From: an uncultured Actinomycetes bacterium
GTDB taxonomy: Bacteria > Actinomycetota > Thermoleophilia > Gaiellales > JAICJC01
Length of the DNA: 64,000 bases
Direction of reading: 5' to 3'
Assembly: GCA_963744065.1 (NCBI GenBank)
Contig: CAVUSN010000017.1
Span: 18,496-82,495, forward strand
Shown here: positions 1 through 64,000 of the stretch, piece after piece
Numbering within the stretch: the stretch's first letter is position 1
How the letters are laid out: every line of letters starts with the position of its first letter
Made by a program: the position numbers and the translations under genes
Notes under the pieces: model-generated
What the model saw: only the letters and a program-made list of their open reading frames with translations
What the model was told of the DNA's origin: nothing
Databases searched by the model: none

Positions 1-2
1 GC

Positions 3-248
3 TTTCGCAGCGAGAAAGGCCACAGTCATCGGGAGCAGGAGGAGGTCTACATCGTCGTCGCCGGCTCGGGCCGGATCAAGCTCAACGACGAGATCGTCGA
101 GCTGCGCCCGTGGGACGCGGTGCGCGTCGCGCCGGCTACCGTCCGCGCGCTCGAAGCAGGCCCCGACGGCCTGGAGTTCATCGCCGTCGGCACCGACCGC
201 CCCGAGGGCGGTGACGGTATGCAGACCGAGAACTTCTGGGACGACTAG
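3..248 (+). CDS. cupin-domain protein, C-terminal fragment (5' end outside window)
   Basis: Frame-3 translation ..GHSHREQEEVYIVVAGSGRIKLNDEIVELRPWDAVRVAPATVRALEAGPDGLEFIAVG.. looks like a cupin beta-barrel. GC3 is high. TAG stop at 246-248. No start in-window, so it is absent from the ORF track. Confidence 0.55.
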   Translation, partial: FRSEKGHSHREQEEVYIVVAGSGRIKLNDEIVELRPWDAVRVAPATVRALEAGPDGLEFIAVGTDRPEGGDGMQTENFWDD

Positions 249-269
249 GAGCGCGAAATGCAAGGTCGT

Positions 270-304
270 GAACCTGGTTCCGCAAACGGCGCGGAACCAG
301 GTTC
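270..304 (+). terminator. stem-loop after the cupin gene (14-bp perfect stem, no U-tract)
   Basis: gaacctggttccgc (270-283) pairs perfectly with gcggaaccaggttc (291-304) across a 7-nt loop. It lies 22 nt after the stop codon. Confidence 0.5.
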
Positions 305-654
305 GGAAAGCTCGCGACGGTCGCACATCAATCGTAGGCAGATCAGGGATGAGCGTTCGTACCGCCTCTGTGGCTCTCCCCTACTGACCTGCTTGCAAGC
401 GCGGAGAAGACAGTGGAGTGACCTGCGCCAGTGTTCGGGAATGTTCCCCGAGCACAAAGATCTCTCCTTGGGTGCCGCCGATGTGGCTAACCGCTGGCGG
501 CCGGACCCACGGTGGGTGGCCTCGACATCGGCGTTGATCTCGACGTCGGGACCGTTGCCGAGTTGTCCCGATTCCAGCAGAAGCTCCGTCGTCAGGCCGA
601 AGCTTTCCCTGGAGAGGGCCGCGGACACGCCCAGGGCGGCCTTGCTTTTCCCGG

Positions 655-849
655 TTGGATCGAGCGCGGTCGGCCCACGTTATCGAGGGCTCAACAGCCG
701 AAGGTTCGACCCTCGGAGGTGTCTTGGCGATCTCGCGCACCGATGCGTGGGCGGTCGGAACCATCACGAGCACTCGCGGGCGCGACCGTCCGCTCATCGT
801 GCACTGGGATGGGATCGAGTGGCACGGCGTCAAGCTGCCGGTGAACTAA
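655..849 (+). pseudogene. possible C-terminal remnant of a beta-propeller-type repeat protein
   Basis: The last ~45 codons (..GGVLAISRTDAWAVGTITSTRGRDRPLIVHWDGIEWHGVKLPVN*) have high GC3 and a 'AWAVG..HWDG..W' blade-like pattern. The upstream part of the frame is not protein-like and no credible start exists. Confidence 0.25.
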
Positions 850-858
850 TCCTGGTCT

Positions 859-904
859 GCCACTTGGCGGTGTCAGCGACTGCCACTTGGCGGATCTACA
901 GTCC
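859..904 (+). repeat. two phased 23-bp units of the GCCACTTGG repeat family (locus A)
   Basis: gccacttggcggtgtcagcgact (859-881) and gccacttggcggatctacagtcc (882-904). The array ends 4 nt before the ATG at 909. Confidence 0.85.
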
Positions 905-908
905 CTGC

Positions 909-2327
909 ATGTATTCCGAGGCCGTTGTCGACGGGGCGCTGAGTGGCGATCACGCCGGCTCCGCCGGCCCGGAAGCAGCAGCGGGCGAGGCCGGCAACCC
1001 GGGGTGTGGGGATGCGCTGCGGGTCGAGTTGGCTTCGAGCGGCGGGCGGATCACGGTCGCCCGCCACCGCGCCTTCGGCTGCCCGCACGCAGTGGCCGCG
1101 GCCGAGTTGGCCTGCCGGCTGGTCGAGGGACGCGACCTGCTGGATGCCTGCCGTGTGGGCACGCCGGACCTGGAATCAGAGCTGCGCCCGCGTCCGCAGA
1201 ACCGCGAGTGTGTGGCCCTGGCCGCCGACGCGTTGCACGCCGCGCTCGCCCAAGTCCCGGAGCGGAGCCCGATCCAGCTGAACGATCGCCGCGCCGCCGT
1301 CGCCATGTCCGGCGGCGTGGACAGCGCCGTCGCTCTCCTGAAGACCCTTGAGGCCGGCCTCGAGCCGGTCGGCGTGACGCTTCGGCTGTGGATCGACCCG
1401 CAGGCGCCGGACACCGATCGCGCCTGTTGCTCGCCCCAGTCGGTGCGCGCCGCCCGCGATGCCTGCCATGCGCTGGGTGTCCCGCACATGACGCTCGACC
1501 TGCGCGACGGCTTCCGGCAGGCGGTGGTGGACGAGTTCGTGGCCGCCCACCGCGCCGGGCTCACGCCCAACCCGTGCATGCGCTGCAACGGCGGCTTTCG
1601 CTTTCATGCCCTGGCCGCAGCCGCCGACCGGCTGGGCGCGCCCACGCTGGTCACCGGCCACTACGCGCGCGTGGCGCGCCGCGGCGGGCGGGCGCTGGTG
1701 GCCTGCGCAGCCGACCGCTCCAAGGATCAGTCCTACATGCTGGCCCAGGTGCCGGAGCCGATCCTCGACCGGGTCTGGTTCCCGCTGGGCGACCAGGCCA
1801 AGACCGAGACCCGGGCCCAGGCCCGAGCCGCCGGGATGGCCGCCGCGGACCGGAGGGAGAGTCAGGAGGTGTGCTTCGTGGGCGGCGGCGACCACCGCGA
1901 CCTGGTCGAGCGGCACGGCGGCGCGGCGGCGGCCGGCGAGATCGTCGACGAGGCCGGCCGCACGCTGGGCCAGCACGCCGGCGCGCACCGGTTCACGCCC
2001 GGCCAGCGCCGCGGCGTTGGCGTCTCGGCCAGCCTGCCGCTGTACGTGCTGCGCACCGACGCCGCCAGCGGCCGGGTGGTCGTCGGCCCGCGCGAGCGGC
2101 TTGCCCAGCGCCGGATCCAGGTCTCCCCGGCCAGCATGTATGTGGACGTGACCCGCGTCCAGGCCAAGCTGCGCTACCGCTCCGACCCGGTATGGGCGAC
2201 GGTCGAGCCGCACGCGGACGGCTTCCGGTTGGAGCTCGACGAGCCGGCCTTTGGCGTGGCGCCGGGCCAGGCGGCGGTGCTGTACGACGGCGACACCGTC
2301 GTCGGCGCCGGCACCATTGCTGTCTAG
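909..2327 (+). CDS. mnmA: IscU/NifU-like Fe-S scaffold domain fused to tRNA 2-thiouridine(34) synthase MnmA
   Basis: The N-terminus MYSEAVVDGAL..GNPGCGDALRV..AFGCPHAVAAAE..ECVALAADALHAAL carries the three-Cys IscU pattern. It is followed by the MnmA PP-loop AVAMSGGVDSAV and by NPCMRCN, KDQSYML and the C-terminal barrel. The 258 ORF is trimmed to the ATG that gives the canonical 'MYS' IscU start. Confidence 0.85.
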   Translation: MYSEAVVDGALSGDHAGSAGPEAAAGEAGNPGCGDALRVELASSGGRITVARHRAFGCPHAVAAAELACRLVEGRDLLDACRVGTPDLESELRPRPQNRECVALAADALHAALAQVPERSPIQLNDRRAAVAMSGGVDSAVALLKTLEAGLEPVGVTLRLWIDPQAPDTDRACCSPQSVRAARDACHALGVPHMTLDLRDGFRQAVVDEFVAAHRAGLTPNPCMRCNGGFRFHALAAAADRLGAPTLVTGHYARVARRGGRALVACAADRSKDQSYMLAQVPEPILDRVWFPLGDQAKTETRAQARAAGMAAADRRESQEVCFVGGGDHRDLVERHGGAAAAGEIVDEAGRTLGQHAGAHRFTPGQRRGVGVSASLPLYVLRTDAASGRVVVGPRERLAQRRIQVSPASMYVDVTRVQAKLRYRSDPVWATVEPHADGFRLELDEPAFGVAPGQAAVLYDGDTVVGAGTIAV

Positions 2328-2358
2328 GCACGTCTCCCGCCCCCGATATGATGAACTG

Positions 2359-2736
2359 ATGCACGCCTCCGACGCATGGCGCTACGCGTTGGCCCTGTTC
2401 CTGGTCGCGACCGGGTTGGGCCTGGGGTATGTGTTCCTGCGTCTGGCCGGCACCCTGCAGCGGGTGAACACCTTTCTGGACGGTGTTGTCAAGGAGGTCG
2501 TTCCCATGCTGGGCAAGGTGTCCACCTCGCTGGATCACGTCAACAGCGAACTGGACAAGGTCGGCCACATCACCGACTCGGCCGTGGACGCGACCGCCAA
2601 GGTGGATCAGACCGTGCGCGCCGTCTCCGACCTGATCTCAAAGCCGGTCAAGGCGGCCTCCGGCGTGTCGGCCGGGATCAAGCACAGCTGGGACTCGCTG
2701 CGGGCCAAACGCGGCCAGCGCGGCGGCGTCGTTTAG
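2359..2736 (+). CDS. DUF948-like small membrane protein
   Basis: One N-terminal TM (WRYALALFLVATGLGLGYVFL), then a coiled region (VVKEVVPMLGKVSTSLDHVNSELDKVGHITDSAVDATAKV) as in DUF948/YtxH-type proteins. Start chosen at ATG 2359 inside ORF 2251..2736. Confidence 0.55.
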   Translation: MHASDAWRYALALFLVATGLGLGYVFLRLAGTLQRVNTFLDGVVKEVVPMLGKVSTSLDHVNSELDKVGHITDSAVDATAKVDQTVRAVSDLISKPVKAASGVSAGIKHSWDSLRAKRGQRGGVV

Positions 2737-2740
2737 TCCC

Positions 2741-3004
2741 ATGCGCTTGACGACGCTGGTTGGAGTGGGCGCGCTGGCGGTGTTGGGCGCCCGCCGGTTG
2801 CAGGAGGTGGCCGAGCAGGAGGGCGTTCCGCTGGGTGACCTGGTGGCCGACCTGCCGCGCCGGCTGTCGGACGACCTGGCCACCCTGCCCGACGACCTGC
2901 GGATGGCGGTCAGAGAGGGCAAGCTGGCCGCCCAGCGGCAGATGCGGGCGCTGGACGAGCAGATGCGCTCGGCGGGCACCGGCAGCGACGCTTCGAGCGC
3001 CTAG
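2741..3004 (+). CDS. hypothetical small protein (N-terminal hydrophobic segment, charged tail)
   Basis: 87-aa ORF 5 nt after the previous gene. High GC3. No recognisable family. Confidence 0.4.
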   Translation: MRLTTLVGVGALAVLGARRLQEVAEQEGVPLGDLVADLPRRLSDDLATLPDDLRMAVREGKLAAQRQMRALDEQMRSAGTGSDASSA

Positions 3005-3315
3005 TCGACCATGCGGGCGATCAGCTCGCGGCGGCTGACCAGCCGCTTGGGCTCGCCCGAAAGCCGCACCTCAAACCCTGATCCACGCGGGTACAGCACC
3101 TTGTCGCCCGGCGCCACCCCGTGCACGTCGTCGCCGATCGCCACCACCACGCCGGGTGCGCAGGCCGATTCGGCGCTGGCCGGGATGATCAGGCCGTGTG
3201 AGGTCTCGGTCTCGTCGTCCACCGGCTCGATCAGCACGAACTCGTCCAGCGGCTCGATCCCGCGGGATCCGGGCTGGGCGCGTTCGAAGCGAGACAGCGT
3301 GTCGTCGCCGTGCAT
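3001..3315 (-). CDS. GroES/Cpn10-family co-chaperonin-like protein (orphan, no groEL nearby)
   Basis: IEPLDEFVLIEPVDDETETSHGLIIPASAES..GVVVAIGDDVHGVAPGDKVLYPRGSGFEVRL..LVSRRELIARM aligns with the GroES pattern (IKPLGDRVLV..SGLVIP....G.VVAVG....VKVGD.VLF). Confidence 0.7.
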   Translation of the reverse strand: MHGDDTLSRFERAQPGSRGIEPLDEFVLIEPVDDETETSHGLIIPASAESACAPGVVVAIGDDVHGVAPGDKVLYPRGSGFEVRLSGEPKRLVSRRELIARMVD

Positions 3316-3345
3316 GGACCGAATTCTACCGGGCCGGGCGGGAGA

Positions 3346-3804
3346 TCACTGCTCGCCGCTGGCCGCGCCGCGGGCGGAGGCCACAGCGCGCTCCAGATCC
3401 GACAGCAGATCCCCCAGCGCGAACGGCTTTTCGTGGAACGCGAACATGCCCAGCGACTGGCCGCGACGGCGGGCCGGAGCGTCGGCCACCACCGAGGTCA
3501 GCACCACCGGGCAGCGGATGTGCTCGTCGCCCATCCGCTCGAGCAGTGCGAACCCATCCAGTACGGGCATCCGCACATCGACGATGGCGGCGTCGAACGG
3601 CTGCTCCTCGAGCAGTATCAGCGCCTGCTCGCCGTCGGCGGCCTCCGACACCGCGTAGCCCTCGGCCGCCAGCGTGTCGCACAGCGCCAGCCGCAGGTCG
3701 GGGTGGTCGTCCACCACCAGCACTCGCGGGGTGCCGGGACGCCCCGTGATCTCCGGATCGGTGTTCACCCGCATGCCATCGACCGCAGCTGTTGCGCGAT
3801 TCAT
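3346..3804 (-). CDS. single-domain response regulator (CheY-like receiver)
   Basis: RVLVVDDHPDLRLAL..FDAAIVDVRMPVLDGFALLERM..VVLTS..KPF has the receiver-domain acidic pocket, phospho-Asp and conserved Thr/Lys positions. No output domain and no adjacent kinase. Confidence 0.8.
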   Translation of the reverse strand: MNRATAAVDGMRVNTDPEITGRPGTPRVLVVDDHPDLRLALCDTLAAEGYAVSEAADGEQALILLEEQPFDAAIVDVRMPVLDGFALLERMGDEHIRCPVVLTSVVADAPARRRGQSLGMFAFHEKPFALGDLLSDLERAVASARGAASGEQ

Positions 3805-3865
3805 CCACGATTTGCGGTATCCACCCGCCCCGAGTCGCGTAAACGCCTGCCGATAAGATGCCCCG

Positions 3866-6444
3866 ATGCGCTCAGACGAGATCCGAAGCCGCTTCCTGGG
3901 CTATTTCACCGGCCGCGACCACCTGCGCCTGGACTCCGGCTCGCTGGTGCCGCCGGCCTGGGACACCAGCGTGCTCATCACCACCGCCGGCATGCAGCCG
4001 CTCAAGCAGTACTTCCTGGGCCTGGAGCCGCCGCCCCGGCCGCGCCTGACCAGCATTCAGAAGTGTTTTCGCACGGTGGACATCGACGAGGTGGGGCGGA
4101 CCGCCCGCCACCTGACCTTCTTCGAGATGCTGGGCAACTTCTCGATCGGCGACTACTTCAAGCCGCTGGCGGTGGCCTCGGCGTTCGAGCTCTCCGATCT
4201 CCGCCGACGGTTTCGGACTGGATCCGGACAAGATCTGGATCAGCGTCTACCGCGGCGACGAGCAGGTGCCGGCCGACGAGGAGGCGATCAGCCTGTGGCG
4301 CGAGATCGGCATCCCGGCCGAGCGGATCGTGCAGCTGGGCGGCGATAACTTCTGGCAGGCGGGCCCGGTGGGGCCGTGCGGGCCGTGTTCGGAGCTCTAC
4401 TACGACCGCGGCGAGCGGCTCGGCTGCGGCCGTCCGGAGTGCGCACCGGGCTGCGACTGCGACCGCTTCCTGGAGTTCTGGAATCTGGTCTTCATGCAGT
4501 ACAACATGCTGGACGGCGGCAGATTGGAGCCGCTGCCCCGGCCCAGCATCGACACCGGCTCGGGCGTCGAGCGGGTGGCCGCGCTGGTGCAGGGCACCGA
4601 CACGGTGTTCGAGACCGACATCTTCGCCGGCGTGATCGAGGCCGTGTGCGGCTGGAGCGGGGCGACCATGGGCGGCGACGATCCGGCCCAGGCCAAGTCG
4701 CTGCAAGGTGATCGCAGACCACGGCCGCGGCATGGCCTTCCTGGCCACCGACGGCGTCGAGCCCGACCGCGAGGGGCGCGGCTACGTGCTTCGCCGGATC
4801 ATCCGCCGGGCCGTCCTGCACGGCTCCCGGATCGGCCTGGATGAGCCATTCCTGGCCCGCCTGCACGGGAGGGTGGTGGAGCTGATGGGCGACGCCTATC
4901 CCGAGCTGCGGCGCGATGCCGACCGGGTGGCGGCGGTGCTCGAGGCCGAGGAGACGCGGTTTGCCGGCACGCTGGAGACCGGCGGCCGGATGCTGGACGA
5001 GATCCTGGCCCGGGGCGGCGACGTGTCGGCCGACGATGCCTTCCAGCTGCACGACACCTACGGCTTCCCGTTCGAGCTGACCGCCGAGATCGCCGCCGAG
5101 CGCGGCCGCTCGGTGGACGAGGCCGGCTTCGCCGAGCTGATGAACGAGCAGCGCCAGCGGGCGCGGGCCGCGGGCGCCTCTCGGCCGGCCGACGACGCCG
5201 GCGTTTTTGCCCGGGAGGCCGGCTTCACCAGCGAGTTCGTGGGCTACGAGTCGCTGGATGTGACCACCCAGGTGGGGGCGCTGCGGGAGGCCGGCGACGG
5301 CACGCTGTGGGTGAAGCTGCGCGAGTCGCCGTTCTACGCCCGCGGCGGCGGCCAGGTGGCCGACGCCGGCTGGATCGAGTCGGAGACCGCTCGTGCCGCC
5401 GTCGAGGATGTGATCCGGCTGGACGACGATCAACTGCTGGTCGTGCGCCCGGAGCGCGGAGAGCTGCACCAGGGTGATCGCGTGCGGGCCCGGGTGGACG
5501 CGGCCCGCCGCCGCCCGACCATGGCCAACCACACCGCCACCCATCTACTTCACCGCGCGCTGCGCGGGGTGCTGGGCGAGCACGTCACCCAGGCCGGCTC
5601 CTACGTCGGTCCGGACAAGCTGCGTTTCGACTTCCGCCACCCGGCGCCGCTGGAGCCCGAGCAGCTGGCCGCGGTCGAGCAGCGGGTGAACGACGACGTG
5701 GTCGCCAACCACCCCCTGCACACCTTCATCACCACCCAGGATCACGCCCGCCAGCTGGGGGCCATGATGCTCTTCGGGGAGAAGTACGGCGAGCACGTGA
5801 GGGTGGTCGAGGTGGACGGCATCTCCCGCGAGCTATGCGGCGGCACCCATGTGCGCTCGACGGCCGAGGTGGGCCCGTTCGTGGTGCTGCGCGAGACCAG
5901 TTCCTCGCAGGGCGTGCGCAGGATCGAGGCCATCTCCTCGGCGGTCGCCCTGGAGCACCTGCGAAGCCGAGCCCGGGATGCCGACCGGTTGGCTGCCGAG
6001 TTGGCCGAGCGCGACACCGAGCTGCGCCGGCTGCGTACCCGCGGCGGCGGCCTGGGGCCGGACTCGGCGAACGGCGAGGCCGAGCTTGTCGCCTCCGCGG
6101 TCGAGCTGGGCGGGGTGCAGGTGGTGGCGGCAGCCATCGAGGGCGTCGACTCCGAGTCGCTGCTTCGCACCTCCGACCGGCTGAAGGCGCGGCTGGGGCC
6201 GGCTGTGGTGGTGCTGGGCAGCTCGTCCGGCGGCAAGGTGCATCTGGTGGCCAGCGTCGATCAATCGGCCGTCGATCGCGGGCTGTCGGCCGTGGAGGTG
6301 ATCCGCCAGGTGGCGCCGATCGTGGGCGGCGGCGGCGGCGGCCGACCGACCATGGCCCGGGCCGGCGGCAGCGAACCGGCCGGGCTGGAACAGGCTGTGG
6401 CCCAGGCCAAGGCGTTGGTGCTGGAGAAGCTCGGCGCGGCATGA
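3866..6444 (+). CDS. alaS: alanine--tRNA ligase, interrupted by two frameshifts as assembled
   Basis: [39 protein letters not shown], then [31 protein letters not shown], then (SLR)[12 protein letters not shown].. to the C-terminal DHHA1-like end. The recognisable sequence moves between ORFs 3866.., 4266.. and 4708..6444 at ~4190-4200 and ~4704-4707. Confidence 0.9.
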
Positions 6445-6824
6445 GGGTGCTGGCACTGGACTACGGGCGTGCGCGCACGGGACTGGCCGTGTCGGACGCC
6501 ACCGGCACGCTGGCCCGCCCGGTGGGGGTCGTCACCCGCGTGCGCTCCAAGGCCGGCCGGGCTGAGCTCCTGCGCAGGATCCGCGAGTTGGAGCCAGAAC
6601 GTGTGGTGGTGGGGATGCCGATCACCCTGCGCGGCCAGCGCGGTCGTCAGGCGGGCGAGACCGAGGCCTTCGTGGCCGAGCTGCGGGCCGTCTGCCCGGT
6701 GCCGGTGGAGACGCTGGACGAGCGTTATACGACCGCCCTGGCCGTTCGTCTAAACGGCACCGATGATGATGCGGTGGCTGCCGCCCACCTGCTCAAGGGG
6801 TATCTGGAGCGATTCGCCGGCTGA
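6441..6824 (+). CDS. ruvX: Holliday-junction resolvase-like nuclease YqgF/RuvX
   Basis: [19 protein letters not shown]...VVVGMPITLRG..DERYTT. The ATG overlaps the alaS stop (ATGA). Confidence 0.85.
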   Translation: MRVLALDYGRARTGLAVSDATGTLARPVGVVTRVRSKAGRAELLRRIRELEPERVVVGMPITLRGQRGRQAGETEAFVAELRAVCPVPVETLDERYTTALAVRLNGTDDDAVAAAHLLKGYLERFAG

Positions 6825-6841
6825 TCCTCCTCGTCTGCCTG

Positions 6842-7798
6842 GTGGCCGCGGTCGTTGTCGTCGTGTCGGAGGCGCGCGGCATCTTCGCCTCCACCACGAA
6901 GCCCGGCGCCGACCCGCACGGCGCGGCGCTGAGCGTGGTCATCCCGCGCGGCACCGACGCGGCCGGGATCGCCGACATCCTGGCCACGGCCGGGGTGATC
7001 ACCGACGCCGGGCGCTTCCGGGACTACGCCAAGGCGCAGGGCGAGGGCTCGGACTTCCACGCCGGCACCTACGCGATCCGGGCCGGCACCGACTGGGACG
7101 CCATCATGTCCCGCCTGGATGCCGGGCCGGTGCCGATCGCGACGCACAAGCTGCTGATTCCGGAGGGCTTCCGAAACACCCAGATCGCGGCCCGGCTGCC
7201 GTCGGTCGGGATCAACCCGAGGGCGTGGACGAAGGCGGTCGAGCAGGCGGTGCCGCCGCCCGGCTTCGGCCACCACCAGAACATGGAGGGGTTCATGTTC
7301 CCGGCCACCTACTCGGTGACCAGGCACGAGCCGGCGACGCTGCTGGTCGCCCAGCAGCTGGCGGCCTTCCGCGACAACTTCGCCCAGGTCAGCCTGACCT
7401 ACGCGCGGTCGAAGAACTTGACGCCCTATGACGTGCTGATCATCGCCTCGATGATCGAGCGCGAGGCCCGCACGCCGGGCGATCGGGCCAAGGTGGCGGC
7501 GGTCATCTACAACCGGCTGGCGCGCGGCATGGCGCTTGGCATCGACGCCACCATCCTCTACCACCTGGGGTCATGGTCGGCGGTCATTCACCAGAGCGAC
7601 ATCGACAGCCTGGAGCCGTACAACACCCGCCGCCACACGGGGCTCCCGCCCACCCCGATCTGCGACCCCGGGCTGGCCTCGATCCAGGCGGCTGCACACC
7701 CGGCGCATGTCGGCTACCTGTACTACGTGGCCATCCCGGGCAAGGCGGCCATGTACTTCACCTCGAGCTACGCGGCGTTCAAGGCACATGGGGGGTGA
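6842..7798 (+). CDS. mltG: endolytic murein transglycosylase MltG (YceG-like)
   Basis: LLIPEGFRNTQIA..MEGFMFPATY..IIASMIEREA..VIYNRL..LGIDATILY..YNTRRHTGLPPTPICDPG. The TM helix (LILLVCLVAAVVVVV) starts upstream of the first GTG (6842) with no canonical start, so the N-terminus is uncertain. Confidence 0.85.
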   Translation: MAAVVVVVSEARGIFASTTKPGADPHGAALSVVIPRGTDAAGIADILATAGVITDAGRFRDYAKAQGEGSDFHAGTYAIRAGTDWDAIMSRLDAGPVPIATHKLLIPEGFRNTQIAARLPSVGINPRAWTKAVEQAVPPPGFGHHQNMEGFMFPATYSVTRHEPATLLVAQQLAAFRDNFAQVSLTYARSKNLTPYDVLIIASMIEREARTPGDRAKVAAVIYNRLARGMALGIDATILYHLGSWSAVIHQSDIDSLEPYNTRRHTGLPPTPICDPGLASIQAAAHPAHVGYLYYVAIPGKAAMYFTSSYAAFKAHGG

Positions 7799-8573
7799 GC
7801 GGCGGCGGGCGGCGGTGATCGGGCACCCGGTCGCGCACTCCCGTTCGCCGCACATGCACAACGCCGCCTACCGAGCGCTGGGCATGGACTGGAGCTACGA
7901 GGCGGTGGACGTGGCACGCGGCGACCTGGAGGCGTTCGTGCGCGGCATGGCGCAGGCCGGCTATGCCGGGATCAACGTCACCATTCCCCACAAGCGGGCC
8001 GTGCTGGGGCTGTGCGACGAGGTGGCGCCGGCCGCGGCCCGGGCCGGATCGGTGAACACGATCCTGGTCGGCGACGATGGCCGGCTGACCGGGCACTCGA
8101 CGGACGGGCGCGGGCTTGTGTGGGCGCTGGGCGACATCCAGCCAACGACTGCCCTGGTGCTCGGGTCGGGAGGTGCTGCGCGGGCTGCGGTGGAGACGCT
8201 GAAGGATGCTGGCTGGTCGGTGCGGGTCTCGGCCCGCAATCAGAACGCCGCGCGCGACCTCGACGCCGAGCGGGAGACCTGGCCGGCCCGACGGGCGGCG
8301 CCGCTGGTGGTCAACGCCACCCCCATCGGGCAGGTCTGGGACCCGGCGGACATGCCGATCGCTCCGTGGTTGATCGAGCTCGGGGCGACCGTCTGCGACC
8401 TGGCCTACCGCGGCGATGGCGACCCGACGCTGCTGTGTCTGGCGGCCGCAGCCCAGGGGGCCCATGTGGTGGACGGCCTGGAGGTGCTGATCGGCCAGGG
8501 CATCTACGCGTTCGAGCTGCTGACCGGCCGGCCGGCGCCGGTCGAGGTCATGCGATCGGCCGCCCGAGCCTGA
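7788..8573 (+). CDS. aroE: shikimate dehydrogenase
   Basis: AAVIGHPVAHSRSPHMHNAAY..GINVTIPHK..NTI..GHSTDG..LVLGSGGAARA..NATPIG. Start set at ATG 7788 within ORF 7536..8573. Confidence 0.85.
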   Translation: MGGERRRAAVIGHPVAHSRSPHMHNAAYRALGMDWSYEAVDVARGDLEAFVRGMAQAGYAGINVTIPHKRAVLGLCDEVAPAAARAGSVNTILVGDDGRLTGHSTDGRGLVWALGDIQPTTALVLGSGGAARAAVETLKDAGWSVRVSARNQNAARDLDAERETWPARRAAPLVVNATPIGQVWDPADMPIAPWLIELGATVCDLAYRGDGDPTLLCLAAAAQGAHVVDGLEVLIGQGIYAFELLTGRPAPVEVMRSAARA

Positions 8574-9708
8574 AGGGCCGCGAATCCGTGAACGGCGCCC
8601 GCCCCAGCATCAGATCGACCGCCAGCCGGGCGGAGCCGGCGCCGGTCAGGATGCCCTGGCTGCCGTGGCCGGCGCACACGGTTACGTGCTCGTCCATGCG
8701 GTCGATGTAGGGAAGGCCGTCGGGCGAGCTGGGGCGCAGGCCGCTCCAGGTGGCCACCACCTCGCGGGCGCGCACTCCCGGCACCAGCTGGCAGGCCCGC
8801 GCGGCGATCTGCTCCACAGCCGCCGCGCTCTCCGCTCCCTCGTGCAGGCCGGCCGACTTGGAGCCGCCCAGCAGCACACCGCCGCCGGCCGCCTGGTGGG
8901 CGATCAGGCGATGGGCGGGCCGGGCGCCGGTCTCGGGGATAACGCCGCTTCCCAGCTCCTCGACGGTGATCCCGCGCCCGGGCGGAGGGCCGATGGGGAG
9001 CTGCCAGCCGGCCTCGATCACGATCCGCCGGAGCAGCGGCGGGCCGGGCGCGGTGACGGCCAGCCAGCCGCGCACCGGTCGCACGGCCAGGTCGTGTCCC
9101 AGCCAGCCGGCCAGCCGGCGCGTCCAGGCGCCGGCGGCCAGCAGCACCTGCTCGGCGTGCAGGGTGCCGGTGTCGGTGACGACCGCGCAGCCGTCCTTGG
9201 CGGTCTCCAGCCGGCGCACCTCGACGGCGGTGCGGATCTCCGCCCCGGCGGCCGCTGCGGCGGCGGCCTGGGCGGCGGTCAGGGTGGGGGCGTGCACGCG
9301 CCAGCCGTCCCCCAGCAGCAGGCCGCCCAGCGCCAGGGCGGAAAGCTGCGGCTCGGCCTCGCGCACACGGTCGGCGTCCAGGAACTGCGCCTCCGGCGCC
9401 GTCGCGGTGGCCAGTTCGGCCACCTCCTCGGGGGCGGTGGCGATGACCAGCGTGCCGATGTCGCCCGCATCCAGGGCGAAGTGCGCCTCGGTCTGCTCGG
9501 ATAGCTCGCGGTAGGCCGCGGTGCTGGCCCGCCACAGGGGCTCCAGCTCCGGCTCTCGGGGGGGCGAGATGATGCCGTTTGAGGCGCCGGACGCGCCCGA
9601 GGCCAGGGCGCCGCGCTCCAAGAGCGTCACCTGCGCGCCGGCCCGAGCCAACTCGAGGGCGGCCGCGGTGCCCACCACGCCGCCCCCGATCACGATCACA
9701 TCCGGCAT
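8548..9708 (-). CDS. FAD-dependent oxidoreductase (DAO / glycine-oxidase family)
   Basis: N-terminal dinucleotide fold MPDVIVIGGGVVGTAAALELARAGAQVTLLER. The length and the C-terminal ..CAGHGSQGILTGAGSARL.. are typical of the DAO family. Confidence 0.75.
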   Translation of the reverse strand: MPDVIVIGGGVVGTAAALELARAGAQVTLLERGALASGASGASNGIISPPREPELEPLWRASTAAYRELSEQTEAHFALDAGDIGTLVIATAPEEVAELATATAPEAQFLDADRVREAEPQLSALALGGLLLGDGWRVHAPTLTAAQAAAAAAAGAEIRTAVEVRRLETAKDGCAVVTDTGTLHAEQVLLAAGAWTRRLAGWLGHDLAVRPVRGWLAVTAPGPPLLRRIVIEAGWQLPIGPPPGRGITVEELGSGVIPETGARPAHRLIAHQAAGGGVLLGGSKSAGLHEGAESAAAVEQIAARACQLVPGVRAREVVATWSGLRPSSPDGLPYIDRMDEHVTVCAGHGSQGILTGAGSARLAVDLMLGRAPFTDSRPFRLGRPIA

Positions 9709-9753
9709 GGCGGCACCCTACAGAACACCCGCTGTTGCGCCGATAGCCGGGAT

Positions 9754-10395
9754 ATGGAGACGGCGCTTCCACTGGCGGGGGTCGGGTTCGCCCTGGGTTG
9801 GCCGCTGGAGATGCTGATCCAGCGCTTCCCCAAGGGCGAGGGGAGCGCGCCTTCCAGCCGCCGCCGGTGGGTGGTGGCGGCGATCACCGCGGTGCTCTTC
9901 GCCGCGCTGGCCCTGCGCATCGGCTTTCACCCGCAGCTGGCGCCGGCGCTTCTGATCACGGCGCTGGTGGTGCCGGCCTCGGCCATCGACATCTCCCACC
10001 GGATCATCCCCAACGCCATCAACCTGCCGGGTGCGGTGGCCGTGTTCGCGGTGGCCGTGGCGGCCCAGCCGGATCGTTGGTGGGAGTTCCTGGCCGGCGG
10101 CCTGGGCGCGGCGCTCTTCCTCGGCCTGGCCTGGATCGTCTACCCAAAGGGCATGGGCGCCGGTGACGTCAAGCTGGCGCTGATGACCGGGCTGGGTGTG
10201 GGCAAGTACGCGCTGATCGCGCTCTTCGCCGGCTTCGTGCTGTCGCTGGTGCCGTCCATCGTGCTCCTGATGGCGCAGGGCGTGCGCGGCCGCAAGGCCA
10301 CCTTCCCCTTCGGGCCGTTCCTGGCCGCAGGTGCGGTGATCGCGCTGCTGTGGGGGCCGCAGCTGTGGTCGCTGTGGCTCACCGGCCACGCTTAG
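9754..10395 (+). CDS. prepilin peptidase (A24 family)
   Basis: Polytopic membrane protein with the two catalytic-Asp contexts (SAIDISHRIIPN and GMGAGDVKL) and FPFGPFL near the C-terminus. Confidence 0.8.
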   Translation: METALPLAGVGFALGWPLEMLIQRFPKGEGSAPSSRRRWVVAAITAVLFAALALRIGFHPQLAPALLITALVVPASAIDISHRIIPNAINLPGAVAVFAVAVAAQPDRWWEFLAGGLGAALFLGLAWIVYPKGMGAGDVKLALMTGLGVGKYALIALFAGFVLSLVPSIVLLMAQGVRGRKATFPFGPFLAAGAVIALLWGPQLWSLWLTGHA

Positions 10396-10429
10396 GGAAC
10401 CTTCCGGGTCCCTTGCGCGTCACAGGGAC

Positions 10430-10882
10430 ATGAAGCTCGCTGCAATCCTCGTGGTGGCCGGGGCGCTCGTGGTCGGCGCGTGGACGCTGGGTACGAGTTC
10501 ATCCAGCCATCGATCCACGCTGACCCCGACCGATAGACGGATTCAGGCGGTGGCGCTGCATATCGCGCGCGAGCTGGGCGACAGATCGCCGACCAGGATC
10601 GCTTGGGTGGCCAGCCGGCACCGGGCGGCCGAGCGGGTCGCCAGTGGCGACTGGGTGGATACGAACCAGCCCGTGTACCTGGTGGCGCTGCGCGGCCGGT
10701 TCATCGACCGCATGGCGTCGGTCCCGCCGGGCGGCAAGCCGCCCCGGGGGACGGTGCTGACCCTGGCCCTGGACCGCACGCATCTCAGCGTGCTGGATCT
10801 CGGGCTCTCGGGCCGCTGGCCCAGGCTGTCAGAGCTCGGGCCGGTGCATGCGATCACACAGGGGGCGGCCGCGACGCGCTGA
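10430..10882 (+). CDS. hypothetical secreted protein
   Basis: 150-aa ORF with an N-terminal signal/TM segment (MKLAAILVVAGALVVGAWTLG). No family recognised. Confidence 0.5.
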   Translation: MKLAAILVVAGALVVGAWTLGTSSSSHRSTLTPTDRRIQAVALHIARELGDRSPTRIAWVASRHRAAERVASGDWVDTNQPVYLVALRGRFIDRMASVPPGGKPPRGTVLTLALDRTHLSVLDLGLSGRWPRLSELGPVHAITQGAAATR

Positions 10883-11354
10883 CCCAGCGCCGCTGGGCGT
10901 GCCAGCGGTGGATCGTGCGCCGGCTGGGAGCGTGTGCCGAGCAGTTCTGGCCCGCCAGCAACTGGCCGACCGCGCCGACCCCGGCGTGCGGGCTCGCTCC
11001 ACCGGCGAACCGCCGCTCGAGTGCCGCGCGCAGCTCCGGCCAGGCGTAGCTGCCTGGCCGTCGCCGCGCAGGCTTCTCGCGCAGCGAGGCGATGTGGGCG
11101 GTCAGCGCCTTGCTGCGGCTGGCCGTCATGCAGCCATGGGCCGACCACAGCCGCTCCAGCGTGAGCACGAAGTCGCGCCCGCCGCGCATGGTCTGGAACT
11201 CGCGGCTCGCGTGCTCCGCGCACAGCCACACCTGGACGCCGTGGGTCAGCCGCAGCTGCTGTGTGCGCCCGCGGGTTCGGTCCACGCAGATCGCGCACAC
11301 CTGCTGCTTCGCCGGAACGCCCCGGGCCTTGTACAGCGTCGCCACGTATGCCAT
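10854..11354 (-). CDS. hypothetical Cys/His-containing protein (possible zinc-binding N-terminus)
   Basis: 166-aa ORF with VCAICVDRTRG..(19 aa)..WLCAEHAS. Its start lies 52 bp downstream (on its own strand) of repeat locus B. No family recognised. Confidence 0.45.
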   Translation of the reverse strand: MAYVATLYKARGVPAKQQVCAICVDRTRGRTQQLRLTHGVQVWLCAEHASREFQTMRGGRDFVLTLERLWSAHGCMTASRSKALTAHIASLREKPARRRPGSYAWPELRAALERRFAGGASPHAGVGAVGQLLAGQNCSAHAPSRRTIHRWHAQRRWVSASRPPPV

Positions 11355-11405
11355 GCGGGGAGTCTGGCCGGACGGGTGTCATGTGTGGGTCACGACCCGT
11401 GCCAA

Positions 11406-11557
11406 GATCGTCACACAACACAAGTGGCACTACCGAGCACCGACAAGTGGCGCACGGTGCTCAGCACATCGCGCAAGTGGCACTCGGCGGCATCGACAAG
11501 TGGCGAGCGAGGCTCGTTGTACCGCCCAAGTGACACTCAGTCGCACTGACAAGTGGC
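11406..11557 (-). repeat. GCCACTTG repeat family, locus B: six cores arranged as three 53-bp (23+30) higher-order units
   Basis: The plus strand shows caagtggc at 11421, 11444, 11474, 11497, 11550 and caagtgac at 11527, with spacings 23/30/23/30/23. On the minus strand the 23-nt units read gccacttgtcagtgcgactgagt / gccacttgtcgatgccgccgagt / gccacttgtcggtgctcggtagt. Confidence 0.9.
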
Positions 11558-11634
11558 GGGACCACGGCGAGATATCACAGCTCGGCGTCGCGTGCGCTTC
11601 TGGTGTGCGGCGAACTGAAGAGGAGCGGCGCCGG

Positions 11635-12222
11635 CTACGAGTGTGAGCCGCGGCTCGCCACGAGACCGTTCGCCACCTCGCTGGCCACGGCGACGGCGTG
11701 GTCCGTGCCGAAGGTGGCCGCGGGGCCGATTACCACCACCTGGTAGCGGCCGACTAGGAAGGTGACGCTGGTAGCCGGCGGGCCCGCCATCAATGCACCC
11801 TGGATCGCCGGCGTGACCGCGACCGGGCGGTTGTCGGTGCAGTCTGTACACACCGAGCTGAGCTCCCGGATGAAGGACTGGTCGACGACGCCGGGCGGCC
11901 CTTTTTCCTCGACGACGCGCAGCACACCGAAGGGCGACGACTGGCCGTACTGGAGGGTCACAACCGGCTGGTCCGCCGGCGAATGTGCCGGGTCGGAGAC
12001 GAACACGTACGACGGCGTTCCTGCATCGGCGGGCACGGCCGCCGGGAAGGGGAGGGTCGCCGGGGAGGGCCGTTTGTCGACCGCGACCGTCTTCATCCCG
12101 TCCACGTGGGACGCCGACCACAGGAACGGTTCGCCCGCGGTCGGCGGTGCCGCCTGTCGACGTCCCTCGGCGACTAGCACAATAACGAGGCACGCTGCCA
12201 GCGCACTGCCCAGCCATCTCAT
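11635..12222 (-). CDS. hypothetical secreted protein
   Basis: 195-aa ORF with a signal-like N-terminus (MRWLGSALAACLVIVLVAEG). No family recognised. Confidence 0.5.
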   Translation of the reverse strand: MRWLGSALAACLVIVLVAEGRRQAAPPTAGEPFLWSASHVDGMKTVAVDKRPSPATLPFPAAVPADAGTPSYVFVSDPAHSPADQPVVTLQYGQSSPFGVLRVVEEKGPPGVVDQSFIRELSSVCTDCTDNRPVAVTPAIQGALMAGPPATSVTFLVGRYQVVVIGPAATFGTDHAVAVASEVANGLVASRGSHS

Positions 12223-12269
12223 GTTCAGTGGACGCCTGCCGTTGTCCGAAAGTTTCCCGCCGCAGCGCG

Positions 12270-12869
12270 TTACAGCGCCGCAAACCGGAACCGCGGCGGC
12301 CTCGTCCCGACCGCGATCAGGTGCACGTAGCTCCCATCAGCCGCAGCGGTGGCGAGGTCGAGCCGGTAGGGCGTCGAGTCGGGCAGTACGAACACGAAGC
12401 GGCTGTCGAGGCTCAGCGTGGCATCCAGGTTGCGAGTGACCGGGATCGTCGGGTGCACCCGGTGCAAGCGGACAAGGAGCACGCCGCCGGTCCAGAACTG
12501 CCCCACGTAGAAGATGCAGAAGGCGTGCTTTGGGCAGGAGTAGCGGCTGGCTCGATACTCAGCCAACAGGCGATCCTTCGTCGCCATATCCAGCACCGGC
12601 CGGTTGGGCTCGGTAAGACCGGTGGACGCCAGCCGGACTGCATGCGACGACCCGCCGCCAAAGCACCCGCTGACCACGAGTCCGACGAGGGTGCCAAGCG
12701 CGAGGTGCTGAGAGGCGCGTCGCACCCTCGTAGGACGATTCCACCGGGCCGCAAGTTCGCCGCGGGTCCGCGCCGCGCGGCGCGACACGCCCTCCCGCGT
12801 GCGCGCCGCGCGACGCAGACCGCCCCCTCCGGCGATCTGCCCGTTGCCTACCCCGGCTAACGTCGGCAC
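12270..12869 (-). CDS. hypothetical lipoprotein candidate
   Basis: Contains a lipobox-like LVGLVVSGC preceded by a basic stretch. The true start is probably internal or non-ATG. No family recognised. Confidence 0.4.
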   Translation of the reverse strand: MPTLAGVGNGQIAGGGGLRRAARTREGVSRRAARTRGELAARWNRPTRVRRASQHLALGTLVGLVVSGCFGGGSSHAVRLASTGLTEPNRPVLDMATKDRLLAEYRASRYSCPKHAFCIFYVGQFWTGGVLLVRLHRVHPTIPVTRNLDATLSLDSRFVFVLPDSTPYRLDLATAAADGSYVHLIAVGTRPPRFRFAAL

Positions 12870-12967
12870 GAACGTCGTGCAAGCATGCGGGCATCGAAGC
12901 AGACGACACCACGATCCGCACCGAGCGCCTGGAACTGACCTCGCTGACCGTCGACGACGCCGACGAG

Positions 12968-13432
12968 ATGGCCGGCGTGCTCGCCGATCCGCGCCTGCAC
13001 GAGTTCATCGGCGGCGGGCCCGACTCGCCAGCCGAGTTGTGCGAGCGGTACCGCCGGTGGGTCGCCGGCCCCGGCGACGAGCGCACCGAGTGGCTGAACT
13101 GGATCGTGCGCACGCGGCAAGATGGAGCCGCCGCCGGCGCGGTGCAGGCGACTGTGGAAACCGCGCCGGACGGCAGCCGCGGCGCTGACGTGGCGTGGGT
13201 GATCGGCGTCGCCTGGCAGGGACGTGGCTACGCCTCTGAGGCCGCCAGCGCGCTCGTCGGGTGGCTGCGAGGCCGCGGTATCGACGACATCAGCGCGAAC
13301 ATCCACCCCGACCATCACGCCTCCGCTGCCGTAGCCCGCCGGGCCGGCCTGCGACCGACAGACGAGCAGCACGAGGGCGAGACGGTGTGGCGATCGGGCG
13401 GACAGCCGCCCCGCCGCCGTCCCCCTCGGTAG
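12968..13432 (+). CDS. GNAT-family N-acetyltransferase (RimJ/RimL-like)
   Basis: ..WVIGVAWQGRGYASEAASALVGWL..I.ANIHPDHHASAAVARRAGL.. is the acetyl-CoA-binding motif A region. The conserved N-terminus (TERLELTSLTVDDADE) extends upstream of the first in-frame ATG. The only upstream ATG (12885) is out of frame, so a start-proximal indel is possible. Confidence 0.7.
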   Translation: MAGVLADPRLHEFIGGGPDSPAELCERYRRWVAGPGDERTEWLNWIVRTRQDGAAAGAVQATVETAPDGSRGADVAWVIGVAWQGRGYASEAASALVGWLRGRGIDDISANIHPDHHASAAVARRAGLRPTDEQHEGETVWRSGGQPPRRRPPR

Positions 13433-13442
13433 GCTCTGGGCC

Positions 13443-14627
13443 ATGTCGCTCAGCTACGTCACCGCCGGGGAATCCCACGGCCCCGGCCTGACCGTCGTCA
13501 TCTCCGGCCTGCCGGCCGGCCTTGAGCTCGACCACGAGCTGATCCGGGCAGACTTGGCCCGCCGCCAGGCGGGCTACGGCCGCAGCCCTCGCCAGAAGCT
13601 GGAGACCGACGACGTGGAGCCGCGCGGCGGCCTGCGCCATGGGCGCACGCTGGGCAGCCCGCTTGCATTCTTCATCCAGAACCGAGACCACCAGAACTGG
13701 CTGGCCCCGATGAGCGCCTGGCCGGTGCGCGAAAGCGAGCTCGAGCAGTACGGCTGGCGCGGCCGACCTGTGTCGCTGCCGCGGCCCGGGCACGCCGACC
13801 TGGCCGGCGTCCTCAAGTACGGCCACGACGACGTGCGAAACGTGCTGGAGCGGGCCAGCGCCCGCGAGACGGCGGCCCGGGTGGCGGCCGGCGCGGTCGC
13901 CAAGGCGCTCATCCGCACGATCGGGATCGAGGTGCGAAGCCACGTGCTGCAGGTCGGCTCGGTGCGGGCGACGCCGCCGGCCTGGCTCTCGGTGGACGAT
14001 TTCGAGCGTGCCGAGTCCTCGCAGGTGCGCTGCATCGACCCCGCCGCCGAGGCCGCCATGATCGCCGAGATCGAGGCCGCCAAGGCCGAGCGCGACACGC
14101 TGGGCGGGGTCACCGAGGTGCGCGCCTTCGGCGTGCCGCCCGGGCTCGGATCGCACGTCTCCGCCGACCGCCGGCTGGACGGCCGGATCGCCGCCGCCAT
14201 GCTCTCCATCCAGTCCGCCAAGGGGGTCGAGATCGGTGACGCGATCGCCTCGGCCGCCCGCCGCGGATCCAGCGTGCACGACGAGATCTTCCACTCCGAC
14301 GAGCTCGGCTACCACCGCCAGTCCGACCGCGCCGGCGGCCTGGAGGGCGGCATGACCAACGGCGCTGACCTCGTCGTGCGCACCATCTGGAAGCCGCTGC
14401 CGACGCTCATGCGGCCGCTGCGAAGCGTGGAGTTGGGTAGCCACGAGCCGCGCGAGGCGCATGTCGAGCGAAGCGACGTGACGGTGCTGCCGGCGGCCGC
14501 GGTGGTGGCCGAGGCGGCACTGGCGTTCGAGCTGGGCCGGGCGGCGCTCGAGAAGTTCGGGGGCGACGCGCTGGTCGATTTCACAGCCGCCCACGCCGCC
14601 TACATGGACCGCATCAGCTCGGCATGA
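13443..14627 (+). CDS. aroC: chorismate synthase
   Basis: MSLSYVTAGESHGPGLTVVISGLPAG..RPGHADLAG..RASARETAARVAAGAVAK..SIQSAKGVEIG. Confidence 0.95.
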   Translation: MSLSYVTAGESHGPGLTVVISGLPAGLELDHELIRADLARRQAGYGRSPRQKLETDDVEPRGGLRHGRTLGSPLAFFIQNRDHQNWLAPMSAWPVRESELEQYGWRGRPVSLPRPGHADLAGVLKYGHDDVRNVLERASARETAARVAAGAVAKALIRTIGIEVRSHVLQVGSVRATPPAWLSVDDFERAESSQVRCIDPAAEAAMIAEIEAAKAERDTLGGVTEVRAFGVPPGLGSHVSADRRLDGRIAAAMLSIQSAKGVEIGDAIASAARRGSSVHDEIFHSDELGYHRQSDRAGGLEGGMTNGADLVVRTIWKPLPTLMRPLRSVELGSHEPREAHVERSDVTVLPAAAVVAEAALAFELGRAALEKFGGDALVDFTAAHAAYMDRISSA

Positions 14628-16120
14628 TCCCCGGGCCGTACCGAAACGTTGCCCTAATCGGCTTCATGGGGGCCGGCAAGACCACCGCCGGCACCCGCCT
14701 GGCCGAGCGCCTGGGCTGGCGGTTCGTGGATGCAGACTCCGTCATCGAGCGCGACCAGGGCGAGTCGATCACGGCCATCTTTGACCGCCTGGGCGAGTCC
14801 GGTTTCCGCGAGATCGAGGAGCGGGTGGTGGCCGACCTGCTGGCCGAGACCAATGCGGTGATCGCCCTGGGCGGTGGCGCGGTGGGCTCGCCGGTGACCC
14901 GCGAGCGGCTGCGCGAGGGCTCCTACACGGTGCTGCTGGACGTGTCCCCGCAGGTGGCCTGGCGGCGGGTGGAGGCCGAGGCCGGCGACCGCCCGCTGGC
15001 CCGCGAGGCGGAGGCCTTCCGAGCGCTGTACGAGTCCCGGCGGGCCACCTACGCCGCGGCCGCCGACGCGCTGGTGGACGCCGACGAGGTGCACGGCGAC
15101 GAGCCGATGCTGGTGCCGCTGGCTCGCACCGGCGCGCTGTTCGAGCTGCCGCGGCTGATCGGCGCTCGGCGGGCTGCGCTGATCGCCGATCGCGACGTGC
15201 TGCGGGTGGTTGGAAAGCCGTTCGACCCCTTCGTCACCGTCCGCCTGCCGGCCGGCGAGGCGGCAAAGACGGTGGCTGTGGCCCGCCAGGCCTGGCGCCG
15301 GCTGGCCGACCTGGGGCTGGAACGGGGCGACGTGGTGGTGGCCCTGGGCGGCGGCGCCGCCACCGATCTGGGCGGCTTCGTGGCCGCCACCTACCTGCGT
15401 GGTGTGGCCTGGATCGCCGCGCCCACGTCGCTCCTGGCGGCGGTGGACGCCGGCATCGGCGGCAAGACCGGGATCGACCTGCCGCAGGCCAAGAACTTCA
15501 TCGGCGCCTTCCATCAGCCCGAGTGGGTGGTGGCCGACCCCGGCGTGCTGGACACGCTGCCGCTGCGCGAGTGGGCGTGCGGCTTCGCCGAGGTGGTCAA
15601 GGCCGGCCTGCTGGCCGGCGGCCGGCTGTGGAAGCTGGTGCGCGAGTGGCAGCCCGGCCGCGGCACGCCCGAGCAGCGGCTGGAGCTGATCCGCCGCAGC
15701 GCCGCCTACAAGGCCCGCATGGTGGCAGCCGACCCGCTCGAGCAGGGCATGCGGGCGGCGCTCAACCTCGGCCACACGATCGGCCATGCGGTGGAGACGG
15801 CGGGCGGCCACAAGGCCTACGCGCACGGCGAGGCCGTGGCCATCGGCCTGCTGCCGGCGCTGTGGCTGTCGGCCCAGGCCTGCGGGCTGGATCCGGCGCT
15901 GGAGAATGAGGTGCGCGAGCTCTTGGAGCATCACGGCCTGCCCACCGTGGCCCGCGGCGTCAGCGCCGAGACGGTGCTGGAGGCCATGACCCGCGACAAG
16001 AAGGTGCGCGACGGCCGCATCCGCTTCTCGCTGCTCGAGGCTGTCGGCCAGCCGGTGATCGGCATCGACCCCGGCGACGAGCTGGTGCGCGAGGCGGTGT
16101 CGCGCGCGATCGCCGCCTGA
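14624..16120 (+). CDS. aroB: bifunctional shikimate kinase / 3-dehydroquinate synthase (AroK-AroB fusion)
   Basis: The N-terminus IGFMGAGKTTAGTRLAERLGWRFVDAD..FRE.E is the AroK P-loop. From ~aa 170: VVALGGGAATDLGGFVAATYLRGV..PTSLLAAVDAGIGGKTGIDL..KNFIGAFHQP..NLGHTIGHA is AroB. It is a single uninterrupted ORF. Confidence 0.9.
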   Translation: MIPGPYRNVALIGFMGAGKTTAGTRLAERLGWRFVDADSVIERDQGESITAIFDRLGESGFREIEERVVADLLAETNAVIALGGGAVGSPVTRERLREGSYTVLLDVSPQVAWRRVEAEAGDRPLAREAEAFRALYESRRATYAAAADALVDADEVHGDEPMLVPLARTGALFELPRLIGARRAALIADRDVLRVVGKPFDPFVTVRLPAGEAAKTVAVARQAWRRLADLGLERGDVVVALGGGAATDLGGFVAATYLRGVAWIAAPTSLLAAVDAGIGGKTGIDLPQAKNFIGAFHQPEWVVADPGVLDTLPLREWACGFAEVVKAGLLAGGRLWKLVREWQPGRGTPEQRLELIRRSAAYKARMVAADPLEQGMRAALNLGHTIGHAVETAGGHKAYAHGEAVAIGLLPALWLSAQACGLDPALENEVRELLEHHGLPTVARGVSAETVLEAMTRDKKVRDGRIRFSLLEAVGQPVIGIDPGDELVREAVSRAIAA

Positions 16121-16345
16121 CCCTGCCCGCCCCGGGCGGCGGACGTCTGCGATCCGCCGCCCGGGCCGCGGGCTCTGCCTGACTCCCTAGGGTCAGGACA
16201 GCGGACCCGGAAAGCTCGGTCCGTGCGCCGCAGTCTCCTCCTCGAAGATTGAGCTGATGGTGGGTTTTCGGTAACGATCGTGTGACGATCTGCGCCGCCC
16301 GCCACCCGGACTTTCACGGTTCGCCGGTCGAGTAACCTCTCGCAA

Positions 16346-16774
16346 ATGCAGGTGGCAGTCCTGAACGGTGTCAACCTGAATATGCTCGGGCAGCGTGACC
16401 CCGACGTGTACGGCGACTTCACCCTGGACCAGCTCGAGACCCAGATCTATGCCTGGGCATCGGATCTGGCCATGGGCGTGCGCTGCACGCACACCAACTC
16501 CGAGGGCGAGTACGTGGACATGATCCACGAGGCCTGCGGCGACGCCGACGGCATGATCGTGAACCCCGGCGCCTGGACGCACTACAGCTACGCCATCCGC
16601 GACGCGCTGGAGATCTTTACGGGGCCGGTGATCGAGGTGCACCTGTCTGACATCGGGTCGCGGGAGCAGTGGCGCCGGCACTCGGTGATCGCCGACGTGG
16701 TCAGCCACCGCATCACCGGCAGCGGACCTGAGGGCTACCACGACGCCCTCAAGCGGCTGGTGGAGGCCGGGTGA
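16346..16774 (+). CDS. aroQ: type II 3-dehydroquinate dehydratase
   Basis: VLNGVNLNMLGQRDPDVYG..HTNSEGEYVD.IH..NPGAWTHYSYAIRDAL..PVIEVHLSD. Confidence 0.95.
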   Translation: MQVAVLNGVNLNMLGQRDPDVYGDFTLDQLETQIYAWASDLAMGVRCTHTNSEGEYVDMIHEACGDADGMIVNPGAWTHYSYAIRDALEIFTGPVIEVHLSDIGSREQWRRHSVIADVVSHRITGSGPEGYHDALKRLVEAG

Positions 16775-17850
16775 GCTACCCGGAGCGGATCCAGGGCGTG
16801 CGTGAGGCGCTGGAGGGGGCCGGCGCGGAGGCGCTGATCGTCTCCAATCTGGTCAACGTGCGCTACCTGACCGGGTTTGCCGGCTCAAACGCGGTGGTGA
16901 TCGTGGCGGGCGACGCCGCGACGTTCCTGACCGACTTCCGGTACGTCACCGCCAGCCAGCCGATCGGCGCCTTCATGCAGGTCGAGATGGCCGATCGGGA
17001 GGCGCTTCGGTATACGGCGGAGCACCTGTCCGAGCTGACCGGCGGGGCGGCCCGGGTGGGCTTCGAGGCCGCCCATCTGAGCGTTGCTGCACACGCCGTG
17101 CTGGCGGACGCCAACCCGGACGTCGAGCTCGTTTCCACCCGCGGTGCGGTCGAGCGCCTGCGGGTGATCAAGGAGCCCGCCGAGCAGGAGGCGGTGCGCC
17201 GCTCGGCTGCCCTGCTCGAGGGCGTCTATCGGACGCTGGCGGAGGAGGGCCTGGAGGGCCGCCGGGAGGTGGATGTGGCCTGGCGCGTGCGCGAGCTGCT
17301 GCACGAGGCGGGCGCGCAGGGGCTGTCGTTCGAGACCATCGTCGCCTCGCATGAGCGCGGCGCGCTGCCGCACGCGGTGCCGACCGAGGCGGTGATCGGC
17401 TCCGGCACGCTGGTCACCATCGATCTCGGCTGCATGCTGGACGGCTACGCATCGGACTGCACGCGCACATTTGCGGTCGGCCAGCCGGACTCCGAGCTGC
17501 GGGCGATCTACGACGTGTGCCTGGAGGCGCAGCTGGCGGCCATGGCGGCCATCCGCCCGGGCCTCGAGGGAGCCGACGCCGACGCGGTCGCCCGCGACAT
17601 CATCTCCGGCGCCGGCTACGGCGATCGCTTCGGGCATGGGCTGGGCCACGGGGTCGGGCTGGACATCCATGAGGAGCCGCGGCTCTCGGCGTCCTCGTCC
17701 GCAACCCTGGAGACCGGCATGGTCGTCACAGTGGAGCCGGGCATCTACCTGCCCGACCACGGTGGGGTGCGGATCGAGGACCTGGTGATCGTGACGGCCG
17801 ACGGCTGCGAGCGCCTGACCATGTACCCCAAAGAGCTCACAATCCTGTGA
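16771..17850 (+). CDS. Xaa-Pro aminopeptidase (M24B family)
   Basis: Creatinase-like N-domain followed by ..VTIDLGCMLDGYASDCTRTF..GHGLGHGVGLDIHE..VVTVEPGIY..GGVRIED. Conserved position between aroQ and efp. Confidence 0.85.
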   Translation: MSYPERIQGVREALEGAGAEALIVSNLVNVRYLTGFAGSNAVVIVAGDAATFLTDFRYVTASQPIGAFMQVEMADREALRYTAEHLSELTGGAARVGFEAAHLSVAAHAVLADANPDVELVSTRGAVERLRVIKEPAEQEAVRRSAALLEGVYRTLAEEGLEGRREVDVAWRVRELLHEAGAQGLSFETIVASHERGALPHAVPTEAVIGSGTLVTIDLGCMLDGYASDCTRTFAVGQPDSELRAIYDVCLEAQLAAMAAIRPGLEGADADAVARDIISGAGYGDRFGHGLGHGVGLDIHEEPRLSASSSATLETGMVVTVEPGIYLPDHGGVRIEDLVIVTADGCERLTMYPKELTIL

Positions 17851-17870
17851 CCTCTCTAGACTGACCCAGG

Positions 17871-18428
17871 ATGATCTCCACAAACGAGTTCAAAAACGGC
17901 ATGCACATCGCGCTGGACGGGATCGTCTACCGGATCGTCGATTTCCAGCACGTCAAGCCCGGCAAGGGCGGAGCCTTCGTGCGCACCAAGCTGAAGGGCC
18001 TGGAGTCCGGCTCGGTGATCGACCGCACTTTCCGGGCGGGCGAGAAGATGCAGCGCGTGCACACCGAGGTGACCAACGTCAGCTACCTGTACAACGACGG
18101 CTCCGACGTGGTGCTGATGGACGCTGAAAGCTTCGAGCAGATCCACCTGCCGCTGGCCAGCCTGGCCGACGAGCTGCGCTTCATGAAGGAGAACGACACC
18201 GTCCAGCTGCTGCTGGTGGACGGCAAGCCGTCCTCGCTGCAGCTGCCGGCGGCGGTCGAGCTGGAGGTGACAGAGACCGAGCCTGGAGTCAAGGGCGACA
18301 CCGTCTCCAACGTCACCAAGCCGGCCACCCTGGAGACGGGCGCGGTGGTGCAGGTGCCGCTGTTCGTGGAGCCCGGCGAGCGGATCCGGGTGGACACCCG
18401 CGAGGCCCGCTACATCTCGCGGGCGTGA
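17871..18428 (+). CDS. efp: elongation factor P
   Basis: MISTNEFKNGMHI..DGIVYRIVDFQHVKPGKGGAFVRTKLK..KPATLETGAVVQVPLFV. Confidence 0.95.
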   Translation: MISTNEFKNGMHIALDGIVYRIVDFQHVKPGKGGAFVRTKLKGLESGSVIDRTFRAGEKMQRVHTEVTNVSYLYNDGSDVVLMDAESFEQIHLPLASLADELRFMKENDTVQLLLVDGKPSSLQLPAAVELEVTETEPGVKGDTVSNVTKPATLETGAVVQVPLFVEPGERIRVDTREARYISRA

Positions 18429-18435
18429 GCCGCCC

Positions 18436-20210
18436 ATGACGCGCTTGATCGACACCACGGTGCGGCTGCTCTCCCAGCAGCCGATGGCGGCGGCGGTGTC
18501 TACCGCGCGCGTGCTGGAGATCGCAGAGCTGCTCGATGGGGCCGGCTTCGCGGCGCTCGAGGTGAGCGGGGGCGGCTGTTTCGACGCGGCCGTCAAGCGC
18601 GGCGTGGAGAGCCCCTGGGAGCGGATCCGCGGGCTGCGCGTGCGCTGCCGCAAGACGCCGCTGCAGATGGCACTGCGCGGGCGCTTCCTGGTCGGCACGC
18701 GACCGGTGTCCGACGATCTGGTACGCCGCTTCATCCTGTGCGCGGCCGAGAGCGGGATCGAGGTGTTCCGGCTGCACGACCCGCTGAACGATGTCGAGAA
18801 CCTGGCCGGGGCGGCCTCCGCTGTGCGGAGGCGGGTGGCAAGCTGTACGCCGGGCTGGCCTTCTCGGGCCACATGGCCAACCTGGAGCGGGTGGTCGAGA
18901 AGGCCAAGCGGCTGGCCGACCTGGGCGCCGATCACGTCGTTCTGCACGACCCCGCCGGGGCGCTTGATCCGGGCACCTGCGGGCGCGTGGTGGCCCGGCT
19001 GGCCGAGGCCTCCGGCGTGCCGGTGGCGCTGTACTGCCAGGGCACGGGAGGCCACGCGCTGGCGATGGCGGTGGAGGCGGCCCGAAACGGCGCCGAGCCG
19101 ATCGCAACGGCGGCCCATCCGGTGGCCAGCATCCTGAACCGGGTCGCCGGCGAGGTGCTGTGCGAGGCCATGGACGGGCTGGACGTGCCGCACGGGATCG
19201 ACCTGGAGGCGGCCTGGCGGGTGTCGCGGGCGATCGACGAGCACATCACCTCGCACATGCCGGCGCTGCCCGTGCCGCCCCGCATCACCCTGCGCACGGC
19301 CTACAACCGGGTGCCGGTGGGCGTCGTCACAGAGCTTGACGCGCGGCTGCGGCATGCCGGCGCCGGCGACCGCCTGGACGAGGTGCTGGACGAGTTGGCG
19401 CGCGTCCGCGAGGACTGCGGGATGCCCCCGCTGGCCCAGCCGATCGGCGGCATCCTGACCGGCCAGGCGCTCCGCCATGTGCTCTCGGCCAGGCGCTGGG
19501 CGGATGCCTCGGACGACATGTTGACGCTGCTTGCCGGCGGCTACGGCAAGCCGCCGCTGCCGATCGCCGAGCCGGCCCGGGAGCTGGTCGAGAGCGCGGC
19601 GGCGCCGGAGCCGCCGCCCGAGCCCGACCTGGATCAGCTGCGCGAGCAGACCGCCGCCTCCAGCGAGGAGGATCTGCTGCTGGTGGCGCTGTTCGGGGCC
19701 GAGGCCGAGCGGCTCTTGGAGACGCTTCGAAACCGCGGCGAGCGGGCCTCCGAGCGGACCGCCGCCGGCCCCGAGCAGTCAGAGCGGATCCAGGAGCTGA
19801 TGCGGCTGGTCGAGAGCTCCGACGTGGCCGAACTGACGCTGGAGGACGGGTCGCTTCGGATCACCGTGCGAAAGCAGGGTGACCGCCCGCCGGCCCCAGT
19901 GGCGGCGCCGGCCGAGGCCGAGACTGCGGCCGACAACGGCGGCGGGGGAGAGCGCCCGGCGGTGTCCACCGCGTTCAAGATCGAGTCGCCCATGGTCGGC
20001 ACCTTCTACCGCTCGTCGGCTCCCAACACGGCGCCCTTCGTGCAGGAGGGCGACACGGTCGAGAAGGGCCAGACGCTGTGCATCCTGGAGGCCATGAAGC
20101 TCTTCAACGAGCTCAAGTCCGACCACACGGGCGTGATCCGGCGGATCCTGGTCGCCAACGCCGAACCGGTGGAGTACGGCCAGCCGCTGTTCGAGCTCGA
20201 GCCGGCCTGA
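18436..20210 (+). CDS. accB: OadA/5S-like carboxyltransferase-fold domain fused to an AccB-type biotin carboxyl carrier domain (one frameshift ~18826)
   Basis: The N-terminus IDTTVRLLSQQP..GFAALEVSGGGCFDAAVKRGVESPWERIR..TPLQMALRG..IEVFRLHDPLNDVENL matches the OadA/PycB/5S TIM-barrel layout. The C-terminus IESPMVGTFYRS..GDTVEKGQTLCILEAMKLFNELKSD matches E. coli AccB rather than OadA. The sequence passes from ORF 18436.. to ORF 18738..20210. Confidence 0.8.
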
Positions 20211-21584
20211 TGCTGCGCAGGGTGCTGATCGCCAACCGCGGCGAGGCCGCCGTGCGCCTGATCCGCGCCTGCCACGACCTGGACATCGAGGCGGTGGCTG
20301 TGTACTCGACCGGCGATCGCGACGGCCTGTGGCTGGATCAGGCCGACCACAGCGTGTGCATCGGTTCGCACCTGGCTGCCGACAGCTACCTGAACATCCG
20401 AAACCTGATCGGCGCCGCCGAGATCACCGGCTGCGACGCCGTCCACCCCGGCTGGGGGTTCCTGGCCGAGAACGCGGCCTTCGTCCGCGCCTGCACCGAC
20501 AACGACCTGGTGTTCGTCGGCCCGCCCGCGGAGGCGATCGAGCATGATGGGCGACAAGAGCCGGGCCAAGCAGACCATGCGGGAGGCCGGCGTGCCGCTG
20601 GTGCCGGGGTCGGCGGACCGCCTGGCGAGCCCCGCCGAGGCCGCCCAGCTGGCCGCCGAGCTGGACTACCCGGTGCTGCTCAAGGCCTCCGCCGGCGGCG
20701 GCGGCAAGGGTATGCGGCTGGTCACCGAGCCGGACGAGCTGGACGACGCCTACCGGCTGGCGTCGGCCGAGGCCGAGGCCTCCTTCGGCGACGGCGGCCT
20801 GTACCTGGAGCAGGCCATCGTCGACCCCCGCCACGTCGAGATGCAGGTGCTGGCCGACGGCCAGGGCGGCGTGCTGGTGCTGGGCGAGCGCGACTGCTCG
20901 GTGCAGCGGCGTCACCAGAAGCTGATCGAGGAGGCGCCCTCGCCGGCGCTGGCGCCCGAGCTGCGGGCGCAGATGGCCGAGGCGGCGCGGCTGGCCTGCG
21001 TCGGCTGCGACTACGTCAACGCCGGCACCGTCGAGTTCCTGCTGGACGCCGAGGGCGGCTTCTACTTCATCGAGATGAACACCCGCCTGCAGGTCGAGCA
21101 CCCGGTCTCCGAGCTGGTCACCGGGATCGACATGGCGGCCGCCCAGCTGCGCCTGGCCGGGCGGTGAGCCGCTGCCCGCGACCGGCCTGCACGAGCTGCG
21201 CGGGCACGCCATCGAGTTTCGCATCAACTGCGAGGACCCGGCGGCCGCGGGTTCATGCCGGCGGCCGGCACCGTGACGCGCTTCCGGCCGCCGCTCGGGC
21301 CGGGCGTGCGCTTCGACACGCACGCCTACGAGGGCTACAAGGTGCCGCCCTTCTACGACTCGCTGCTGGCCAAGCTGATCGTCCACGGCGAGCGATCGCG
21401 GCGCAGGCCCTGGCCCGGGCCCGCCGGGCGCTGCGCGAGCTGGAGATCGAGGGCGTGCCAACCACCCGCGGGCCTGTTCGCTCGAGATGCTGCGACGAGC
21501 CGGGCTTCGTGGCCGGCAGCTACACCACCGCCTACCTCGACGAGGCCCGCGAGCGGCTGCCGTCCGCTGGCGGAGGCGGCGTGA
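20210..21584 (+). pseudogene. accC: biotin carboxylase AccC, disrupted by five or more frameshifts as assembled
   Basis: MLRRVLIANRGEAAVRLIRAC.. / MGDKSRAKQTMREAGVPLVPGS..KASAGGGGKGMR..ERDCSVQRRHQKLIEEAP..FIEMNTRLQVEHPV / ..AIEFRINCEDP / FMPAAGTV..PPFYDSLLAKLIVHG / ..ELEIEGVPTT. The recognisable sequence hops among all three forward frames at ~20540, ~21165, ~21245, ~21395, ~21470 and ~21570. Confidence 0.85.
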
Positions 21585-21606
21585 TCCGGCGTCGGCTCCG
21601 GCGCAG

Positions 21607-21923
21607 GTGTCAGACGAGGCGCTGGACGTCGATCGTGCGGCGGCGCCGTGGCCAGGGTGGAGGGCGCCCGCCTCGACAGCCCCGGCCGGGTGTCGCGCGT
21701 GCTGCCGGGCCGGCGCGGGCCGGTGGAGTGGACGCTGACCGGCCGGGTGGTCGCGTTCGACGTGGACGTGGCTGCGAGCCTACGGCCAGGTGCTGCCCGA
21801 ATCGGGCGCCGCAGGTGCGCGTCCGCGTGGCCGACGCATGTGGGCGTGATGACCGGCCTGCAGGTGCGCTCGGTGGACGTGACGGTGACCGGGCTGGACC
21901 GCCAGCGGGAGCCGGCCCGGTGA
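21607..21923 (+). pseudogene. Asp23/Gls24-family envelope stress protein, several frameshifts as assembled
   Basis: (M)SDEALDV.. / VARVEGARLDSPGRVSRVL..VEWTLTGRVVAFDVDVAA / YGQVLPE / VRVRVADA / VGVMTGLQVRSVDVTVTGL follows the Asp23 pattern across frames. It sits in the conserved slot between accC and nusB. Confidence 0.6.
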
Positions 21924-22330
21924 CCCGCAGCCGCCACCAGGAGCGGCGTGGAGCCGCCTTCCTGCTCTACCAGCGCGATCTCACTGGACGCCGATCTGGA
22001 CGCCCTGTACGAGGCCTACCAACGCGACAATGGCGAGCCTGTGAGCGAGTTCACGCGGGCGCATGGTGGAGGGCGTCTGGGGCGAGCGGGAGCGGCTCGA
22101 CCCGGCCATCGACGGCGCCGCCGACGGCTGGAGCGCCGAGCGCATGGCGGTGCTCGAGCGCAGCATCCTGCGGCTGGCGGTGTGGGAGCTGCAGACGGGC
22201 GAGGTGCCGGCGGCGGTGGCGATCGACGAGGCCGTCGAGCTGGCCAAGCGCTACGCCTCGCCCGAGGCCGGCGTCGCTGGTGAACGGCATGCTGGGCCGG
22301 ATCGCCCGCACCGAGGGGGTGGGCCGGTGA
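21920..22330 (+). pseudogene. nusB: transcription antitermination factor NusB, three frameshifts as assembled
   Basis: RRGAAFLLYQRDLTG / LDADLDALYEAY.. / WSAERMAVLERSILRLAVWELQ..VPAAVAIDEAVELAKRYASPEAG / SLVNGMLGRIAR. Frame changes at ~21985, ~22062 and ~22270. Confidence 0.8.
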
Positions 22331-23307
22331 GCGAGGCCGACGAGCTGTGCAGGATCGTGGGCGACTGGATCGCGCTGCAGCGCCGCGGCTGGAGGCCGAG
22401 CGAGCTCGACTCGGCCGGGGCCACCCAGCTGCTCGAGCGGATCACCGCAGCTCGCGCACGAGGCCTGGACGAGATCGAGCGGCGCTGGAGCGGCAGGCCG
22501 ACGGCGCTGGACGAGCTGATCGAGCAGTACCTGGCCGGGCTGAAGCTGTCCGGACGTGCCCGAGCTGGACGACGCCATGCACTACTCGCTGCTGTCGGGC
22601 GGCAAGCGGGTGCGCGCCGCGGCTGTGCCTGGCAGCGACCCGGGCCGGCGGCGGCGACCCGCAGCTGGCGCTGCCGGCGGCCGCCGCCATCGAGATGGTG
22701 CAGGCGTTCTCGCTGGTGCACGACGACCTGCCGGCGCTGGACGACGACAGCAGCGCCGCGGCCGGCCGACCAGCCACGTGCGCTACGGCGAGGCGGTGGC
22801 GGTGCTGGTCCGGCGACGCCCTGCTGAACGCCGCCTTCCGGCTGGTCGCAGCGGCTGGAGCGCGCCGGCCACGGTCAGGCTGGCGGTGCTGGCGGAGCTG
22901 GCCGGCGGGGTGGCCGGCATGATCGACGGCCAGTACCTGGACGTGACCGCCGCCGCGCCAGGCGACCTGGACGGCCTGCGCGCGCCTGCACCGGCTGAAG
23001 ACCGGCGCGCTGATCGAGGCCTCCGTGGCCTGCGGCCTGCACGTGGCCGGCGCGGCCCCGGCCCAGCTCGAGCCCTACCGGGCCTTCGCCGGCGAGCTGG
23101 GGCTGCTCTTCCAGATCGTCGACGACGTGCTGGACGAGGGCGCGACGGCGAGCCGCCAGCTACGTTACCGCGGTCGGCGCCGAAGCGGGCCCGCGAGCTG
23201 GCCCGGGAGTCGCACGGGCGGGCGCTCGAGCTGCTTGGCGGCGGCGCCCGGCGACACGGCCGAGCTGGCCGAGCCTGACCGAGCTGATCGCCCGCCGCAG
23301 CGAATGA
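22327..23307 (+). pseudogene. polyprenyl diphosphate synthase (FPP/GGPP synthase, IspA-like), eight or more frameshifts as assembled
   Basis: ..LDDAMHYSLLSGGKRVR / PRLCLAATRAGGG..AAAIEMVQAFSLVHDDLPALDDD (first DDxxD) / RRGRPTSHVRYGEAVAVL / SGDALLNAAF / GMIDGQYLD / LHRLKTGALIEAS..GLLFQIVDDVLDE (second DDxxD) / ..ARELA..LTELIARRSE*. Confidence 0.75.
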
Positions 23308-24127
23308 GCCGGCCGGCCGCACCGGCTCGACGCGGCCCTGGTCGAGCGCGGGCTGGTCGAGACCCGCAGCCGGGCCCAGGCGCTGATCATGGCCGGGCGG
23401 GTGCTGGTGGACGGTGCGCGTGGTCACCAAGGCCGGGGCGCCGACCGGCCCGGACGCCGCCCTGGAGCTGGTCGAGCCGCCCCGCTACGTGTCCCGCGGC
23501 GGCGAGAAGCTGGAGACCGCCCTGGACGCGGTTCGAGGTGGACGTGACCGGCGAGTCGCTGCCTGGACGTGGGCGCCTCCACCGGCGGCTTCACCGACTG
23601 CCTGCTGCAGCACGGCGGCGGCCCGGGTGATCGGCGCTGGACGTCGGCCGCGGCCAGCTGCACGAGCGGCTGGCCGGGCGACCCTCGCGTGAGCGTTCTG
23701 GACGGGATGAACGCCCGCAACCTGACCGCGTCGGATCTGCCCTATCGCGCCGTCCTTCGTGACCGTCGACGTGTCCTTCATCTCGCTGCGGCTGGTGCTG
23801 CCGCCGGCCGTGGCCTGCGCCCAGCCGATGTGGCGGGCGATCGTGCTGGTCAAGCCGCAGTTCGAGGCCGGCAGAGCCGATCTGCGCAAGGGCGTCGTGC
23901 GCGACCCCGATGTGCGCCGGCGGGTGGTGCAGGAATGTGTCGAGTTCGTGACAGGCGCGAGCCTGGGACGGCCCGCCGCCGTCCTCGGCGTGTGCGATTC
24001 TTCGCTTCCGGGGCCAGCCGGCAACCGCGAGTACCTGGTGTACTTCGCGGCGGCTGGGCACCCATCCGTCCAGGAGCATCCGATCGATGTCCGAGCCCAG
24101 ATCGAAGCCGCCATCCGCAGTGTCTGA
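23304..24127 (+). pseudogene. tlyA: TlyA-family rRNA 2'-O-methyltransferase / hemolysin-like, about eight frameshifts as assembled
   Basis: RLDAALVERGLVETRSRAQALIMAGRVLVDG (S4 domain) / VVTKAGAPTG..PRYVSRGGEKLETALDA / FEVDVTGES / LDVGASTGGFTDCLLQHG / ARVIG / DVGRGQLHERLAG / DPRVSVLDGMNARNL / VTVDVSFISLRLVLP..LVKPQFEAG. Confidence 0.8.
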
Positions 24128-24140
24128 GGCCCCCGCCCGG

Positions 24141-24918
24141 GTGCGCCGGGTGGCCGTGCTCGTGCACGGCCGGCCGGAGCGGATCGGCGATGCGCCGGCC
24201 CGCCTCGAGGCGGTGGCAGCGCGGTGCGGGGTGGAGGTGGTCGAGCAGCCCTCCGACGGCGACCTGCTGGTGGTGCTGGGCGGCGACGGCACCATGCTGC
24301 GCGCGCTGCATCTGGTGATCGGCCAGACCGACGCCCTGCCTGGGCGTGAACTACGGCCGGGTCGGGTTCCTGACCGCGATCGACGGCGCCCAGTTGGAGG
24401 CCGGTCTGGAGCAGGCCTTCGCCGGCAGCTACACGGTGGTCGAGGTGCCGACGATCGTCGCCGACGACGGCAGGGAGCCGGTGATGGGCGTGAACGACAT
24501 CGTGCTGACCAGCTCGCTGCTGGGCCGGATGGCGCTTCTGGAGTGGGGGGTGGACGGCGAGTCGCTGGGCGAGCTGGGCTGTGACGGCGCGATCGTGGCC
24601 ACCTCCACCGGCTCCACCGCCTACAACCTGTCGGCCGGCGGCCCGGTGCTGGCCTGGGGCCTGGACGCCTTCGTCGTCTCCTTCGTCTCCCCGCACTCGC
24701 TGCACGCGCGGTCGATGGTGCTCGGCCGCCCGCACGTGCTGGACTTCACGAACCGCTCCGTCGACGTGCCGGTGCAGGTGATCGTGGATGGCCACATCTA
24801 TGGCCGGCTCGAGCCCGGCGGCCGCCTGCACCTGGAGATGGGCAGCCAGCACGCCCACCTGGCCCGGCTGCAGGGCTCGTCCTTCTTCAGCCGCTACCGC
24901 GAGACGTTCTCGCACTGA
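24141..24918 (+). CDS. nadK: NAD kinase (one frameshift ~24335)
   Basis: ..DLLVVLGGDGTMLRA.. then (G)VNYGRVGFLTA..NDIVL..GDGAIVATSTGSTAYNLSAGGPV. The sequence passes from ORF 24087.. to ORF 24346..24918. GTG 24141 is preferred as start; ATG 24087 is also possible. Confidence 0.85.
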
Positions 24919-24919
24919 C

Positions 24920-26582
24920 ATGCTGCAACCGGCTTCTAATCGAGAACCTGGCCCTGATCGAGCGGGCGGAGCTGGAGCTAGGCCCCGGCCTGAACGTGTT
25001 CACGGGCGAGACCGGGGCGGGCAAGACGATGCTGGCCCAGGCCATCGGGCTGCTGGGCGGATCGCAGCCGGGAGCGGCGCTGGTCGGGCCGCACGCGGTC
25101 GAGGCCTACGTGGAGGCGGAGCTGGAGCTGCCGGATGGCCTGCTTGACGATCCGGCGCTGGCGGCCCTGGCGGCGCTTCGGCCGGACGGCGAGGACACGC
25201 TGGTGGTCGCCCGCCGGCTCTTCTCCAATGGCCGCACGCGCGCCCTGGTGTGGGGTCGAAGCTGCGCCCGGGCCGATCTGGAGACGCTGGCCGAGCGGCT
25301 GCTCGAGGTGTCCTCCCAGCACGAGGCGCGGCGGCTGTCGCACCCGGCCCGCCAGCTGGCCCTGCTGGACGCTCACGCCGGCGCCGAGCCGGCGGTGGCC
25401 GACATGGGGGCAGCCTGGCGCTCCCTGCGCCAGGCCCAGTCCGCGGCAGCGGATGCCCGCGGGCAGGCGGCGGATGCGGCCCGCCACCGGGGCGAGCTGG
25501 AGGAGCTGGTCGAGCGGGTCGATGCGGCGGCCGTCGAACCCGGCGAGCGGGCGGCGCTGGAGGCCGAACGCGACCGCCTGCGGCATCTCGACGAGCTGAT
25601 GGCGGCGGCCGGTGGTGCGGCACAGCTCCTGAATCCCGACGAGGGCGAGGGCGCGCTGGCGCTCTCCGGCCGGGCGGCCGAGCTGGTGGCCGATGGCGCG
25701 CGTTTCGAGGCCGGGTTGGCCGATGTGGCGGCCGAGCTGCGCGACGTCAGCGTGCGCCTGGAGGAGGCGGCCCGCGAGCTTCGCGGCTATGTGAACGGGC
25801 TGGAGGCCGATCCCGGCCGGCTGGAGCAGGTGGAGGCCAGGCTGGCCATGTTCGCCGAGCTGGAGCGGCGCTTCGGCGGCCCGCTGGATGGGCTTGTGGA
25901 GCGTGCCGACGACGCCCGCCGGGCGCTCGAGCTGCTGGACGCCACCGGCTCGGCGCTGGAGCAGCTGGAGGCACGGGTGGCCGAGGCCCAGGCCCGCGCC
26001 CAGTCCTGCGCGCAGGCGTTGTCTGCGGCGCGCCGGCGGGCGGCCCGCCCGTTCGCCCGCGCGGTCGAGCGCCAGCTGACCGAGCTGGGCATGCAGGGCG
26101 CGCGCTTCGCGGTGCGGCTGGAGGCGGCGGAGCTGGGCCCGCGCGGGGCGGACCGGGCCGAACTGGACGTGTCCGCCAATCCCGGGCTCGATCTGGCGCC
26201 TGTTGCCACCACCGCATCCGGCGGCGAGCTGTCGCGGATCGCGCTTGCCATCCGCATCGCCGCTCGGGCCGGCGGCGGCCCGTCCACCCTGCTGCTGGAC
26301 GAGGTGGATGCCGGCGTGGGTGGGCGCACGGCCAGGGTGGTGGGCGAGAAGCTGCGCGAGCTGGCGGGCGGCGCGCAGGTGCTGTGCATCACCCACCTCC
26401 CGCAGATCGCCAGCCTGGCCGACGTCCACTTCCGGGTCGAGAAGACCGACCAGGAGCCGGTCACCACCACCGTCGAGCGGCTGGACGGTGACGCGGTGAC
26501 CGAGGAGCTGGCTCGCATGCTGGGAGCCGACGCGTCCGACGAGCTGGCCCGCCAGCACGCCGAGTCGCTGCGCGCCTCCTAG
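24920..26582 (+). CDS. recN: DNA repair protein RecN (one frameshift in codons 4-5)
   Basis: ATG 24920 gives MLQP. One base later the frame reads LLIENLALIERAELELGPGLNVFTGETGAGKTML.. through to ..GGELSRIALAIR..LLLDEVDAGVGG. Removing one C from 'aaccgg' (24927-24932) restores MLQRLLIENL. Confidence 0.9.
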
Positions 26583-26611
26583 CCGCCGCAGGCCTCTGTT
26601 AGCCTCTCGGC

Positions 26612-26839
26612 GTGGACGACGGGGTGAAGGCGGATGCAGCGCTCACGGCTGACGAGCGGGACCTGCTCGACCATATCGGCGCGACCTTCCGCGCGTTCGA
26701 CCAGTTGGAGGCCTACCACCCGGCCGACCGCGAGGAGTTCGCCTTCCACGTCCACGCCCTCGGCCGGATCGTGATGTCGCGTCCGGTCATCCGCGCCCAT
26801 CCCAGCCGCCTGCGGCCGGGCGGCGGGGAGTGGTCGTAG
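26612..26839 (+). CDS. hypothetical protein (ends at an in-frame TAG; the same frame stays open downstream)
   Basis: 75-codon ORF with high GC3 (..DERDLLDHIGATFRAFDQLEAYHPADREEFAFHVHALGRIVMSRPVIRAHP..). GTG start. No family recognised. Confidence 0.4.
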   Translation: MDDGVKADAALTADERDLLDHIGATFRAFDQLEAYHPADREEFAFHVHALGRIVMSRPVIRAHPSRLRPGGGEWS

Positions 26840-27162
26840 CGGCTGTTTGGGTGTAAAGCGCGCAACGATCGCCGGCCTCGCGGCTGGCGGTCTGGCTCGA
26901 CGATCGGGTGGGGCACCGGGTACTGGGGTAACCGTGGGCCGGGCCCGCTGTGCCAGGCCTGCCGGTGTCGCACGTCGTGGCTGTACGCCGGCGGCTACGA
27001 CCCGGAGCTCGACCCTGAGCCGCCGACGGACGACGACTTCATGGGGCATCACCCGGTTGATCTGTGTTACTGGTGTCGGCTCGACAGCGGTGGGGCGATC
27101 ACGACCGAGGGCGGCGAGTTGGAAGCTGCGCTCGCTTGTCGGTCATCTGCGCGAGCGGGGCC

Positions 27163-27254
27163 GCCACTTGGCCGTGCATGCGAGTGCCACTTGACGGTGC
27201 GCATGAGTGCCACTTGGCGGCGGACACGAGTGCCACTTGGCCGTGCCGGCGAGA
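27163..27254 (+). repeat. GCCACTTGG repeat family, locus C: four perfectly phased 23-bp tandem units
   Basis: gccacttggccgtgcatgcgagt / gccacttgacggtgcgcatgagt / gccacttggcggcggacacgagt / gccacttggccgtgccggcgaga, starting at 27163, 27186, 27209 and 27232. The array ends 142 nt upstream of the pyrG start. Confidence 0.95.
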
Positions 27255-27396
27255 ACCAGCCGCCCGCCGCACCCTCCCGAACCCTGCTCTTTGCGAGATC
27301 TTCACCTTCGAGCGAGCCGCAACGGGGTCGGTCCAGCGGCCGCGGCCAGTATCATACGGACCCCGTGAGCTCGTCCTTCCAGGAAAGGCGGATCGC

Positions 27397-29064
<1,668 letters not shown>

Positions 29065-29083
29065 CCGCCGGGGCCGACCGCTC

Positions 29084-30602
29084 ATGCACGCCGACACCGC
29101 GTGGGCCGAGCTCGAGCAGCGCGTCCGCGAGCTGACCGAGCTGGGCCGCGTGTCCACGCTCCTGGGCTGGGATCAGCAGACGCTGATGCCGCCGGCCGGC
29201 GCTCCCGGGCGGGCCCGCGCGGCCGCCACCATCCGCGTCCTGCGCCACCAGCGGCTGGTCGACCCGCGGCTGGGCGAGCTGGTCGGCGAACTCGGTGCAA
29301 ACGGCCTCGGCCCGACCCAGGCCGCCATGTTGCGGATCGTGGCCCGAAACCACCGCCGCGCCGCCCGCCTTCCCGACGACCTGGTGCGCCGGCTGTCGGT
29401 CGCCGGCACGCTCGGACACGACGCCTGGCAGCGGGCTCGTCGCGACCGCGATTTCGTTGCCTTCCGCCCGCACCTGGAGGAGATGGTCGTGCTCAAGCGC
29501 GAGCAGGCCGACCTGCTGGGCCACGACGGCGAGCGCTACGACGCGCTGTTGGAAGGCTACGAGCCGGACATGCGCACCGCCCGCCTGGTGCCGCTGTTCG
29601 CCGAGCTGCGCGAGCAGATCCGAGGTCTGCTCGAGGCCATCGCCGGCTCGCAGGAAGGCCCGCCGCCGCTGCCCCACCTGGACATCTCCGACGAGGCCCA
29701 GCTGCGGTTCTCCCAGCGGCTCCTGGCCGACATCGGCTTCGACCTGCGGGCCGGCCGGCTGGACTGCTCGGCCCACCCGTTCTCGAGCATGGTCGGGCTG
29801 CGCGACGTGCGCGTGACCACCCGCCTGTATCCGCACGACCCCTTCCCGGCGGTCTTCTCGACCATCCATGAAGCCGGCCACGGCATGTACGACCAGGGCT
29901 TCGACGCCGACTACGAGGGACCTGCCGCTGGCCGAGGCCCCGTCGCTGGGGGCGCACGAGTCGCAGTCGCGGCTGTGGGAGAACATCGTCGGCCGCAGCC
30001 GGCCGTTCTGGCAGCGCTACACGCCGATCCTGGGCGAGCTGGTCGGCTCCGACCTGGGCGGCTGGGAGGCCGAGCAGGTGTACCGGCATGTGAACCGGGT
30101 GGCGCCGTCGCTGATCCGGGTCGACTCCGACGAGGTCACCTACAACCTGCACATCCTGATCCGCTTCGAGCTGGAACTGGCGCTGCTGCGCGGCGAGCTG
30201 GAGGTGGCCGAGCTGCCCGAGGCCTGGAACGAGGCCTACCGCCGCCAACTGGGGATCCAGCCGCCCCACGACGGCGACGGCGTGCTGCAGGACGTCCACT
30301 GGTCGGAGGGGTCGTTCGGCTACTTCCCGACATACACGTTGGGCAACCTGTACTCCGCCATGCTGTGGAACCGGCTGCGCTCCGACCTTCCCGACGTCGA
30401 GGACGACATCGCCGCCGGCCGGTTCACGCCCATCCTGGACTGGCTGCGCGAGAAGGTGCACAAGCCTGGCCACCTGCTGGAGTGCGAGCCGCTGATGCGC
30501 GAGGTGACCGGGTCGGGCCTGACCACCGGTCCCTTCGTGGACTACCTGTGGGCCAAGATGGGCCCGCTGTACGGCATCAGCCGGCCACCAGCCGTCCGCT
30601 AG
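29084..30602 (+). CDS. M32 carboxypeptidase (Taq-like), one frameshift ~29915
   Basis: ..LLGWDQQTLMP..YDALLEGYEPD..STIHEAGHGMYDQG (HExxH), then ..LGAHESQSRLWEN..IRVDSDEVTYNLHI..LQDVHWS.G.FGYFPTYTLGN. The sequence passes from ORF 29012.. to ORF 29868..30602. Confidence 0.85.
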
Positions 30603-30613
30603 GCTGGCGCCAC

Positions 30614-31726
30614 GTGGACGGCGACGACGTCACCCAACTCTTCCTGGAGCTTGCCTCCATCCCCAGCCCGCCTGGCCGTGAGCGGGCGGTGGCAGACCGC
30701 GTGGGGGGGTTCCTGGACGGACTCGGCCTGGCCCACGACGAGGACGACGCCGGCGCCGCCATCGGCTCCGAGATCGGCAACCTGTACTGCCACATCCCGG
30801 CCACCGCCGAGGGTCAGCCGATCTTCCTGAACGCCCATCTGGACACGGTGGTGCCCACCGCCGCCATCCAGCCGGAGGTGCGAAACGGGGTGGTGGTGAA
30901 CCGCAACGACACCATCCTGGGTGCCGACAACAAGGCGGCGGTGGCGGCCATGCTGGCCGCAGCCGCCACCATCGTCCGCGAGCAGCGCGCACACGCCGGA
31001 CTGGAGCTCGTGTTCACGCCCATGGAGGAGGTGGGCCTGTGCGGGGCCAAGGGCTTCGACGTCACCCGCCTGCATGCCGGCCACGGCTACTGCTACGACC
31101 ACGCCGCCCCGATCGGCAACGTGGTGCTGGCTGCACCCACCCAGAAGAGCCTGTCGCTGGTCTTCATCGGCCGTGCGGCCCACTCCGGGATCGCCGCCGA
31201 GGACGGCCGAAACGCCGTCCAGGCCGCCGCCAAGGCGATCGCCGAGATGCGCCTTGGCCGGATCGACGAGCTGACGACGGCCAACGTCGGCCTGATCTCC
31301 GGCGGCATCGCCGGCAACATCGTGCCGCCCCGCTGCACGGTCAGCGCCGAGGCCCGCAGCCGCGATCCTGAGGCGGCCAGGGCACTGGCCCAGGAGATGC
31401 TGGACGCCGCCATGCACGCCGCCAACCTGTGCGAGTGCTCGCTGGAGTCGACCATCGTGTCGGAGTACGAGGGCTACCGGTTCACGCGCGCCCACCCGGC
31501 CGTGCGGATGGCGGCCGGCGCGCTCGAGGCGAGCGGCTATCCGGTCACCTATATCGAGTCCGGTGGTGGGGCCGACGCCAACGCGTTCAACGCGGCCGGC
31601 ATGACCTGCGTCAACCTGTGCAACGGGATGGCCGAGATCCACACCTCCGATGAGCACATCGCAGTGGCCGATCTGGAGGGTATGACCAGGGTCACGCTGG
31701 CGCTGGTGGAGGCCGCGCTCGCATAG
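30614..31726 (+). CDS. M20-family metallopeptidase (PepT/tripeptidase-like)
   Basis: ..LASIPSPPGRE..LNAHLDTVVP..LGADNKAAVAAML..FTPMEEVGLCGAK..HSGI.AEDGRNA..GGGADAN. GTG 30614 lies in the same frame as the upstream read-through ORF 29012..31726. Confidence 0.8.
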   Translation: MDGDDVTQLFLELASIPSPPGRERAVADRVGGFLDGLGLAHDEDDAGAAIGSEIGNLYCHIPATAEGQPIFLNAHLDTVVPTAAIQPEVRNGVVVNRNDTILGADNKAAVAAMLAAAATIVREQRAHAGLELVFTPMEEVGLCGAKGFDVTRLHAGHGYCYDHAAPIGNVVLAAPTQKSLSLVFIGRAAHSGIAAEDGRNAVQAAAKAIAEMRLGRIDELTTANVGLISGGIAGNIVPPRCTVSAEARSRDPEAARALAQEMLDAAMHAANLCECSLESTIVSEYEGYRFTRAHPAVRMAAGALEASGYPVTYIESGGGADANAFNAAGMTCVNLCNGMAEIHTSDEHIAVADLEGMTRVTLALVEAALA

Positions 31727-31784
31727 TCAGCCCCGGCGGCGTGGGCGTAGAATCGCGCCGCCAGCATTCCGACCGGGGGTGTTC

Positions 31785-32909
31785 ATGAGGATCGGCGTCG
31801 CCAAGGAGATCAAGACCGACGAGTACCGGGTGGCGCTGACCACCGCCGGGGTGTTGGAGTTGACCCACCACGGCCACCAGGTGCTGGTCGAGAGCGGCGC
31901 CGGCGAGGGCAGCTCGATGTCAGACGACGACTACCGGGCCGCCGGCGCGACCATCGTCGACACTGACGCCGCCTGGGGCGACGCGGATCTGGTGCTGAAG
32001 GTCAAGGAGCCGCTGGACGGCGAGTGGCAGCGGCTGTCCAAGGGTCAGGTGCTCTTCACCTACCTGCACCTGGCGGCGGCCCCGGAGCTGACCCAGGGCC
32101 TGTGCGACAGCGGCGCCGTGTGTATCGCCTACGAGACGGTGGAGACGCCCGATCGCCGGTTGCCGCTGCTGGCGCCGATGAGCGAGGTGGCGGGCCGGCT
32201 GTCGGCGCAGGTCGGCGCGTACTACCTGTTGAAGCCGTTCGGCGGCCGCGGCCGGCTGATGGGCGGCGTGCCGGGTGTGCTGCCGGCCAAGGTGCTGGTG
32301 CTGGGCGGCGGCATCGTGGGTTACAACGCGGCCCTGATCGCCCAGGGTATGCAGGCCGACGTCACGGTGTTCGAGCGCTCGGTCGACCGTATGCGGGAGT
32401 TGGACGTGAGTCTGGGCCGGACGGTGCTCCTGCAGATGTCGAGTCGGCAGGCGATCGCCGAGTCGCTGCCGGCGGCCGACCTGGTGATCGGCGGGGTGCT
32501 GATCCCGGGCGCCCGCGCGCCGCGCCTGGTGACCCGCGAGATGCTTGCCACGATGAAGCCGGGGTCGGTGCTGGTGGATGTGGCGATCGACCAGGGCGGC
32601 TGCTTCGAGACCTCCCACCCGACCACCCACACCGATCCTGTGTACATGGTCGACAACGTCCTTCACTACTGCGTGGCCAACATGCCGGGAGCGGTGCCGA
32701 TCAGCTCCACCTGGGGCCTCACCAATGTCACCCTGCCGTATGTGGAGGCGATCGCCGAGCGCGGCCTGGAAGGGGCGCTGGCGGCCGACCCGGCGCTGGC
32801 CAAGGGCGTCAACGTGGCGGCCGGCGCGGTCACCTATCAGCAGGTGGCCGAGGCGGTGGGGCTGGAGTACGTGCCGCTGGAGCAGGCGCTCTCGCTGCGC
32901 GCGGCGTAG
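31785..32909 (+). CDS. ald: alanine dehydrogenase
   Basis: MRIGVAKEIKTDEYRVALTTAGV..KVKEP..LFTYLHLAA..VLVLGGGIVGYNAA..VLVDVAIDQGGC.ETS.PTTH. GTG 31779 is an alternative start. Confidence 0.95.
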   Translation: MRIGVAKEIKTDEYRVALTTAGVLELTHHGHQVLVESGAGEGSSMSDDDYRAAGATIVDTDAAWGDADLVLKVKEPLDGEWQRLSKGQVLFTYLHLAAAPELTQGLCDSGAVCIAYETVETPDRRLPLLAPMSEVAGRLSAQVGAYYLLKPFGGRGRLMGGVPGVLPAKVLVLGGGIVGYNAALIAQGMQADVTVFERSVDRMRELDVSLGRTVLLQMSSRQAIAESLPAADLVIGGVLIPGARAPRLVTREMLATMKPGSVLVDVAIDQGGCFETSHPTTHTDPVYMVDNVLHYCVANMPGAVPISSTWGLTNVTLPYVEAIAERGLEGALAADPALAKGVNVAAGAVTYQQVAEAVGLEYVPLEQALSLRAA

Positions 32910-32933
32910 TCGCGTCCCGCTCAACCGGCGGAG

Positions 32934-33086
32934 ATGCGCAACCAAGCCGGGAAAGCCGCACCGGACGTGCGCGCGGCGATCACGGCGAACGCCCGCTACC
33001 TGGCATGGATCAGCGCCGCCTACTGGGTGGTGCCGTACGACCAGAACGGCCTTCCCGATGTGTTCTGGCGGGGCCCGCTGTACTGA
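32934..33086 (+). CDS. hypothetical 50-aa protein (below the ORF-track cutoff)
   Basis: ATG 32934 is preceded by ggcggag. The translation is MRNQAGKAAPDVRAAITANARYLAWISAAYWVVPYDQNGLPDVFWRGPLY* with consistently high GC3. No family recognised. Confidence 0.4.
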   Translation: MRNQAGKAAPDVRAAITANARYLAWISAAYWVVPYDQNGLPDVFWRGPLY

Positions 33087-33131
33087 TCCGGCCAGGCAGG
33101 GATCGGGCCGCGGTCGGCGAATGCTGCGGCC

Positions 33132-34016
33132 ATGCGCGCATATGAGGAAAAGCTTGCCGACTTTCTGACCCACCTCCAGCTCGAGCGCGGCGCCTCGCCG
33201 CACACGGTTGAGGCCTATCGCCGCGACCTGATCGACCTGGGTGACTTCGTGGAGCATGAGGACCCCGACACGATCGCCGTGTCGGTGCTGGACGACTATG
33301 GACTGGCCCTGCGTGACCGCGGTCTGTCGCCGGCCACCGTCCGCCGCCGGCTGGCGGCGGTGCGGGCATTTCTGAAGCACCGGGCCCGCGAGGGCGCGCG
33401 CAACGCGGCTCCCGGCCGCGGGATGCCGTTGCCCCGGCTGGGCCGTCAGCTGCCCGAGCCGCTGACGAAGGGCGAGGCTGAGCGGATCGTCACCATGCCC
33501 GATGCGACCCCCCGCGGACTGCGCGACCGGGCCATGCTGGAGCTTCTGTACGGCGCGGGTCTCCGGGTCAGCGAGCTGGTCTCGCTGCGCGTCTCCGACG
33601 TCGACCTGCGCGACGGCGTCGTCCGCTGCATGGGCAAGGGCGCCAAGCAGCGGCTGGTGCCGATGGGAAAGAGCGCCACCGAGGCGGCCCGTGTCTACCT
33701 GCAGCGTGGCCGTCCCTACCTAGGCCGGCTGCAGCGCGGCGACATCCTGTTTCTGAACCACCGCGGGCAGGGCATCACCCGCCAGGCGGTGTTCCAGCTC
33801 GTGCGCGAGCACGCTCGCCGGGCCGGGGTGGCCAAGGAGGTCACGCCGCACACGCTGCGCCACTCGTTCGCCACCCACCTGATCCAGGGCGGCGCCGACC
33901 TGCGCAGCGTGCAGGAGATGCTCGGCCACGCCAGCATCGAGACCACGCAGGTGTACACGCACGTCTCGCCCGACCATGTGCGGCGCGAGTACTTCAAGGC
34001 CCACCCCAGGGCGTAG
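33132..34016 (+). CDS. xerD: site-specific tyrosine recombinase XerD/XerC
   Basis: ..FLTHLQLERGASPHTVEAYRRDL..RDRAMLELLYGAGLRVSELVSL..GKG.KQR.VP..HTLRHSFATHL..GADLR.VQEMLGHASI.TTQVYTHV. Confidence 0.9.
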   Translation: MRAYEEKLADFLTHLQLERGASPHTVEAYRRDLIDLGDFVEHEDPDTIAVSVLDDYGLALRDRGLSPATVRRRLAAVRAFLKHRAREGARNAAPGRGMPLPRLGRQLPEPLTKGEAERIVTMPDATPRGLRDRAMLELLYGAGLRVSELVSLRVSDVDLRDGVVRCMGKGAKQRLVPMGKSATEAARVYLQRGRPYLGRLQRGDILFLNHRGQGITRQAVFQLVREHARRAGVAKEVTPHTLRHSFATHLIQGGADLRSVQEMLGHASIETTQVYTHVSPDHVRREYFKAHPRA

Positions 34017-34853
34017 ATGGTCGGCGTGGGGTCCGGCGTCGAGGTGCGGGCGCTGCGGCTGGACGATCTGGACTGGCTGGCGCAGCTGCACAACGACGCG
34101 TTCGCAGACCACGTCGTGCCGGCCAGCCTGGACGCCGCCGCGCTGGGCGCGTATCTGGAGGAGACGGATGTGTCGCCCGAGTTGTCGCGGGTGGCGTTCG
34201 TGCACGGACAGCCGGCCAGCTTCTGCCTGGCGGCGATGCGTGGCGAGCGGGCCAGCGTCCGGGGTGAGGGCACCGGCCGGCGGTTCCGGCGCCGCGGGCT
34301 GGGCGGTCTGGTGCTGGATGAGACGCTTGCGGCGATGACCGACGCCGGAGCCGGCGAGGTCGTGCTGGAGTCGGTTGCCAGCAACATTGCTGCACTCGAG
34401 CTCTACCGCGGGCGCGGGTTTCGCAAGCTGCGCCGGCTGCTGGGCTGGCGGCTGGGCCGCGCGGGCGACGGCAGCGAACTGGCGGAGATCCCGGTAGACG
34501 ACGCCGTTGATCGGTTGGAGGCCTGGGGCTGGCCGGATCCGCCGTGGCAGCTGGCGCCGCAGACGCTGCGCCGGCTGCGCGCCTTTGCCCTCGGCGAGGC
34601 GGCGGTGGCGCTGGGAAAGCCGCGCCACGAACGGTTCTGGCTGTACGGCTTCGGCGTCGACCCAGCTGTGCGCCGGCGGGGGGTGGGCACGTCGCTTCTG
34701 CGTGCGCTGCCGGGGCGGGTCGGCGTGCCGGCGCTGGTGCCTGAGACCTGGCGGGGCGCCGTCGCCTTCCTGGATTCGGCCGGCGGAGAGCGCGAGGGCT
34801 ACTCGCAGTGGGAGCTGGTGCGGCCACTGCCAGTTGGCGGTGCTCGCGAGTGA
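34017..34853 (+). CDS. GNAT-family acetyltransferase (two-lobed, ~278 aa)
   Basis: VRALRLDDLDWLAQLHNDAF..GTGRRFRRRGLGGLVL..A...YRGRGF, with a second RRRGVGTSLL motif in the C-terminal half. The last codons and the TGA overlap repeat locus D. Confidence 0.7.
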   Translation: MVGVGSGVEVRALRLDDLDWLAQLHNDAFADHVVPASLDAAALGAYLEETDVSPELSRVAFVHGQPASFCLAAMRGERASVRGEGTGRRFRRRGLGGLVLDETLAAMTDAGAGEVVLESVASNIAALELYRGRGFRKLRRLLGWRLGRAGDGSELAEIPVDDAVDRLEAWGWPDPPWQLAPQTLRRLRAFALGEAAVALGKPRHERFWLYGFGVDPAVRRRGVGTSLLRALPGRVGVPALVPETWRGAVAFLDSAGGEREGYSQWELVRPLPVGGARE

Positions 34854-34874
34854 CACTTGGCGGCCGCCGCCCAG
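34829..34874 (+). repeat. GCCACTTGG repeat family, locus D: two phased 23-bp units
   Basis: gccagttggcggtgctcgcgagt (34829-34851) and gacacttggcggccgccgcccag (34852-34874). Unit 1 ends with the family's cgagt signature. Confidence 0.75.
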
Positions 34875-34982
34875 GACACCCTCTGGCGGTATCAGCCTTC
34901 GTGACTCCGCGCCCACGGCGTCCGCCACGGCACCCCCCAGGCCGTCGGCCTCCCATGACTCCGATGATCTAGATTGCCGCGA

Positions 34983-36146
34983 ATGCCACGGGCGTGCGTG
35001 ATCGTGCTGGATGCGGTGGGGGCGGGCGATCTGCCCGATGCCGCGGCGTTCGGCTCAGAAGGGTCGAACACCCTCGCCCACGTGGCCGAGGCGGTCGGCG
35101 GGCTCCAGGTGCCGGCTATGCAGGCGCTCGGCCTGGGCAACATCCTTCCCCTGCGGGGCTGCCCGCCGCGTGCCGATGCGCCGTCTGTCTACGGCCGGCT
35201 GGCCGAGCGCAGCCTGGGCATGGACACCACCACCGGCCACTGGGAGATGATGGGGATCATCACCGAGCGGCCGTTTCCGACCTACCCCAACGGCTTTCCG
35301 CAGGAGCTTCTGGACGAGTTCGCGCGCCAGACCGGGCGCGGGGTGATCGGCAACTACGCCGCCTCCGGCACCGAGATCATCAAGCAGCTCGGCGAACAGC
35401 ACCAGCGCACCGGCGACTGGATCGTCTACACCTCCGCCGACAGCGTCTTTCAGATCGCCGCCCACGAGCAGACGATCCCGCTGGAGGAACTGTACGAGGC
35501 CTGCCGCACGGCCCGCCGGCTGCTGGTCGGCGAGCACGCCGTCGGCCGCGTCATCGCCCGCCCCTTCATCGGCGAGCCTGGCGCCTACGCGCGCACCCCG
35601 CACCGGCACGACTTCTCGCTGGAGCCGCCCCGGCCCAACCACCTGCAGCGGGTGCGCGAAGCCGGCATCACGGTGCACGGGGTGGGCAAGATCTGGGACA
35701 TCTTCGCCGGCTGCGACATCGACACCTCAGCCCCCACCGAATCCAACGCAGAGGGCATCGCCCGCACCACCGACCTGATGCGCAAGTTGCCCGACCACAG
35801 TTTCGTCTTCGTCAACCTGGTCGAGACCGACCAGACGTGGGGCCACCGCAACGACCCGCGCGGTTTCGCCGACGCCCTGGAGGAGTTCGACGCCGGCCTG
35901 CCCGACCTGCTGGCCGCGCACCGCCATGGCGACCTGCTGATACTCACCTCCGACCACGGCTGCGACCCAACCACGCCCTCCACCGACCACTCCCGCGAGC
36001 ACGCCATGCTGGTCGCGCACACTCCCGGCGGGCCGCTGCTCGGCCGCCGCCACGACGGCGACACCTTCGCCGACGTGGGCGCCACCGTCGCCCGCTGGCT
36101 GACCGGCGCCCATGACCCGGCGCTTGCGGGGACGCCTGTTGTCTAG
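34983..36146 (+). CDS. deoB: phosphopentomutase
   Basis: IVLDAVGAGDLPDAA.FG.EGSNTL.H..TTTGHWEMMG..TSADSVFQIAAHE..NLVETDQ.WGHRNDP..LILTSDHGCDPT. Confidence 0.9.
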   Translation: MPRACVIVLDAVGAGDLPDAAAFGSEGSNTLAHVAEAVGGLQVPAMQALGLGNILPLRGCPPRADAPSVYGRLAERSLGMDTTTGHWEMMGIITERPFPTYPNGFPQELLDEFARQTGRGVIGNYAASGTEIIKQLGEQHQRTGDWIVYTSADSVFQIAAHEQTIPLEELYEACRTARRLLVGEHAVGRVIARPFIGEPGAYARTPHRHDFSLEPPRPNHLQRVREAGITVHGVGKIWDIFAGCDIDTSAPTESNAEGIARTTDLMRKLPDHSFVFVNLVETDQTWGHRNDPRGFADALEEFDAGLPDLLAAHRHGDLLILTSDHGCDPTTPSTDHSREHAMLVAHTPGGPLLGRRHDGDTFADVGATVARWLTGAHDPALAGTPVV

Positions 36147-36162
36147 GAAGAGCGAGCTGCGC

Positions 36163-37389
36163 GTGGTCGACCTGATCGCGCGAAAGCGGGACGGGGGCGA
36201 GCTGTCGGCCGCCGAACTGCGGACGGTGATCTCGCCGGACACGCCCGACTACCAACTCTCGGCTTTCCTGATGGCCGTCGTCCTGCGCGGCATGACCGAC
36301 GCCGAGACGGCCGACCTGCTGCAGGCCATGGTCGACTCGGGCGAGCGGCTCGATCTGTCCGCGGTCGGCCGGCCGGTGGCCGACAAGCACTCCACCGGCG
36401 GTGTCGGCGATAAGACCACGCTGGTGGTGGCGCCGCTGGTGGCCGCCTGCGGGATGCCGATGGCCAAGCTGTCGGGCCGCGGCCTGGGCCACACCGGCGG
36501 CACCCTCGACAAGCTGGAGTCGATCCCGGGCTTTCGGGTCGGCCTGTCGGCGGCCGAGCTGGTCGCCCAGGTGTGCAAGGTGGGGGTGGCCGTGGCCGGC
36601 CAGACCGAGGCTCTGGTGCCGGCCGACCGGCGCATGTACGCCCTGCGCGACGCCACCGCCACCGTGCCCTCGATCCCGCTCATCGCCACATCGATCATGT
36701 CCAAGAAGGTGGCCGCCGGCGCGAACCGGCTGGTGCTCGATGTGAAGGTCGGCGAGGGCGCCTTCATGCCCAACCTGGCCTCGGCCCGCGAGCTCGCGCA
36801 GGCCATGCGCCGGCTGGGCGAGCTGGCCGGCCTGCCCACGACCTGCATGCTGACCGGCATGGCCGAGCCACTGGGCTGCGCGGTGGGAAACGCGCTCGAG
36901 GTGGTCGAGGCGGTCGCCGCCCTGCAGGGCCACGGCCCCGCCGACCTGACCGAGCTGTGCCTGGCCGCCGCGGGCCTGCTGGTCGGCGAGCGGGCAGCGG
37001 CCGAGCGGGTGCTGGCCTCGGGTGAGGCCTATGCCTGCTTCCGGCGCTGGATTGCCGCCCAGGGCGGCGATCCCGACGCCGAGCTGCCGCAGGCGCCGAT
37101 CGTCGTTCCGGTTCCGGCTCCCCGCCCCGGTGTGGTGGCGGAGTGCCACGCCCTCGGCATCGGCAACGCCGCCATGCGGCTGGGCGCCGGCCGGGCCCGC
37201 AAGGAGGACGCCGTCGACCACGCGGTGGGCGTCGTGGTGCACGCCAAGGCGGGGGACCGGGTGGAGGCCGGCCAGCCGCTGGCCACCGTGCATGCTCGCC
37301 ACGACCCCGACCTGGATGCCGTCGCAGCCTGCTTTGAGATCGGCGATGCGGAGGTCGAGCGGCCGCGCGTCGTGCTCGAGGTCGTCTAG
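36163..37389 (+). CDS. pdp: pyrimidine-nucleoside (thymidine) phosphorylase
   Basis: VVDLIARKRDGGELS..LSAFLMAV..GM...E...L..AM..SG..DKHSTGGVGDKTTL..GRGLGHTGGTLDKLESIPG..IPLIATSIMSKK. GTG 36163 follows ggaagag. The ORF track starts at 36112, which would overlap deoB. Confidence 0.9.
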   Translation: MVDLIARKRDGGELSAAELRTVISPDTPDYQLSAFLMAVVLRGMTDAETADLLQAMVDSGERLDLSAVGRPVADKHSTGGVGDKTTLVVAPLVAACGMPMAKLSGRGLGHTGGTLDKLESIPGFRVGLSAAELVAQVCKVGVAVAGQTEALVPADRRMYALRDATATVPSIPLIATSIMSKKVAAGANRLVLDVKVGEGAFMPNLASARELAQAMRRLGELAGLPTTCMLTGMAEPLGCAVGNALEVVEAVAALQGHGPADLTELCLAAAGLLVGERAAAERVLASGEAYACFRRWIAAQGGDPDAELPQAPIVVPVPAPRPGVVAECHALGIGNAAMRLGAGRARKEDAVDHAVGVVVHAKAGDRVEAGQPLATVHARHDPDLDAVAACFEIGDAEVERPRVVLEVV

Positions 37390-37396
37390 CTACGTC

Positions 37397-38269
37397 ATGC
37401 CCGAGCTGCCTGAGGTCGAGACCGTCCGCCGCGGTTTGGAGCCGCGGCTGGTGGGCCGGACGTTTGAGCGGGTGCAGATCCTGGACGGCCGGCTGACCGC
37501 GCCCGACGATCCGATGGCGGTGGGGTTGGAGTTGGACGGCGAACGGGTGACCCAGGTCGGGCGGCGCGGCAAGTACCTGCTGTTCGGGTTCGAGTCGGGC
37601 CGCACGCTGGTCGTGCACCTGCGCATGACCGGCTGGTTTCACCACACAGTTCGTCCCGAATCTGCCACGGGGTCCGTCACCCAACCTGGTACCGTGGAGG
37701 CCGCCGTTACGCATGTGCGCGCGGTTTTTGACATGGATGACGGCGGCCGGCTGGTGTACGACGATCAGCGCCGCTTCGGCACCTTCCGGCTGATCGAGCC
37801 GGGCGGGCTGGAGGAGTACCTGCGGCGGCGGGCCGGCCCCGAGCCGCTCGGCCCCGACTGGACGCCGCGCACACTCAGGGCGGCGCTGCGCGGCCGCCGG
37901 GCGCCGATCAAGGCGCTCATGCTCGACCAGTTGGTGGCCGCCGGCGTGGGCAACATCTACGCCGACGAGGCGCTGTGGGAGGCGCGCATCCACCCCCTGC
38001 GGGCGGGCGAGGCGGTGACCGCGGCGCAGGCCCGCCGGCTGCACGACGCCACGGTTGCGGTGCTGCAGCGCGGGATCGCCGCCCAGGGTGCGTCGATCCG
38101 CGACTACCGGGGCGTGGACGGCCAATCCGGGTCGATGCAGGAGCGGTTCAATGCCTATGATCGGGACGGCCAGCCGTGCCCACGCTGCGGGACGCTCATC
38201 GTCAAGATCCGCGTTGCCCAGCGCGGCACGCACTTCTGCCCGCGCTGCACCCGCCGCCCGCGAACGTGA
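37397..38269 (+). CDS. mutM: formamidopyrimidine-DNA glycosylase
   Basis: MPELPEVETVRRGL..GKYLLF..LVVHLRMTG..GVGNIYADEALW...IHP..C.RCG..I......R.THFCP.C (zinc finger). Confidence 0.95.
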   Translation: MPELPEVETVRRGLEPRLVGRTFERVQILDGRLTAPDDPMAVGLELDGERVTQVGRRGKYLLFGFESGRTLVVHLRMTGWFHHTVRPESATGSVTQPGTVEAAVTHVRAVFDMDDGGRLVYDDQRRFGTFRLIEPGGLEEYLRRRAGPEPLGPDWTPRTLRAALRGRRAPIKALMLDQLVAAGVGNIYADEALWEARIHPLRAGEAVTAAQARRLHDATVAVLQRGIAAQGASIRDYRGVDGQSGSMQERFNAYDRDGQPCPRCGTLIVKIRVAQRGTHFCPRCTRRPRT

Positions 38270-38323
38270 GCGCCCGCACACTCGGCCTCATGCTCACGCG
38301 TCCGGGCACCGACAGAGAGTCCC

Positions 38324-39034
38324 ATGACGCTGCGGCGTATGCGCTGGCTGTGCCTGCCCGCCCTGCTGGTGGCGGTCGCCGCCGGCTGCGGCGGCTCGTC
38401 GTCCTCCGGCGCCAAGAGCGGCCCCAAGCCGATCTCCAGCGCCTCCGCCGACTGGAAGGTGTACGCGCCCAAAGGCGGCGGCTACAAGATCCAGATCCAC
38501 TCCGGCTGGGTGACGATCGACGCCGCCAGCCTGGCCGCGTCCAACGGCGTGAAGGCGCTGGCAGCAAGGAATCCTGCCCTGTCGGGCGCCCTCTCCAGCT
38601 TCGCCCAGATGGCCAAGCAGCCGGGCGTGCTGGTCGCCTTCGACCGCACCAGCGCCGGCCGCGGCGTGACCAGCCGGACGGGCTTTGCCCCCAACATCAT
38701 CGTCCGCCGCATCCCGCTCGACACGGCCGAGTCCGACTCGGCGCTGCTCGACACGGTGCTGAACCAGGGCAGGATCAACGCCAGCGGCATCCCCACCGCA
38801 ATCGGCTCGCCGACCGTCTCCCGGCTGACCATCGCCGGGCACCCCGGCGGCGTGGTCAGCTACCGGGTGAGCGAGAACACGGCCGTCGGCACCGCCAAGA
38901 TCACCGAGAGCGACTACGTGACCGTGCGGGACGGCATCGCCTACACGGTCTACTGCTCGTCGATCATCACGGACATGGCGCGCATCCAGCCCGACTGCGA
39001 CCACGCGTTGTCCAGCTTGACCTTCACCGACTGA
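38324..39034 (+). CDS. hypothetical lipoprotein
   Basis: Signal peptide with lipobox LLVAVAAGCGGSSSS. 236 aa. No family recognised. Confidence 0.6.
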   Translation: MTLRRMRWLCLPALLVAVAAGCGGSSSSGAKSGPKPISSASADWKVYAPKGGGYKIQIHSGWVTIDAASLAASNGVKALAARNPALSGALSSFAQMAKQPGVLVAFDRTSAGRGVTSRTGFAPNIIVRRIPLDTAESDSALLDTVLNQGRINASGIPTAIGSPTVSRLTIAGHPGGVVSYRVSENTAVGTAKITESDYVTVRDGIAYTVYCSSIITDMARIQPDCDHALSSLTFTD

Positions 39035-39058
39035 CCGACCGCCGCCTAAGATCGGGAC

Positions 39059-39532
39059 GTGTCCGAGCTGCATCCCACGACCGCCCGCCTGGCCGCCCGC
39101 CTGGCCGAGCTCGGCCTCCAGGTCGAGGTGCGCCAGCTGCCCGACTCGACCCGCACCGCCAGCGAGGCTGCGGCCGCCTGCGGCTGCCAGCTGGGCCAGA
39201 TCGTCAAATCTCTGGTCTTCAGCGGCCCAGACGGGCCGCTGCTGGTGCTGTGCGCGGGTGACCGCCGAGTGGACACGGGTGCGCTGGGCGAGGGCGTGGC
39301 CATGATGCCGCCGGCCGAGGTGCGAGCGGTCACCGGGTTCGCCATCGGCGGCGTCCCCCCGCTGGGCCACGACCGGCCGCTGGAGACCGTGATCGACGCA
39401 TCGCTCGGCCGCTTCGAGACCGTGTGGTGTGCGGCCGGCACGCCGTCCAGCGTGTTCGAGGTGGCCACCGCCGAGCTGATCCGGGCGACCGCCGGCGATG
39501 TCCGCGAAGTCGCCGCCCAGAGCACCACCTAG
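39059..39532 (+). CDS. YbaK/EbsC-family aminoacyl-tRNA editing (deacylase) domain protein
   Basis: ..TRTASEAAAACGCQLGQIVKSLVF......LVLCAGDRRVD......VTGFAIGGVPPLGH. is the YbaK/ProX-type pattern. GTG start. Confidence 0.7.
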   Translation: MSELHPTTARLAARLAELGLQVEVRQLPDSTRTASEAAAACGCQLGQIVKSLVFSGPDGPLLVLCAGDRRVDTGALGEGVAMMPPAEVRAVTGFAIGGVPPLGHDRPLETVIDASLGRFETVWCAAGTPSSVFEVATAELIRATAGDVREVAAQSTT

Positions 39533-39541
39533 ACTGACCGC

Positions 39542-40273
39542 ATGCCCGGCACCTACAAGGCGCAGGCGGTGGTGCTGCGCTCCATGCGCTTCGCGGAAGC
39601 CGACCGCATCCTGCACCTGTACACGGCCGAGCGCGGCCGCGTGAACGCCATCGCCAAGGGCGTCCGCCGCACCGGCTCACGGTTCGGGGCGCGGCTTGAG
39701 CCCTACACCCACGCGGCGCTCATGCTGCACGAGGGACGGGGCGAGCTGCACACCGTCTCGGGGGCCGACATCGTCCGTTCGCATGCCGCCCTGCGCACCC
39801 GGCCGCAGTCGGTCGAGGTGGCCGCCATCGGCGCCGAGGCGATGCTCAAGCTGCACGTGGAGCCCGAGCCGCAGCCGCAGGTGTTCGCCGGCCTGGGCCG
39901 CTTCCTGGACGTGCTGGACGATCACGAGGTGCAGGGCGATCCGGCGCTCGACCCGGTCGGCCTGGGATTCCAGCTCAAGTTGCTGCTGCTGGCCGGGTAT
40001 CTGCCGCACCTGACGGCCTGCGCGGGCTGCGGGTCGGATGGCCCGCTGGTCGGCTACTCGGCGGCGGTCGGCGGCGCGGTGTGCGACGCCTGCCAGGAGG
40101 CACACGGCGGGTTCGCCATGAGCGGCGAGGGACTGGCCGCGACCGAGGCCCTGGTCTCCCACCCGCTGGGGGAGCCCAGGCTGGCCGAACGCCAGGCTCG
40201 GGAGGCGCTTCGGGTCGTCGAGCAGAGCTACGAGTTCCACGGCGGGTTTCGCCTGCGCACGCTGCGGGCCTGA
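39542..40273 (+). CDS. recO: DNA repair protein RecO
   Basis: ..KAQAVVLRSMRFAEADRILHLYTAERGRVNAIAKGVRR..SRFGARLEP.., plus the C-terminal Cys cluster CAGCG....CDAC. Confidence 0.85.
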   Translation: MPGTYKAQAVVLRSMRFAEADRILHLYTAERGRVNAIAKGVRRTGSRFGARLEPYTHAALMLHEGRGELHTVSGADIVRSHAALRTRPQSVEVAAIGAEAMLKLHVEPEPQPQVFAGLGRFLDVLDDHEVQGDPALDPVGLGFQLKLLLLAGYLPHLTACAGCGSDGPLVGYSAAVGGAVCDACQEAHGGFAMSGEGLAATEALVSHPLGEPRLAERQAREALRVVEQSYEFHGGFRLRTLRA

Positions 40274-40312
40274 GTCGAGCCCGGCGGCCGTCCTGATAGC
40301 TTGGGCGCGCCG

Positions 40313-41160
<848 letters not shown>

Positions 41161-41168
<8 letters not shown>

Positions 41169-43098
41169 CCTGCTGGTCGAGATCGGCTGCGAGGAACTGC
41201 CGGCGGCGGCCTGCCGGGAGGCGGCCAGGCAGCTGCCCGATCTGATTGAAAAGCAGCTCGCGGGGGTGCGGTTTCCGGCCGAGACGGTGCGGGTGCATGT
41301 GGCTCCGCGGCGGATCGCCTGGATCGCGCAGGGGCTGGCCGCGCAGCGCGCCACTGAGGAGTTCCGGCGCCGCGGCCCGCGCGCCGACGCCCCGGCCGCC
41401 GCCCGCGAGGGGTTTGCCCGCAAGGCCGGTGTGGCGCTCGACCAGTTGGTCGAGGAGGACGGCTTCCTGGTCGCCGTCGAGCCGGCCGGCAGCGTCGCGC
41501 TCGAGCAGCTGGTGCCGGATCTGGTCCGAAATGTGGCGGACGGCATCCGCTTCGCCAAGTCGATGCGCTGGGAGGGTGGCCGCTTTTCGCGGCCGGTGCG
41601 CTGGCTGGTGGTCAAGCTTGACGCCGACGTGGTGCCTGTGACCGCCTTCGGCCTGACCGCCGGCGGCCGCTCGCGCGGGCTGCGCACGGCCGGGAAGGTC
41701 GAGATCGGGTCTGCCTCGAGTTATCTGGAGGACGTCCGCTCGGTGCGGGTCATGGCCGATCGCGGCGAACGCGAGCAGACGATCCGGGCCGGACTGGATG
41801 CCGTCGGCGGCTGGGACGACCCGCTGCACAAGCTGAGTGAGGTGGTCGACCTGGTCGAGTGGCCGACCGTGCTCGAGGGCGGTTTCGACCAACGCTTCCT
41901 GGAGCTGCCCGAGCGGGTGGTGGTGACGGCCATGCAGTCGCACCAGCGCTACTTCCCGCTGCGGGCCGACGGGCGGCTGGCGCCGCGTTTCCTGTTCGTC
42001 GCCAACGGCGGCGACCGCGAGCTGGTCATTCGCGGGAACCAGGACGTGCTGGCCGGCCGCCTGGCCGACGCCGAGTTCGCCTTCCGGGCCGACCTGGAGC
42101 GCGGGATCGCGGCCATGGCGGCGGAGCTCGATCGGGTCACCTTTCTGGAGGGCGGCGGCTCGCTGGCCGAGAAGACTGCCCGCGTGCGCGGGTTGGCCCA
42201 GCGGCTGGCCGCCAGGCTGGGCCTGGACGCGGCTGTGCAGGCCGCCGCGGCCCGGGCCGCCGAGCTGGCCAAGGCCGACCTCGTCTCGAACCTGGTGGGC
42301 GAGTTCGCCGACCTGGAGGGGTTTGCCGGCTCGGTCTACGCGCAGCGCGCGGGCGAGGACGCGGCGGTTGTGGAAGCGATCGCCGAGCACCACCTGCCGT
42401 ACGGCTTCGCCGGCCCGCAGCCGGCGTCCGAGGCGGCCGCCGTCGTGTCGGTGGCCGACAAGGCCGACACTCTGGCCACCGCCTTCGGGCTGGGCCTGGA
42501 GCCGACCGGCAGCCGTGACCCGTTCGGGCTGCGGCGGGCCGCCTCCGGGCTGGTGGCGGTGGTGCTGGAGCGGGGCTGGGATGTGGGCACCGCCGAGCTG
42601 GTGGGCGAGGGGGCGGTGGGCTTCGTACTCGACCGGGTGGAGGCGCTGCTGGCCGAGCAGGGGGTGAGCGTTGAGGAGCTGCGGGCGGCGCGCGGGGCCG
42701 GGCTGGCCGAGCCGGTGGCCGTGGCTGGGCTGGCCCGAGCCCTGCACGAGGCCGCCGGTCCCGCGCGCGACGCCCTGCGCGACGCCTACGGCCGCTGCCG
42801 GCGGATCGCCGCCGACGCGGACGCCTCCGACCTGGATCCGGCGGCGCTCGAGGAGCCGGCCGAGCTGGCGCTGGCCGACGCGGTGGCGGCCCTCGAGCAG
42901 CGCTTCGACGAGCTGGCCGGAGACCCGGCCGGCATGCTGGCGGCGGCCGCCGGACTGGTGGATCCGATCACGGCCTACTTCGACCAGGTGCTGGTGATGG
43001 CGCCCGATCCGGCCGTGCGCCGAAACCGGCTGGCGCTGGCCGCTGGCGCGGCCGCCTGTCTGCGCCGGGTCGGCGACCTGGATCAGCTCCCCGGCTAG
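41161..43098 (+). CDS. glyS: glycine--tRNA ligase beta subunit
   Basis: [15 protein letters not shown].. at ATG 41161 overlaps the glyQ end. ..TPRR.A....MRW......F.RP.RW..., ..[10 protein letters not shown].. and ..AIAEHY.P.. follow. It is a single uninterrupted frame within ORF 40456..43098. Confidence 0.9.
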
Positions 43099-43103
43099 CG
43101 ACA

Positions 43104-43135
43104 GGCCGGTGCCACCCAGGTGCCTGGCACCGGCC
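43104..43135 (+). terminator. 32-nt palindromic hairpin after glyS (copy 1 of a shared palindrome)
   Basis: ggccggtgccacccaggtgcctggcaccggcc has an 11-bp outer stem. It differs at 3 central positions from the copy at 47591-47622 and starts 5 nt after the glyS stop. Confidence 0.55.
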
Positions 43136-43156
43136 GTGATCCTCTAGGATCAGGCC

Positions 43157-43993
43157 GTGCCCGACGTGCTCGAGATCCACATCGTCTCCGACTCCACGGG
43201 CGACACCGCGGCCCGGGTGGCCCGCGCCGCGACCCACCAGTTCGCGGACGTTGAGATCGAGCTCATCCGGCACGCCCGCATCCAGAGCCGCGAGCAGCTC
43301 GACCGCGCGCTGGAGGACGCCGAGGGCAAGCTGGCGGCGATCTTCTACACGCTGGTCGACGGGGGTCTGCGGGAGGCGATCGTGGAGATCGGCCAAGCCC
43401 GCCGGCTGGTGCTGCTGGACGTGCTCAGCCCGGCGCTCTCGGCCATCAGCGCGGCATCCGGCCGCCAGGCCACCATGCTTCCCGGCCGCACCGCCCCGCT
43501 GGACGCGCAGTACTTCCGCCGCATCGCCGCCATCGAGTTCGCGGTCAAGCACGACGACGGCCGCGGCCCGCACGAGCTGGCGCATGCCGACGTCGTGCTG
43601 GTGGGGGTGTCGCGCACCTCCAAGACCCCCACCTCGATGCACCTCGGCTACCTGGGCTACATGGCCGCCAACGTGCCCATCGTGCGCGGCATCGACCCGC
43701 CGCCGGCGCTCTTCTCGGTGGAGCCGTGGAAGGTGGTGGGCCTGACCATCGACCCCCAGCGGCTGGCCGAGATCCGCCGCCGCCGGGTGCGCGCGCTGGC
43801 CGCCGGCGCCAATGCCCGCTACGCCGATCTGACCGAGATCTACGAGGAGCTGGAGCTTGCCGGCGTCCTGCACAAGCGGCTCGGCTGCCCAGTGATCGAC
43901 GTCACCGGCCTGGCCATCGAGGAGGCCGCAGCCCGCGTGGCCGAACTGGTGGACGAGCGCCGGCGGGCCGCGCTGGAAGGCGTCACGGCCTGA
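43157..43993 (+). CDS. pyruvate,phosphate dikinase / PEP synthase regulatory protein (PDRP, DUF299)
   Basis: ..IHIVSDSTGDTA..VVLVGVSRTSKTPTSMHL...G...ANVP.V are the P-loop-like motifs of bifunctional PDRP kinases. It is immediately upstream of ppdK. GTG start. Confidence 0.85.
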   Translation: MPDVLEIHIVSDSTGDTAARVARAATHQFADVEIELIRHARIQSREQLDRALEDAEGKLAAIFYTLVDGGLREAIVEIGQARRLVLLDVLSPALSAISAASGRQATMLPGRTAPLDAQYFRRIAAIEFAVKHDDGRGPHELAHADVVLVGVSRTSKTPTSMHLGYLGYMAANVPIVRGIDPPPALFSVEPWKVVGLTIDPQRLAEIRRRRVRALAAGANARYADLTEIYEELELAGVLHKRLGCPVIDVTGLAIEEAAARVAELVDERRRAALEGVTA

Positions 43994-43998
43994 CAGGA

Positions 43999-44257
43999 AG
44001 ATGATTGATCGGTAACCCCTGCAGTGTCCTGGGCGGCGAGAACCGAGCTTGCGAAGGACGCAGGGAGCGATGCGGGCTGGTGGCCCGGGCGCGACCGAGG
44101 ACGCAGGCGCAAGGCTTCGCCTTGCGCCGATCGGGAGCGATCCGCTATCCAGCGGATCGCGGACGGGGCGATGGTTCGCAGCCGCAGCCCCGCCGCACTA
44201 CGCCGTGCGTACGACGGTCGTACGGCCAGGTGCGCTGGGGTTACCGATCAATCATCT
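43999..44257 (+). other. 259-bp hairpin-dense element closed by a perfect 21-bp inverted repeat (candidate structured RNA or MITE-like insert)
   Basis: agatgattgatcggtaacccc (43999-44019) is the exact reverse complement of ggggttaccgatcaatcatct (44237-44257). There are internal perfect hairpins at 44106-44128 (10 bp, loop ttc) and 44137-44160 (10 bp, loop atcc), and a palindrome at 44208-44224. Confidence 0.8.
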
Positions 44258-44318
44258 CAACGTCCGGTTTCGACGGTTTCGGGTGGCGCGCCGGGCGGGC
44301 GGCAGTAGAGTGCCGGCT

Positions 44319-46863
44319 GTGCCGGAGTATGTGTACGAGTTCGCTCGCGGTGATCGTGGGATGCGCGAGCTGCTGGGAGGCAAGGGCGCCAATCTGGCCG
44401 AGATGACGGCCATCGGGCTGCCCGTCCCAGACGGCTTCACGATCACCACCCACGCCTGCATGGAGTTTCTGCGGGGCGGCGAACGCTGGCCCGACGGCAT
44501 GCGCGAGCAGGTGGACACGGCGCTCACCGAGCTGGAGGCCCGGGTGGGCAAGAAGTTCGGCGGCGGAGACGACCCGCTGCTCCTGTCGGTGCGTTCGGGC
44601 TCGCCGGTGTCGATGCCCGGCATGATGGACACGATCCTGAACCTGGGTCTGAACGACACCGCCGTCGCCAGGCTAGCCGACGCCACCGGCGACCGCCGGT
44701 TCGCACTCGACTCCTACCGCAGGTTGATCGCCATGTTCGGCAACGTGGTGGCGGGCGCGCACGCCAGCCGCTTCGAGGACAGGCTGACCCGGCTCAAACA
44801 CGCTCGCGGGGCCGAGAGCGACGTCGACCTGGGCGCCGACGACCTGGACGAGCTGGTGACGCAGTTCAAGGACGTCTACGAACGCGACACCGGCGAGCCC
44901 TTTCCGCAGGATCCGCGGGCCCAGCTGACGCGCGCCATCGAGGCCGTGTTCCGCTCCTGGAACACGCCGCGCGCGATCGCCTATCGACGCCGTGAGCAGC
45001 TCTCCGACGACATGGGCACGGCCGTCAACGTGCAGCAGATGGTGTTCGGCAACGTGGGCGAGAACTCCGGCACCGGTGTTGCCTTCACCCGCAACCCGTC
45101 CACCGGGGCGCCCGGCCCGTACGGCGAGTTCCTGGTCAAGGCGCAGGGCGAGGACGTGGTCTCGGGCGTGCGCACGGCGCCCCCGCTGACCGAGCTGGAG
45201 CGGCTGCACCCCGAAGCCTTCAAGCAGCTGGTCGGAGTGATGGACCAGCTGGAGCGCCACTACGGCGACATGCAGGACGTCGAGTTCACGGTCGAGCGCG
45301 GCCACATGTACATGCTGCAGACGCGCAGCGGCAAGCGCGACCCGCGGGCCGCCCTGCGGATCGCTCTGGATCTGGTGGACGAGGGAGTGACCGACCGCAG
45401 CAGCGCGCTGCGGCACGTGGACGCGCAAGCAGCTGGAGAACGTGCTGCGGCCGACCGTCAGCCCGCGTGACCACCATCCGGTGATCGCAACCGGCCTGCC
45501 GGCCTGCGCCGGCGCAGCGGTGGGTGTGGCCGTGTTCGACTCCGCGTCGGCGCAGGAGCGCGCTGAGGCGGGCGAGCAGGTGATCCTGATCCGGGCCGAG
45601 ACGTCAGCCGAGGACGTGCCCGGGATGGCCCGCTCGGCCGGCGTGGTCACCTCTCGCGGCGGCATGACCTCGCACGCCGCGGTGGTGGTGCGCGGCTGGG
45701 GCACGCCGTGCGTGGTGGGGGCCGAGTCGCTGCACATCGACGCCGCCACCCGCGAGGCCCGCTCGAACGGCCATGTCGTGCACGAGGGCGACACCGTGAC
45801 CGTGTCGGTGACCGACGAGGTGGGCCGCGTGATCCTGGGCGCGGCCGAGCTGGTGCCGCCGCCGGCCGAGACGCTGGAGGGCCTGCGCACGATCACCGGC
45901 TGGGCCGACGAGGTGCGCACGCTGGGCGTGCGCGCCAACGCCGACACGCCGGCCGACGCCGCCCATGCCCGCGAGCTGGGCGCGGAGGGCATCGGCCTGT
46001 GCCGCACTGAGCACATGTTCTTCTCCGACCAGTGGCTGCCGGCCGTGCGGCGGATGATCATGGCCCACAGCGTGGAGGAGCGGCAGGTCGCCCTGGACGA
46101 GCTGCTGCCGCCCCACCAGGCCGACTTCGAGGGCATCCTGGAGGTCATGCACGGGCTGCCGGTGACGATCCGCCTGCTCGACCCGCCGCTGCACGAGTTC
46201 GTGCCCGACGTCAAGGAGCTGCACGAGGTGAACCCGATGCTGGGCACGCGCGGCTGCCGGCTGGGAGTGGTGCACCCGGAGATCTACGAGATGCAGGTGC
46301 GGGCGATCGTTCGCGCCGCCAAGGCCAAGCAGCACACCGGCGTGGAGATCATGCACCCGCTGGTCGGCTTCGCCAGCGAGCTGCGGCGGCTGCGCGAGCT
46401 GACCGAGCGGGTGATCGCAGAGGAGGACGGCGGCTCGCTGGGCATCCACATCGGCACCATGATCGAGGTGCCGCGGGCGGCGCTGACGGCCGACGAGATC
46501 GCCGTCTACGCGGAGTTCTGCAGCTTCGGCACCAACGACCTGACTCAGATGACGCTGGCATTCAGCCGCGACGACGCCGAGAACGGCTTCCTGCCGTACT
46601 ACCTGGACGCGCGCCTGCTGCCGGTCAGCCCGTTCGAGACGCTCGACCAGACCGGCGTCGGCCAGCTGGTCGAGATGGCGGTCGAACGGGCGCGCAAGGC
46701 TCGGCCCGGCATCAAGCTGGGCGTGTGCGGGGAGCATGGCGGCGACCCCAACTCGATCGGGTTCTTCCACCGCGTGGGGCTTGACTACGTCTCCTGCTCG
46801 CCGAATCGGGTGCCAACCGCACGGTTGGCGGCCGCCCAGGCTGTGCTGGAGAGCGGCGCTTGA
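44319..46863 (+). CDS. ppdK: pyruvate, phosphate dikinase (one frameshift ~45425-45440)
   Basis: (V)PEYVYEFARGDRGMRELLGGKGANLAEM..GLPVPDGFTI..MPGMMDTILNLGLND..FTVERGHMYMLQTRSGKR, then ..LRPTVSP...IATGLPA..GAA.G...F..GGMTSHAAVVVRGWG.PCV.G..GLCRTEHMF..FSFGTNDLTQ..GVCGEHGGDP. The sequence passes from ORF 44049..45470 to ORF 45442..46863. Confidence 0.9.
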
Positions 46864-47588
46864 GGATCGATGTCGCGTTCACACCCGGCGAGTCGGCACC
46901 GGGTGCTGTCGCCATCGTGGTCGACGTCCTGCGCGCCACCACCACCATCACCTATGCGCTCGAGCACGGGTACCAGCGGGTGCTGGCCTGCGGGGAGCTG
47001 GAGCAGGCCCGCGGGCTGGCCGGCCGGCTGGGCGACGGCGCCGTGCTGGCGGGCGAGCGGCAGTGCGTGAAGCCGGAGGGATTCGACCTTGGCAACTCGC
47101 CGCAGGAACTGATCGACGCCGGGCCGCTGGGGACCACCCTGGTGCTGTCGACCACCAACGGCACGCGCGCGATCGTGGCCGCCGCCCAGCACGCCCCGAC
47201 CGTGCTGGTCGGCAGCCTTGCCAACCTGACCGTCTGCGCGGCCGCCGCCGCCCGGGTGGCCCGCGAGGCGGGCGGCCAGGTGCTGGTGCAGTGCGCCGGC
47301 GTCAAGGGCGAGTTCACCATGGACGACGCCTACACGGCCGGTCGCTTCGTGGCCGAGCTGGCGGTGTGGCTGGCGGAGTGGGAGCGCACCGACGCGGCGC
47401 ACGCCGCCGAGCGTCTGGCGGCCGGCTTCGAGAGCGCGGGTGATGGCCTGGCCGCGTCAAAGAGCGCGCGCAACCTGCGTGCCGCCAACCTGTATGACGA
47501 TGTTCGCATGTGCGCCCGCGAGAACGTGCTGGAGGTGGTCGGCCGGGTGCAGGACGTGGATGCCGGGGTGGCGCTCGTCACCGTCTGA
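46860..47588 (+). CDS. comB: 2-phosphosulfolactate phosphatase family protein (ComB-like)
   Basis: ..VVDVLRATTTI..GER......GFDLGNSP......STTNGT.A...., a ComB-family pattern. The TTG start overlaps the ppdK stop. Confidence 0.7.
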   Translation: MRIDVAFTPGESAPGAVAIVVDVLRATTTITYALEHGYQRVLACGELEQARGLAGRLGDGAVLAGERQCVKPEGFDLGNSPQELIDAGPLGTTLVLSTTNGTRAIVAAAQHAPTVLVGSLANLTVCAAAAARVAREAGGQVLVQCAGVKGEFTMDDAYTAGRFVAELAVWLAEWERTDAAHAAERLAAGFESAGDGLAASKSARNLRAANLYDDVRMCARENVLEVVGRVQDVDAGVALVTV

Positions 47589-47590
47589 GA

Positions 47591-47622
47591 GGCCGGTGCC
47601 AGGCACGTGCCTGGCACCGGCC
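47591..47622 (+). terminator. 32-nt perfect palindrome after comB (copy 2 of the shared palindrome)
   Basis: ggccggtgccaggcac|gtgcctggcaccggcc has 16-nt perfectly complementary arms. It starts 2 nt after the stop codon. Confidence 0.6.
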
Positions 47623-47673
47623 TAGCCGGTTGGCGGCTCTCAATCCTTTCCGGGTAGGGTCACCTGGGCCATC

Positions 47674-49725
47674 ATGCGCACCTCCCAACGCCGTAGAGCA
47701 CGTCGCATCCGGCGCCGCCGGATCGGTCTGGCGCTGGCCGTCGGCCTGGCCGCGGCCGCCGGCGCGCTGGCGCTCACACGCGGCAACGACGAGCCGCACG
47801 CCAACGCCGCCCAGACCCAGCCCGGCACCAGCCAGCCATCCGGCGCGGCCAGCACGACAACCAACTCGCCTCCGCCCTCGGTTCGCCGGCGGCTGCGCGC
47901 GCAGCTGGCCGGGCGGCTGCCGGTGGCGGTGCAGGATCCCGCCGTCGCCGCCCTGGGCGGCACGGTGTATGCCTTCGGCGGCCTGGAGGCGTCTGGCGCT
48001 TCCTCCGCCCAGGTGGTGCGTCTGAGCGGCGGCCGCGTCCACACCCTGGCGCCGCTTCCCACGGCGCTTCACGATTCCGCAGCGGCCGCGCTGGGCGGAC
48101 AGCTGTACGTGCTGGGCGGGGGCCAGTCGGCCAGCTATTCGGGCATCGGCCGGTATTCGCCGACCGCCGGCTCCACGAAGCTGGTGGGGGCTCTGCCCAC
48201 ACCGCTCTCCGATCTGGCGGTGGCCAGCATGGGGCACACCGCCTACGTGGTCGGCGGGTTCACGGGCAGCCAGTTCTCCGACCGCATCCTGGCCTACACC
48301 GGCGGCGCCGCGGCCCGGCCGGTCGGGCGGCTGCCGCAGGGCCTTCGTTACGCGGCGGTGGCGGCTCTGGGCGGACGCGTTGTGATCGCCGGCGGACGCA
48401 CCGTGAGCGGCCCCTCAAGCGCCATCCTGGCCTTCGACCCGACCTCCGGCAGGGTGCGCCGGCTGGGCACACTGCCGCAGCCGCTGATGCACGCGCAGGC
48501 GGCCGTGCTGGGCGGCGTCATGTACGTGGTGGGCGGGATCACCGCCTCCGGCCAGCCCACAGATCGGGTGCTCGCGATCTCTCCTGCGGGCCGGGCGCGC
48601 GTTGTTGGCCGGCTGCCGCGGCGGCTGTCAGATGCTGGCGTCGCGGCCACGTCCACCGGCCTGGTGGTGGTCGGCGGCTGGGACGGGTCCGGCCAGGTCG
48701 ACTCGGTGTGGTCGCTGCGCTGGGCCGCCGCCCCGGCGTCGAAGCCCAAGCATCACTCGAGCGGCGGAAAGCCGTCGCTGCCGGCCATGTTCAAGGGGCC
48801 GCTTCCGGGCGACCTGCTGATCGCCGACCGCGGCAACAACCGGATCCTGATCGTGAACCCGGCTCACCGCGTGCTGTGGCGGTTCCCCAAGCCGGGCTCC
48901 GGCGTCAGCCTGAACTTCGACGACGACACCTTCTTCACCCCGTCCGGGCGCCAGATCATCTCCAACGAGGAGGAGAACCAGGACATCATCAAGGTCACCT
49001 ACCCGGGCGGCCGGCTGGTGTACCGGTATGGGCATCCCGGTCAGCGGGGCTCCGCGCCCGGGTACATGAACACGCCCGACGACGCCTACGCGCTGCCCGG
49101 CGGGCGGGTGATCGTGGCCGACGCCTACAACTGCCGCGTGCTGGAGCTGCACGGGCAGCGGATCATCCGCATCCTCGGCCACACCGGGGTGTGCGTGCAC
49201 AACCCGCCGTACAGCTTCGGCGACATCAACGGCGACACGCCCATCCCTGGCGGCCAGGTGCTGGTGTCGGAGATCAATGGCGGCTACATCGACGACCTGA
49301 CGCTGTCCGGCCGGCTGGTGCACGTCTACCAGGCGCCGGTCAGCTACGCCTCGGACCCCCAGCTGACCCGGAACGGCAACATCATCGTGGCCGACTACAC
49401 GCGGCCGGGCGGGGTTGTCATCATCAACCGGCACAGCGGGCGGCTGATGTGGTCGTATCGGGTGGCGTCGGGGCCGGGCATGCTCGACCATCCCAGCCTG
49501 GCCGCCATGCTGCCCAACGGCGATGTCATCGTGGGCGACGACTTCAACGACCGGGTCGTGATCATCAACCCGCGGACGAAACGGATCGTGTGGCAGTACG
49601 GGCACGACGCGGTGGGCGGCACCGGGCCCGGCTACCTACATATCCCGGACGGGTTCCAGTTCATCCCCGTGCACCCGGACGGCAGCCCGGCTCCCGGCCT
49701 GATCTGGAAGACGCGGTTCAAGTAG
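47674..49725 (+). CDS. membrane-anchored protein with a Kelch-type propeller and a second NHL/ASST-like beta-propeller
   Basis: Arg-rich N-terminus plus TM (IGLALAVGLAAAAGALAL). Six repeats of the type A(A/V)AALGG.(V/L)YV(L/V)GG follow (Kelch-like). The C-terminal half has GDLLIADRGNNRILIVNP.., VIVADAYNCRVLEL, NIIVADYT..GGVVIINR and VIVGDDFNDRVVIINP (NHL-like blades). Confidence 0.7.
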   Translation: MRTSQRRRARRIRRRRIGLALAVGLAAAAGALALTRGNDEPHANAAQTQPGTSQPSGAASTTTNSPPPSVRRRLRAQLAGRLPVAVQDPAVAALGGTVYAFGGLEASGASSAQVVRLSGGRVHTLAPLPTALHDSAAAALGGQLYVLGGGQSASYSGIGRYSPTAGSTKLVGALPTPLSDLAVASMGHTAYVVGGFTGSQFSDRILAYTGGAAARPVGRLPQGLRYAAVAALGGRVVIAGGRTVSGPSSAILAFDPTSGRVRRLGTLPQPLMHAQAAVLGGVMYVVGGITASGQPTDRVLAISPAGRARVVGRLPRRLSDAGVAATSTGLVVVGGWDGSGQVDSVWSLRWAAAPASKPKHHSSGGKPSLPAMFKGPLPGDLLIADRGNNRILIVNPAHRVLWRFPKPGSGVSLNFDDDTFFTPSGRQIISNEEENQDIIKVTYPGGRLVYRYGHPGQRGSAPGYMNTPDDAYALPGGRVIVADAYNCRVLELHGQRIIRILGHTGVCVHNPPYSFGDINGDTPIPGGQVLVSEINGGYIDDLTLSGRLVHVYQAPVSYASDPQLTRNGNIIVADYTRPGGVVIINRHSGRLMWSYRVASGPGMLDHPSLAAMLPNGDVIVGDDFNDRVVIINPRTKRIVWQYGHDAVGGTGPGYLHIPDGFQFIPVHPDGSPAPGLIWKTRFK

Positions 49726-49777
49726 GACGACGACGCTTCGAGCGACTCGGATCCGCTGAAGCGCGGTCCATACTTGG

Positions 49778-50132
49778 ATGATGGACGCTGCCTCGGATCG
49801 CTTCTGTAGGCACTGTGGAGGAGCAATCGCGCATCCATCGCGGTTCTGCTCAAGGTGCGGTTCGCCGGCCCGTGCAGCCGAGAAGGCTGATCCGAATCGG
49901 GGCTGTGTTGTTCGTAGGTGGGGCGGTCGGAGGAGGGCTCGTTCGGCGCCATGGTCGCTGGCGGGAAGTGGTCGTTGGGAGCCTGCTGCTGGGGGGACTG
50001 GCCGCCTACTTCGCCTTCGCTGGTTTCGCGTCGGCCCACACCGCCAGGTCCAGGTGTCCCCAGGGTGGGGATCCATGCGACATGACCAACACGATGGGCG
50101 CAGCCCTGGGTGCACTGCCAGCTGGGTGGTGA
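49778..50132 (+). CDS. zinc-ribbon membrane protein candidate (apparent frameshift ~49895)
   Basis: The N-terminus MMDAASDRFCRHCGGAIAHPSRFCSRCG is a CxxC..CxxC zinc ribbon in ORF 49778... Two hydrophobic helices (IGAVLFVGGAVGGGLV, VVVGSLLLGGLAAYFAFAGFA) are readable only in ORF 49815..50132. Confidence 0.4.
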
Positions 50133-50257
50133 TGATCGGCGGGCTCGGCGGCCGCGCCGTCGCCCGGCTCGCTCAGCGCTTCCCGGGGTGACCAGCGTGG
50201 GCCGGAACCCACCGGCGCCGGGACGCGTCCAACTGTGCCATCGAGAAGGAGGAGCTC

Positions 50258-50584
50258 ATGTGGCCGAGGCTGATCGCAGTCCTCGCGGCAGTGACGCTGA
50301 CCGGGGTGGGTGCATTCGCGGCCGGGCGCGCCAGTGTGGGATCGCCGCCCAAGCAAACACCGGTGGGGGCGCTTGACCGGGCCGCCCTGTTTCGCCTGGC
50401 AAACACCTGCATCTCGCTGCGAAACCAGTACAGCTCGCTACTGAATCGAACGACGCTCGCAAATACGACCGGACTCGCACTGCGTGGTCCGCTCGTTCTG
50501 CCCAAGAGCTTCGCGCTGACACCGGCGCACGTCCGGTTCATCCTCGAACCCTGCTTGGGTCAGCCTCAGCGCTCACTCGGCTGA
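50258..50584 (+). CDS. hypothetical small secreted protein
   Basis: A strong SD (gaaggagg) lies 6-7 nt upstream of the ATG. Signal peptide MWPRLIAVLAAVTLTGVGAFAAG. 108 aa. GC3 is lower than in the backbone genes. Confidence 0.6.
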   Translation: MWPRLIAVLAAVTLTGVGAFAAGRASVGSPPKQTPVGALDRAALFRLANTCISLRNQYSSLLNRTTLANTTGLALRGPLVLPKSFALTPAHVRFILEPCLGQPQRSLG

Positions 50585-50600
50585 GCCAACCCTGACACTG

Positions 50601-50646
50601 GCCACTTGGCCGTTGCAGCGGTGGCCAGTTGGCCGTTCTGACGATG
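50601..50646 (+). repeat. GCCACTTGG repeat family, locus E: two phased 23-bp units
   Basis: gccacttggccgttgcagcggtg (50601-50623) and gccagttggccgttctgacgatg (50624-50646), located between two convergent gene ends. Confidence 0.8.
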
Positions 50647-50676
50647 CGGAGCTGAGCCCTGGCCGCGGAGGAGCGG

Positions 50677-51546
50677 CTAGCCGACGTTCCGGCAGGGATC
50701 GCCGGCGGGCGTGAAGGACTCGAGCTCGTGGTAGCGCTGGTCGAACACCGACAGGCTGAAGCGGCCGGGCGCGGGGCGCTTCCAGGACACGATCGGGGTG
50801 ACGCCCGGGCCCATCACCGTCAGCCGGTACTCGTTGCCGCGACCTGGGTGGGTGCGCCCGAACATGGCGTACATGCCGATGCAGAAGTTGCCGGCGCTGC
50901 GGTGCGTGAGCGCGGAGTTGAAGCGGTACCAGCCGGAACCCCAGGCCGGGTTGTGCGTGTCCAGGTAGACGTTTCGGCCGTACCCGTCCAGCGGAGCCCC
51001 GCGATTGGTCGAGGAGAACCCGTACACCGGCACGCCGTTGTACTTGAGGTAGCCGAACACCTCGTCGAAGCGGCCCTGGTTGAGCCAGCTGGTGTCGGCG
51101 AACAGCACCGGCAGCTTGCCCGACCAGTGCGACAGGTGCAGCTCCTTGGACTGCCGCCGCGGGGTGCTCGTCCAGCCGCCGTCGCGCAGCTCCCGGCGCC
51201 ACGTCTGCAGCGCCCAGTTCGTCCCGTCCGGCATCGTGCAGGCGAACACGATGTGCGACAGCCCCGGCCCCTTATACGGGCCGCAGGCGTTGTGCATCTT
51301 CTTCCAGTAGCCCGCCCCGAACGAGCCATAGCCGCCCGAGTAGTCGAGCTTGAACGTGATCTGGGGCACGCTGGCGTTGGGCGTGCGGGCGTTGAGTCCG
51401 CTCCACGCCAGCACGTGCATGACCCGGCCGTTCGGAGCCCGGTAGGTGATCCGAGCGATGCCAGACTTGTTGACGATCAGCTTGGGGTGTGAAGCTCCCC
51501 AGGCGATCATCTGGCTGGCGAGGGCGGGGGTGGCCATTGCCGCCAA
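50677..51546 (-). CDS. hypothetical secreted protein (N-terminus uncertain)
   Basis: 289-aa ORF (..YSGGYGSFGAGYWKKMHNACGPYKG..NPAWGSGWYRFNSALTH..). Upstream, the in-frame sequence reads ISGLRRTLALIGGSAIALAAMATPALA (signal-peptide-like) but has no in-frame ATG/GTG. The nearest ATG (~51610) is out of frame. Confidence 0.55.
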   Translation of the reverse strand: MAAMATPALASQMIAWGASHPKLIVNKSGIARITYRAPNGRVMHVLAWSGLNARTPNASVPQITFKLDYSGGYGSFGAGYWKKMHNACGPYKGPGLSHIVFACTMPDGTNWALQTWRRELRDGGWTSTPRRQSKELHLSHWSGKLPVLFADTSWLNQGRFDEVFGYLKYNGVPVYGFSSTNRGAPLDGYGRNVYLDTHNPAWGSGWYRFNSALTHRSAGNFCIGMYAMFGRTHPGRGNEYRLTVMGPGVTPIVSWKRPAPGRFSLSVFDQRYHELESFTPAGDPCRNVG

Positions 51547-51767
51547 AGCGATGGCCGATCCACCAATCAGGGCGAGTGTTCGTCGCAGACCGGAGATGCG
51601 GGCAGTATCGGCAGCATTTCGCGATCAGCCAGTGAGGGTCCTGTAAGGATTCCGTTCGGGCAACTGCGGTGCGTGCTCACAGCTTTCCGATTTCCCCTCG
51701 AACGGGTGAGGCGGGTCGAGCTCGATCACACGATGCTTTCCCTGCAACCACTGTGAGAGGGGTCTCA

Positions 51768-51938
51768 ATGATGGTGCGACGAGTTCCCGAGGCTGAGGAG
51801 TCGTGGGAGTACGCCGATCGGCCGACGGTGCTGGAGTGGGCTCAGGGGCACGTTGCCATCGCGGTCGCAGCGGCCGCGCTGATCTGGTTCGGCGTCGTCT
51901 ACGTGATGACGCTGATCGTTGATCTGTTTATGCGCTAG
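51768..51938 (+). CDS. hypothetical small single-pass membrane protein
   Basis: MMVRRVPEAEESWEYADRPTVLEWAQGHVAIAVAAAALIWFGVVYVMTLIVDLFMR. gagagggg lies upstream. Its tail meets the ECF sigma gene tail-to-tail with a 4-nt overlap. Confidence 0.4.
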   Translation: MMVRRVPEAEESWEYADRPTVLEWAQGHVAIAVAAAALIWFGVVYVMTLIVDLFMR

Positions 51939-52486
51939 GCGCTTGCGGGCGAGGAGCCGGCGGCATCAGATCGCAGCTCGGCCGCGCGGTCGGCCTGCGG
52001 AGCCGGGGCGGAGGACGGGTCGATCATGGCCCGCAGGCGGCCCAGCGCGCGGTGCAGGGCGACCTCGGCCGCGTTCGTCTGCATGTCCAGCAGCTCCGCG
52101 ATCTGGGCGGCCGTCAGGTCGGCGCCGTAGCGCAGGGCGAGCAGCTCGCGATCCCGCGCCGGCAGCGTGGCCATCGCCGTCTGCAGGCTGATGCGGGTGA
52201 TCGAGTCGTGCTCCAGCTGCCCGCTGTCGGGCTGCTCGGGCAGGTCGCCAACCGGTACCTCCTGCTGGCCAGCCCGCTCCGCCAGCACACGGCGGGTGAT
52301 CCCGATCAGCCAGGTGGCCGGGGATCCGCGGGACGGGTCGTAGCTCTTGCGGTAGCGCAGCGCCCGCTCGAACACATCGCTGGTCACGTCCTCAGCGTCC
52401 GGGCCGGCGCCGATCCGGTACGCGACATAGGCGTACACGCGCTGGGCCAGCTCGTCCGGATGGCGGAGGGGGTCGCGACGTCGCAC
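51935..52486 (-). CDS. ECF-type RNA polymerase sigma factor (sigma-70 family)
   Basis: Region 2: AEDVTSDVFERALRYRKSYDPSRGSPATWLIGITRRVL. Region 4: LPARDRELLALRYGADLTAAQIAELLDMQTNAAEVALHRALGRLR. Confidence 0.85.
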   Translation of the reverse strand: MRRRDPLRHPDELAQRVYAYVAYRIGAGPDAEDVTSDVFERALRYRKSYDPSRGSPATWLIGITRRVLAERAGQQEVPVGDLPEQPDSGQLEHDSITRISLQTAMATLPARDRELLALRYGADLTAAQIAELLDMQTNAAEVALHRALGRLRAMIDPSSAPAPQADRAAELRSDAAGSSPASA

Positions 52487-52531
52487 ACTACGAGGGTACG
52501 TGCGGGCGGTCGGCGTGGGAAGGGTGATACC

Positions 52532-52594
52532 GGGGTCGGGTGCCCTTGACCCGACCCCAGAAATGCTGCGGGCCCCGCCACGAACGGGGCCCGC
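52532..52594 (-). terminator. two tandem GC-rich hairpins downstream of the 52624..53061 gene
   Basis: ggggtcgggt/acccgacccc (52532-52558, 10-bp stem, 7-nt loop) and gcgggccccg/cggggcccgc (52568-52594, 10-bp stem, 7-nt loop). They begin 30 nt past the stop of the minus-strand gene. Confidence 0.6.
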
Positions 52595-52623
52595 GCACGC
52601 AACTGACTTCTACCGCTTAGCGG

Positions 52624-53061
52624 CTACCAGCCGAAGCCGTAGCCCCCTCCCTTACCGCCGTAGTTGCCGTAGTTGCCGTTGCCGCCCTGGTCGCCACCGT
52701 TGTGGCAGTGCTTCTTGGGAGGCTTGGGCGGGTAGTTCTTGTAGCAGCTGCCGCTCGAAGAGCCGCCGTACCCGTTGTAGTTGCCCCAGCTGTTCCCGCC
52801 CTTGAGCGAGTTCGACTGCGAGTTCGAGCCGAACGAGTGGCTCACGGTGCCGAACGCGAAACCGACGCCGCCCATGGCGCTCATGGCGCCGAGGGTGGAC
52901 GTGGTCAGCACCAGCGCAAGCGCTGTTCGGCGTGCCGGGCTGGTACCCGGATGCACCCGCCGGGCGATCGATCGCTGGACGCTGCGATCGAGCGTGGGCC
53001 GGCCCGACCGAAGCTCGCCCTCAAGCTTCGAAATCGGATCCTCTGGTCGAAAGATGTCCAC
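52624..53061 (-). CDS. single-pass membrane protein with a Gly/Tyr/Asn/Ser-rich low-complexity C-terminal tail
   Basis: 145 aa with a charged N-terminus and one TM (ALALVLTTSTLGAMSAMGGVGFAFG). The tail is ..GSNSQSNSLKGGNSWGNYNGYGGSSSGSCYKNYPPKPPKKHCHNGGDQGGNGNYGNYGGKGGGYGFGW*. No family recognised. Confidence 0.6.
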   Translation of the reverse strand: MDIFRPEDPISKLEGELRSGRPTLDRSVQRSIARRVHPGTSPARRTALALVLTTSTLGAMSAMGGVGFAFGTVSHSFGSNSQSNSLKGGNSWGNYNGYGGSSSGSCYKNYPPKPPKKHCHNGGDQGGNGNYGNYGGKGGGYGFGW

Positions 53062-53151
53062 TATCTGCCTCCGTCACATTTCGCTGACACCCTATGTACC
53101 GGGGTTTGGGGCGAAACCCTTACAGCCCGTGCGAAGGTTTCTCGGGTACGC

Positions 53152-55089
53152 CTAGTTGGACGTCGGCGGCGGCTGGATGCCCGGCTCGTTGGGGTCCAGC
53201 TGGCGAGCCCGCACCAGGGCCGCCTCGCGGGCCTTGCCGGCCGACGCCCGGGCCACCCCGAACCAGGTCTGCCAGTCGTGGCCGTTGTCCTGCGTGGCCC
53301 GTTTGAAGGCGGTCACGGCGGCCGGGAAGTTCCCCTGGCCGATGCGCGCCTCGCCCAGGGCGATCCACGACGTCTCCATCCACGGCGCCCAGCTGGTGGC
53401 CGTGTTGGCCTCGCTGACGGCGCTGGCCCAGTTGCCGCTGGCCGACGCATCCGCACTGCGCGAGATGGCCAGGTTGACGCGCAGGCCGTAGGCGGTGATC
53501 AGGGTCAAGAGGACGATCGCCGTCACGGCCACCGCCCGCACCCGCGGCAGGTCGATCGGCGGCGAGGGGTCGGGGCGGGCCTCCAGCATGATCGCCATGG
53601 CCACCGCCAGCGCCGCCATCGTCACCCCGGTCAGCTGCCAGTCCCAGTCGGCGCCGGTGTGCAGCAGGAAGGCGGCGTAGACGCCGAGGGCGATCGGCAC
53701 CAGAGGATGCGCACGGGCCCGCCAGGCGGCGTACAGCGCCGGCAGCAGCCCGGCCAGAAGCAGCAGCAGGCCGACCGGGCCGAGATCCGCCAGCGTCTCC
53801 AGGTACAGGCTGTGAGCCCACTGGGCGCGCAGAGTGCCGGTTCGGTGCTGCAGGTAGTAGGCGGCGAACTGGCCGGAGCCGGCGCCCACCAGCGGGTGCG
53901 CCTCGTATTCGTGCCAGGCCGCCTTCCACAGGCTCAGGCGGGCGTCGCCGGACAGGCTGAACAGGCGCGCGTTCAGGCTCTTGCCCTGGTGGCCGCGGGT
54001 CGGCTTGAAACCGCCCGGGGCCGACGACGAGAAGCCGTTGTACACCCGGTGCCAGATCTGCGCAGGCGAGCCGTAGACGGCAAACGGGGTGATCACCGCG
54101 ATCACGATCAGGCCCAGCGCCAGCCAGTGGCCGGTGCGGGTGACCTGCGCCGACGGGCTCCAGCGGCGCATGACGACGCCCAGCCCGAGCACGCTTGCGA
54201 CAAGCGGGATGGCGCCGGCGGCCATCACGATGGCCAGCCGGTGGCCCTGGGTGGTGGTGCTCGCGATCGGCGAGGACAGGTGGGTGAGGGCCGACGAGTT
54301 GGCTGCCACGCCCACGTCCAGGGCCAGCCACGGCGCGGCGGCCAGCCCGGTCACCAGCAGTTGCCAGCGCTGGCGGTCGAAGGCCAGCGCCACCACCAGC
54401 CCGAAGGCCAGCGAGATCCAGGCACCGCGGCTGAAGGTCTGATACAGGCCTGTCGCCAGCACCGGCATGGTGGCCGCTGCGAGTCCCCGAGCCAGCAGGG
54501 TGCGTGACCGGGTGGCCATGCCGAGCGCGAGCAGAAGGCCCATGGCGGCGGTGATGCCCACGCCGTTCCAGTAGCCCACCGGCGCCGCCAGCCGGCCGGT
54601 CTGGGCGATCCCGTTGATGGCCGTGGTGGAGGGGAAGAGCAGGCCGGTCAGCCCGTCGCCGACGACCACGGTCAGCGCGCCCAGCGTGCCGGCCAGGACG
54701 GCTGTTGTCGAGCCGCGACGGGCCACCAGCGCCAGCGCCGAGAGGCCGGCAACGTACACGATCACCCGCTCTGCCGAGAGCGCCGCCGAGCCGATGTCGT
54801 GCGACCACACGGCCGAGATCAGCATCCACACGCCCAGCAGCCCGATCCCGCCGATGCTGACAAGCTCCGCCCGGGATGGCTGCTGGCAGTCGGTCAGCAC
54901 CAGCATGAGGCCGGCAGCCCACAGCAGCGCCGCTGCGCTCCAGCCCCAGGCCGGCGGGTTGTAGCCGCCGTTGGCTGCCGCCAGCGGCGCCACCGCCAGG
55001 AACGCAAGCACGCCCGGCAGCAGCGTGTGCAGCTCGGGCCGGTGCAGCACGGCCCGCGGCGTCGACATGGCAGCCTCGTGGCTGCTCAT
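53152..55089 (-). CDS. O-antigen ligase / Wzy_C-family polytopic membrane protein with a TPR-like C-terminal domain
   Basis: Ten or more hydrophobic helices with ..LYQTFSRGAWISLAFGLVV.. and ..AHSLYLETLADLGPVG.. (Wzy_C-like loop). The C-terminus WIALGEARIGQGNFPAAVTAFKRATQDNGHDWQTWFGVA.. is TPR-like. Confidence 0.7.
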   Translation of the reverse strand: MSSHEAAMSTPRAVLHRPELHTLLPGVLAFLAVAPLAAANGGYNPPAWGWSAAALLWAAGLMLVLTDCQQPSRAELVSIGGIGLLGVWMLISAVWSHDIGSAALSAERVIVYVAGLSALALVARRGSTTAVLAGTLGALTVVVGDGLTGLLFPSTTAINGIAQTGRLAAPVGYWNGVGITAAMGLLLALGMATRSRTLLARGLAAATMPVLATGLYQTFSRGAWISLAFGLVVALAFDRQRWQLLVTGLAAAPWLALDVGVAANSSALTHLSSPIASTTTQGHRLAIVMAAGAIPLVASVLGLGVVMRRWSPSAQVTRTGHWLALGLIVIAVITPFAVYGSPAQIWHRVYNGFSSSAPGGFKPTRGHQGKSLNARLFSLSGDARLSLWKAAWHEYEAHPLVGAGSGQFAAYYLQHRTGTLRAQWAHSLYLETLADLGPVGLLLLLAGLLPALYAAWRARAHPLVPIALGVYAAFLLHTGADWDWQLTGVTMAALAVAMAIMLEARPDPSPPIDLPRVRAVAVTAIVLLTLITAYGLRVNLAISRSADASASGNWASAVSEANTATSWAPWMETSWIALGEARIGQGNFPAAVTAFKRATQDNGHDWQTWFGVARASAGKAREAALVRARQLDPNEPGIQPPPTSN

Positions 55090-55207
55090 GCGCAGGGCAG
55101 AATCGACGACAGATCTCGCACACCCCTACGGTACGTGTGCGCGAGCGACCTGTCGAATCCGCCGTGTGCCCGTCGCGCGGCCGCCCGTGGGCACGTATCG
55201 TTGAGCG

Positions 55208-55744
55208 ATGAACCGGCGCACCCTGACCCCGATCCTGGTCACCCTGGTGGTGCTGGCCGGCGCGGCCGGCTACTGGATGGTCAAGGTGCGCGCGCGGGCC
55301 GATGCGGCGGCGGTCACCTCGCATGTGGAGAAGGCGTATCCGGGCGCGCGCGTGGGCTGCGTGCAGATGCAGTCCAACGGCTCGGCGTGGTCGTGCGCGG
55401 CCGTCTATCAGGCCGAGTACCTGTGTGTGCATGCCAGTGTGTCGGTGCTGGGCAAGATCACCGCCGGCCTGGGCAAGCACAAGTGCTCATCCCAGCCGCA
55501 GCTGGCCGCCATGGTGCCGCAGTCGGTCACCCCGACGGCGATTGCGGCGGACGTGACCCGGATCGAGACCGGCGTCCCCTTCACCTGTATCCAGCCCGGC
55601 AACGGCAAGAGCCACTGGGTGTGCGGCCGCAAGACCGGCGGCGCCATCGACTGCCGGATGGTGTCGGTGCTGGCCTGGCAGCCGCTGAAACTGAAGGCGG
55701 GCGGCTCGGCCTGCATCAACCACAGGGCTGCGCTCGGCCTGTAG
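55208..55744 (+). CDS. hypothetical membrane-anchored Cys-rich protein
   Basis: N-terminal TM (TLTPILVTLVVLAGAAGYWMV). The ectodomain has eight Cys. No family recognised. Confidence 0.5.
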   Translation: MNRRTLTPILVTLVVLAGAAGYWMVKVRARADAAAVTSHVEKAYPGARVGCVQMQSNGSAWSCAAVYQAEYLCVHASVSVLGKITAGLGKHKCSSQPQLAAMVPQSVTPTAIAADVTRIETGVPFTCIQPGNGKSHWVCGRKTGGAIDCRMVSVLAWQPLKLKAGGSACINHRAALGL

Positions 55745-55746
55745 GG

Positions 55747-57099
55747 CTAGGCCGCGGGCTCGGCGCCGGCGGTCTGGCCGGTGGCCAGCGGCGGCCGCGG
55801 CGTGCTCTGCATGTGCCCGATCTCGGCCAGCAGCCCCCGCCACCACAGGATCCCGCCCACCCACAGCGCCAGCGCCAGGCCGATGGCGGCACCCTCGGCG
55901 CCGCCCAGGTAGGCCCCCGCTGTGGTCGCCGGCAGCGCCATCACGCCGGTGATCAGTCGCGCTCGCAGACTGCGTTTGGCCGCCGCCAGCGCCCGCAGGC
56001 CGACGGTGGCGCCGGTCAGCATGCCGGCCGCGGCCATCACCGCCGCGTAGGCCAGGATGACCCTGTGGGCGGGCTCCCAGGAGTGGCGCAGGAGTGCGTG
56101 TCCGTAGCGGGTGGGCAGGAAGTACATGCCGACCCCGAACACCACCGACGCGCCGGCCAGGCCGCCGGCCACCGCCACGGTGAACCGCAGCATGCGTTGC
56201 GGGGAGCGCTTGGACAGGTGCACGGCCTCGGTGATGGCGGGTGCCGTGATGCCCATGTTGAGGATGTTCAGCGGGCCCAGCACGACCTGCGCGCCGCGCA
56301 GCGCGCCGGCCGCCGCCAGTCCGCCGAAAGCTCCGGCCATGTACATCGAGCCGGCGTTGGCCGCGCCGCGGGCGATGAACTCGACCAGGTAGCGGGGCGA
56401 CAGGTCGCGCTGCGAGCGCAGCCAGGCCAGCGTGCTCAGCGGCGCCGGCACGATCCGGGCCTGCACGATCCCAAAAAGGGCGGCCGCGTTGGCCGCGCCG
56501 CCCCAGGCCAGCACGAACATCGGCGTCGTCCGCCGGCCGGCGATCCACACCGCCCCGACGAAGACGATCTGGGCGATCGCCCAGGCGAAGTCGTTGGCAA
56601 ACGCCCAGCTCCCGCGCCGGCGCGAGAAGAACGCGGTGCGCCAGGTGTCCTGCACGATCAGTCCGGGCATGCACAGCGCCAGCGCCAGCAGCGAATCGCG
56701 CAGCGTACCGGTGAACGCGAATGCGGCGACCGCGCAGCCCAGCCCCGAGATCCCGCCCAGCACCATCGCTGCGCCGGTCGACCTGCGGGTGCCCTCCCGC
56801 CAGGTCTCCTCCGCGGTGGCGCTGAAGCGCACGCCCAGCGGCTCGGAGCAGAACGCGCGGGTCGCGCCGAGCGTCAGATTGTAGGTGGTGAACGCCAGGC
56901 CGAACGCGCCGAAGCTGGAGATGCCGACCGCCCGCGCAACCAGCACGGCCAGGGCGAAGTTGGTGATGCTGGACAGCGCCTGGTCGGCCAATCCCCAGCC
57001 CAGTCGGCCGGCGTGCGGCCTGCCGGCTGCGGCGCGAGGCTGGGCGGACATGCCGGCCATCGTAGCTTGTGACCGTTTCCAGGGGCGTACGCGCGACAC
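55747..57099 (-). CDS. polysaccharide flippase-like membrane protein (MOP/Wzx superfamily)
   Basis: About 12 hydrophobic helices. ..LADQALSSITNFALAVLVAR.. is typical of Wzx-type 'polysaccharide biosynthesis protein' N-termini. The real start may be the internal ATG at ~57060 or ~57051. Confidence 0.6.
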   Translation of the reverse strand: MSRVRPWKRSQATMAGMSAQPRAAAGRPHAGRLGWGLADQALSSITNFALAVLVARAVGISSFGAFGLAFTTYNLTLGATRAFCSEPLGVRFSATAEETWREGTRRSTGAAMVLGGISGLGCAVAAFAFTGTLRDSLLALALCMPGLIVQDTWRTAFFSRRRGSWAFANDFAWAIAQIVFVGAVWIAGRRTTPMFVLAWGGAANAAALFGIVQARIVPAPLSTLAWLRSQRDLSPRYLVEFIARGAANAGSMYMAGAFGGLAAAGALRGAQVVLGPLNILNMGITAPAITEAVHLSKRSPQRMLRFTVAVAGGLAGASVVFGVGMYFLPTRYGHALLRHSWEPAHRVILAYAAVMAAAGMLTGATVGLRALAAAKRSLRARLITGVMALPATTAGAYLGGAEGAAIGLALALWVGGILWWRGLLAEIGHMQSTPRPPLATGQTAGAEPAA

Positions 57100-57136
57100 T
57101 GCTCCTCAATGTACGCCCGCTAGCTTGTTGGGCATA

Positions 57137-58330
57137 GTGGACCAGCCATTCCGGCTTCGCGGGTGGGTGCTGGCGGCGGCGCTCGCGCTGGCGGTGGCCG
57201 GCTGCGGGTCGGGTTCGACGCCGCCGCCGCCACCGGCGCCGCCGCCCGACATCGCGCTGTATGCGGGCATGCAGGGCCACCCGCGGCCGTCTGCGGCCGA
57301 CCTGGCGGTGATCGCCCGCTCGGCCCGGCTGGTGGTCGGGACGGTGGCGCAGCTGCAGGTCGTGGCCGGCCAGCTGCGTCAGCTGACGCCCGGCATCAAG
57401 CTGTACGCCTACGTGAACGGCCAGTTCGTGCACCCCGACCAGGGCTCGACCTACCCGGCGTCCTGGTACCTGCGATCGGCGAGCGGCCAGCAGGTGCGCT
57501 CCAGGGTGTTCGGCAACTACCTGATGAACCCACTGCAGCCGGGCTGGACGGCGCAGGTGACGAGCTCCTGCCGGGCCGCCCTGCAGGCGGTGCGAGGGCT
57601 GACCGGCTGCTTTCTGGACATGATCGGCCCGGCGCCGCTGCGGCCCGGGTACGACATGGCGGGGCAGCCTCCGGTCGACCCGGGCACCGGTCAGCCGTTC
57701 GTGCCGTCGGCCTATCTGGCCCTGACCGGCGGCCTGGCCAGGGCGGTGCAGACACAGACCGGGCATCCGGTGATCGCAAACGGCGTGGAGTCGGGCGTGC
57801 ACTACTACGTCGTACCCACCGGCGGGCTGGCCGACGACGTCGCCGGGCTGGAGGTGGAGCACTGGATGGGCCTGAACGACACCCAGGCCATGAAACCGCA
57901 GGCCTGGGCCCAGAACGAGCAGATGCTGATCGATCTGGCCCGCCGTGGGCGCACCGTGCTGGTCAACTTCCACACCCGCAGCGCCGGTGCGGAGGGCGAC
58001 CGCCAGTTCGCGGTGGCGTCGTTCCTGCTGGCCGCCGGCCCCGGCGACTACCTGCAGATCGAGCCGCCCGGCTCGACGGTGCCCAGCTGGCGCTACCCCT
58101 CGCCCGATTACCGCGCCGGCCTGGGCCGGGCGCTGGAATCGCACGCCCGCATCGGCGACTACCTGCGGGGCGGCGTTTACCGCCGCGCGTACACAAACGG
58201 ACTGGTGCTGGTCAACCCGTCGGAGGCACCCGTGACGGTCCGGCTGGGGCCTGGCTACAAGGCGGCAAACGGGCAACCGCTGAAGTCGGTGACGGTGCCT
58301 GCGCACGCCGGCCTGACCATCCACCGCTAG
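57137..58330 (+). CDS. lipoprotein, possibly a glycoside-hydrolase-like TIM-barrel protein (GHL-type); family assignment tentative
   Basis: Lipobox LALAVAGCGSGS and a Pro-rich linker, then ~360 aa (..KLYAYVNG..CFLDMIG..VIANGVE..LEVEHWMG..VLVNFH..). The genomic context is an EPS locus. GTG 57137 lies within ORF 56885..58330. Confidence 0.45.
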   Translation: MDQPFRLRGWVLAAALALAVAGCGSGSTPPPPPAPPPDIALYAGMQGHPRPSAADLAVIARSARLVVGTVAQLQVVAGQLRQLTPGIKLYAYVNGQFVHPDQGSTYPASWYLRSASGQQVRSRVFGNYLMNPLQPGWTAQVTSSCRAALQAVRGLTGCFLDMIGPAPLRPGYDMAGQPPVDPGTGQPFVPSAYLALTGGLARAVQTQTGHPVIANGVESGVHYYVVPTGGLADDVAGLEVEHWMGLNDTQAMKPQAWAQNEQMLIDLARRGRTVLVNFHTRSAGAEGDRQFAVASFLLAAGPGDYLQIEPPGSTVPSWRYPSPDYRAGLGRALESHARIGDYLRGGVYRRAYTNGLVLVNPSEAPVTVRLGPGYKAANGQPLKSVTVPAHAGLTIHR

Positions 58331-58388
58331 CTGACGGGCCGTCCGGTGGCCAGTTGCCGAGTCACCCTCTGCCTCTCATAATCAGGCT

Positions 58389-59189
58389 GTGGGCCAACTG
58401 CCAGCGCGTCCCCTGATTCTGGCGTACCACGCCGTGGATGCGGCGTGGCGCTCACCGCTTGCCGTGTCCGAGCACGACCTGGCGGCGCACGCCGCCGACC
58501 TGCGCGACCGCGGCTTCAGCGGGCTCACGCTGACCGAGTCGGAGACCCGGCGGGCGTCCGGAACGCTGCCGCAGCGGTCGGTTGTCTTCACCTTCGACGA
58601 CGGCTACGAGAGCGTCGGCCGGGCGGCCCGCATCCTCGCCCACCACGGCTTTCCGGGCACCGTGTTCGTGGTCACCGACTTCGTCGGCTCCGACCGGCCG
58701 ATGAGCTGGTTCGGGGTCGATCACGAGCCGCCCGAGATGATGCGCTCGCTCGACTGGGAGCAGCTGGCTGAGCTGCGCGAGGACGGCTGGGAGGTGGGCT
58801 CGCACACGGTCTCGCATCCGCTCATGACCTCGCTCGACGACGACCAGCTGGACGAGCAGTTGGTCACCTCGCGGCGGCTGATCGGCGAGCGGCTGGGGGA
58901 GTGCACGTCGCTGGCGTATCCCTACGGGGCGGCCGACCAGCGGGTGGCCGAGGCCGCCCAGCGGGCCGGCTACACCGTCGCCTGCACGCTGACCGGGGCC
59001 GAGCTGGTGGATGAGCCGCTGCTTCGGCCGCGGCTAGCCATGGCGGCCGCCGACCACGGCATGCGGCTGCGCCTGAAGACCTCCGGCGCCGGCCTGCGGC
59101 TGCGCCGATCTCCGCTGGCCCGGGCGGTCCGGCGGGCTCGCCGGCGGCGGCCGTGGATGCCCGACGGCGACCCCGGCGCGGCGACCTGA
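58389..59189 (+). CDS. polysaccharide deacetylase (CE4 / NodB-homology family)
   Basis: ..VVFTFDDGYESV......L..HGFPGTVFVV......W..L.EL...GWEVGSHTVSHP.L..L......SLAYPYG. are the NodB motifs (TFDDG, H(S/T)xxH, YP.G). Confidence 0.85.
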   Translation: MGQLPARPLILAYHAVDAAWRSPLAVSEHDLAAHAADLRDRGFSGLTLTESETRRASGTLPQRSVVFTFDDGYESVGRAARILAHHGFPGTVFVVTDFVGSDRPMSWFGVDHEPPEMMRSLDWEQLAELREDGWEVGSHTVSHPLMTSLDDDQLDEQLVTSRRLIGERLGECTSLAYPYGAADQRVAEAAQRAGYTVACTLTGAELVDEPLLRPRLAMAAADHGMRLRLKTSGAGLRLRRSPLARAVRRARRRRPWMPDGDPGAAT

Positions 59190-60010
59190 TGCAACCGGCG
59201 GCGGACACCGGCCAGCATGACGCGCGGCCGCTGGGGCCAGACACGCCCGCGCTCTTCGTGTGCGGCCTGCACCGCAGCGGCACCTCGCTCGTGCACCGCT
59301 GCCTGGCCCGGCATCCCGAGGTGTTCGGCTTCCACGACACCGGCATGCCCGAGGACGAGGGCCAGCACCTGCAGACCGTCTACCCGCCGGCCTACCGGCA
59401 CGGCGGCCCGGGCCGGTTCGGCTTCGACCCGGCATCGCATCTGACCGAAGAATCGCCGCTGGTGACCGACGCCAATCGGGCCAGGCTGATCGAGGAGTGG
59501 GGCAGCCACTGCTCGGGCGGCGGCGGCCTGTTCGTCGAGAAGTCGCCCCCCAACCTGGTGCGCACGCGGTTTCTGCAGGCGATGTTCCCGCGGGCCTCGT
59601 TCCTGGTCGTCGTCCGCCATCCGGCGGCCGTGGCCGGCGCCACCCAGAAGTGGTCGCACACGCCGTCCACCTCGCTGGTGCACCACTGGGTTGCCTGTCA
59701 CACCACGCTGCGCGCCGACGCGCCGCAGCTCGAGCGGGTGCGGGTGGTCCGCTACGAGGAGATGGTGGCCGACCCGGACGCCAGCCTGGCCGCCATCTAC
59801 GACTGGCTTGGACTCGCGCCGCAGGCATCCGGCGAGCCGGTCCGCGCCGACGTCAACGCCCGCTACTTCGCGCGCTGGCGAAGCCGCGCCCGGCTGGCTG
59901 GCCGGCTCGACCGCAAGCTGGCCGCCCGCCGCTATGAGGGGGACGTGCGCAGCTGGGGCTACAGCCTGCGCGACCTGGACTGGCTGGGCCCGCTGGAGCC
60001 GCTGGCGTGA
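59189..60010 (+). CDS. sulfotransferase family protein
   Basis: PAPS 5'-phosphosulfate-binding loop FVCGLHRSGTSLVHRCL. ..FLVVVRHP.. is the 3'-phosphate-binding region. The ATG overlaps the deacetylase stop (TGATG). Confidence 0.75.
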   Translation: MQPAADTGQHDARPLGPDTPALFVCGLHRSGTSLVHRCLARHPEVFGFHDTGMPEDEGQHLQTVYPPAYRHGGPGRFGFDPASHLTEESPLVTDANRARLIEEWGSHCSGGGGLFVEKSPPNLVRTRFLQAMFPRASFLVVVRHPAAVAGATQKWSHTPSTSLVHHWVACHTTLRADAPQLERVRVVRYEEMVADPDASLAAIYDWLGLAPQASGEPVRADVNARYFARWRSRARLAGRLDRKLAARRYEGDVRSWGYSLRDLDWLGPLEPLA

Positions 60011-60963
60011 CCGATCCCCGCGTGCGGGTGGTGTACATCGCCGGCGCCGGCCGCAGCGGCTCGACGCTGCTTGGCATGCTGCTGGGCGCCCTGCCGGGAA
60101 CGGCTGCGGTGGGCGAGTTGCGGCACATGTGGCGGCGCGGTGTGCTGAACGACGAGCTGTGCGGATGTGGCCAGCGGTTCAGCGAATGCCCGTTCTGGAC
60201 CGAGGTCGGCGAGCGGGCCTTCGGGGGCTGGACCAACGCGCCGGCCCAGCGCATGATCGAGCTGCAGCGCCAGGTTGACCGCTTCCGCCGGCTGCCAGCG
60301 GTGGCCGCCGGCTCGCTGGCCCCGCGCACGCACGCACGCGTGCGCGAATATGTCGACACCACCGCGCGCGTGTACACGGCGGTGTCCAGGGCCGCCGGCG
60401 ACGCGGTCGTGGTGGACACCGGCAAGAGCGTCGCCTTCGCCGCCATGGTCGGCCGGCATCCCGGGCTGGATCTGCGGGTGCTGCACCTGGTCCGCGACCC
60501 GCGGGCCGTGTCCTACTCCTGGATGCGCACCCGGCCGATGCCCGAGGTGCACTCCAAGGAGGCCTTCATGGCCACCTTCAGCCCGTTCCAGTCGTCGCTC
60601 GTATGGCTGGGAAACAACGCCGCCGCCGACGCCCTGCGGCTGATCCGGCTGCCGGTCACCGACCTGCGCTATGAGCAGCTGCTGGGCGAGGGCCGCGAGC
60701 AGGCGCTGGCGCGGATCGCCGACTGCATGGGTCAGCCCGCCGCCAGCCTGGCCGCGCTGGCTGGCGACGACGTGGCCATCGGCGTCCAGCACACGGTGGC
60801 TGGAAACCCGGCCCGCTTCGAGACCGGGCGCGTGCGCCTGCGGGCAGACGAGGAGTGGCGGACCGGCATGCGCTCGGCCGACCGGCGGCTGGTGTCAACT
60901 GTCACCTTTCCGCTGATGTTGCGGTATGGATACCACCTCATGAAATCCCCACGAGCGGGTTGA
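60007..60963 (+). CDS. sulfotransferase family protein (second, divergent copy)
   Basis: VVYIAGAGRSGSTLLGMLLG (PSB loop) and ..LRVLHLVRDPRAVSYS (3'PB region). GTG start with a 4-nt overlap with the previous gene. Confidence 0.75.
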   Translation: MTDPRVRVVYIAGAGRSGSTLLGMLLGALPGTAAVGELRHMWRRGVLNDELCGCGQRFSECPFWTEVGERAFGGWTNAPAQRMIELQRQVDRFRRLPAVAAGSLAPRTHARVREYVDTTARVYTAVSRAAGDAVVVDTGKSVAFAAMVGRHPGLDLRVLHLVRDPRAVSYSWMRTRPMPEVHSKEAFMATFSPFQSSLVWLGNNAAADALRLIRLPVTDLRYEQLLGEGREQALARIADCMGQPAASLAALAGDDVAIGVQHTVAGNPARFETGRVRLRADEEWRTGMRSADRRLVSTVTFPLMLRYGYHLMKSPRAG

Positions 60964-61079
60964 CAGGCTCCGGGCCCCGCGGCATGCTCGTAACAGGCTG
61001 GAGCCGGCCGGGTCCGTGAGGAGGTCCGCTCGGCATCCCGCCAGTGGATCAGAGACCACACACAGGGGAGTGTGCGCTT

Positions 61080-62091
61080 GTGGCTAGACGCGTTCTCGTA
61101 ACCGGCGCCGGCGGATTCATCGGCCACCATCTGGTGACTGCGCTGCGCGCGCAGGGGCACACCGTGCGCGGTGTCGATCTCAAGCATCCCGAGTATTCGG
61201 CCACCGACGCCGACGAGTTCATGGTCGCCGACCTGCGCGACCCAGCCTCCGCGGCCGAGGTGATGGATGGAGTCGACGCAGGTGTACGCGCTGGCCGCCG
61301 ACATGGGCGGCATGGGCTACATCTCGAGCCACAACGCCGAGATCCTGCACGCCAACTCGCTGATCAACCTGAACACGGTTGAGGCCGCCCGCCGGGCCGG
61401 CGTGCGCCGCTACCTGTACACCTCCTCGGCCTGCATCTACCCCGAGTTCCTGCAGACGGACGCCGACGTCAAGCCGCTGCGCGAGCAGGACGCCTACCCG
61501 GCTCAGCCGCAGGACGGCTACGGGTGGGAGAAGCTGATGGCGGAGCTGCTGTGTACGTACTACCGCGAGGACCATGGGCTGGACACGCGGATCGTGCGCT
61601 TCCACAACATCTTCGGGCCGCTCGGCACCTGGGACGGCGGGCGCGAGAAGGCGCCGGCCGCCATGTGCCGCAAGGTGGCCATGGCCAAGCTGACCGGCGA
61701 GCCCCGCGTCGAGATCTGGGGCGACGGCGAGCAGACCCGCTCCTTCTGCTACATCGACGACACCGTCGAGGGTCTGATCCGGCTGATGGCGTCCGACTAC
61801 CCGGACCCGCTCAACCTGGGCCAGGACCGGCTGATCTCGATCAACGACATGGCCCGCTTGATCGCCGGCATCGCCGGCACCGAGATCGAGCTGGTGCACA
61901 TCGACGGGCCGCAGGGCGTGCGCGGGCGCAACTCCGACAACACGCGGCTGCGCGAGGTGTTGGGGTGGGAGCCGGCGATCTCGCTGGAGGACGGCCTGGC
62001 CACGACGTACCATTGGATCGAGCAACAGGTTTCCGAGCGGCTGGAGGAGGGACGTCCAACGGCGGCTGATGCACTCGTACCCTCAGGTTGA
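61080..62091 (+). CDS. NAD-dependent sugar-nucleotide epimerase, GDP-mannose 3,5-epimerase-like (one frameshift ~61280)
   Basis: RVLVTGAGGFIGHHL (Rossmann fold), then ..YALAADMGGMGYI..YTSSACIYP..PQDGYGWEKLMAELLCTYY..IVRFHNIFGPLGTWDGGREKAPAAMCRK..GDGEQTRSFCYIDD closely follows the GME pattern (..RFHNIYGP.GTW.GGREKAPAAFCRK). The sequence passes from ORF 61044.. to ORF 61267..62091. Confidence 0.8.
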
Positions 62092-62881
62092 ACTCTCGTC
62101 CCGGTACGACACCGGGACCGTGCTGGGCGTCAATTACTACGTCGGTGACATCGAGTCGGCGACGCAGCTGGTGCTGGAGCGGGCGGAGTCCGGGCTGGGC
62201 GGGTTCTCCTGCCTGGCCGGCGTGCATGGGATCGTGCACGCGCAGCACCGGCCGGAGCTGATGGCGGCGCTGGGCGACGCCTGGCTCAACTTCACCGACG
62301 GCGCGCCGGTGGCGTGGCTGATGCGCCGCTGCGGCTGGCCGACGACCCACAGGGTGGCCGGGCCGGACCTGATGCCGGCGGTGATCGAGGCCGGCCAGAC
62401 CCGCGGCATCCGCCATTACCTGTTCGGCTCCACGCCCGACACCCTGGCCCTGCTCGAGGACTCGCTGCGCCGCGAGTATCCTGGCGTGCAGATCGCGGGC
62501 AGCATGTCGCCGCCCTTCCGGCCGCTGTCGGACGCAGAGGAGATGGAGATCGCCGCGCAGATCCGGGCCGCCGAGCCGCACATCGTGTGGGTGGGCCTGG
62601 GCCTGCCCAAGCAGGACGAGTGGATGCACCGCAACGCCCCCCGCCTGGGCCCGGTGCTGTCGATGGGGGTAGGTGCCGCCTTCGACTTCCTGGCCGGCAC
62701 CAAGCCGCGGGCGCCGCTGTGGATGCGCTCGCACGGTCTGGAGTGGCTGCACCGGGTGCGCAGCGAGCCGCGCCGGCTGGCCTACCGCTACCTCACGACC
62801 AACTCCGAGTTCATCGCCCGGGCCGGGGTGGAGGTGCTCCGGCACCGCGCCGTACGGCCGCGGGACACCCGGAGCGCGTAG
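62069..62881 (+). CDS. WecB/TagA/CpsF-family glycosyltransferase
   Basis: ..NFTDGAPVAW....G......RVAGPDLM.......YLFG......L.......YPG..I.G...PPFR......I.....P.IVWVGLG.PKQ.EWM......V..GVGAAFDF.AG...RAP.WM...GLEW..R. Confidence 0.8.
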   Translation: MHSYPQVELSSRYDTGTVLGVNYYVGDIESATQLVLERAESGLGGFSCLAGVHGIVHAQHRPELMAALGDAWLNFTDGAPVAWLMRRCGWPTTHRVAGPDLMPAVIEAGQTRGIRHYLFGSTPDTLALLEDSLRREYPGVQIAGSMSPPFRPLSDAEEMEIAAQIRAAEPHIVWVGLGLPKQDEWMHRNAPRLGPVLSMGVGAAFDFLAGTKPRAPLWMRSHGLEWLHRVRSEPRRLAYRYLTTNSEFIARAGVEVLRHRAVRPRDTRSA

Positions 62882-62883
62882 CC

Positions 62884-64000
62884 ATGGGCCTTGCTGTCCG
62901 CGCTCCGGCAGAACCCAGCGCGCCGCGCAGCGGCGGCGGCTTCGGCGTGCCCTCCATGCGCACACTGGGGCTGGCCACGGTCGGCCTGGTGCTGGCCGCG
63001 CTGGCCGGTCCGCTGGTGGCCCTGTCGCCGCCCGCGGCGGTGGCCATGGCGGTCGTGTTGGTGCTGCTGGCGGCGCTGGCGCTGATCCGCCAGCGGCCGA
63101 TCGGCGAGGTGCTGATCATCCTCATGATCCTGATCAGCGGCCTGGTCGACATCCCGCAGCGGATCAGCGTCGGGCCCACCACCGGCCAGGGTGCCGAGAC
63201 GGTGGGCTTCCTGGGCATCATGCTGCTGGTCATCCTGAACGGCTATCTGGGCTCGGGCGTGCCCCAGATCGCCCGGGCGTGGCCGATCGGGCTGTTTGTG
63301 CTGTGGACGTTCATGTCCTTCTCGTGGGGCGGCGCTCCCAAGCAGGGTCTGCAGAACGTGTTCGTCTACGCCGGCTTCTTCGGCGCCATGCTGATCGGCG
63401 CCACCGTCGCCCGGTGGCAGCCCGAGGGCGCGTACCGGGCGCTGGACATGGCCTTCAAGCTGGCGGCCGGGCTCGGCCTGACCCTGTACGCGGTGGGCCT
63501 GGCCATCGGCGGCCACGGCACCCGGGTGGTGGTCTCGCCGCGGCCGTTCGGCCTGTTCGGCGTGATCATCATCGCCTGGTTTGCCAGCGGCGACCGGATC
63601 GGCATCCCGTGGGCCAAGTGGGTTGTGGTGGCAACCGTGCTGCTGACGGTGCTGTCGCTGTCGCGTTCGGCGCTGGCCGCGCAGTTGGCGGTGATCGTGC
63701 TGGCCCGTTTCGACCCGCACAGCCTGCGCTCCTACATCCGCACCGGCGCGGCGGTGATCGGCTCGGCCATCGTGGCCCTGGTGGCGGTGTTCGAGTACGC
63801 CCCCCTGCACCACCGCTTCTTCCACGGCGACACCACAAGCATCGGCGGGTTCACGCTCAACGTGACCGGCCGCGACGCGCTGTGGTCGGCCAACTGGGGC
63901 TGGTTCAAGGAGAAGCCGTGGATCGGCTGGGGCGCCGGGTCGTCAGACACCATGACCGCCGCGCTTCCCGGTCACAATGCCGGCCACCCGCACAACGACT
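62884..64000 (+). CDS. O-antigen polymerase/ligase (Wzy_C)-like membrane protein, 3' end outside window
   Basis: ATG 62884 lies 3 nt after the previous stop. The frame is open to the window end and encodes ten or more hydrophobic helices, ..VLSLSRSALAAQLAVIVL.. and ..NAGHPHND.. (Wzy_C loop). It is absent from the ORF track because no stop occurs in-window. Confidence 0.7.
   Translation, partial: MGLAVRAPAEPSAPRSGGGFGVPSMRTLGLATVGLVLAALAGPLVALSPPAAVAMAVVLVLLAALALIRQRPIGEVLIILMILISGLVDIPQRISVGPTTGQGAETVGFLGIMLLVILNGYLGSGVPQIARAWPIGLFVLWTFMSFSWGGAPKQGLQNVFVYAGFFGAMLIGATVARWQPEGAYRALDMAFKLAAGLGLTLYAVGLAIGGHGTRVVVSPRPFGLFGVIIIAWFASGDRIGIPWAKWVVVATVLLTVLSLSRSALAAQLAVIVLARFDPHSLRSYIRTGAAVIGSAIVALVAVFEYAPLHHRFFHGDTTSIGGFTLNVTGRDALWSANWGWFKEKPWIGWGAGSSDTMTAALPGHNAGHPHND

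Follow-up and report, generated by a model that had tools for sequence, protein, structure and literature searches.

The 64,000-nucleotide stretch of DNA analyzed here (the window) carries an array of short repeats between two genes of the minus strand, as the initial annotation had placed it. A gene for a 195-aa secreted or lipoprotein-like protein lies upstream of the array, and a gene for a 166-aa protein lies downstream (Table 1). The array comprises six 8-base cores on the minus strand (11421-11557), five of which read GCCACTTG and one GTCACTTG. The cores start at 11557, 11534 (the GTCACTTG copy), 11504, 11481, 11451 and 11428, giving spacings of 23/30/23/30/23 nt, and both the spacings and the number of cores agree with those annotated originally. 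Likewise, the 23-nt sub-units follow GCCACTTGTCnnTGCnnnnn(G/T)AGT and end, as had been noted, in GAGT, GAGT and TAGT. The annotation had also organized the array as three copies of a 53-bp super-unit. The spacing behind that description is real, but because the 30-nt sub-units are alike in the core only, and because the corresponding linkers in relatives range from 28 to 32 nt, three pairs of cores fit the array better than three 53-bp copies. Thus, the elementary unit is two cores exactly 23 bp apart rather than a 53-bp block.

Table 1. Features of the array locus and sites of the same repeat family in the window.
Feature	Coordinates	Strand	Remarks
Sister site, two units 23 nt apart	859..904	+	Ends ~20 nt 5' of a NifU-like/MnmA fusion gene, which starts at 910
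166-aa gene	10854..11354	-	C20, C23, C45 and H48 invariant; pI 11.6; coding-type GC3
CAGACT, -10-like hexamer	11361..11366	-	6 nt before ATG; family consensus CAcACT, with A2 and T6 kept
GTGACCCACACATGACAC, conserved gene-specific block	11376..11393	-	Family consensus CGTcACCCACaCGtgACA; sole GTSACCCAC in the window
Pair 3 (promoter-proximal)	11421..11451	-	Cores at 11451-11444 and 11428-11421
Pair 2	11474..11504	-	GCCACTTG (11504-11497) and GCCACTTG (11481-11474), 23 nt apart; 30-nt linker to pair 1
Pair 1 (distal)	11527..11557	-	GCCACTTG (11557-11550) and GTCACTTG (11534-11527), 23 nt apart
195-aa secreted or lipoprotein-like gene	11635..12222	-	Upstream of the array; coding-type GC3
Sister array, four units, strict 23-nt spacing	27163..27254	+	~150 nt upstream of pyrG
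Sister site, two units (GCCAGTTG, GACACTTG)	34829..34874	+	Overlaps the stop codon of 34017-34853
Sister site, two units (GCCACTTG, GCCAGTTG)	50601..50646	+	Between convergent ORFs 50258-50584 (+) and 50677-51546 (-)

These repeats greatly exceed chance expectation. The window holds 12 copies of the core GCCACTTG, where 2.1 would be expected and none of 100 shuffles had more than 6, and relaxed-core pairs at exactly 23 nt occur eight times versus none in 100 first-order Markov simulations. A TRF run on the window reports the sister array at 27163-27246 with a period of 23 and does not report the 11421-11557 array, a silence that we attribute to the restriction of conservation to the cores. When the motif strings were sought in the full-text literature, primers were the only matches.

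Pairs or arrays of the same unit, with the consensus AGTGCCACTTGGCGGTG followed by six variable nucleotides, are present at four other places in the window. The site that overlaps the end of 34017-34853 has a phosphopentomutase-like gene (34974) ~120 nt downstream of it, and the site between convergent ORFs is therefore upstream of no gene. The gene at 910-2327 appears to be a fusion of a NifU/IscU-like N-terminus to MnmA (tRNA 2-thiouridylase). Two stretches (250-850 and 49725-50260) have lower G+C (about 0.66-0.68) and no ORF with coding-type GC3; these may be decayed genes or non-coding DNA, and the sites at 859 and 50601 adjoin them.

The initial annotation described the surroundings as a variable insert in an aro cluster, and a related strain (locus L211) bears this out. 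The two are 96-97% identical over window positions 4293-10968 and 13402-24680, and L211 lacks the intervening 10968-12743 (1.8 kb), a segment that takes in the array and the 195-aa gene, along with the 5' three-quarters of the 166-aa gene and a portion of the ORF that comes next. In its place (L211 6689-8251) are an ECF sigma gene and a gene for a 243-aa protein, preceded at ~6575-6690 by a remnant that codes for the C-terminal ~40 residues of the 166-aa protein. The same 2.29-Mb contig carries, at locus L001, a paralogue that is 78% identical and is accompanied by an eight-core array. Since the array and the greater part of the gene are gone from a 97%-identical strain, the window copy of both is dispensable. 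A 33-nt unit in two tandem copies (12769-12834; TRF score 86) adjoins the right breakpoint of the strain-variable segment and is also found in L211, as is an apparent shikimate kinase/3-dehydroquinate synthase fusion (AroK-AroB; 14624-16120). An extra DUF4232 gene precedes aroC in L211.

A core pair conserved upstream of one gene family

Homologues of the 166-aa gene were collected at loci from long assemblies (L001, L002, L125-127 and L208-210) and at 80 metagenome loci, and 72 unique sequences from distinct loci were used to build an upstream consensus. Neighboring genes vary between these loci, and the upstream layout is common to them: gcGcCAcTTGgCGGTg - N6 - gtGtCAtTTGgtGTT ... CGTcACCCACaCGtgACA ... 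CAcACT - N6-10 - ATG. Both cores, the GTCACCCAC block and the CACACT hexamer are in register with the ATG in this consensus, and in most of the 72 loci the core pair resides at about -74 and -97 nt from the start codon. This register is fixed among proteins that are only 55-60% identical. A PWM scan locates the pair in the 350 nt upstream of the gene at 47 of the 72 loci, and degenerate pairs are visible in most of the others. Only four pairs lie outside the homologue upstream regions in the 358 kb scanned, that is, in the other ~340 kb of the loci.

This co-occurrence at a fixed distance, beside unrelated neighbors, supports a link that had been offered as speculation when the array was first annotated, namely that the 166-aa gene encodes the cognate binder of the array or is its regulated target. 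Given the upstream architecture shared by the homologue loci, the three-pair array of the window is an expanded form of a conserved two-core element. Specifically, pair 3 is the counterpart of the two cores that are kept throughout the gene family.

Between the proximal core and the gene, the GTGACCCACACATGACAC block is a putative promoter or second operator element. No consensus sigma-70 site was found upstream of the 166-aa gene, and the location of the -10-like hexamer just before the ATG suggests a leaderless or near-leaderless transcript. The GTGAC...GTGAC block was also considered as a CRP-like site, an idea rejected because its arrangement is unsuitable and differs between loci. At locus L180 (1390-1510), a second gene, which encodes a 137-aa protein of unknown function and lies 3.6 kb from the family gene, shares the upstream layout of the family: it is preceded by a core pair, then a GACA-rich block, and then a TAAGCT -10-like hexamer. 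This gene may be a second regulon member.

Comparison of close relatives reveals which parts of the array are held constant. The window spacing of 23/30/23/30/23 nt corresponds to 23/28/23/31/23 nt in L208 (83% protein identity to the window), 23/32/23 nt in L209 (77%) and 23/31/23/31/23/24/23 nt in L001 (78%). Within pairs the distance is always 23 nt, linkers span 28-32 nt, and in all four the distance between the last core and the ATG is 74-75 nt (74 in the window). Between the window and L208, 46 of 48 core positions (96%) are identical, compared with 50 of 90 spacer positions (56%; Fisher p=2e-7), and the gene itself is 78% identical at the nucleotide level. This pattern indicates purifying selection on the cores and on the 23-bp phase, and not on the linkers. 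Arrays have also expanded independently: there are eight cores in L001, nine 23-nt units in L176-type loci, and in L205 a 77-nt unit, consisting of the pair plus the promoter block, is repeated three times.

The L208 locus also retains an orthologue of the 195-aa gene directly upstream of its array and gene, and these three parts reside beside different neighbors than in the window. This arrangement hints that the three may travel together as a module.

The 166-aa protein and a possible mode of binding

The 166-aa protein belongs to a large and unannotated family. More than 687 matches were found in 90% clusters, and 333 representative clusters remain at 50% identity (1.84 billion proteins). 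One homologue (P0024) and the AroC homologues carry Gaiellales labels, which assign the window to that order, and an exact look-up of the window proteins returned no record. The CAIC...LCAEH motif, annotated initially as a possible zinc-binding N-terminus, is present, and its four putative ligands form a C-x2-C...C-x2-H pattern (C20, C23, C45 and H48) that is invariant in an alignment of 42 homologues. Other invariant motifs are RTRGRT, RGGRDFV, PGSYAWP and PSRRT..RW.AQRRW. Members of the family are strongly basic (median pI 11.5; net charge about +20) and share a conserved, basic, Arg/Trp-rich C-terminal helix. The AlphaFold2 model of the 166-aa protein (pLDDT 82) has a beta-hairpin where the Cys/His ligands lie and helices after it, and the C-terminal 70 residues are modeled as a three-to-four-helix unit (pLDDT 74). 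The gene stands alone, with no conserved neighbors among the homologue loci.

Searches with the protein against Pfam, NCBIfam, PADLOC and PHROGs yielded no match, profile searches against the PDB gave chance matches only, and Foldseek returned nothing below E=0.6 for either the full model or the C-terminal domain. The sole DNA-binding match of the C-terminal model, to the DNA-binding domain of StbA, is not significant (E=10). The DNA-binding fold that the initial annotation had suggested looking for in a predicted structure did not emerge as a significant fold or profile match. A few family members give weak matches to transposase-type HTH domains, with DUF4817 the best (E=1e-4) and HTH_32, HTH_48 (Mos1) and HTH_23 also represented. 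No fused domains were found in long family members, and a scan of viral contigs found no member of the family. The zinc ligands, the pI of 11.5 and the helical C-terminus are compatible with DNA binding, and on these sequence characteristics the protein is a candidate zinc-ribbon and helical DNA-binding protein.

Several characteristics of the array point to a role at the level of DNA rather than RNA. In one clade (L170/L176/L182/L188/L198) the array keeps its place upstream of the gene but is inverted. The core is a 10-bp quasi-palindrome, GCCA-NT-TGGC, which is perfect in L169 (GCCAATTGGC) and is extended to GCGCCA-CT-TGGCGC in L115 and L109. Moreover, the array folds no better than shuffled sequences (z=-1.5 for the minus strand and +0.5 for the plus strand), and a search of the window with Rfam 15 covariance models gave zero matches at the gathering score. 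The inverted clade, the quasi-palindromic core and the lack of RNA structure or an Rfam family therefore point to protein binding on double-stranded DNA as the probable function of the array.

The feature is real and functional. Because about 70 further genomes carry this motif pair in front of the gene, the array is most likely a control site of the 166-aa gene, and perhaps a docking site of the gene's own protein. In its specific form, a proposal to which we give roughly even confidence, the array is a cis-regulatory protein-binding region for the 166-aa gene, and the binder would most likely be the gene's own product acting in autoregulation. Taking as given the observed geometry, conservation and position of the repeats and their near-exclusive association with the gene family, we infer a function in DNA, the 166-aa protein as the binder, and the sign of regulation.

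We hypothesize that the array would serve as an operator or upstream activating array. The elementary operator would be two GCCA-NT-TGGC cores (here GCCACTTG) exactly 23 bp apart, the proximal of which starts 74 nt before the start codon, followed toward the gene by the GTGACCCAC block and the -10-like CAGACT. This pair would have been multiplied to three pairs in the window lineage. The small, very basic product, with its predicted zinc ribbon (C-x2-C...C-x2-H) followed by helices, would bind as one dimer per core in the simplest arrangement, cooperatively across the 23-bp pair, and so regulate its own gene. The sites at 859, 27163, 34829 and 50601 might then be additional targets or titration sites. 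Self-binding is our best guess because the pair is nearly confined to the upstream region of this gene, the protein is very basic, with a predicted zinc ribbon and a conserved Arg/Trp-rich C-terminal helix, and the gene stands alone.

Some observations run counter to this proposal. No DNA-binding domain matches the protein significantly in sequence or structure, and association alone fits a binder and a target of another regulator alike. The 50601 site, between convergent genes, has no obvious role for a classical operator. Related 23-nt arrays occur in L036, L109 and L115 with no homologue of the gene within the 8-kb pieces examined, and a 97%-identical strain lacks this gene and array, though it keeps the paralogue at L001.

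Alternative explanations and known systems

A scan of the genome collection with the loose pattern CCACTTG-N16-23 x3 matched at least 120 loci, and nearly all of those listed are unrelated short-period repeats; the relevant loci among the matches listed are L036, L109, L111 and L115. The L036 array (2950-3400; Miltoncostaeaceae MAG OY969782.1) has ~20 tandem 23-nt units, in which TCCACTTGGTCCTnnGCCCGAGG alternates with ...GGCCGTGGnCGCGAGG, and shares the core and period of the window family. The genes on its two sides are convergent, with a nuclease-like gene ahead of the array and a GC-rich hairpin behind it. The arrays at L109 2200-2520, L115 1930-2130 and L111 2010-2080, from other Actinomycetota MAGs (L111 from Gaiellales), have 3-11 units with a period of 23-24 nt and an extended palindromic core, GCGCCA(C/T/A)TTGGCGC. 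The L115 array is upstream of a P-loop kinase-like gene, and the L111 array is upstream of a PLP decarboxylase-like gene. Tandem ~31-nt repeats with the hairpin GCCACTTG(T/G)TAGTGGCGAG at L031, L070 and L075 (Polaromonas, Comamonadaceae and Rhodoferax MAGs) also fitted the pattern but look like a different, hairpin-forming repeat family.

It is possible, if somewhat unlikely, that the repeats are sites of a different regulator or nucleoid-associated protein conserved in Thermoleophilia, with the 166-aa gene only its best-conserved target and the 166-aa protein a non-binder. The same-core arrays of 23-24-nt period that lack a nearby homologue (L036, L109, L115 and L111) agree with such an explanation, as do the lack of a demonstrable DNA-binding domain in the 166-aa protein and the unrelated genes that adjoin the four further sites in the window. 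In addition, the second conserved block (GTGACCCAC...) could be the real operator of the 166-aa protein. However, near-confinement of the pair to the upstream region of one gene in 358 kb would be unusual for a global regulator, and an extremely basic protein with a zinc ribbon and a helical C-terminus, encoded alone, resembles a typical autoregulator. A broader proposal, which we regard as improbable, is that the family represents a new class of sequence-specific DNA-binding protein, in which a zinc ribbon is joined to a divergent helical domain that lacks recognizable relatives, and which assembles cooperatively on 23-bp-phased arrays of 2 to ~20 units scattered through Thermoleophilia chromosomes. 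Beyond a role as simple operators, these arrays would provide sites for titration of the protein or for nucleoprotein assembly, fixing the protein's level and organizing or insulating neighboring genes.

Multiple ~22-bp transposase-binding sites are characteristic of Tn7- and Mu-type ends, which the 22-23-bp tandem units resemble, and the arrays might be ends or remnants of such an element, with the 166-aa protein a transposase-derived HTH accessory and the whole module able to move. The transposase-type nature of the weak HTH matches, the difference between 97%-identical strains in whether they carry the gene, array and 195-aa gene, and the variety of contexts in which the module appears are consistent with this idea. 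We nevertheless rate it low because no transposase or second end was seen: neither a transposase, an integrase nor a second inverted end is nearby, and neither the window nor the 20-kb flanks examined at five homologue loci contain a transposase or a partner end. Furthermore, the pair is in fixed register with the start codon at about 70 loci, the 3' gene remnant in L211 fits deletion or replacement rather than precise excision, and the family was not found in viral contigs. Even less probable is that the array acts as an RNA, whether as a decoy or antitoxin of a type III toxin-antitoxin-like system, as a protein-sponging sRNA, or as a 5'UTR element. In ToxIN, tandem repeats are directly upstream of a ~170-aa gene, and the locus shares this layout with ToxIN, CptIN and TenpIN; most arrays also have the same orientation as their flanking genes, and a hairpin follows the L036 array. 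Against these likenesses stand the lack of any match to ToxN, AbiQ, CptN or TenpN, or to any toxin, in PADLOC and Pfam, the inverted orientation in one clade, the restriction of conservation to cores of 8-15 nt rather than whole units with linkers of variable length, folding that is no better than that of shuffles, the lack of an Rfam family, and the position of the -10-like element downstream of the array near the ATG. Finally, a neutral minisatellite or a REP-like selfish intergenic repeat without specific function, an alternative that the initial annotation had raised, is scarcely credible. Although core number varies among relatives (2, 4, 6, 8 and 9) and copies are dispersed through the intergenic regions of the window, the explanation is largely refuted because cores are conserved while spacers diverge. 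Start-codon register is also fixed across divergent proteins, and the units are not near-identical, unlike those of young minisatellites. REP/BIME palindromes were likewise rejected: there is no stable hairpin, the MFE is no better than that of shuffles, and only a 10-bp quasi-palindrome is present.

The autoregulatory proposal finds its closest analogies in systems wherein a small protein binds phased repeats beside its own gene, although nothing indicates that the array and its gene belong to any of these systems. What was found at the 72 loci, a conserved site 5' of the gene in start-codon register (-74/-97), is as expected for the operator of an autoregulated, sequence-specific transcription factor. 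NrdR is a regulator of ~150-160 aa with an N-terminal zinc ribbon, whose two boxes are at fixed helical phase upstream of its targets. The 166-aa family is similar in combining a small zinc-ribbon protein with two phased upstream boxes, but it lacks the ATP-cone (Pfam and NCBIfam) and any sequence similarity, its main target would be its own gene, and its boxes are 23 bp apart and multiplied into arrays. In the plasmid systems ParR-parC and StbA-stbDR, short direct repeats immediately 5' of the gene for the binder serve as both operator and assembly site. By contrast, the window locus is chromosomal, has no partner ATPase, and is built from a 23-bp unit with a quasi-palindromic core; no homology of the 166-aa family to the partition proteins ParR or StbA was demonstrable. 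Iterons are 19-23-bp direct repeats with conserved cores that lie beside a Rep gene and function in autoregulation and titration, whereas the window array is not part of a recognizable replicon, and neither Rep nor winged-helix proteins were matched.

The RecA-NDp/PafBC promoter motif of Actinobacteria, tTGTCRgtg-N8-TAnnnT, was also considered. The 23-nt units TTGTCAGTG, TTGTCGATG and TTGTCGGTG match or nearly match the upstream half of this motif. This reading was rejected because the -10 half is missing: 8 nt downstream, the sequence is TGCCAC or TGTCAC rather than TAnnnT. The sister arrays and most homologue loci instead read TTGGCGGTG, and it is CCA-N-TTGG rather than GTCGGTG that is conserved across lineages.

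Implications for gene control in Gaiellales

Gaiellales and related Thermoleophilia are abundant but barely cultured soil Actinomycetota whose gene regulation is almost unstudied. Analysis of this array now pairs an unannotated, conserved protein family (333 clusters at 50% identity) with a precise motif, two GCCA-NT-TGGC cores that are 23 bp apart, and defines the conserved promoter architecture of the 166-aa gene family. The array represents a familiar regulatory design in a new form, and is best described as the paired-core operator array of an uncharacterized, probably DNA-binding, Gaiellales zinc-ribbon family. If the 166-aa protein does not bind these sites, the motif would still mark the regulon of another regulator in Gaiellales or Thermoleophilia. 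If it does bind, then the family would constitute a new group of DNA-binding proteins with an operator that repeatedly expands into arrays.

Follow-up and report, generated by a model that had tools for sequence, protein, structure and literature searches.

Phased 23-bp direct repeats in non-coding DNA of Gaiellales and their recurrent position upstream of a gene for a small basic protein

Short direct repeats that are recognised by small proteins are described from several bacterial systems. The iterons of plasmids such as pPS10, R6K and RK2 are direct repeats of 17–23 bp in strict head-to-tail phase, and their period is close to two turns of the helix. Partition repressors (omega of pSM19035, ParR of R1, ParG of TP228) bind cooperatively to plasmid-borne repeats of 7–11 bp and act together with a ParA or ParM partner. 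REP sequences are short non-coding repeats arranged as inverted doublets, and the RAYT gene that belongs to them is recognisable by the densest flanking cluster of repeats. At the right end of Tn7 four 22-bp TnsB sites abut each other, and its left end contains three spaced sites. Gaiellales are among the most abundant actinobacteria in soil and are almost entirely uncultured. To our knowledge, nothing is known about gene regulation or genome dynamics in this group.

The array described here is part of a 64,000-nt stretch of DNA from an uncultured member of the Gaiellales (the window; G+C content 71.8%). It is located in the variable spacer between recN and the downstream gene, which was assigned by Pfam as the CTP synthase gene pyrG, and ends 142 nt before the pyrG start (GTG 27397) and 95 nt before a −10-like box (Table 1). 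An earlier reading of the letters (the sequence-only reading) had described four head-to-tail units of 23 bp at this site. Direct inspection confirmed them, and so did TRF, which reported 27163–27246 with period 23, 3.7 copies and a score of 105 as the top tandem repeat of the window. Each unit is composed of GCCACTTG[G/A]C, about 9 nt and a GAGT that is directly abutted by the core of the next unit. Allowing up to two mismatches, GAGTGCCACTTGG has 9 matches in the window versus 1.7 expected, and none of 100 shuffled sequences reached 9. The conserved core and the GAGT at the 3′ end were described correctly, but the middle of the unit, which had been called variable, is partly conserved in the consensus of the whole family. 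The idea that a period of two helical turns places the units on the same face of the DNA does not strictly hold either, since 23 bp correspond to about 2.2 turns and successive units are about 70 degrees apart. A peptide repeat of a translated ORF as cause of the periodicity was excluded: 23 is not divisible by 3, ORFs that cross the array have a GC3 of 0.69 compared to 0.91–0.95 in real genes, and no gene was called across the array in the contig of a close relative (L010).

For a scan of the window we used a PWM that was trained only on genomes other than that of the window. Scores above 10 bits were obtained exclusively at five loci, which corresponds to about one locus per 13 kb, while the background did not exceed 9.4 bits and no lone high-scoring unit was found (Table 1). 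The proposed recurrence of the unit at four further loci was thus reproduced, but a uniform 23-bp phase does not apply to 11406–11557: in this cluster units are 23 bp apart within a pair and 30 bp between pairs, resulting in a higher-order repeat of 53 bp. The loci had all been regarded as intergenic. This is correct except for the pair at 34829, where the stop codon of a GNAT ORF (TGA, 34851–34853) falls within the second unit. As had also been noted, four of the five loci lie upstream of a gene start and are oriented towards it, the exception being the pair at 50601. This pair points at no gene start and lies 44 nt ahead of the 3′ end of a gene on the minus strand (50677–51546). The nearest clearly coding gene upstream of it ends at 49725, and the intervening ORFs have no coding signal. 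These about 900 bp (49725–50600, best ORF with GC3 of 0.74–0.77), which directly precede the pair, may represent the remains of a gene or some other kind of non-coding DNA.

Table 1. Location of repeat units and of associated features (positions refer to the window).
Feature	Position	Strand	Remarks
Unit pair	859..896	+	units at 859 and 882; ends about 12 nt before ATG 909 of NifU-like/MnmA frame
166-aa protein gene	10854..11354	-	downstream of the three-pair cluster; candidate cognate binder
Six units in three pairs	11406..11557	-	units at 11557/11534, 11504/11481 and 11451/11428; densest cluster in the window; 64 nt from ATG 11354
23-bp array	27163..27254	+	four contiguous units, starts 27163, 27186, 27209 and 27232; direct reading, TRF and PWM
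-10-like box of pyrG (TATCAT)	27350..27355	+	also in relatives without the array (TATGAT/TATCAT)
Unit pair	34829..34866	+	units at 34829 and 34852; left end of an about 140-bp insertion (34815-34954); about 120-130 nt from start of deoB-like gene (34984/34998)
Unit pair	50601..50638	+	units at 50601 and 50624; closes an about 950-bp stretch without coding signal
Pairs upstream of the 166-aa family gene			window 3; L041 4-5; L008 3; L042, L052 and L053 1-2, degenerate

The repeats belong to a family with members in other genomes. From 69 units of about 12 genomes we derived the consensus gcGAGT-GCCACTTGGC-[a/c/g]Gt[t/g]c. These units hardly differ in the 10-bp core, the asymmetric CT centre included, while their flanks are lineage-specific, with AGTTC in some MAGs and GGTGC in the window. 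Across genomes, 35 of 49 pairs of neighbouring units are spaced by 23 bp, even though the spacer sequences differ, which supports the view of the family as dispersed, non-coding and held to a strict register of 23 bp. Arrays consist of 2 to 7 units, and the arrays L005 and L027, which represent orthologous loci, differ in unit number. Most arrays are co-oriented with the gene upstream of the array. The units of L001, L002 and L016/L021 run antisense to the genes on both sides, and three loci (50601 of the window, L008 1036 and L020) lie between convergent gene ends or face the 3′ end of a gene.

When 185,579 species genomes were scanned for two cores phased at 23 bp, high-G+C matches were obtained only in four Gaiellales MAG contigs and one MAG designated "uncultured Actinomycetes", and a scan of metagenomes for phased cores revealed about eight further high-G+C contigs. 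All named PyrG relatives were Gaiellales MAGs. No phased pair was present in viral contigs, and blastn of the array against plasmids and phages gave either nothing or only chance matches of 31–36 nt in coding genes of Streptomyces. The Rfam comparison that had been proposed as a check returned no match for the whole window at the gathering threshold, and none for 26500–27450 even at E ≤ 1. In a full-text literature search for GCCACTTGGC only primers in unrelated papers were retrieved, and nothing relevant was found in the literature on intergenic repeats of Gaiella. A CRISPR array was also rejected, because the units abut and just about 4–8 semi-variable bases lie between the conserved parts. 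The repeats therefore represent a real, previously undescribed family that is restricted to the Gaiellales lineage and is defined by its non-coding location, its repeat anatomy and its strict phase, and the earlier statement that the unit is unlike described elements applies to all collections searched.

In an unbiased comparison, the 250-nt flanks of 21 arrays were matched all against all. Matches between genomes occurred at three places only: the L005/L027 loci, the deoB-like gene, and a gene for a 166-aa protein, which directly follows the three pairs at 11406–11557 in the window and has a matching gene after three pairs in L008. Phased pairs were present upstream of the family gene in six of six lineages examined (Table 1). 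The gene has unrelated chromosomal neighbourhoods in every genome examined, and the repeats flank it on one side only. With an independent PWM derived from other loci, the best pair within 250 nt upstream of the gene ranked second to fourth of 25,000–41,000 positions (L041, L042, L052, L053). The top pairs of the whole locus are found upstream of the family gene in L041 and L042, while the upstream pair is degenerate in L052 and L053 and is third to fourth in the locus. The aligned upstream footprint comprises a unit A (C.CTTGTCG), a unit B 23 bp further on, the sequence CCCACAC, and a CAnACT box 8–9 nt before the start. The position of this box suggests that the family gene gives rise to a leaderless transcript. 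Flanking bases co-vary within a genome, with AGTT flanks at the gene and at the dispersed arrays of L008 and GGTGC at both in the window. A genome that is about 98% identical to the window in DNA carries a 78%-identical copy of the gene more than 1 Mb away from pyrG, at a locus different from that in the window, and only the gene and 641 bp upstream of it align between the two copies.

The units at 11428–11557 of the window and at L041 9857–9927 read CACTTGTCRGTGC. Units upstream of the 166-aa gene contain TTGTCRGTG, the 9-mer of the PafBC/RecA-NDp element of mycobacteria. The complete element is TTGTCRGTG-N8-TAnnnT. The TAnnnT 8 bases downstream of TTGTCRGTG is absent, and we judged the match to be coincidental. 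HAIR/HspR motifs and the GntR-type motif GT-N3-AC were considered as well, and were not accepted as identity of the unit.

The 166-aa protein is strongly basic (pI 11.6, 27 R+K versus 8 D+E). In the alignment of the family, C20, C23, C45 and H48 are invariant (CxxC...CxxH), as is the sequence PGSYAWP, and the C-terminus contains R-T-x-x-R-W-H-x-x-R-R-W. In the AlphaFold models (pLDDT 78 and 73) the cysteines are at a small beta hairpin, after which come helices, with a three-helix bundle at the C-terminus. The best structural match of this bundle in the PDB was the HTH domain of Tc3 transposase (1tc3_C), with a non-significant E value of 5 and a TM score of 0.64 on the target. We found 687 close homologues, all of them unnamed, and about 333 clusters of the family at 50% identity. 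No sequence match was found in Pfam, NCBIfam, PHROG or PDB, and the family is absent from viral contigs. By its basic character, its CxxC...CxxH motif and the predicted three-helix bundle the protein looks like a binder of nucleic acids, and the invariant residues could equally indicate an enzyme.

Binding of a protein to duplex DNA is the most plausible mode of action of the units. We tentatively propose, with not quite even confidence, that the units are the binding sites of a small lineage-specific protein, most likely the 166-aa protein with its putative zinc ribbon and three helices. Each protomer or small oligomer would read the GCCACTTGGC core together with the GAGT just 5′ of it, and neighbouring protomers would be placed head to tail in a fixed register of 23 bp, corresponding to about 2.2 turns. 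A pair would be the minimal element, and longer arrays could hold longer rows of the protein. The upstream pairs are located just before the presumed leaderless-type promoter of the family gene, so that the protein might exert feedback on its own level. All other copies, including the four units at pyrG, would have been spread by copying rather than by point mutation and would be subject to rapid gain and loss, and the pyrG array, with the protein bound to it, would at most modulate transcription nearby or the architecture of the DNA. We infer the binding by the 166-aa protein, its cooperativity, the autoregulation and any effect on neighbouring genes, and the link between protein and repeat is drawn from the gene neighbourhood in the six lineages.

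Several observations speak for binding sites of this kind. The presence of pairs before the family gene in all six lineages, at unrelated places of the chromosome, supports them, as do the high ranks of the upstream pairs in the independent PWM and the co-varying flanks at the gene and the dispersed arrays. The core is maintained while predicted RNA folds are not better than those of shuffled sequences (see below), and the 23-bp spacing is maintained despite differing spacer sequences, which indicates that the spacing itself is constrained. We considered the 166-aa protein as the putative cognate partner by analogy to the matching of REP and RAYT, because the densest repeat cluster lies beside its gene. 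Other observations argue against the proposal: the protein does not significantly resemble any DNA-binding family, either in sequence or in fold, the pairs of L052 and L053 are degenerate, and the position of the units relative to transcription starts is inconsistent. At loci that face gene 3′ ends or lie between convergent ends no promoter is available that could be regulated. Moreover, a factor of the regulon type should keep its sites at orthologous genes, which is not the case at pyrG.

This became apparent from a comparison with relatives, in all of which the gene order efp ... nusB ... nadK-recN-[spacer]-pyrG-peptidases is kept. L010, with a PyrG that is 99% identical, has the identical four-unit array before pyrG. 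L036 (PyrG 94% identical) has a unit pair elsewhere in the recN-pyrG spacer. In L011, L012, L037, L038 and L039 (PyrG 87–92% identical) no unit was found upstream of pyrG or elsewhere in the syntenic 15–21 kb that were examined, nor was any other 23-bp array present there. The array thus lacks positional conservation at pyrG, an outcome that the sequence-only reading had named as one that would refute its interpretation.

The recN-pyrG spacer (26582–27397 of the window) is a hotspot of gene insertion. It is empty and only 98 bp long in L012. The spacer of L011 contains a GNAT gene on the minus strand, and that of L038 a GNAT gene together with a gene for a 1158-aa cyclase/AAA protein. L037 has a histidine-phosphatase gene at this place, L036 a polysaccharide deacetylase gene, and the window a 71-aa ORF. 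This ORF (26612–26839, GC3 0.92) stops at a TAG, and its frame remains open for about 107 further codons up to the array, with a GC3 of 0.79. The stretch after the TAG encodes CxxC...CxxC (…PLCQACRC…DLCYWCRLD…), and 26612–27160 may represent a decaying or stop-interrupted small zinc-ribbon gene.

The alternative that survives best is a selfish or neutral short mobile repeat with a lifestyle like that of REP or MITE sequences and without function for the host, which we regard as possible but rather unlikely. A pair of about 40 bp would be copied into non-coding DNA, undergo local tandem duplication and decay, and its nearness to the 166-aa gene would reflect a role of this gene in mobilisation or mere coincidence. 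The distribution at pyrG, with an identical array in L010 and none in the relatives at 87–92%, points to fast turnover, and we infer that arrays are gained and lost quickly. Arrays are located in variable hotspots such as the recN-pyrG spacer, the genes of which differ in every relative, and their unit number is variable even between the orthologous arrays L005 and L027. The 166-aa gene itself is not syntenic, as seen from its 78%-identical copies at different loci of genomes that are about 98% identical. A single unit pair carries about 40–50 bits in the PWM, which makes a repeated origin by point mutation not credible and requires that copies were made by copying.

One such event can be followed at the locus 34829. 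In L011 the GNAT gene ends with ...QYEMTASMI*, followed 25 nt later by the start of the deoB-like gene. The GNAT frame of the window reaches ...QWE and is then followed by 140 bp of foreign sequence, which opens with the unit pair and provides a new stop codon in the second unit. The former 3′ end of the GNAT gene, ATGACTCCGATGATCTAG (MTPMI*), is still intact at 34955–34972. As judged from this comparison, a single insertion event brought about 140 bp of repeat-bearing DNA into the GNAT gene near its 3′ end and cut off the last codons.

Against a purely selfish repeat, we found neither terminal inverted repeats nor a target-site duplication nor extended flanks shared among loci. The flanks of different loci have only orthologous genes in common and no longer repeat, and a longer mobile element around the arrays was rejected on this basis. 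A stable hairpin is also lacking, and the 166-aa protein has no recognisable transposase or recombinase domain. That the core, the 23-bp register and the pairs before the family gene are strictly conserved across distant lineages points to selection. In part this alternative overlaps with the binding-site proposal, since copy-and-paste and protein binding can be compatible.

Two further observations were made in the sequences compared. A second, unrelated family of intergenic repeats has the palindrome GGTGCCAGGCACC, with 4 matches versus 0.4 expected (window 47591–47622 and 43119–43131, L012 about 17163–17245, L042 10651–10690). In the window, a perfect palindrome of 32 nt, GGCCGGTGCCAGGCAC|GTGCCTGGCACCGGCC, begins 3 nt past a stop codon. 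L012 has two AT-flanked copies of GGTGCCAGGCACC in a MITE-like insert at the same GNAT 3′-end site that holds the 23-bp pair in the window. The about 98%-identical relative L010 contains about 1.1 kb of extra sequence (15576–16689) relative to 32968–32973 of the window, overlapping a gene with faint PD40 matches.

A more far-reaching form of the binding-site proposal, which we consider speculative and unlikely, is that the non-HUH, zinc-ribbon/HTH-like 166-aa protein copies its own 23-bp sites, or uses hundreds of arrays as a lineage-specific scaffold that organises the chromosome. If this were true, it would be a partnership of repeat and protein of a kind previously unknown in bacteria, and copying of the sites would constitute a new mechanism of mobilisation, with a lifestyle analogous to that of REP and RAYT.

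We consider it improbable that the arrays are operators or promoters of a conserved regulon that includes pyrG, the deoB-deoA nucleoside genes, nifU-mnmA and others, although four of the five loci of the window point at the start of a downstream gene, and pyrG, the deoB-like gene and the neighbouring gene for pyrimidine-nucleoside phosphorylase share the theme of nucleotide metabolism. Moreover, the deoB-like Metalloenzyme gene has an array in front of it in the unrelated MAG contig L001 as well as in the window. These two arrays (L001 1500–1578, window 34829–34866) are on opposite strands in distantly related genomes, and the upstream neighbour is a gene with a class II tRNA-synthetase domain in L001 and the GNAT gene in the window. 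The gene may have acquired its array independently in the two genomes, or the arrangement may hint at a function. Despite synteny, L011, L012, L037 and L038 have no array before pyrG or the deoB-like gene. The pyrG-proximal 60 nt or so, including the −10-like box, are conserved in all relatives, also in those without the array, which shows the promoter of pyrG to be distinct from the repeats. The centres of the units are located at about −22/−45 relative to the likely transcription start of the nifU-like gene, at −70/−93 for the 166-aa gene and at −125 to −195 for pyrG. This distance is different at every locus, and a regulatory geometry shared by the loci is not apparent. Convergent gene ends enclose some loci, the units of others are antisense to both neighbours, and no sigma-70-like promoter was predicted in or beside the array.

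The comparative data thus largely refute a conserved regulon for pyrG. The earlier proposal of a promoter, operator or 5′-leader element of pyrG is not supported, and its extension to the other downstream genes fares no better, considering the relatives with an array-less deoB-like gene, the differing distances to starts and the pair at 50601, which faces a gene 3′ end. For pyrG the outcome is a negative one: by comparison of the relatives, the array is not part of the conserved control region of this gene.

Transcripts of the array could act as structured RNA, e.g., as a 5′ leader, a riboswitch-like element, a terminator or a stabiliser composed of repeated small hairpins. In favour of such a function are the small palindrome of the core (GCCA-CT-TGGC) and the co-orientation of most arrays with the upstream gene, and it is possible to draw a pair as an imperfect hairpin. 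The predicted folds of the array RNA were not better than those of shuffled sequences on either strand (z = −0.66, −0.64 and −1.46), and since the sequence is maintained all the same, the conservation is one of sequence and not of structure. The asymmetric CT centre is conserved and not compensated, units are antisense to transcription at several loci, and Rfam had no match even at the relaxed threshold. We regard a structured RNA as very improbable, and a structure of single-stranded DNA was rejected on the same z-scores. Neither an intrinsic terminator nor a terminator-like T tract was predicted in or beside the array. A sigma-54 promoter on the reverse strand was rejected as well: the best unit (TGGCAC-TCGCA-TGCA) is one base short of TGGCAC-N5-TTGC, and this applies to only one of the four units. 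Actinobacteria are not known to carry rpoN.

Ends of a Tn7/Mu-type transposon, with 27163–27254 as four-site end and 11406–11557 as three-site inverted end, would match the geometry of Tn7, with two inverted clusters that point outward, but are refuted by synteny and therefore extremely improbable: the 15.7 kb in between are conserved housekeeping genes (aroC... efp, nusB, nadK, recN), relatives, in which the part from efp to recN was sampled, contain this part but no arrays, a transposase gene and TGT/ACA termini are lacking, and the three other loci are isolated pairs.

This study provides an information-rich DNA motif, a strict spacing rule and a candidate cognate protein from an uncharacterised family. 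If the link between protein and repeat is true, it would reveal a new DNA-binding fold together with a new site architecture, and a tractable example of how arrays of binding sites spread and decay in a bacterial chromosome.

Among the described systems, transposase-derived binders such as IS1 InsA, which combines a zinc finger with an HTH, and the Tc1/mariner proteins including Tc3A share small zinc-binding and HTH-like modules with the 166-aa protein. The best structural match, a weak one, is to a domain of Tc3A, and the presumed sites are in both cases dispersed copies of one short sequence. Different from these systems, the Gaiellales repeats have no inverted terminal repeats and no catalytic transposase was found nearby, and the match itself is non-significant. 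Partition repressors have in common with our predictions that a small protein binds cooperatively to short direct repeats, and that arrays of variable copy number are present upstream of the own gene and at few other sites. The Gaiellales repeats are chromosomal and of 23 bp rather than plasmid-borne and of 7–11 bp, no partition ATPase adjoins the 166-aa family gene, and the fold is different.

REP sequences share with the Gaiellales units the presence at many non-coding sites per genome, a fast turnover and lineage-specific variants, as well as a cognate gene that stands out by the densest flanking cluster. However, the Gaiellales units are direct repeats in fixed phase and not inverted doublets, they form no stable hairpin, and their 5′ tetranucleotide is GAGT instead of GTAG. 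Membership in the REP/RAYT family was rejected, because profile searches revealed no HUH/Y1 domain in the 166-aa protein and no HUH motif was seen by inspection.

With their period of 23 bp and four contiguous copies, the units at pyrG fall within the range of iterons (phased tandem direct repeats of 17–23 bp). In both systems monomers of a single protein presumably occupy the contiguous copies, the presumed binder is encoded beside a repeat cluster, and autoregulation is implied. Unlike iterons, the Gaiellales repeats do not mark one origin but are dispersed over the chromosome, with five loci within 64 kb of housekeeping synteny, and they are evolutionarily labile. No AT-rich unwinding element or DnaA boxes were noticed by eye beside the arrays, and the 166-aa protein has no Rep_3/winged-helix signature, as it has no Pfam match. 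An origin from a plasmid or phage with a rep gene was rejected in view of the chromosomal synteny and the lack of matches to plasmids, phages and viral contigs. By analogy to these systems, the family would best be filed as phased protein-binding direct repeats of the iteron or operator-array type that have a REP-like dispersed lifestyle.

Follow-up and report, generated by a model that had tools for sequence, protein, structure and literature searches.

The 259-bp element between the PDRP gene and ppdK very probably belongs to an undescribed family of non-autonomous DNA transposons (MITEs) in high-GC soil Actinomycetota. This family is dispersed over multiple loci and has conserved TIRs, a variable modular interior, and TA/CTAG junctions, and its members are most likely of the IS630 type. 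The kind of element is already known and only the family was previously undescribed, which makes this a fairly ordinary find. What is new is a MITE family of poorly studied uncultured soil Actinomycetota (Gaiellales-like), described here by its TIR, its target signature, and its modular interior. A false lead has also been removed, as the element is not a novel riboswitch or sRNA serving the PDRP/PPDK switch. Elements of this kind break assemblies, give rise to differences between strains next to genes of central metabolism, and can lead pipelines for RNA-motif discovery astray; with the family profile, they could be annotated or masked.

Structure and position of the element

The window, which is the whole 64-kb stretch of DNA that was analyzed, contains the element within the following features:

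43157..43993, + strand: PDRP / PpsR kinase-phosphotransferase gene, upstream (PF03618)
43994..44260, no strand: inserted segment, 267 bp = CAGGA + element + CAA (BLAST breakpoints and alignment with contig L001)
43999..44257, no strand: MITE copy, TIR to TIR (inverted repeat; the nhmmer family profile matches 44000-44256, E = 1e-42)
43999..44019, + strand: left TIR, AGATGATTGATCGGTAACCCC, 1 position off the family consensus (T to C)
within 44026..44099, + strand: left interior blocks kept in the family, GTCCTGGGCGGC (44026-44037) and GAACCGAGC (44040-44048), and further left blocks AAGGACGCAGGGAG (44054-44067) and GGGCGCGACCGAG (44087-44099) (alignment with contig L011)
44106..44160, no strand: hairpin-doublet module, HP1 44106-44128 (10 bp, loop 3) and HP2 44137-44160 (10 bp, loop 4); 0-3 copies among members
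44179..44191, + strand: right interior block kept in the family, CAGCCGCAGCCCC (alignment with L011)
44208..44224, no strand: palindrome CGTACGAC-G-GTCGTACG, 8-bp arms; copy-specific, absent from the other members examined
44237..44257, - strand: right TIR, exact reverse complement of the left (repeat search and family arms)
44306..44311, + strand: TAGAGT, -10-like box (alignment of six spacers)
44319..46863, + strand: ppdK gene, downstream, GTG start; two ORFs, split by an extra A at 45427 relative to L001

The architecture given in the original prediction was reproduced throughout. The 21-bp inverted repeat is perfect, its arms are AT-richer (48% GC, counted from the sequence) than the surroundings (approximately 70-75%), and the closing stem extends inward through CCTGG/CCAGG. 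Both interior hairpins are perfect, the palindrome is present, and the direct repeat AGGACGCAGG occurs at 44055 and 44098. The PDRP stop codon (43991-43993) is followed 6 nt later by the element, which leaves 61 nt to the GTG of ppdK (44319). The window copy has no target-site duplication, as had been noted earlier, its flanks being gaA on the left and Tca on the right. Counted with the A/T that prolongs the repeat, the copy measures 259 bp; when the family TIR is taken as its limit, it measures 257 bp (44000-44256).

With up to three mismatches allowed, the 64-kb window contains no further match to the arm AGATGATTGATCGGTAACCCC; among 100 shuffles, none matched. When compared with shuffled sequences, the 259-nt element folds very stably (-168 kcal/mol) on either strand, with z = -10.1 for the + strand and z = -8.2 for the - strand. 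The small size and lack of coding capacity expected of a MITE were both observed: members measure 129-370 bp, and a six-frame pseudo-protein search with this copy, aimed at copies under spurious ORFs, gave nothing at E <= 10. Named relatives of the PDRP protein of the window carry the label Gaiellales.

Some additional features of the window concern its annotation. The ppdK frame is open upstream through most of the MITE, from a TTG at 44049 (44049-44318), and a gene caller could wrongly lengthen ppdK by approximately 90 codons into the MITE. Other long perfect hairpins in the window, including a 15-bp stem at 47590-47623, a pair of 10-bp stems at 52532-52594, and a 14-bp stem at 270-304, are not related in sequence to the MITE module.

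Empty sites in the PDRP-ppdK spacer of relatives

The closest relative found is a 2.29-Mb ENA contig (L001, from ERZ25039458) that encodes an identical PDRP protein and is 99.5-99.7% identical to the window across 6.8 kb. The alignment of the two breaks exactly at window positions 43993/43994 and 44260/44261, where L001 has GCATC (5 bp) in place of the 267 bp. At 90% DNA identity, L002 reads TGA-GC-CGTCC, with only GC at the site and the element absent, and the spacer measures 35 nt in L003-L006 (89% PDRP identity) and 14 nt in L007 (83% PDRP identity). In L008 (82% PDRP identity), the spacer holds 272 nt of another, internally duplicated hairpin-rich sequence that is not related to the element. 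Because L001, L002, L003-L006, and L007 all lack the element, the empty spacer is the ancestral state, and the element reached this spacer within approximately 0.4% sequence divergence as a recent, lineage-specific insertion. Insertion polymorphism with an empty site, here in L001 and L002, is a property expected of MITEs. The conservation in relatives' PDRP-ppdK spacers that the original prediction had proposed to check, and that would be expected of a riboswitch, was not observed: the element is absent from L001, L002, L003-L006, and L007, and L008 has its other insert.

Two further possibilities were considered. The GCATC of L001 as an excision footprint of the element is unsupported, as it contains no TA and the outgroup L002 has GC, and an assembly artefact as the source of the element was rejected on the ground that homologous elements are seen in independent datasets.

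Several observations were made on the same locus in these contigs. The L008 insert (3838-4109; GCA_038230835.1, JBBRMM010000010.1) comprises 272 bp in two direct repeats of approximately 130 bp, which contain many hairpins, among them GGGGTCTGACCCC and GGGTGGCCACCC, and a second assembly (L009) ends inside an insert of this type. The PDRP-ppdK spacer seems to be a recurrent landing place of structured repeats (the window element and the L008 insert). In L002 (1378-2353), ppdK is cut off after approximately 19 codons and followed by different DNA with an HTH_3 gene and another ORF on the opposite strand, for which an insertion, a rearrangement, or a chimeric contig is possible. In the group at 89% PDRP identity (L003 3833-3842), the stop codon of PDRP is part of gcCTAGATGcg, and CTAG plus ATG are the same 7 nt as the canonical left MITE junction (CTA/GATG, the slash marking the element boundary here and below); this match is probably a coincidence, but could be a preferred target or a remnant. 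Compared with L001, the window also has two single-base extras: the A at 45427 splits ppdK into ORFs 44319-45470 and 45442-46863, and a C at 41136 fuses the 3′ end of glyQ to glyS in an 880-aa ORF (40456-43098). Two such insertions inside 7 kb, both affecting conserved genes, suggest errors of the long-read assembly and not pseudogenes.

Distribution of the family

The exact 20-mer TIR of the window copy gave 0 matches in species-representative genomes or JGI metagenomes, because the window copy has CCCC where the family has CTCC. A two-arm pattern on the 11-nt arm core alone, scanned over species-representative genomes, recovered L011, which by the strict two-arm pattern is the one true homologue in 185,579 such genomes; the family is rare in reference data. 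L011 is from the uncultured Actinomycetes MAG MFD05513.bin.2.233 and carries a homologue of approximately 265 bp in the opposite orientation, located between an uncharacterised ORF and a short-chain dehydrogenase gene. A broader pattern, fitted to all four arms then known, returned 20 metagenome contigs, and 18 of these 20 soil-metagenome contigs are homologous to the element by BLAST and the nhmmer family profile.

Multiple copies at unrelated loci, as expected of a MITE, were thereby found in approximately 19 distinct junction contexts from one MAG and soil metagenomes, several of the metagenome contigs sharing one metagenome of origin. Copies occur in both orientations at loci not related to PDRP-ppdK. 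Two copies are present on one contig in L026 and again in L020, and the 64-kb window holds one copy by the nhmmer profile. Complete copies measure 129, approximately 200 (the "core" form), 257-265, 323, or 370 bp; their interiors are 70-85% identical among members, and their TIRs are identical or nearly so. Seven contigs stop inside the element, which is expected because repeats break short-read assemblies. Among the readings offered by the original prediction, that of a MITE-like insertion is therefore the one that has held, given the empty site in a 99.5%-identical strain and in distant relatives and the approximately 19 junction contexts elsewhere with the same TIR.

L012, L015, L025, and L027 were examined as candidate homologues and read as chance pattern matches. 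BLASTN of the window copy and of a consensus-like copy against plasmids and phages gave chance matches only, and scans of viral contigs gave one chance match (L015) and otherwise nothing. A literature search with the TIR string returned only papers on other subjects, apparently through chance sequence matches.

The two copies of L020 (6847-7046 and 7987-8266) lie approximately 1 kb apart and bracket a small uncharacterised gene and a GNAT acetyltransferase gene; the same locus is found in L024 and L033. The second L020 copy represents a subfamily with arms GATGATTGATTCC... in place of GATGATTGATCGGTAAC.... Outside the Actinomycetota, a Balneolaceae MAG (GEM2.Bin42) has a repeat of approximately 330 bp (L013 2611-2938 and L014 143-479; 84% identical between contigs), whose arm GACGATTGATCGGTAACTCA agrees with the TIR consensus of the actinobacterial MITE in 18 positions out of 20. 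This repeat belongs to another phylum and has an AT-rich interior not related to that of the MITE; the likeness of the arms could be a coincidence or reflect a related transposase recognition site.

Terminal repeats and junction signature

The family TIR consensus is GATG(A/G)TTGATCGGTAACTCC. This conserved 20-mer, changed at 0-2 positions per arm, marks the ends of the copies in L011 and at 17 metagenome loci, as would be expected of a MITE. Within one element, the two arms are not always complementary (L016 and L032, G versus A; L026, A opposite A). A protein-binding site that tolerates changes accounts for these mismatches better than a selected helix does. The TIRs of approximately 20 bp would be recognized by a DDE transposase provided in trans, and the long closing stem of the element would be a by-product of the TIRs and not a selected RNA helix.

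Outside the window, TA adjoins GATG/CATC at 17 of 26 junctions (TA background 1% of dinucleotides, p ~1e-28), and 16 of the 17 TA junctions have C (left) or G (right) outside the TA, i.e., C-TA/element/TA-G. TA is present on both sides of the element in L026, L029, and L032. Judged from its sequence, this signature corresponds to a putative TA duplication in CTAG, which is typical of IS630/Tc1-mariner elements. It was reported that these elements have a TA target that is duplicated upon insertion (PMC2170065), and the same paper refers to Tenzen & Ohtsubo 1991 for a preference of IS630 for CTAG. In the proposed mechanism, insertion at the TA within CTAG would duplicate TA in the style of IS630/Tc1-mariner.

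Insertion at TA is seen across the family, and the window copy itself lacks the TA signature: its flanks are AA and TC, and the empty site contains no TA. Compared with empty sites, 2-5 target bases are gone and 8 bases (CAGGA and CAA) have been gained. The window copy may have arrived in an irregular way, for example by capture at a break, or else its junctions may have been remodelled later. Of 28 junctions in the family, 25 have an A directly adjoining GATG and only 17 have T as the outer base, which is a poor fit to a pure TA duplication and suggests that the inner flanking A/T belongs to the TIR, as it does in the 21-bp arm of the window. Moreover, CTAG is palindromic, and a 4-bp CTAG duplication by an IS5-family parent would therefore give an identical canonical junction.

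IS630 elements and the search for a parent transposon

A complete IS630-family insertion sequence of 1.17 kb is present in L026 (111-1281), with TIR GTGTCCTGTCTCTGAGG and TA on both sides; its transposase ORF (143-1282) encodes 379 aa and scores 273.6 bits on NF033545, "IS630 family transposase" (cutoff 100). Its position is precisely where two tandem MITE copies meet, and the CTAG remade at MITE junctions may accordingly be a hot target itself. The L026 transposase has thousands of relatives, and the one long contig examined for these (L036) carries the same foreign TIR, in the arrangement C-TA/GTGTCC...GGACAC/TA-G, directly after a gene called ribosomal protein L28 (PF00830). The IS630 elements studied are thus two, both in soil Actinomycetota contigs, L026 having two MITE copies and L036 no MITE. 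The TIRs of both (GTGTCCTG..., also GTGTCCTGTC...) are unlike the MITE TIR, and the elements of L026 and L036 are for this reason not the cognate partner. A search for a cognate autonomous element with TIR GATGRTTGATCGGTAAC gave none in the window, fetched loci, plasmids, phages, or viral contigs, and no transposase was detected among ORFs beside the solo or partial arms in L018, L025, and L027.

The ends of IS5/IS427 group elements start with GA or GG, and duplications of 2-4 bp such as CTAG or TA are made by this group. Derivation from, or mobilization by, an IS5-family transposase (IS5 or IS427 group) instead of an IS630 one is rather unlikely, although the MITE ends do start with GA (GATG...), as is typical of IS5/IS427, CTAG/ATG..CAT/CTAG is formally identical to C-TA/GATG..CATC/TA-G, and the IS630 elements found have TIRs not related to that of the MITE. 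Against such a parent, the G beside ATG is invariant even at non-canonical junctions, which fits a G within the element and not within the target, and IS630 elements with an identical junction signature exist in two soil Actinomycetota contigs, in L026 beside two MITE copies. In addition, no IS5-type transposase was noticed at any locus. An IS630-type origin of the MITE is for us the most likely one.

The hairpin-doublet module and placement at gene ends

The length variation of the family is due to 0-3 copies of a module of approximately 62-65 nt composed of two adjacent perfect hairpins, HP1 containing CAAG...CTTG and HP2 containing TC(C/T)GC...GC(G/A)GA. The module follows GACCGAG in the window, L011, L026, and L029, and GTCC in L022 and the second L020 element. 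Inside the MITE that carries it, the module is acquired, lost, and amplified, with 0-3 copies at these two positions. The window module is 92% identical to that in L029. The stems vary between copies yet stay perfectly paired through compensatory changes: among six aligned modules, 99.2% of cells are paired versus 32-42% with the partners slid, and 3 pairs are changed on both sides, two of the six rows being one locus from different samples, which leaves the independent support modest. Every hairpin doublet in 174 kb of fetched sequence sits inside a MITE copy. Palindromes kept by compensatory change inside a MITE are a small but real puzzle, and possible roles of the module include a terminator, an RNA-stability hairpin, or a single-stranded DNA structure. 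It is rather improbable, if worth considering, that the module of approximately 62-65 nt is itself a selected semi-autonomous unit (a terminator/insulator, an RNA-stability cassette, or a nested mobile element), which the MITE would spread to gene 3′ ends, altering the expression of neighbours such as ppdK.

With regard to gene ends, the element begins directly after the TGA of rpsR in L031 and overlaps the stop codons of both convergent neighbours in L011; together with the window copy and the IS630 element of L036, this gives four cases at or just after a stop codon, three of which are MITE copies. TA and CTAG are scarce in DNA of approximately 72% GC and would be concentrated largely in stop codons, and it is because of this presumed concentration that the placement can be explained with no function invoked.

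Correia and REP elements are precedents for effects of the terminator or RNA-stability type. In the same way, a MITE copy or its module may have been exapted as a terminator, insulator, or 3′ RNA stabiliser of the PDRP transcript, uncoupling the expression of PDRP from that of ppdK in this strain, an extension that is compatible with the main explanation and to which we give a small chance. It would be in keeping with these precedents, with hairpin stems that stay perfect via compensatory changes, and with the finding that no fewer than three MITE copies lie at the 3′ end of a gene or immediately downstream of it. However, no U-tract follows the hairpins and the terminator scan was empty, the concentration of TA/CTAG at stop codons explains the 3′-end placement equally well, and presence/absence between near-identical strains argues against a required function.

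The lack of a duplication and the filler bases at both junctions of the window copy, as well as an interior made of palindromic units, would also agree with a REP/REPIN-like element moved by a RAYT (HUH) transposase, or with a one-off capture of DNA in break repair. Such an origin is very unlikely in view of the long conserved TIRs and strong TA/CTAG junction signature of the family, the fact that doublets never occurred outside MITE copies, as stand-alone units would, in 174 kb, and the lack of a conserved GTAG-type REP head on inspection of the listed copies.

A probable ppdK promoter and the RNA-based readings

TAGAGT is conserved in the window, L001, L002, L003, and L008, 7 nt before the ppdK start (8 nt in L008), and lies 49 nt downstream of the element. 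In Actinobacteria, the -10 consensus is TANNNT and leaderless mRNAs are frequent. From the conservation of the box and this consensus, ppdK probably has its own leaderless promoter (TAGAGT) downstream of the element, leaving the MITE outside the ppdK mRNA. Transcription of ppdK would still be driven by the TAGAGT promoter, and the element would mainly lengthen the 3′ region of PDRP and displace any upstream control sequence. Simple sigma-70 and terminator scans found no promoter or terminator. The original prediction had recognized no RNA family in the element, and the Rfam 15 E-value scan of 43000-45000 that it had called for agrees, with nothing inside the element at E <= 10, 6S and Ms1 included.

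The original prediction had also listed a structured regulatory leader or riboswitch of ppdK; such a cis-acting element, transcribed together with PDRP and ppdK, is extremely unlikely. The predicted folds are very stable, the site lies between two functionally linked genes, and the hairpins show compensatory changes; nevertheless, neither the 99.5%-identical strain nor any other relative examined has the element in this spacer, its homologues are at unrelated loci in both orientations, it has no Rfam match, and the reverse strand folds about as strongly. Co-transcription as a ppdK leader is doubtful in itself, as the conserved TAGAGT near the ppdK start is located between that start and the element. 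A stable sRNA with a long closing stem (6S/Ms1-like) had also been suggested at the outset. As a stand-alone gene that is mobile by chance, such an sRNA would agree with the long closing helix and the multi-branched interior of the element, but it has next to no probability, given that neither 6S nor Ms1 nor any other Rfam family matches, the element is absent from orthologous spacers, its length varies from 129 to 370 nt by module gain and loss, no promoter or terminator consensus was detected, and the arms of one element can differ and do not always co-vary (L016, L032, and L026, the last with A opposite A).

Comparison with known systems

The closest parallels to the MITE are Correia elements (Neisseria) and RUP (Streptococcus pneumoniae, IS630-Spn1), which, like the element, are short, non-coding sequences with TIRs of approximately 20-26 bp and TA flanks, located in intergenic regions beside genes, often co-transcribed, with a long hairpin formed by the TIRs and a presence that varies by strain. 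No sequence similarity exists between them and the element, which is hosted by high-GC soil Actinomycetota, has a greater length (129-370 bp) and an interior of modular hairpin doublets, and lacks the TA duplication in the window copy. IS630 and ISY100 (PMC2170065) resemble the MITE family in having a TA target, a preference for CTAG, and a TA duplication, the last being putative in the MITE; unlike IS630, the MITE encodes no transposase, and its TIR (GATGATTGATCGGTAAC...) differs from that of the IS630 found (GTGTCCTGTC...).

BOX elements (Streptococcus pneumoniae) share with the element a variable number of inner hairpin modules between conserved ends and very stable predicted folds, but have no defined transposase-type TIRs or TA duplication, and their sequences and hosts are unrelated. 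REP/BIME and RAYT-mobilised REPIN sequences also combine paired GC-rich palindromes, location at gene 3′ ends, and compensatory upkeep of stems; REPs, however, lack enclosing long TIRs and TA duplication, whereas the doublets of the present element occur only inside the MITE.

Follow-up and report, generated by a model that had tools for sequence, protein, structure and literature searches.

A deacetylase gene that runs without a gap into two sulfotransferase genes raises the question of what the three enzymes modify, and in particular whether they follow the N-deacetylation/N-sulfation logic of animal heparan sulfate NDST. Such a trio is found in the 64-kb stretch of DNA analysed here (the window), from an uncultured, Gaiellales-like soil actinobacterium. 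The trio is probably a cytoplasmic tailoring operon for a sulfated, Wzy-dependent heteropolysaccharide of the cell envelope; this polymer may be wall-linked, capsular or an exopolysaccharide.

The deacetylase and sulfotransferase genes

The trio and the only promoter-like site near it are as follows.

58354–58382, + strand: promoter-like site TTGCCG-17-CATAAT, a sigma-70 consensus match only
58389–59189, + strand: CE4 polysaccharide deacetylase (CE4), 266 aa open reading frame, GTG start
59189–60010, + strand: PAPS-type sulfotransferase (ST1), 273 aa counted from the ATG
60007–60963, + strand: second PAPS-type sulfotransferase (ST2), 318 aa, unrelated to ST1

A check of the open reading frames confirms the preliminary description of three + strand genes with a TGATG and a 4-nt overlap. 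At the CE4/ST1 junction (TGATG) the stop TGA at 59187–59189 and the ATG at 59189–59191 have an A in common, and at the ST1/ST2 junction (GTGA) the GTG at 60007–60009 overlaps the TGA at 60008–60010. The ST1 open reading frame has an alternative start, GTG at 59153. Third-position GC is 0.90–0.92 in the three open reading frames versus 0.72 for the whole window. Two metagenome contigs, L170 and L171, encode proteins 73–91% identical to the window trio and keep the genes, their order and the junctions, TGATG and (G/A)TGA. Thus the arrangement is more than chance. The overlap of CE4 stop and ST1 start is kept in L001 and L084 as well as in L170 and L171, and the translational coupling proposed earlier is supported.

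The promoter-like site is the sole sigma-70-like match between 55 and 64 kb, where shuffled sequences give an expectation of 0.3. Its -10 hexamer ends 6 nt upstream of the CE4 GTG, so a transcript from this site may be leaderless.

CE4 matches Polysacc_deac_1 (Pfam) with 91.2 bits and an E-value of 6e-26 (gathering score 23.1). Phe69-Asp70-Asp71 of motif 1 and His139/His143 of motif 2 are invariant among 27 family members; the identification as a NodB-type deacetylase thus holds. The top NCBIfam match is the N-terminal part of PgaB, with scores far under the equivalog cutoffs (PgaB 64 bits versus 322). His14, in an N-terminal 'AYH', is conserved in at least 90% of members and aligns with the N-terminal region of PgaB; it may be the equivalent of the catalytic His of that enzyme. 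The family does not conserve the canonical C-terminal LxH position, where the window protein has a Glu, and it carries a conserved Arg-rich C-terminal tail. PgaB, IcaB and HfsH share the Asp-Asp and His-His motifs with CE4, and the N-terminal 'YH' histidine is typical of PgaB. PgaB and IcaB have a signal peptide, whereas a hydrophobic-segment scan found no membrane or signal segment in CE4, nor any in ST1 or ST2. HfsH is cytoplasmic and works ahead of export, and CE4 is likewise predicted to be cytoplasmic. Although the CE4 class covers O-deacetylases too, the window protein is a putative glycan de-N-acetylase, predicted to be of a PgaB/IcaB-like subtype.

ST1 and ST2 represent two large, well-conserved and uncharacterised sulfotransferase families. 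The HMM classification called for in the preliminary description places ST1 in Sulfotransfer_3 (99.5 bits, E-value = 4e-28, gathering score 27), whereas ST2, at 26.2 bits, falls just under the same score; many ST2 orthologues pass it in the precomputed PF13469 matches. Sulfotransfer_3 is a broad family that includes NodH (PMC11625862). The 5′-phosphosulfate-binding loop and the 3′-phosphate-binding strand-helix are found in both proteins with strand-loop-helix placement. In ST1, GLHRSGTS follows the strand at positions 21–26 and RHP..A.AT the strand at 136–142; GLHRSGT, EDEGQHLQ, EKSPPN and RHP..A.AT.K are invariant in the family. In ST2, GAGRSGST follows the strand at 6–12 and HLVRDPRAVSYS the strand at 154–162; Arg16, Gly18 and Thr20 of the GRSGST loop, Glu37, HLVRD.RAV.S and a Cys cluster are invariant, and Ser17 is at least 90% conserved. 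The AlphaFold models (pLDDT 87 for ST1, 89 for ST2) have sulfotransferases as top Foldseek PDB matches, with a probability of 1.00. For ST1 these are TPST1/2 (TM about 0.63), and TPST2 and TPST1 are also the closest solved relatives by phmmer (3e-7); for ST2 they are the CurM and OLS sulfotransferases and TPST. The reading of both as PAPS-type enzymes thus stands on motifs and predicted folds. That they have little similarity to each other is likewise correct, none being detectable by BLASTP (E = 0.54). Among solved structures, those nearest to ST1 and ST2 belong to tyrosylprotein and polyketide sulfotransferases rather than to enzymes of carbohydrates, an observation counted against a role in polysaccharide synthesis.

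Genomic context

The trio lies in a surface-polysaccharide cluster with the following other members.

51935–52486, − strand: ECF-type sigma factor (Sigma70_r2 and Sigma70_r4_2 matches), the upstream edge of the cluster
53152–55089, − strand: Wzy_C (O-antigen polymerase/ligase-like) membrane protein with C-terminal TPR (Wzy_C 2.6e-12, TPR matches)
55747–57099, − strand: multi-pass membrane protein, 450 aa, about 8 hydrophobic segments
57167–58330, + strand: GHL15-family lipoprotein (GHL15 34.4 bits, gathering score 27; lipobox LAVAGC)
61080–62091, + strand: NAD-dependent sugar epimerase/reductase (SDR), with Epimerase family matches in both pieces
62069–62881, + strand: WecG/TagA/CpsF-family (GT26) glycosyltransferase (Glyco_tran_WecG 1.6e-57; TIGR00696 138 bits, over cutoff)
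62884–64000, + strand: second Wzy_C membrane protein (4e-10), the gene cut by the window end

The GHL15, epimerase, WecG and two Wzy_C genes are packed tightly about the trio, with ST1 and ST2 situated between the GHL15 gene and the epimerase and WecG genes. This placement suggests that a sulfated polymer of sugars is a probable product of the cell. The GHL15 gene ends 58 nt upstream of CE4. Its product, identical (100%) to P0361 (387 aa), belongs to a family in which 25 of 25 aligned relatives match GHL15 and whose profile matches structures of GHL15, GH114, endo-1,3-fucanase and PelA; it is a putative extracytoplasmic glycoside hydrolase. The two Wzy_C genes are the Wzy-type polymerase genes of the cluster; the first product has about 11 hydrophobic segments, and the second gene starts at an ATG (62884) 3 nt past the WecG stop. 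The 450-aa membrane protein is a flippase candidate from its position. Neither Pfam nor NCBIfam assigns it to a family, and comparison with the flippases of related loci (MATE-like or Polysacc_synt) gave no significant similarity; homologues with 45–49% identity are found close to CE4 relatives in L085, L086 and L120. Regulation of the cluster by the ECF-type sigma factor is possible.

The epimerase, which has a weak GDP-L-fucose synthase-like match in NCBIfam, is split over two frames by one extra G at about 61278 when compared with the intact orthologue of L027; the L170 orthologue is also intact, with 336 aa. This frameshift was counted against the polysaccharide assignment. WecG is the sole glycosyltransferase in the window; GT4 and Wzz/PTK genes are seen later in L014 and in a syntenic 30.6-kb JGI contig, which has GHL15 upstream of the trio position and epimerase, WecG, Wzy_C, GT4 and Wzz/tyrosine kinase downstream. 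The cluster runs on past the window end. In L170 an epimerase and WecG are also found downstream of the trio, and in L171 a 403-aa protein lies upstream at the GHL15 position. No PAPS-synthesis gene, priming transferase, chain-length regulator or recognisable Wzx is found within the window, which likewise counts against the assignment.

Elsewhere, the ST1 family is found in at least 551 species-level genomes or loci of many phyla, most of them with glycosyltransferase, flippase, polymerase and chain-length genes. When GT4, Wzz/PTK, flippases, Wzy, Alg13/14, GT2 and Bac_transf are counted as polysaccharide markers, 53 of the 70 ST1 loci of 10 kb or longer have at least one recognised marker family and 30 have three or more. 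ST1 and ST2 occur together in more than 25 loci; about 20 loci have the pair without CE4. In sister loci, termed type B, ST1 and ST2 are present, CE4 is absent and ST2 adjoins Alg14-Alg13; several metagenome proteins have ST2 fused to an Alg13-like glycosyltransferase domain. ST2 homologues also lie within polysaccharide clusters of Nonomuraea and of Sinorhizobium pSymB. The proposal that the module tailors a sulfated glycan of the envelope is therefore supported, by the same-strand polysaccharide genes that flank the trio and by two sulfotransferase families that occur elsewhere mostly in Wzx/Wzy-type clusters.

CE4-coupled ST1 forms a single clade, Gaiellales-like, in which the order CE4-then-ST1 is kept across orthologues 57–91% identical at CE4. 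CE4 has been lost inside this clade, L014, L024 and L027 keeping ST1 without it; L014 and L027 retain the epimerase and WecG too. In a cluster analysis CE4 is within reach in 10 of about 80 ST1 loci. Conversely, ST1 lies downstream in 7 of 80 fetched metagenome CE4 relatives, all 57–60% identical; an eighth such locus, L084, was retrieved separately from these 80. In a sister sub-lineage (L001, L004–L006, L010, L084) the arrangement CE4-ST1...ST2 has genes for ComA/ComB (sulfolactate), an ATP-grasp protein and a methyltransferase as neighbours, and out to 10 kb there is neither a glycosyltransferase nor a Wzy gene, an observation counted against the polysaccharide assignment.

The probable substrate and its alternatives

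The gene content suggests the following route. A WecG/TagA-type transferase, with further glycosyltransferases encoded past the window, would assemble a lipid-linked repeat unit on the cytoplasmic side of the membrane. The soluble CE4 would take the acetyl group off an N-acetylhexosamine of this intermediate, and ST1 and ST2 would each transfer sulfate from PAPS to a different position, most probably hydroxyls. After flipping of the unit, the Wzy-like proteins would polymerise it and the GHL15 lipoprotein would process it extracellularly. The substrate, the lipid-linked stage of enzyme action, the step order and O- rather than N-sulfation are what we infer here, and PAPS would be supplied from genes elsewhere in the genome.

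Gene-level coupling of a deacetylase to a sulfotransferase is present in the form of the overlapping stop and start, and the trio might then be a split analogue of NDST, in which an amine that CE4 frees by de-N-acetylation of a hexosamine is sulfated by the coupled ST1 (or ST2), the product being an N-sulfated glycan. This is unlikely, though the order of the two genes is kept among orthologues and the deacetylase domain of NDST1, too, is a (beta/alpha)7 barrel that depends on a metal and has a His-His-Asp triad (PMC10864358). There are reports of N-linked sulfate in the EPS of Pontiella (PMC7356697) and of granular sludge (PMC10483923), and a polymer rich in hexosamine is suggested by the GHL15, GH114 and PelA relatives. 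Obligate co-occurrence with CE4 fails, however: ST1 and ST2 usually occur without CE4, as in the type B loci and in the three members of the coupled clade that lost it, the conserved ST1 residues are invariant whether or not a locus has CE4, and most CE4 relatives have no adjacent ST1. Structurally, NDST1/NST is a distant match to ST1 (ranks 19–22, E = 5e-5 to 1.7e-4, NDST1 at rank 19, TPST first) and is not among the ST2 Foldseek matches listed, where CurM is first. N-sulfation is thus possible but not supported, since the sulfotransferases usually occur without CE4 and their nearest folds are TPST and CurM. The NDST-like logic of the preliminary description does not hold up, while its caveat of O-sulfation at two positions is now the better supported of the two. 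A more specific version, in which CE4 and ST1 are a natural split bacterial NDST counterpart that exposes the amine on the lipid-linked repeat unit and N-sulfates it by ST1, is a little more doubtful still.

It is improbable that the module acts on something other than a polymer (for example a glycolipid, a nucleotide sugar or a small metabolite that is sulfated or sulfonated) and that its polysaccharide neighbourhood is secondary. The sister sub-lineage does give it some ground: in L001, L084 and related genomes the module stands apart from glycosyltransferase and Wzy genes and next to ComA/ComB, ATP-grasp ligase, methyltransferase and GNAT acetyltransferase genes, and the closest solved folds include CurM, OLS, Stf1 and Stf9. 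But the module lies amid polysaccharide genes in the window, L170, L171 and the JGI contig, both families are otherwise typical of Wzx/Wzy clusters, and a complete type B polysaccharide cluster (L037) in the L001 genome offers its module a possible target in trans. That ST1, ST2 or both are protein or peptide tyrosine sulfotransferases of the TPST or RaxST kind is very improbable. The TPST matches of both proteins would fit it, but identity is only 14–22% in a family broad enough to include NodH, glycan genes dominate the neighbourhood, and an unsystematic reading of the neighbours recognised no substrate peptide or dedicated exporter.

Comparison with known systems

The probable sulfated polysaccharide has several counterparts. 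The synechan (xss) cluster of Synechocystis sp. PCC 6803 is also of Wzx/Wzy type and encodes two sulfotransferases of distinct subfamilies, XssA and XssE, thought to modify the repeat unit while it is lipid-linked and on the cytoplasmic side; synechan is a proven sulfated EPS (PMC8205485). Unlike the window cluster it is cyanobacterial and plasmid-borne, its paper makes no mention of a deacetylase, and the likeness is one of gene content, not of XssA/XssE sequence. A tblastn search of plasmids listed no Synechocystis match for ST1, and none among the 30 ST2 matches listed or in the organism summary. The wps-1 cluster of Actinoplanes missouriensis, likewise from an actinomycete, is a Wzx/Wzy/Wzz cluster with two sulfotransferases of different families (WpsB, WpsH) and a glycoside hydrolase; its phenotype needs both sulfotransferases and a sulfated polysaccharide is predicted (PMC13390465). 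The comparison is by description, and no deacetylase is reported for wps-1, one being present in the separate wps-3 cluster (PMC13390465). A Nonomuraea cluster similar to wps-1 has an ST2 homologue 44% identical.

The nodP2-smb21248 region of Sinorhizobium meliloti pSymB, also a predicted sulfated surface-polysaccharide cluster, holds three sulfotransferases, a PIG-L deacetylase, a CE4 deacetylase, Wzy, Wzz and glycosyltransferases (PMC5498481). One of its sulfotransferases is a full-length ST2 homologue (29% identity, E-value = 1e-28). Neither its CE4, compared with the window CE4, nor the 'ATP-binding protein' beside the ST2 homologue, compared with ST1, shows detectable similarity, and no S. 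meliloti record matched ST1 in the plasmid search. The pSymB cluster has its own PAPS genes (nodP2Q2, cysQ), whereas the window has none, and its deacetylases are not adjacent to sulfotransferases, whereas the window CE4 overlaps ST1.

In rhizobial Nod-factor synthesis, NodB and NodH/NoeE also combine a CE4 enzyme with Sulfotransfer_3-type carbohydrate sulfotransferases in one pathway, but they act on a signal molecule, a chito-oligosaccharide, instead of a polymer, and the sulfation is O-linked and independent of the deacetylated residue. NCBIfam matches of the window proteins are weak, NodB 29 bits (cutoff 240) and NoeE 33 bits (cutoff 500). In animal NDST a (beta/alpha)7 deacetylase, metal-dependent and Agd3-like, and a PAPS sulfotransferase are joined in a single fused Golgi enzyme (PMC10864358); the window has separate genes coupled at the gene level, and its sulfotransferases, both widespread without CE4, are nearer TPST and CurM than the NST domain.

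With synechan proven and the wps-1 and pSymB clusters described, the earlier statement that sulfated polysaccharides are poorly characterised in bacteria is overstated; the trait is uncommon, yet already predicted elsewhere. Papers of 2021 (PMC8205485) and 2026 (PMC13390465) regard bacterial sulfated polysaccharides as reported in cyanobacteria only, and a 2024 review counts six genera (PMC11625862). If the N-sulfation reading were true, the ST1 of this clade would be the first N-sulfotransferase identified for a bacterial polysaccharide and one origin of the N-linked sulfate detected in environmental EPS. A soluble deacetylase/N-sulfotransferase pair would also be of interest to heparin bioengineering, for which one paper (PMC13353177) describes active NDST expression in bacteria as a bottleneck. 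Sulfate, N-linked included, has been measured in sludge-granule (PMC10483923) and Pontiella (PMC7356697) EPS, the responsible enzymes being unknown. Present in the polysaccharide clusters of many phyla from soil and water, with cultured carriers in Nonomuraea and Sinorhizobium (ST2) and in Desulfallas, Sulfitobacter and Paracoccus (ST1), the two families are concrete candidates for the missing EPS-sulfating enzymes.

Three overlapping genes and their products

The module consists of three open reading frames in the window, which has a G+C content of 71.8% and whose nearest relatives with a name are MAGs of Gaiellales and Thermoleophilia.

58389–59189, + strand, CE4 (NodB-type) polysaccharide deacetylase, 266 aa
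59189–60010, + strand, ST1, PAPS-type sulfotransferase, 273 aa from ATG (alternative upstream GTG start at 59153)
60007–60963, + strand, ST2, second PAPS-type sulfotransferase, 318 aa

The CE4 stop codon (TGA, 59187–59189) and the ST1 start codon (ATG, 59189–59191) have one A in common (TGATG), and the ST2 GTG start (60007–60009) overlaps the ST1 TGA (60008–60010). Third-position GC is 0.90–0.92 in all three genes. Two metagenome contigs, L170 and L171, keep the gene set and order with 73–91% protein identity, and the TGATG and (G/A)TGA junctions are also kept. Thus the arrangement is not due to chance, and the three overlapping genes of the preliminary description are verified in coordinates and junctions. 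An exact-sequence look-up gave no match for ST1 or for protein P0001 and, for ST2, a single 2-kb contig as sole match. The sole promoter-like site within 55–64 kb, TTGCCG-17-CATAAT (58354–58382), ends 6 nt 5′ of the CE4 GTG start, which suggests that an operon transcript starting at CE4 would be leaderless.

The CE4 open reading frame matches Polysacc_deac_1 in Pfam (6e-26). In NCBIfam it matches the N-terminal part of PgaB best, followed by IcaB and HfsH, each far under the equivalog cutoff; the NodB match is weaker than these. In 27 CE4 family members the Asp pair D70-D71 as well as H139 and H143 are invariant, and the His of an N-terminal 'AYH' (H14) is conserved in at least 90%. The enzyme carries no hydrophobic segment and is therefore predicted to be cytoplasmic. 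An Arg-rich C-terminal tail, RLRLK..RRS..R..RRxRRRRxWxP (residues ~218–266, window 59040–59189), is conserved in the family and may serve in association with the membrane or a lipid carrier.

ST1 shows a Pfam Sulfotransfer_3 match of 4e-28, and ST2 scores 26.2 bits, slightly below the gathering score of 27. Invariant motifs of ST1 are the GLHRSGT loop following the first strand, EDEGQHLQ, EKSPPN and a strand-helix RHP..A.AT.K; ST2 displays GAGRSGST, an invariant E37 situated 21 residues past the loop arginine, and HLVRD.RAV.S. AlphaFold models are confident (pLDDT 87 for ST1, 89 for ST2). The ST1 model ranks TPST1/2 at the top, followed by the sulfotransferases CurM and OLS and by Stf1 and Stf9, with NDST1/NST (the heparan sulfate enzyme that combines N-deacetylase with N-sulfotransferase, and its sulfotransferase domain) and the 3-OSTs only lower in the list; the best ST2 fold matches are CurM, OLS and TPST. 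The pairwise comparison of ST1 with ST2 shows no detectable similarity (E = 0.54), which rules out a recent duplication as their origin. Judged by motifs, folds and this lack of mutual similarity, ST1 and ST2 are genuine PAPS-type sulfotransferases of separate families, in agreement with the two divergent enzymes with 5′-PSB loops first described. A PDB sequence search gave only weak matches to TPST, CurM and OLS and thus permits no substrate assignment; neither fold nor sequence assigned an acceptor. The ST2 family also shows three invariant cysteines (C52, C54, C61) in CGCG..F..CPFW (residues 52–61, window 60160–60190), an element atypical of sulfotransferases that could be metal-binding or form a disulfide.

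Gene surroundings in the window

Judged by its neighbors, the trio sits within a polysaccharide cluster; the remainder of the window consists of housekeeping genes.

51935–53061 stretch, ECF sigma factor, upstream edge of the cluster
Upstream of the trio, Wzy_C and TPR membrane protein
Upstream of the trio, 450-aa multi-pass membrane protein, unclassified
Upstream of the trio, lipoprotein, GHL15 match with the correct, shorter start
61080–62091, downstream of the trio, SDR sugar epimerase/reductase
Downstream of the trio, WecG/TagA-family transferase
Starting 3 nt past the WecG stop, second Wzy_C protein, running beyond the window end

A syntenic 30.6-kb JGI contig shares this gene arrangement, beyond which it carries Wzy_C, GT4, Wzz/tyrosine kinase and a long Wzy_C protein. 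The 450-aa membrane protein gave no match in Pfam (E up to 5) or NCBIfam, and no BLASTP assignment against the MATE-like and Polysacc_synt flippases of related loci. The lipoprotein showed no family match with the long open reading frame start; the shorter start and a representative search gave GHL15, and its family profile matches GHL15, GH114, endo-1,3-fucanase and PelA structures. A Gly-rich 145-aa protein without family match adjoins the ECF sigma factor, and the two may be a sigma/anti-sigma pair controlling the cluster. An extra G at ~61278 (61270–61285) splits the epimerase into two frames, with intact orthologues in L027, L014 and L170; the gene is a pseudogene or else carries an assembly indel.

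PPDK is likewise present as two overlapping open reading frames (44049–46863), and AlaS and pyruvate carboxylase are fragmented (4266–6444; 18738–21167). The window looks indel-rich, as expected of a long-read MAG. A ComB-like 2-phosphosulfolactate phosphatase gene (46860–47588) overlaps the PPDK end by 4 nt, and this pairing is syntenic in L001, L005, L006, L014 and L084. Between it and the polysaccharide cluster lies a 683-aa Kelch/NHL/PQQ-like beta-propeller protein (47674–49725). Few open reading frames pass the coding-composition filter at 21167–24346; an Rfam scan of this segment and the whole window gave no match.

No PAPS-synthesis genes were found in the window by Pfam scans of GC3-selected open reading frames, and tblastn with Sinorhizobium NodQ, CysD and CysQ gave no match there. 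Elsewhere PAPS genes are occasionally linked to the ST1 family: the only tblastn matches among related loci are an APS-kinase-like segment 3 kb from ST1 in a Desulfallas locus (L060, 13345–13839) and, in three loci of planctomycetes (L019, L032, L057 near 16 kb), weak CysN-like matches at a distance of ~6 kb from ST1.

The ST1 family and its link to CE4

With the ST1 family alignment, at least 551 loci were recovered from species-representative genomes, of which the best 80 were analyzed. These are mostly from Thermoleophilia; the others (39–64% identity) are from Phycisphaerae, Planctomycetes, Anaerolineales, Acidobacteria, Chromatiaceae, Methylophilaceae, Desulfallas, Pedobacter, Arcobacter and one Thermoplasmatota archaeon. 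Neighbors were clustered and the recurrent clusters annotated.

Neighbors of ST1 in ~80 loci (number of ST1 loci)
GT4: 25
Wzz/tyrosine kinase: 22
MATE-like flippase: 21
ST2: 20
Third sulfotransferase: 15
Alg14-like: 15
Wzy: 12
GH5: 11
CE4: 10
Alg13-like: 9
GT2: 9
Bac_transf: 9
Polysacc_synt_3: 7
Sulfatase: 3

Among ST1 loci of at least 10 kb, 53/70 contain one or more polysaccharide markers of this kind and 30/70 three or more, both lower bounds as only recurrent clusters were annotated. Sulfatase genes (Sulfatase plus SGSH_C, the N-sulphoglucosamine sulphohydrolase C-terminal domain) directly adjoin ST1 homologues in L075 (8385–9968) and two other loci. A gene of ~270 aa (c28) conserved in related loci has no family match. 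ST2 is found fused to an Alg13-like Glyco_tran_28_C domain in metagenome proteins P0178, P0181, P0186, P0189 and P0197, and type B loci, i.e. ST1 and ST2 polysaccharide clusters without CE4 (L009, L015, L037), show Alg14-Alg13 followed by ST2. These fusions and adjacencies suggest that ST2 may act near an early, membrane-associated glycosyl transfer step.

In a neighbor-joining tree of ST1, every CE4-coupled copy falls in one clade (the window, L001, L004–L006, L010, L084, L087, L094, L096, L100, L102). CE4 is missing from three loci inside this clade, L024, L027 and L014 (the sister of L005), though L014 and L027 retain the epimerase and WecG. Its sister clades consist of type B loci, in which ST2 lies 1–2.3 kb upstream of ST1 and CE4 is absent. 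A metagenome scan from the CE4 side gave at least 568 relatives; in only 7/80 of those fetched, all 57–60% identical, is ST1 directly downstream of CE4; in one of them, L095, ~960 nt separate the two genes. The separately fetched L084 has the same arrangement, and P0293, a widespread CE4 subtype, has a different neighborhood with a sulfotransferase 7 kb off. A PIG-L deacetylase as alternative partner in CE4-less loci gave one tblastn match (L040), a search insensitive for PIG-L. The coupling is thus real, as proposed, and conserved, but the single clade, its CE4-less members and the 7/80 count show it to be restricted to one lineage and dispensable for ST1. The ST1–ST2 association is older and more robust, and the translational coupling to a CE4 deacetylase is a trait of one lineage.

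Proposed pathway, alternatives and known systems

We consider it probable that the trio acts in the cytoplasm as a tailoring operon for an envelope heteropolysaccharide made by a Wzy-dependent route; this is the best-supported model. Beside the observed gene identities, motifs, folds, overlaps and context, we infer substrate, stage of action, step order and sulfate linkage type as follows. The WecG-type transferase, together with others, would build a lipid-linked repeat unit; the CE4 enzyme would deacetylate it in part, and ST1 and ST2 would add sulfate to it at two positions, with PAPS made elsewhere in the genome. The sulfated unit would then be flipped and polymerized, and the GHL15 lipoprotein would process it outside the cell.

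The trio resembles animal NDST in that a metal-dependent barrel deacetylase is joined to a sulfotransferase (PMC10864358), and an NDST-like logic had been suggested for it. However, neither of two defining NDST features tested here holds, since the CE4–ST1 coupling is dispensable for ST1 and restricted in lineage, and the best fold matches are TPST and CurM rather than the NST domain; N-sulfation of the NDST type is thus unlikely. A non-polymer substrate, which we regard as slightly more doubtful still, draws on the coupled-clade genomes L001, L004–L006, L010 and L084, most of that clade, where no glycosyltransferase or Wzy gene lies beside the module (none within 10 kb in L001 and L084) and ComA (phosphosulfolactate synthase), ComB, an ATP-grasp enzyme and a methyltransferase are neighbors. 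In L001 (9204–16822) and L084 (10001–17552) CE4-ST1 is followed by a 373-aa beta-propeller-like protein, with a weak repeat match only, and then ST2 on the opposite strand, past which the ComA group is found. A link of sulfation to sulfolactate chemistry is possible; the L001 genome also holds a complete type B cluster elsewhere (L037). Tyrosine sulfation by ST1 or ST2, enzymes with TPST among their fold matches, seems very improbable.

The envelope heteropolysaccharide model has counterparts in known systems. The synechan cluster is a Wzx/Wzy cluster with a pair of sulfotransferases from distinct subfamilies, and it yields an EPS whose sulfation has been proven chemically (PMC8205485). Actinoplanes missouriensis wps-1 combines Wzx, Wzy and Wzz with two sulfotransferases that belong to different families; both sulfotransferases are required for sporangium formation, sulfation itself being unverified there (PMC13390465). 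The nodP2-smb21248 cluster of Sinorhizobium meliloti pSymB, whose suggested product is a sulfated surface polysaccharide (PMC5498481), contains three sulfotransferases, one a full-length ST2 homologue, and PIG-L and CE4 deacetylases, but unlike the window also has its own PAPS genes. Its CE4 and 'ATP-binding protein' show no detectable relatedness to the window CE4 and ST1, respectively. In Nonomuraea gerenzanensis a 44%-identical ST2 homologue lies beside Bac_transf, WecG, a flippase, another sulfotransferase and Wzy. A literature search on sulfated EPS and sulfotransferases in Acidobacteria gave no paper.

The trio is a genuine, well-conserved module that joins the known sulfotransferase-bearing polysaccharide clusters. 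More than for the heparan analogy, it is of value because it draws attention to two broad, uncharacterized sulfotransferase families, which may explain sulfated EPS well outside cyanobacteria.
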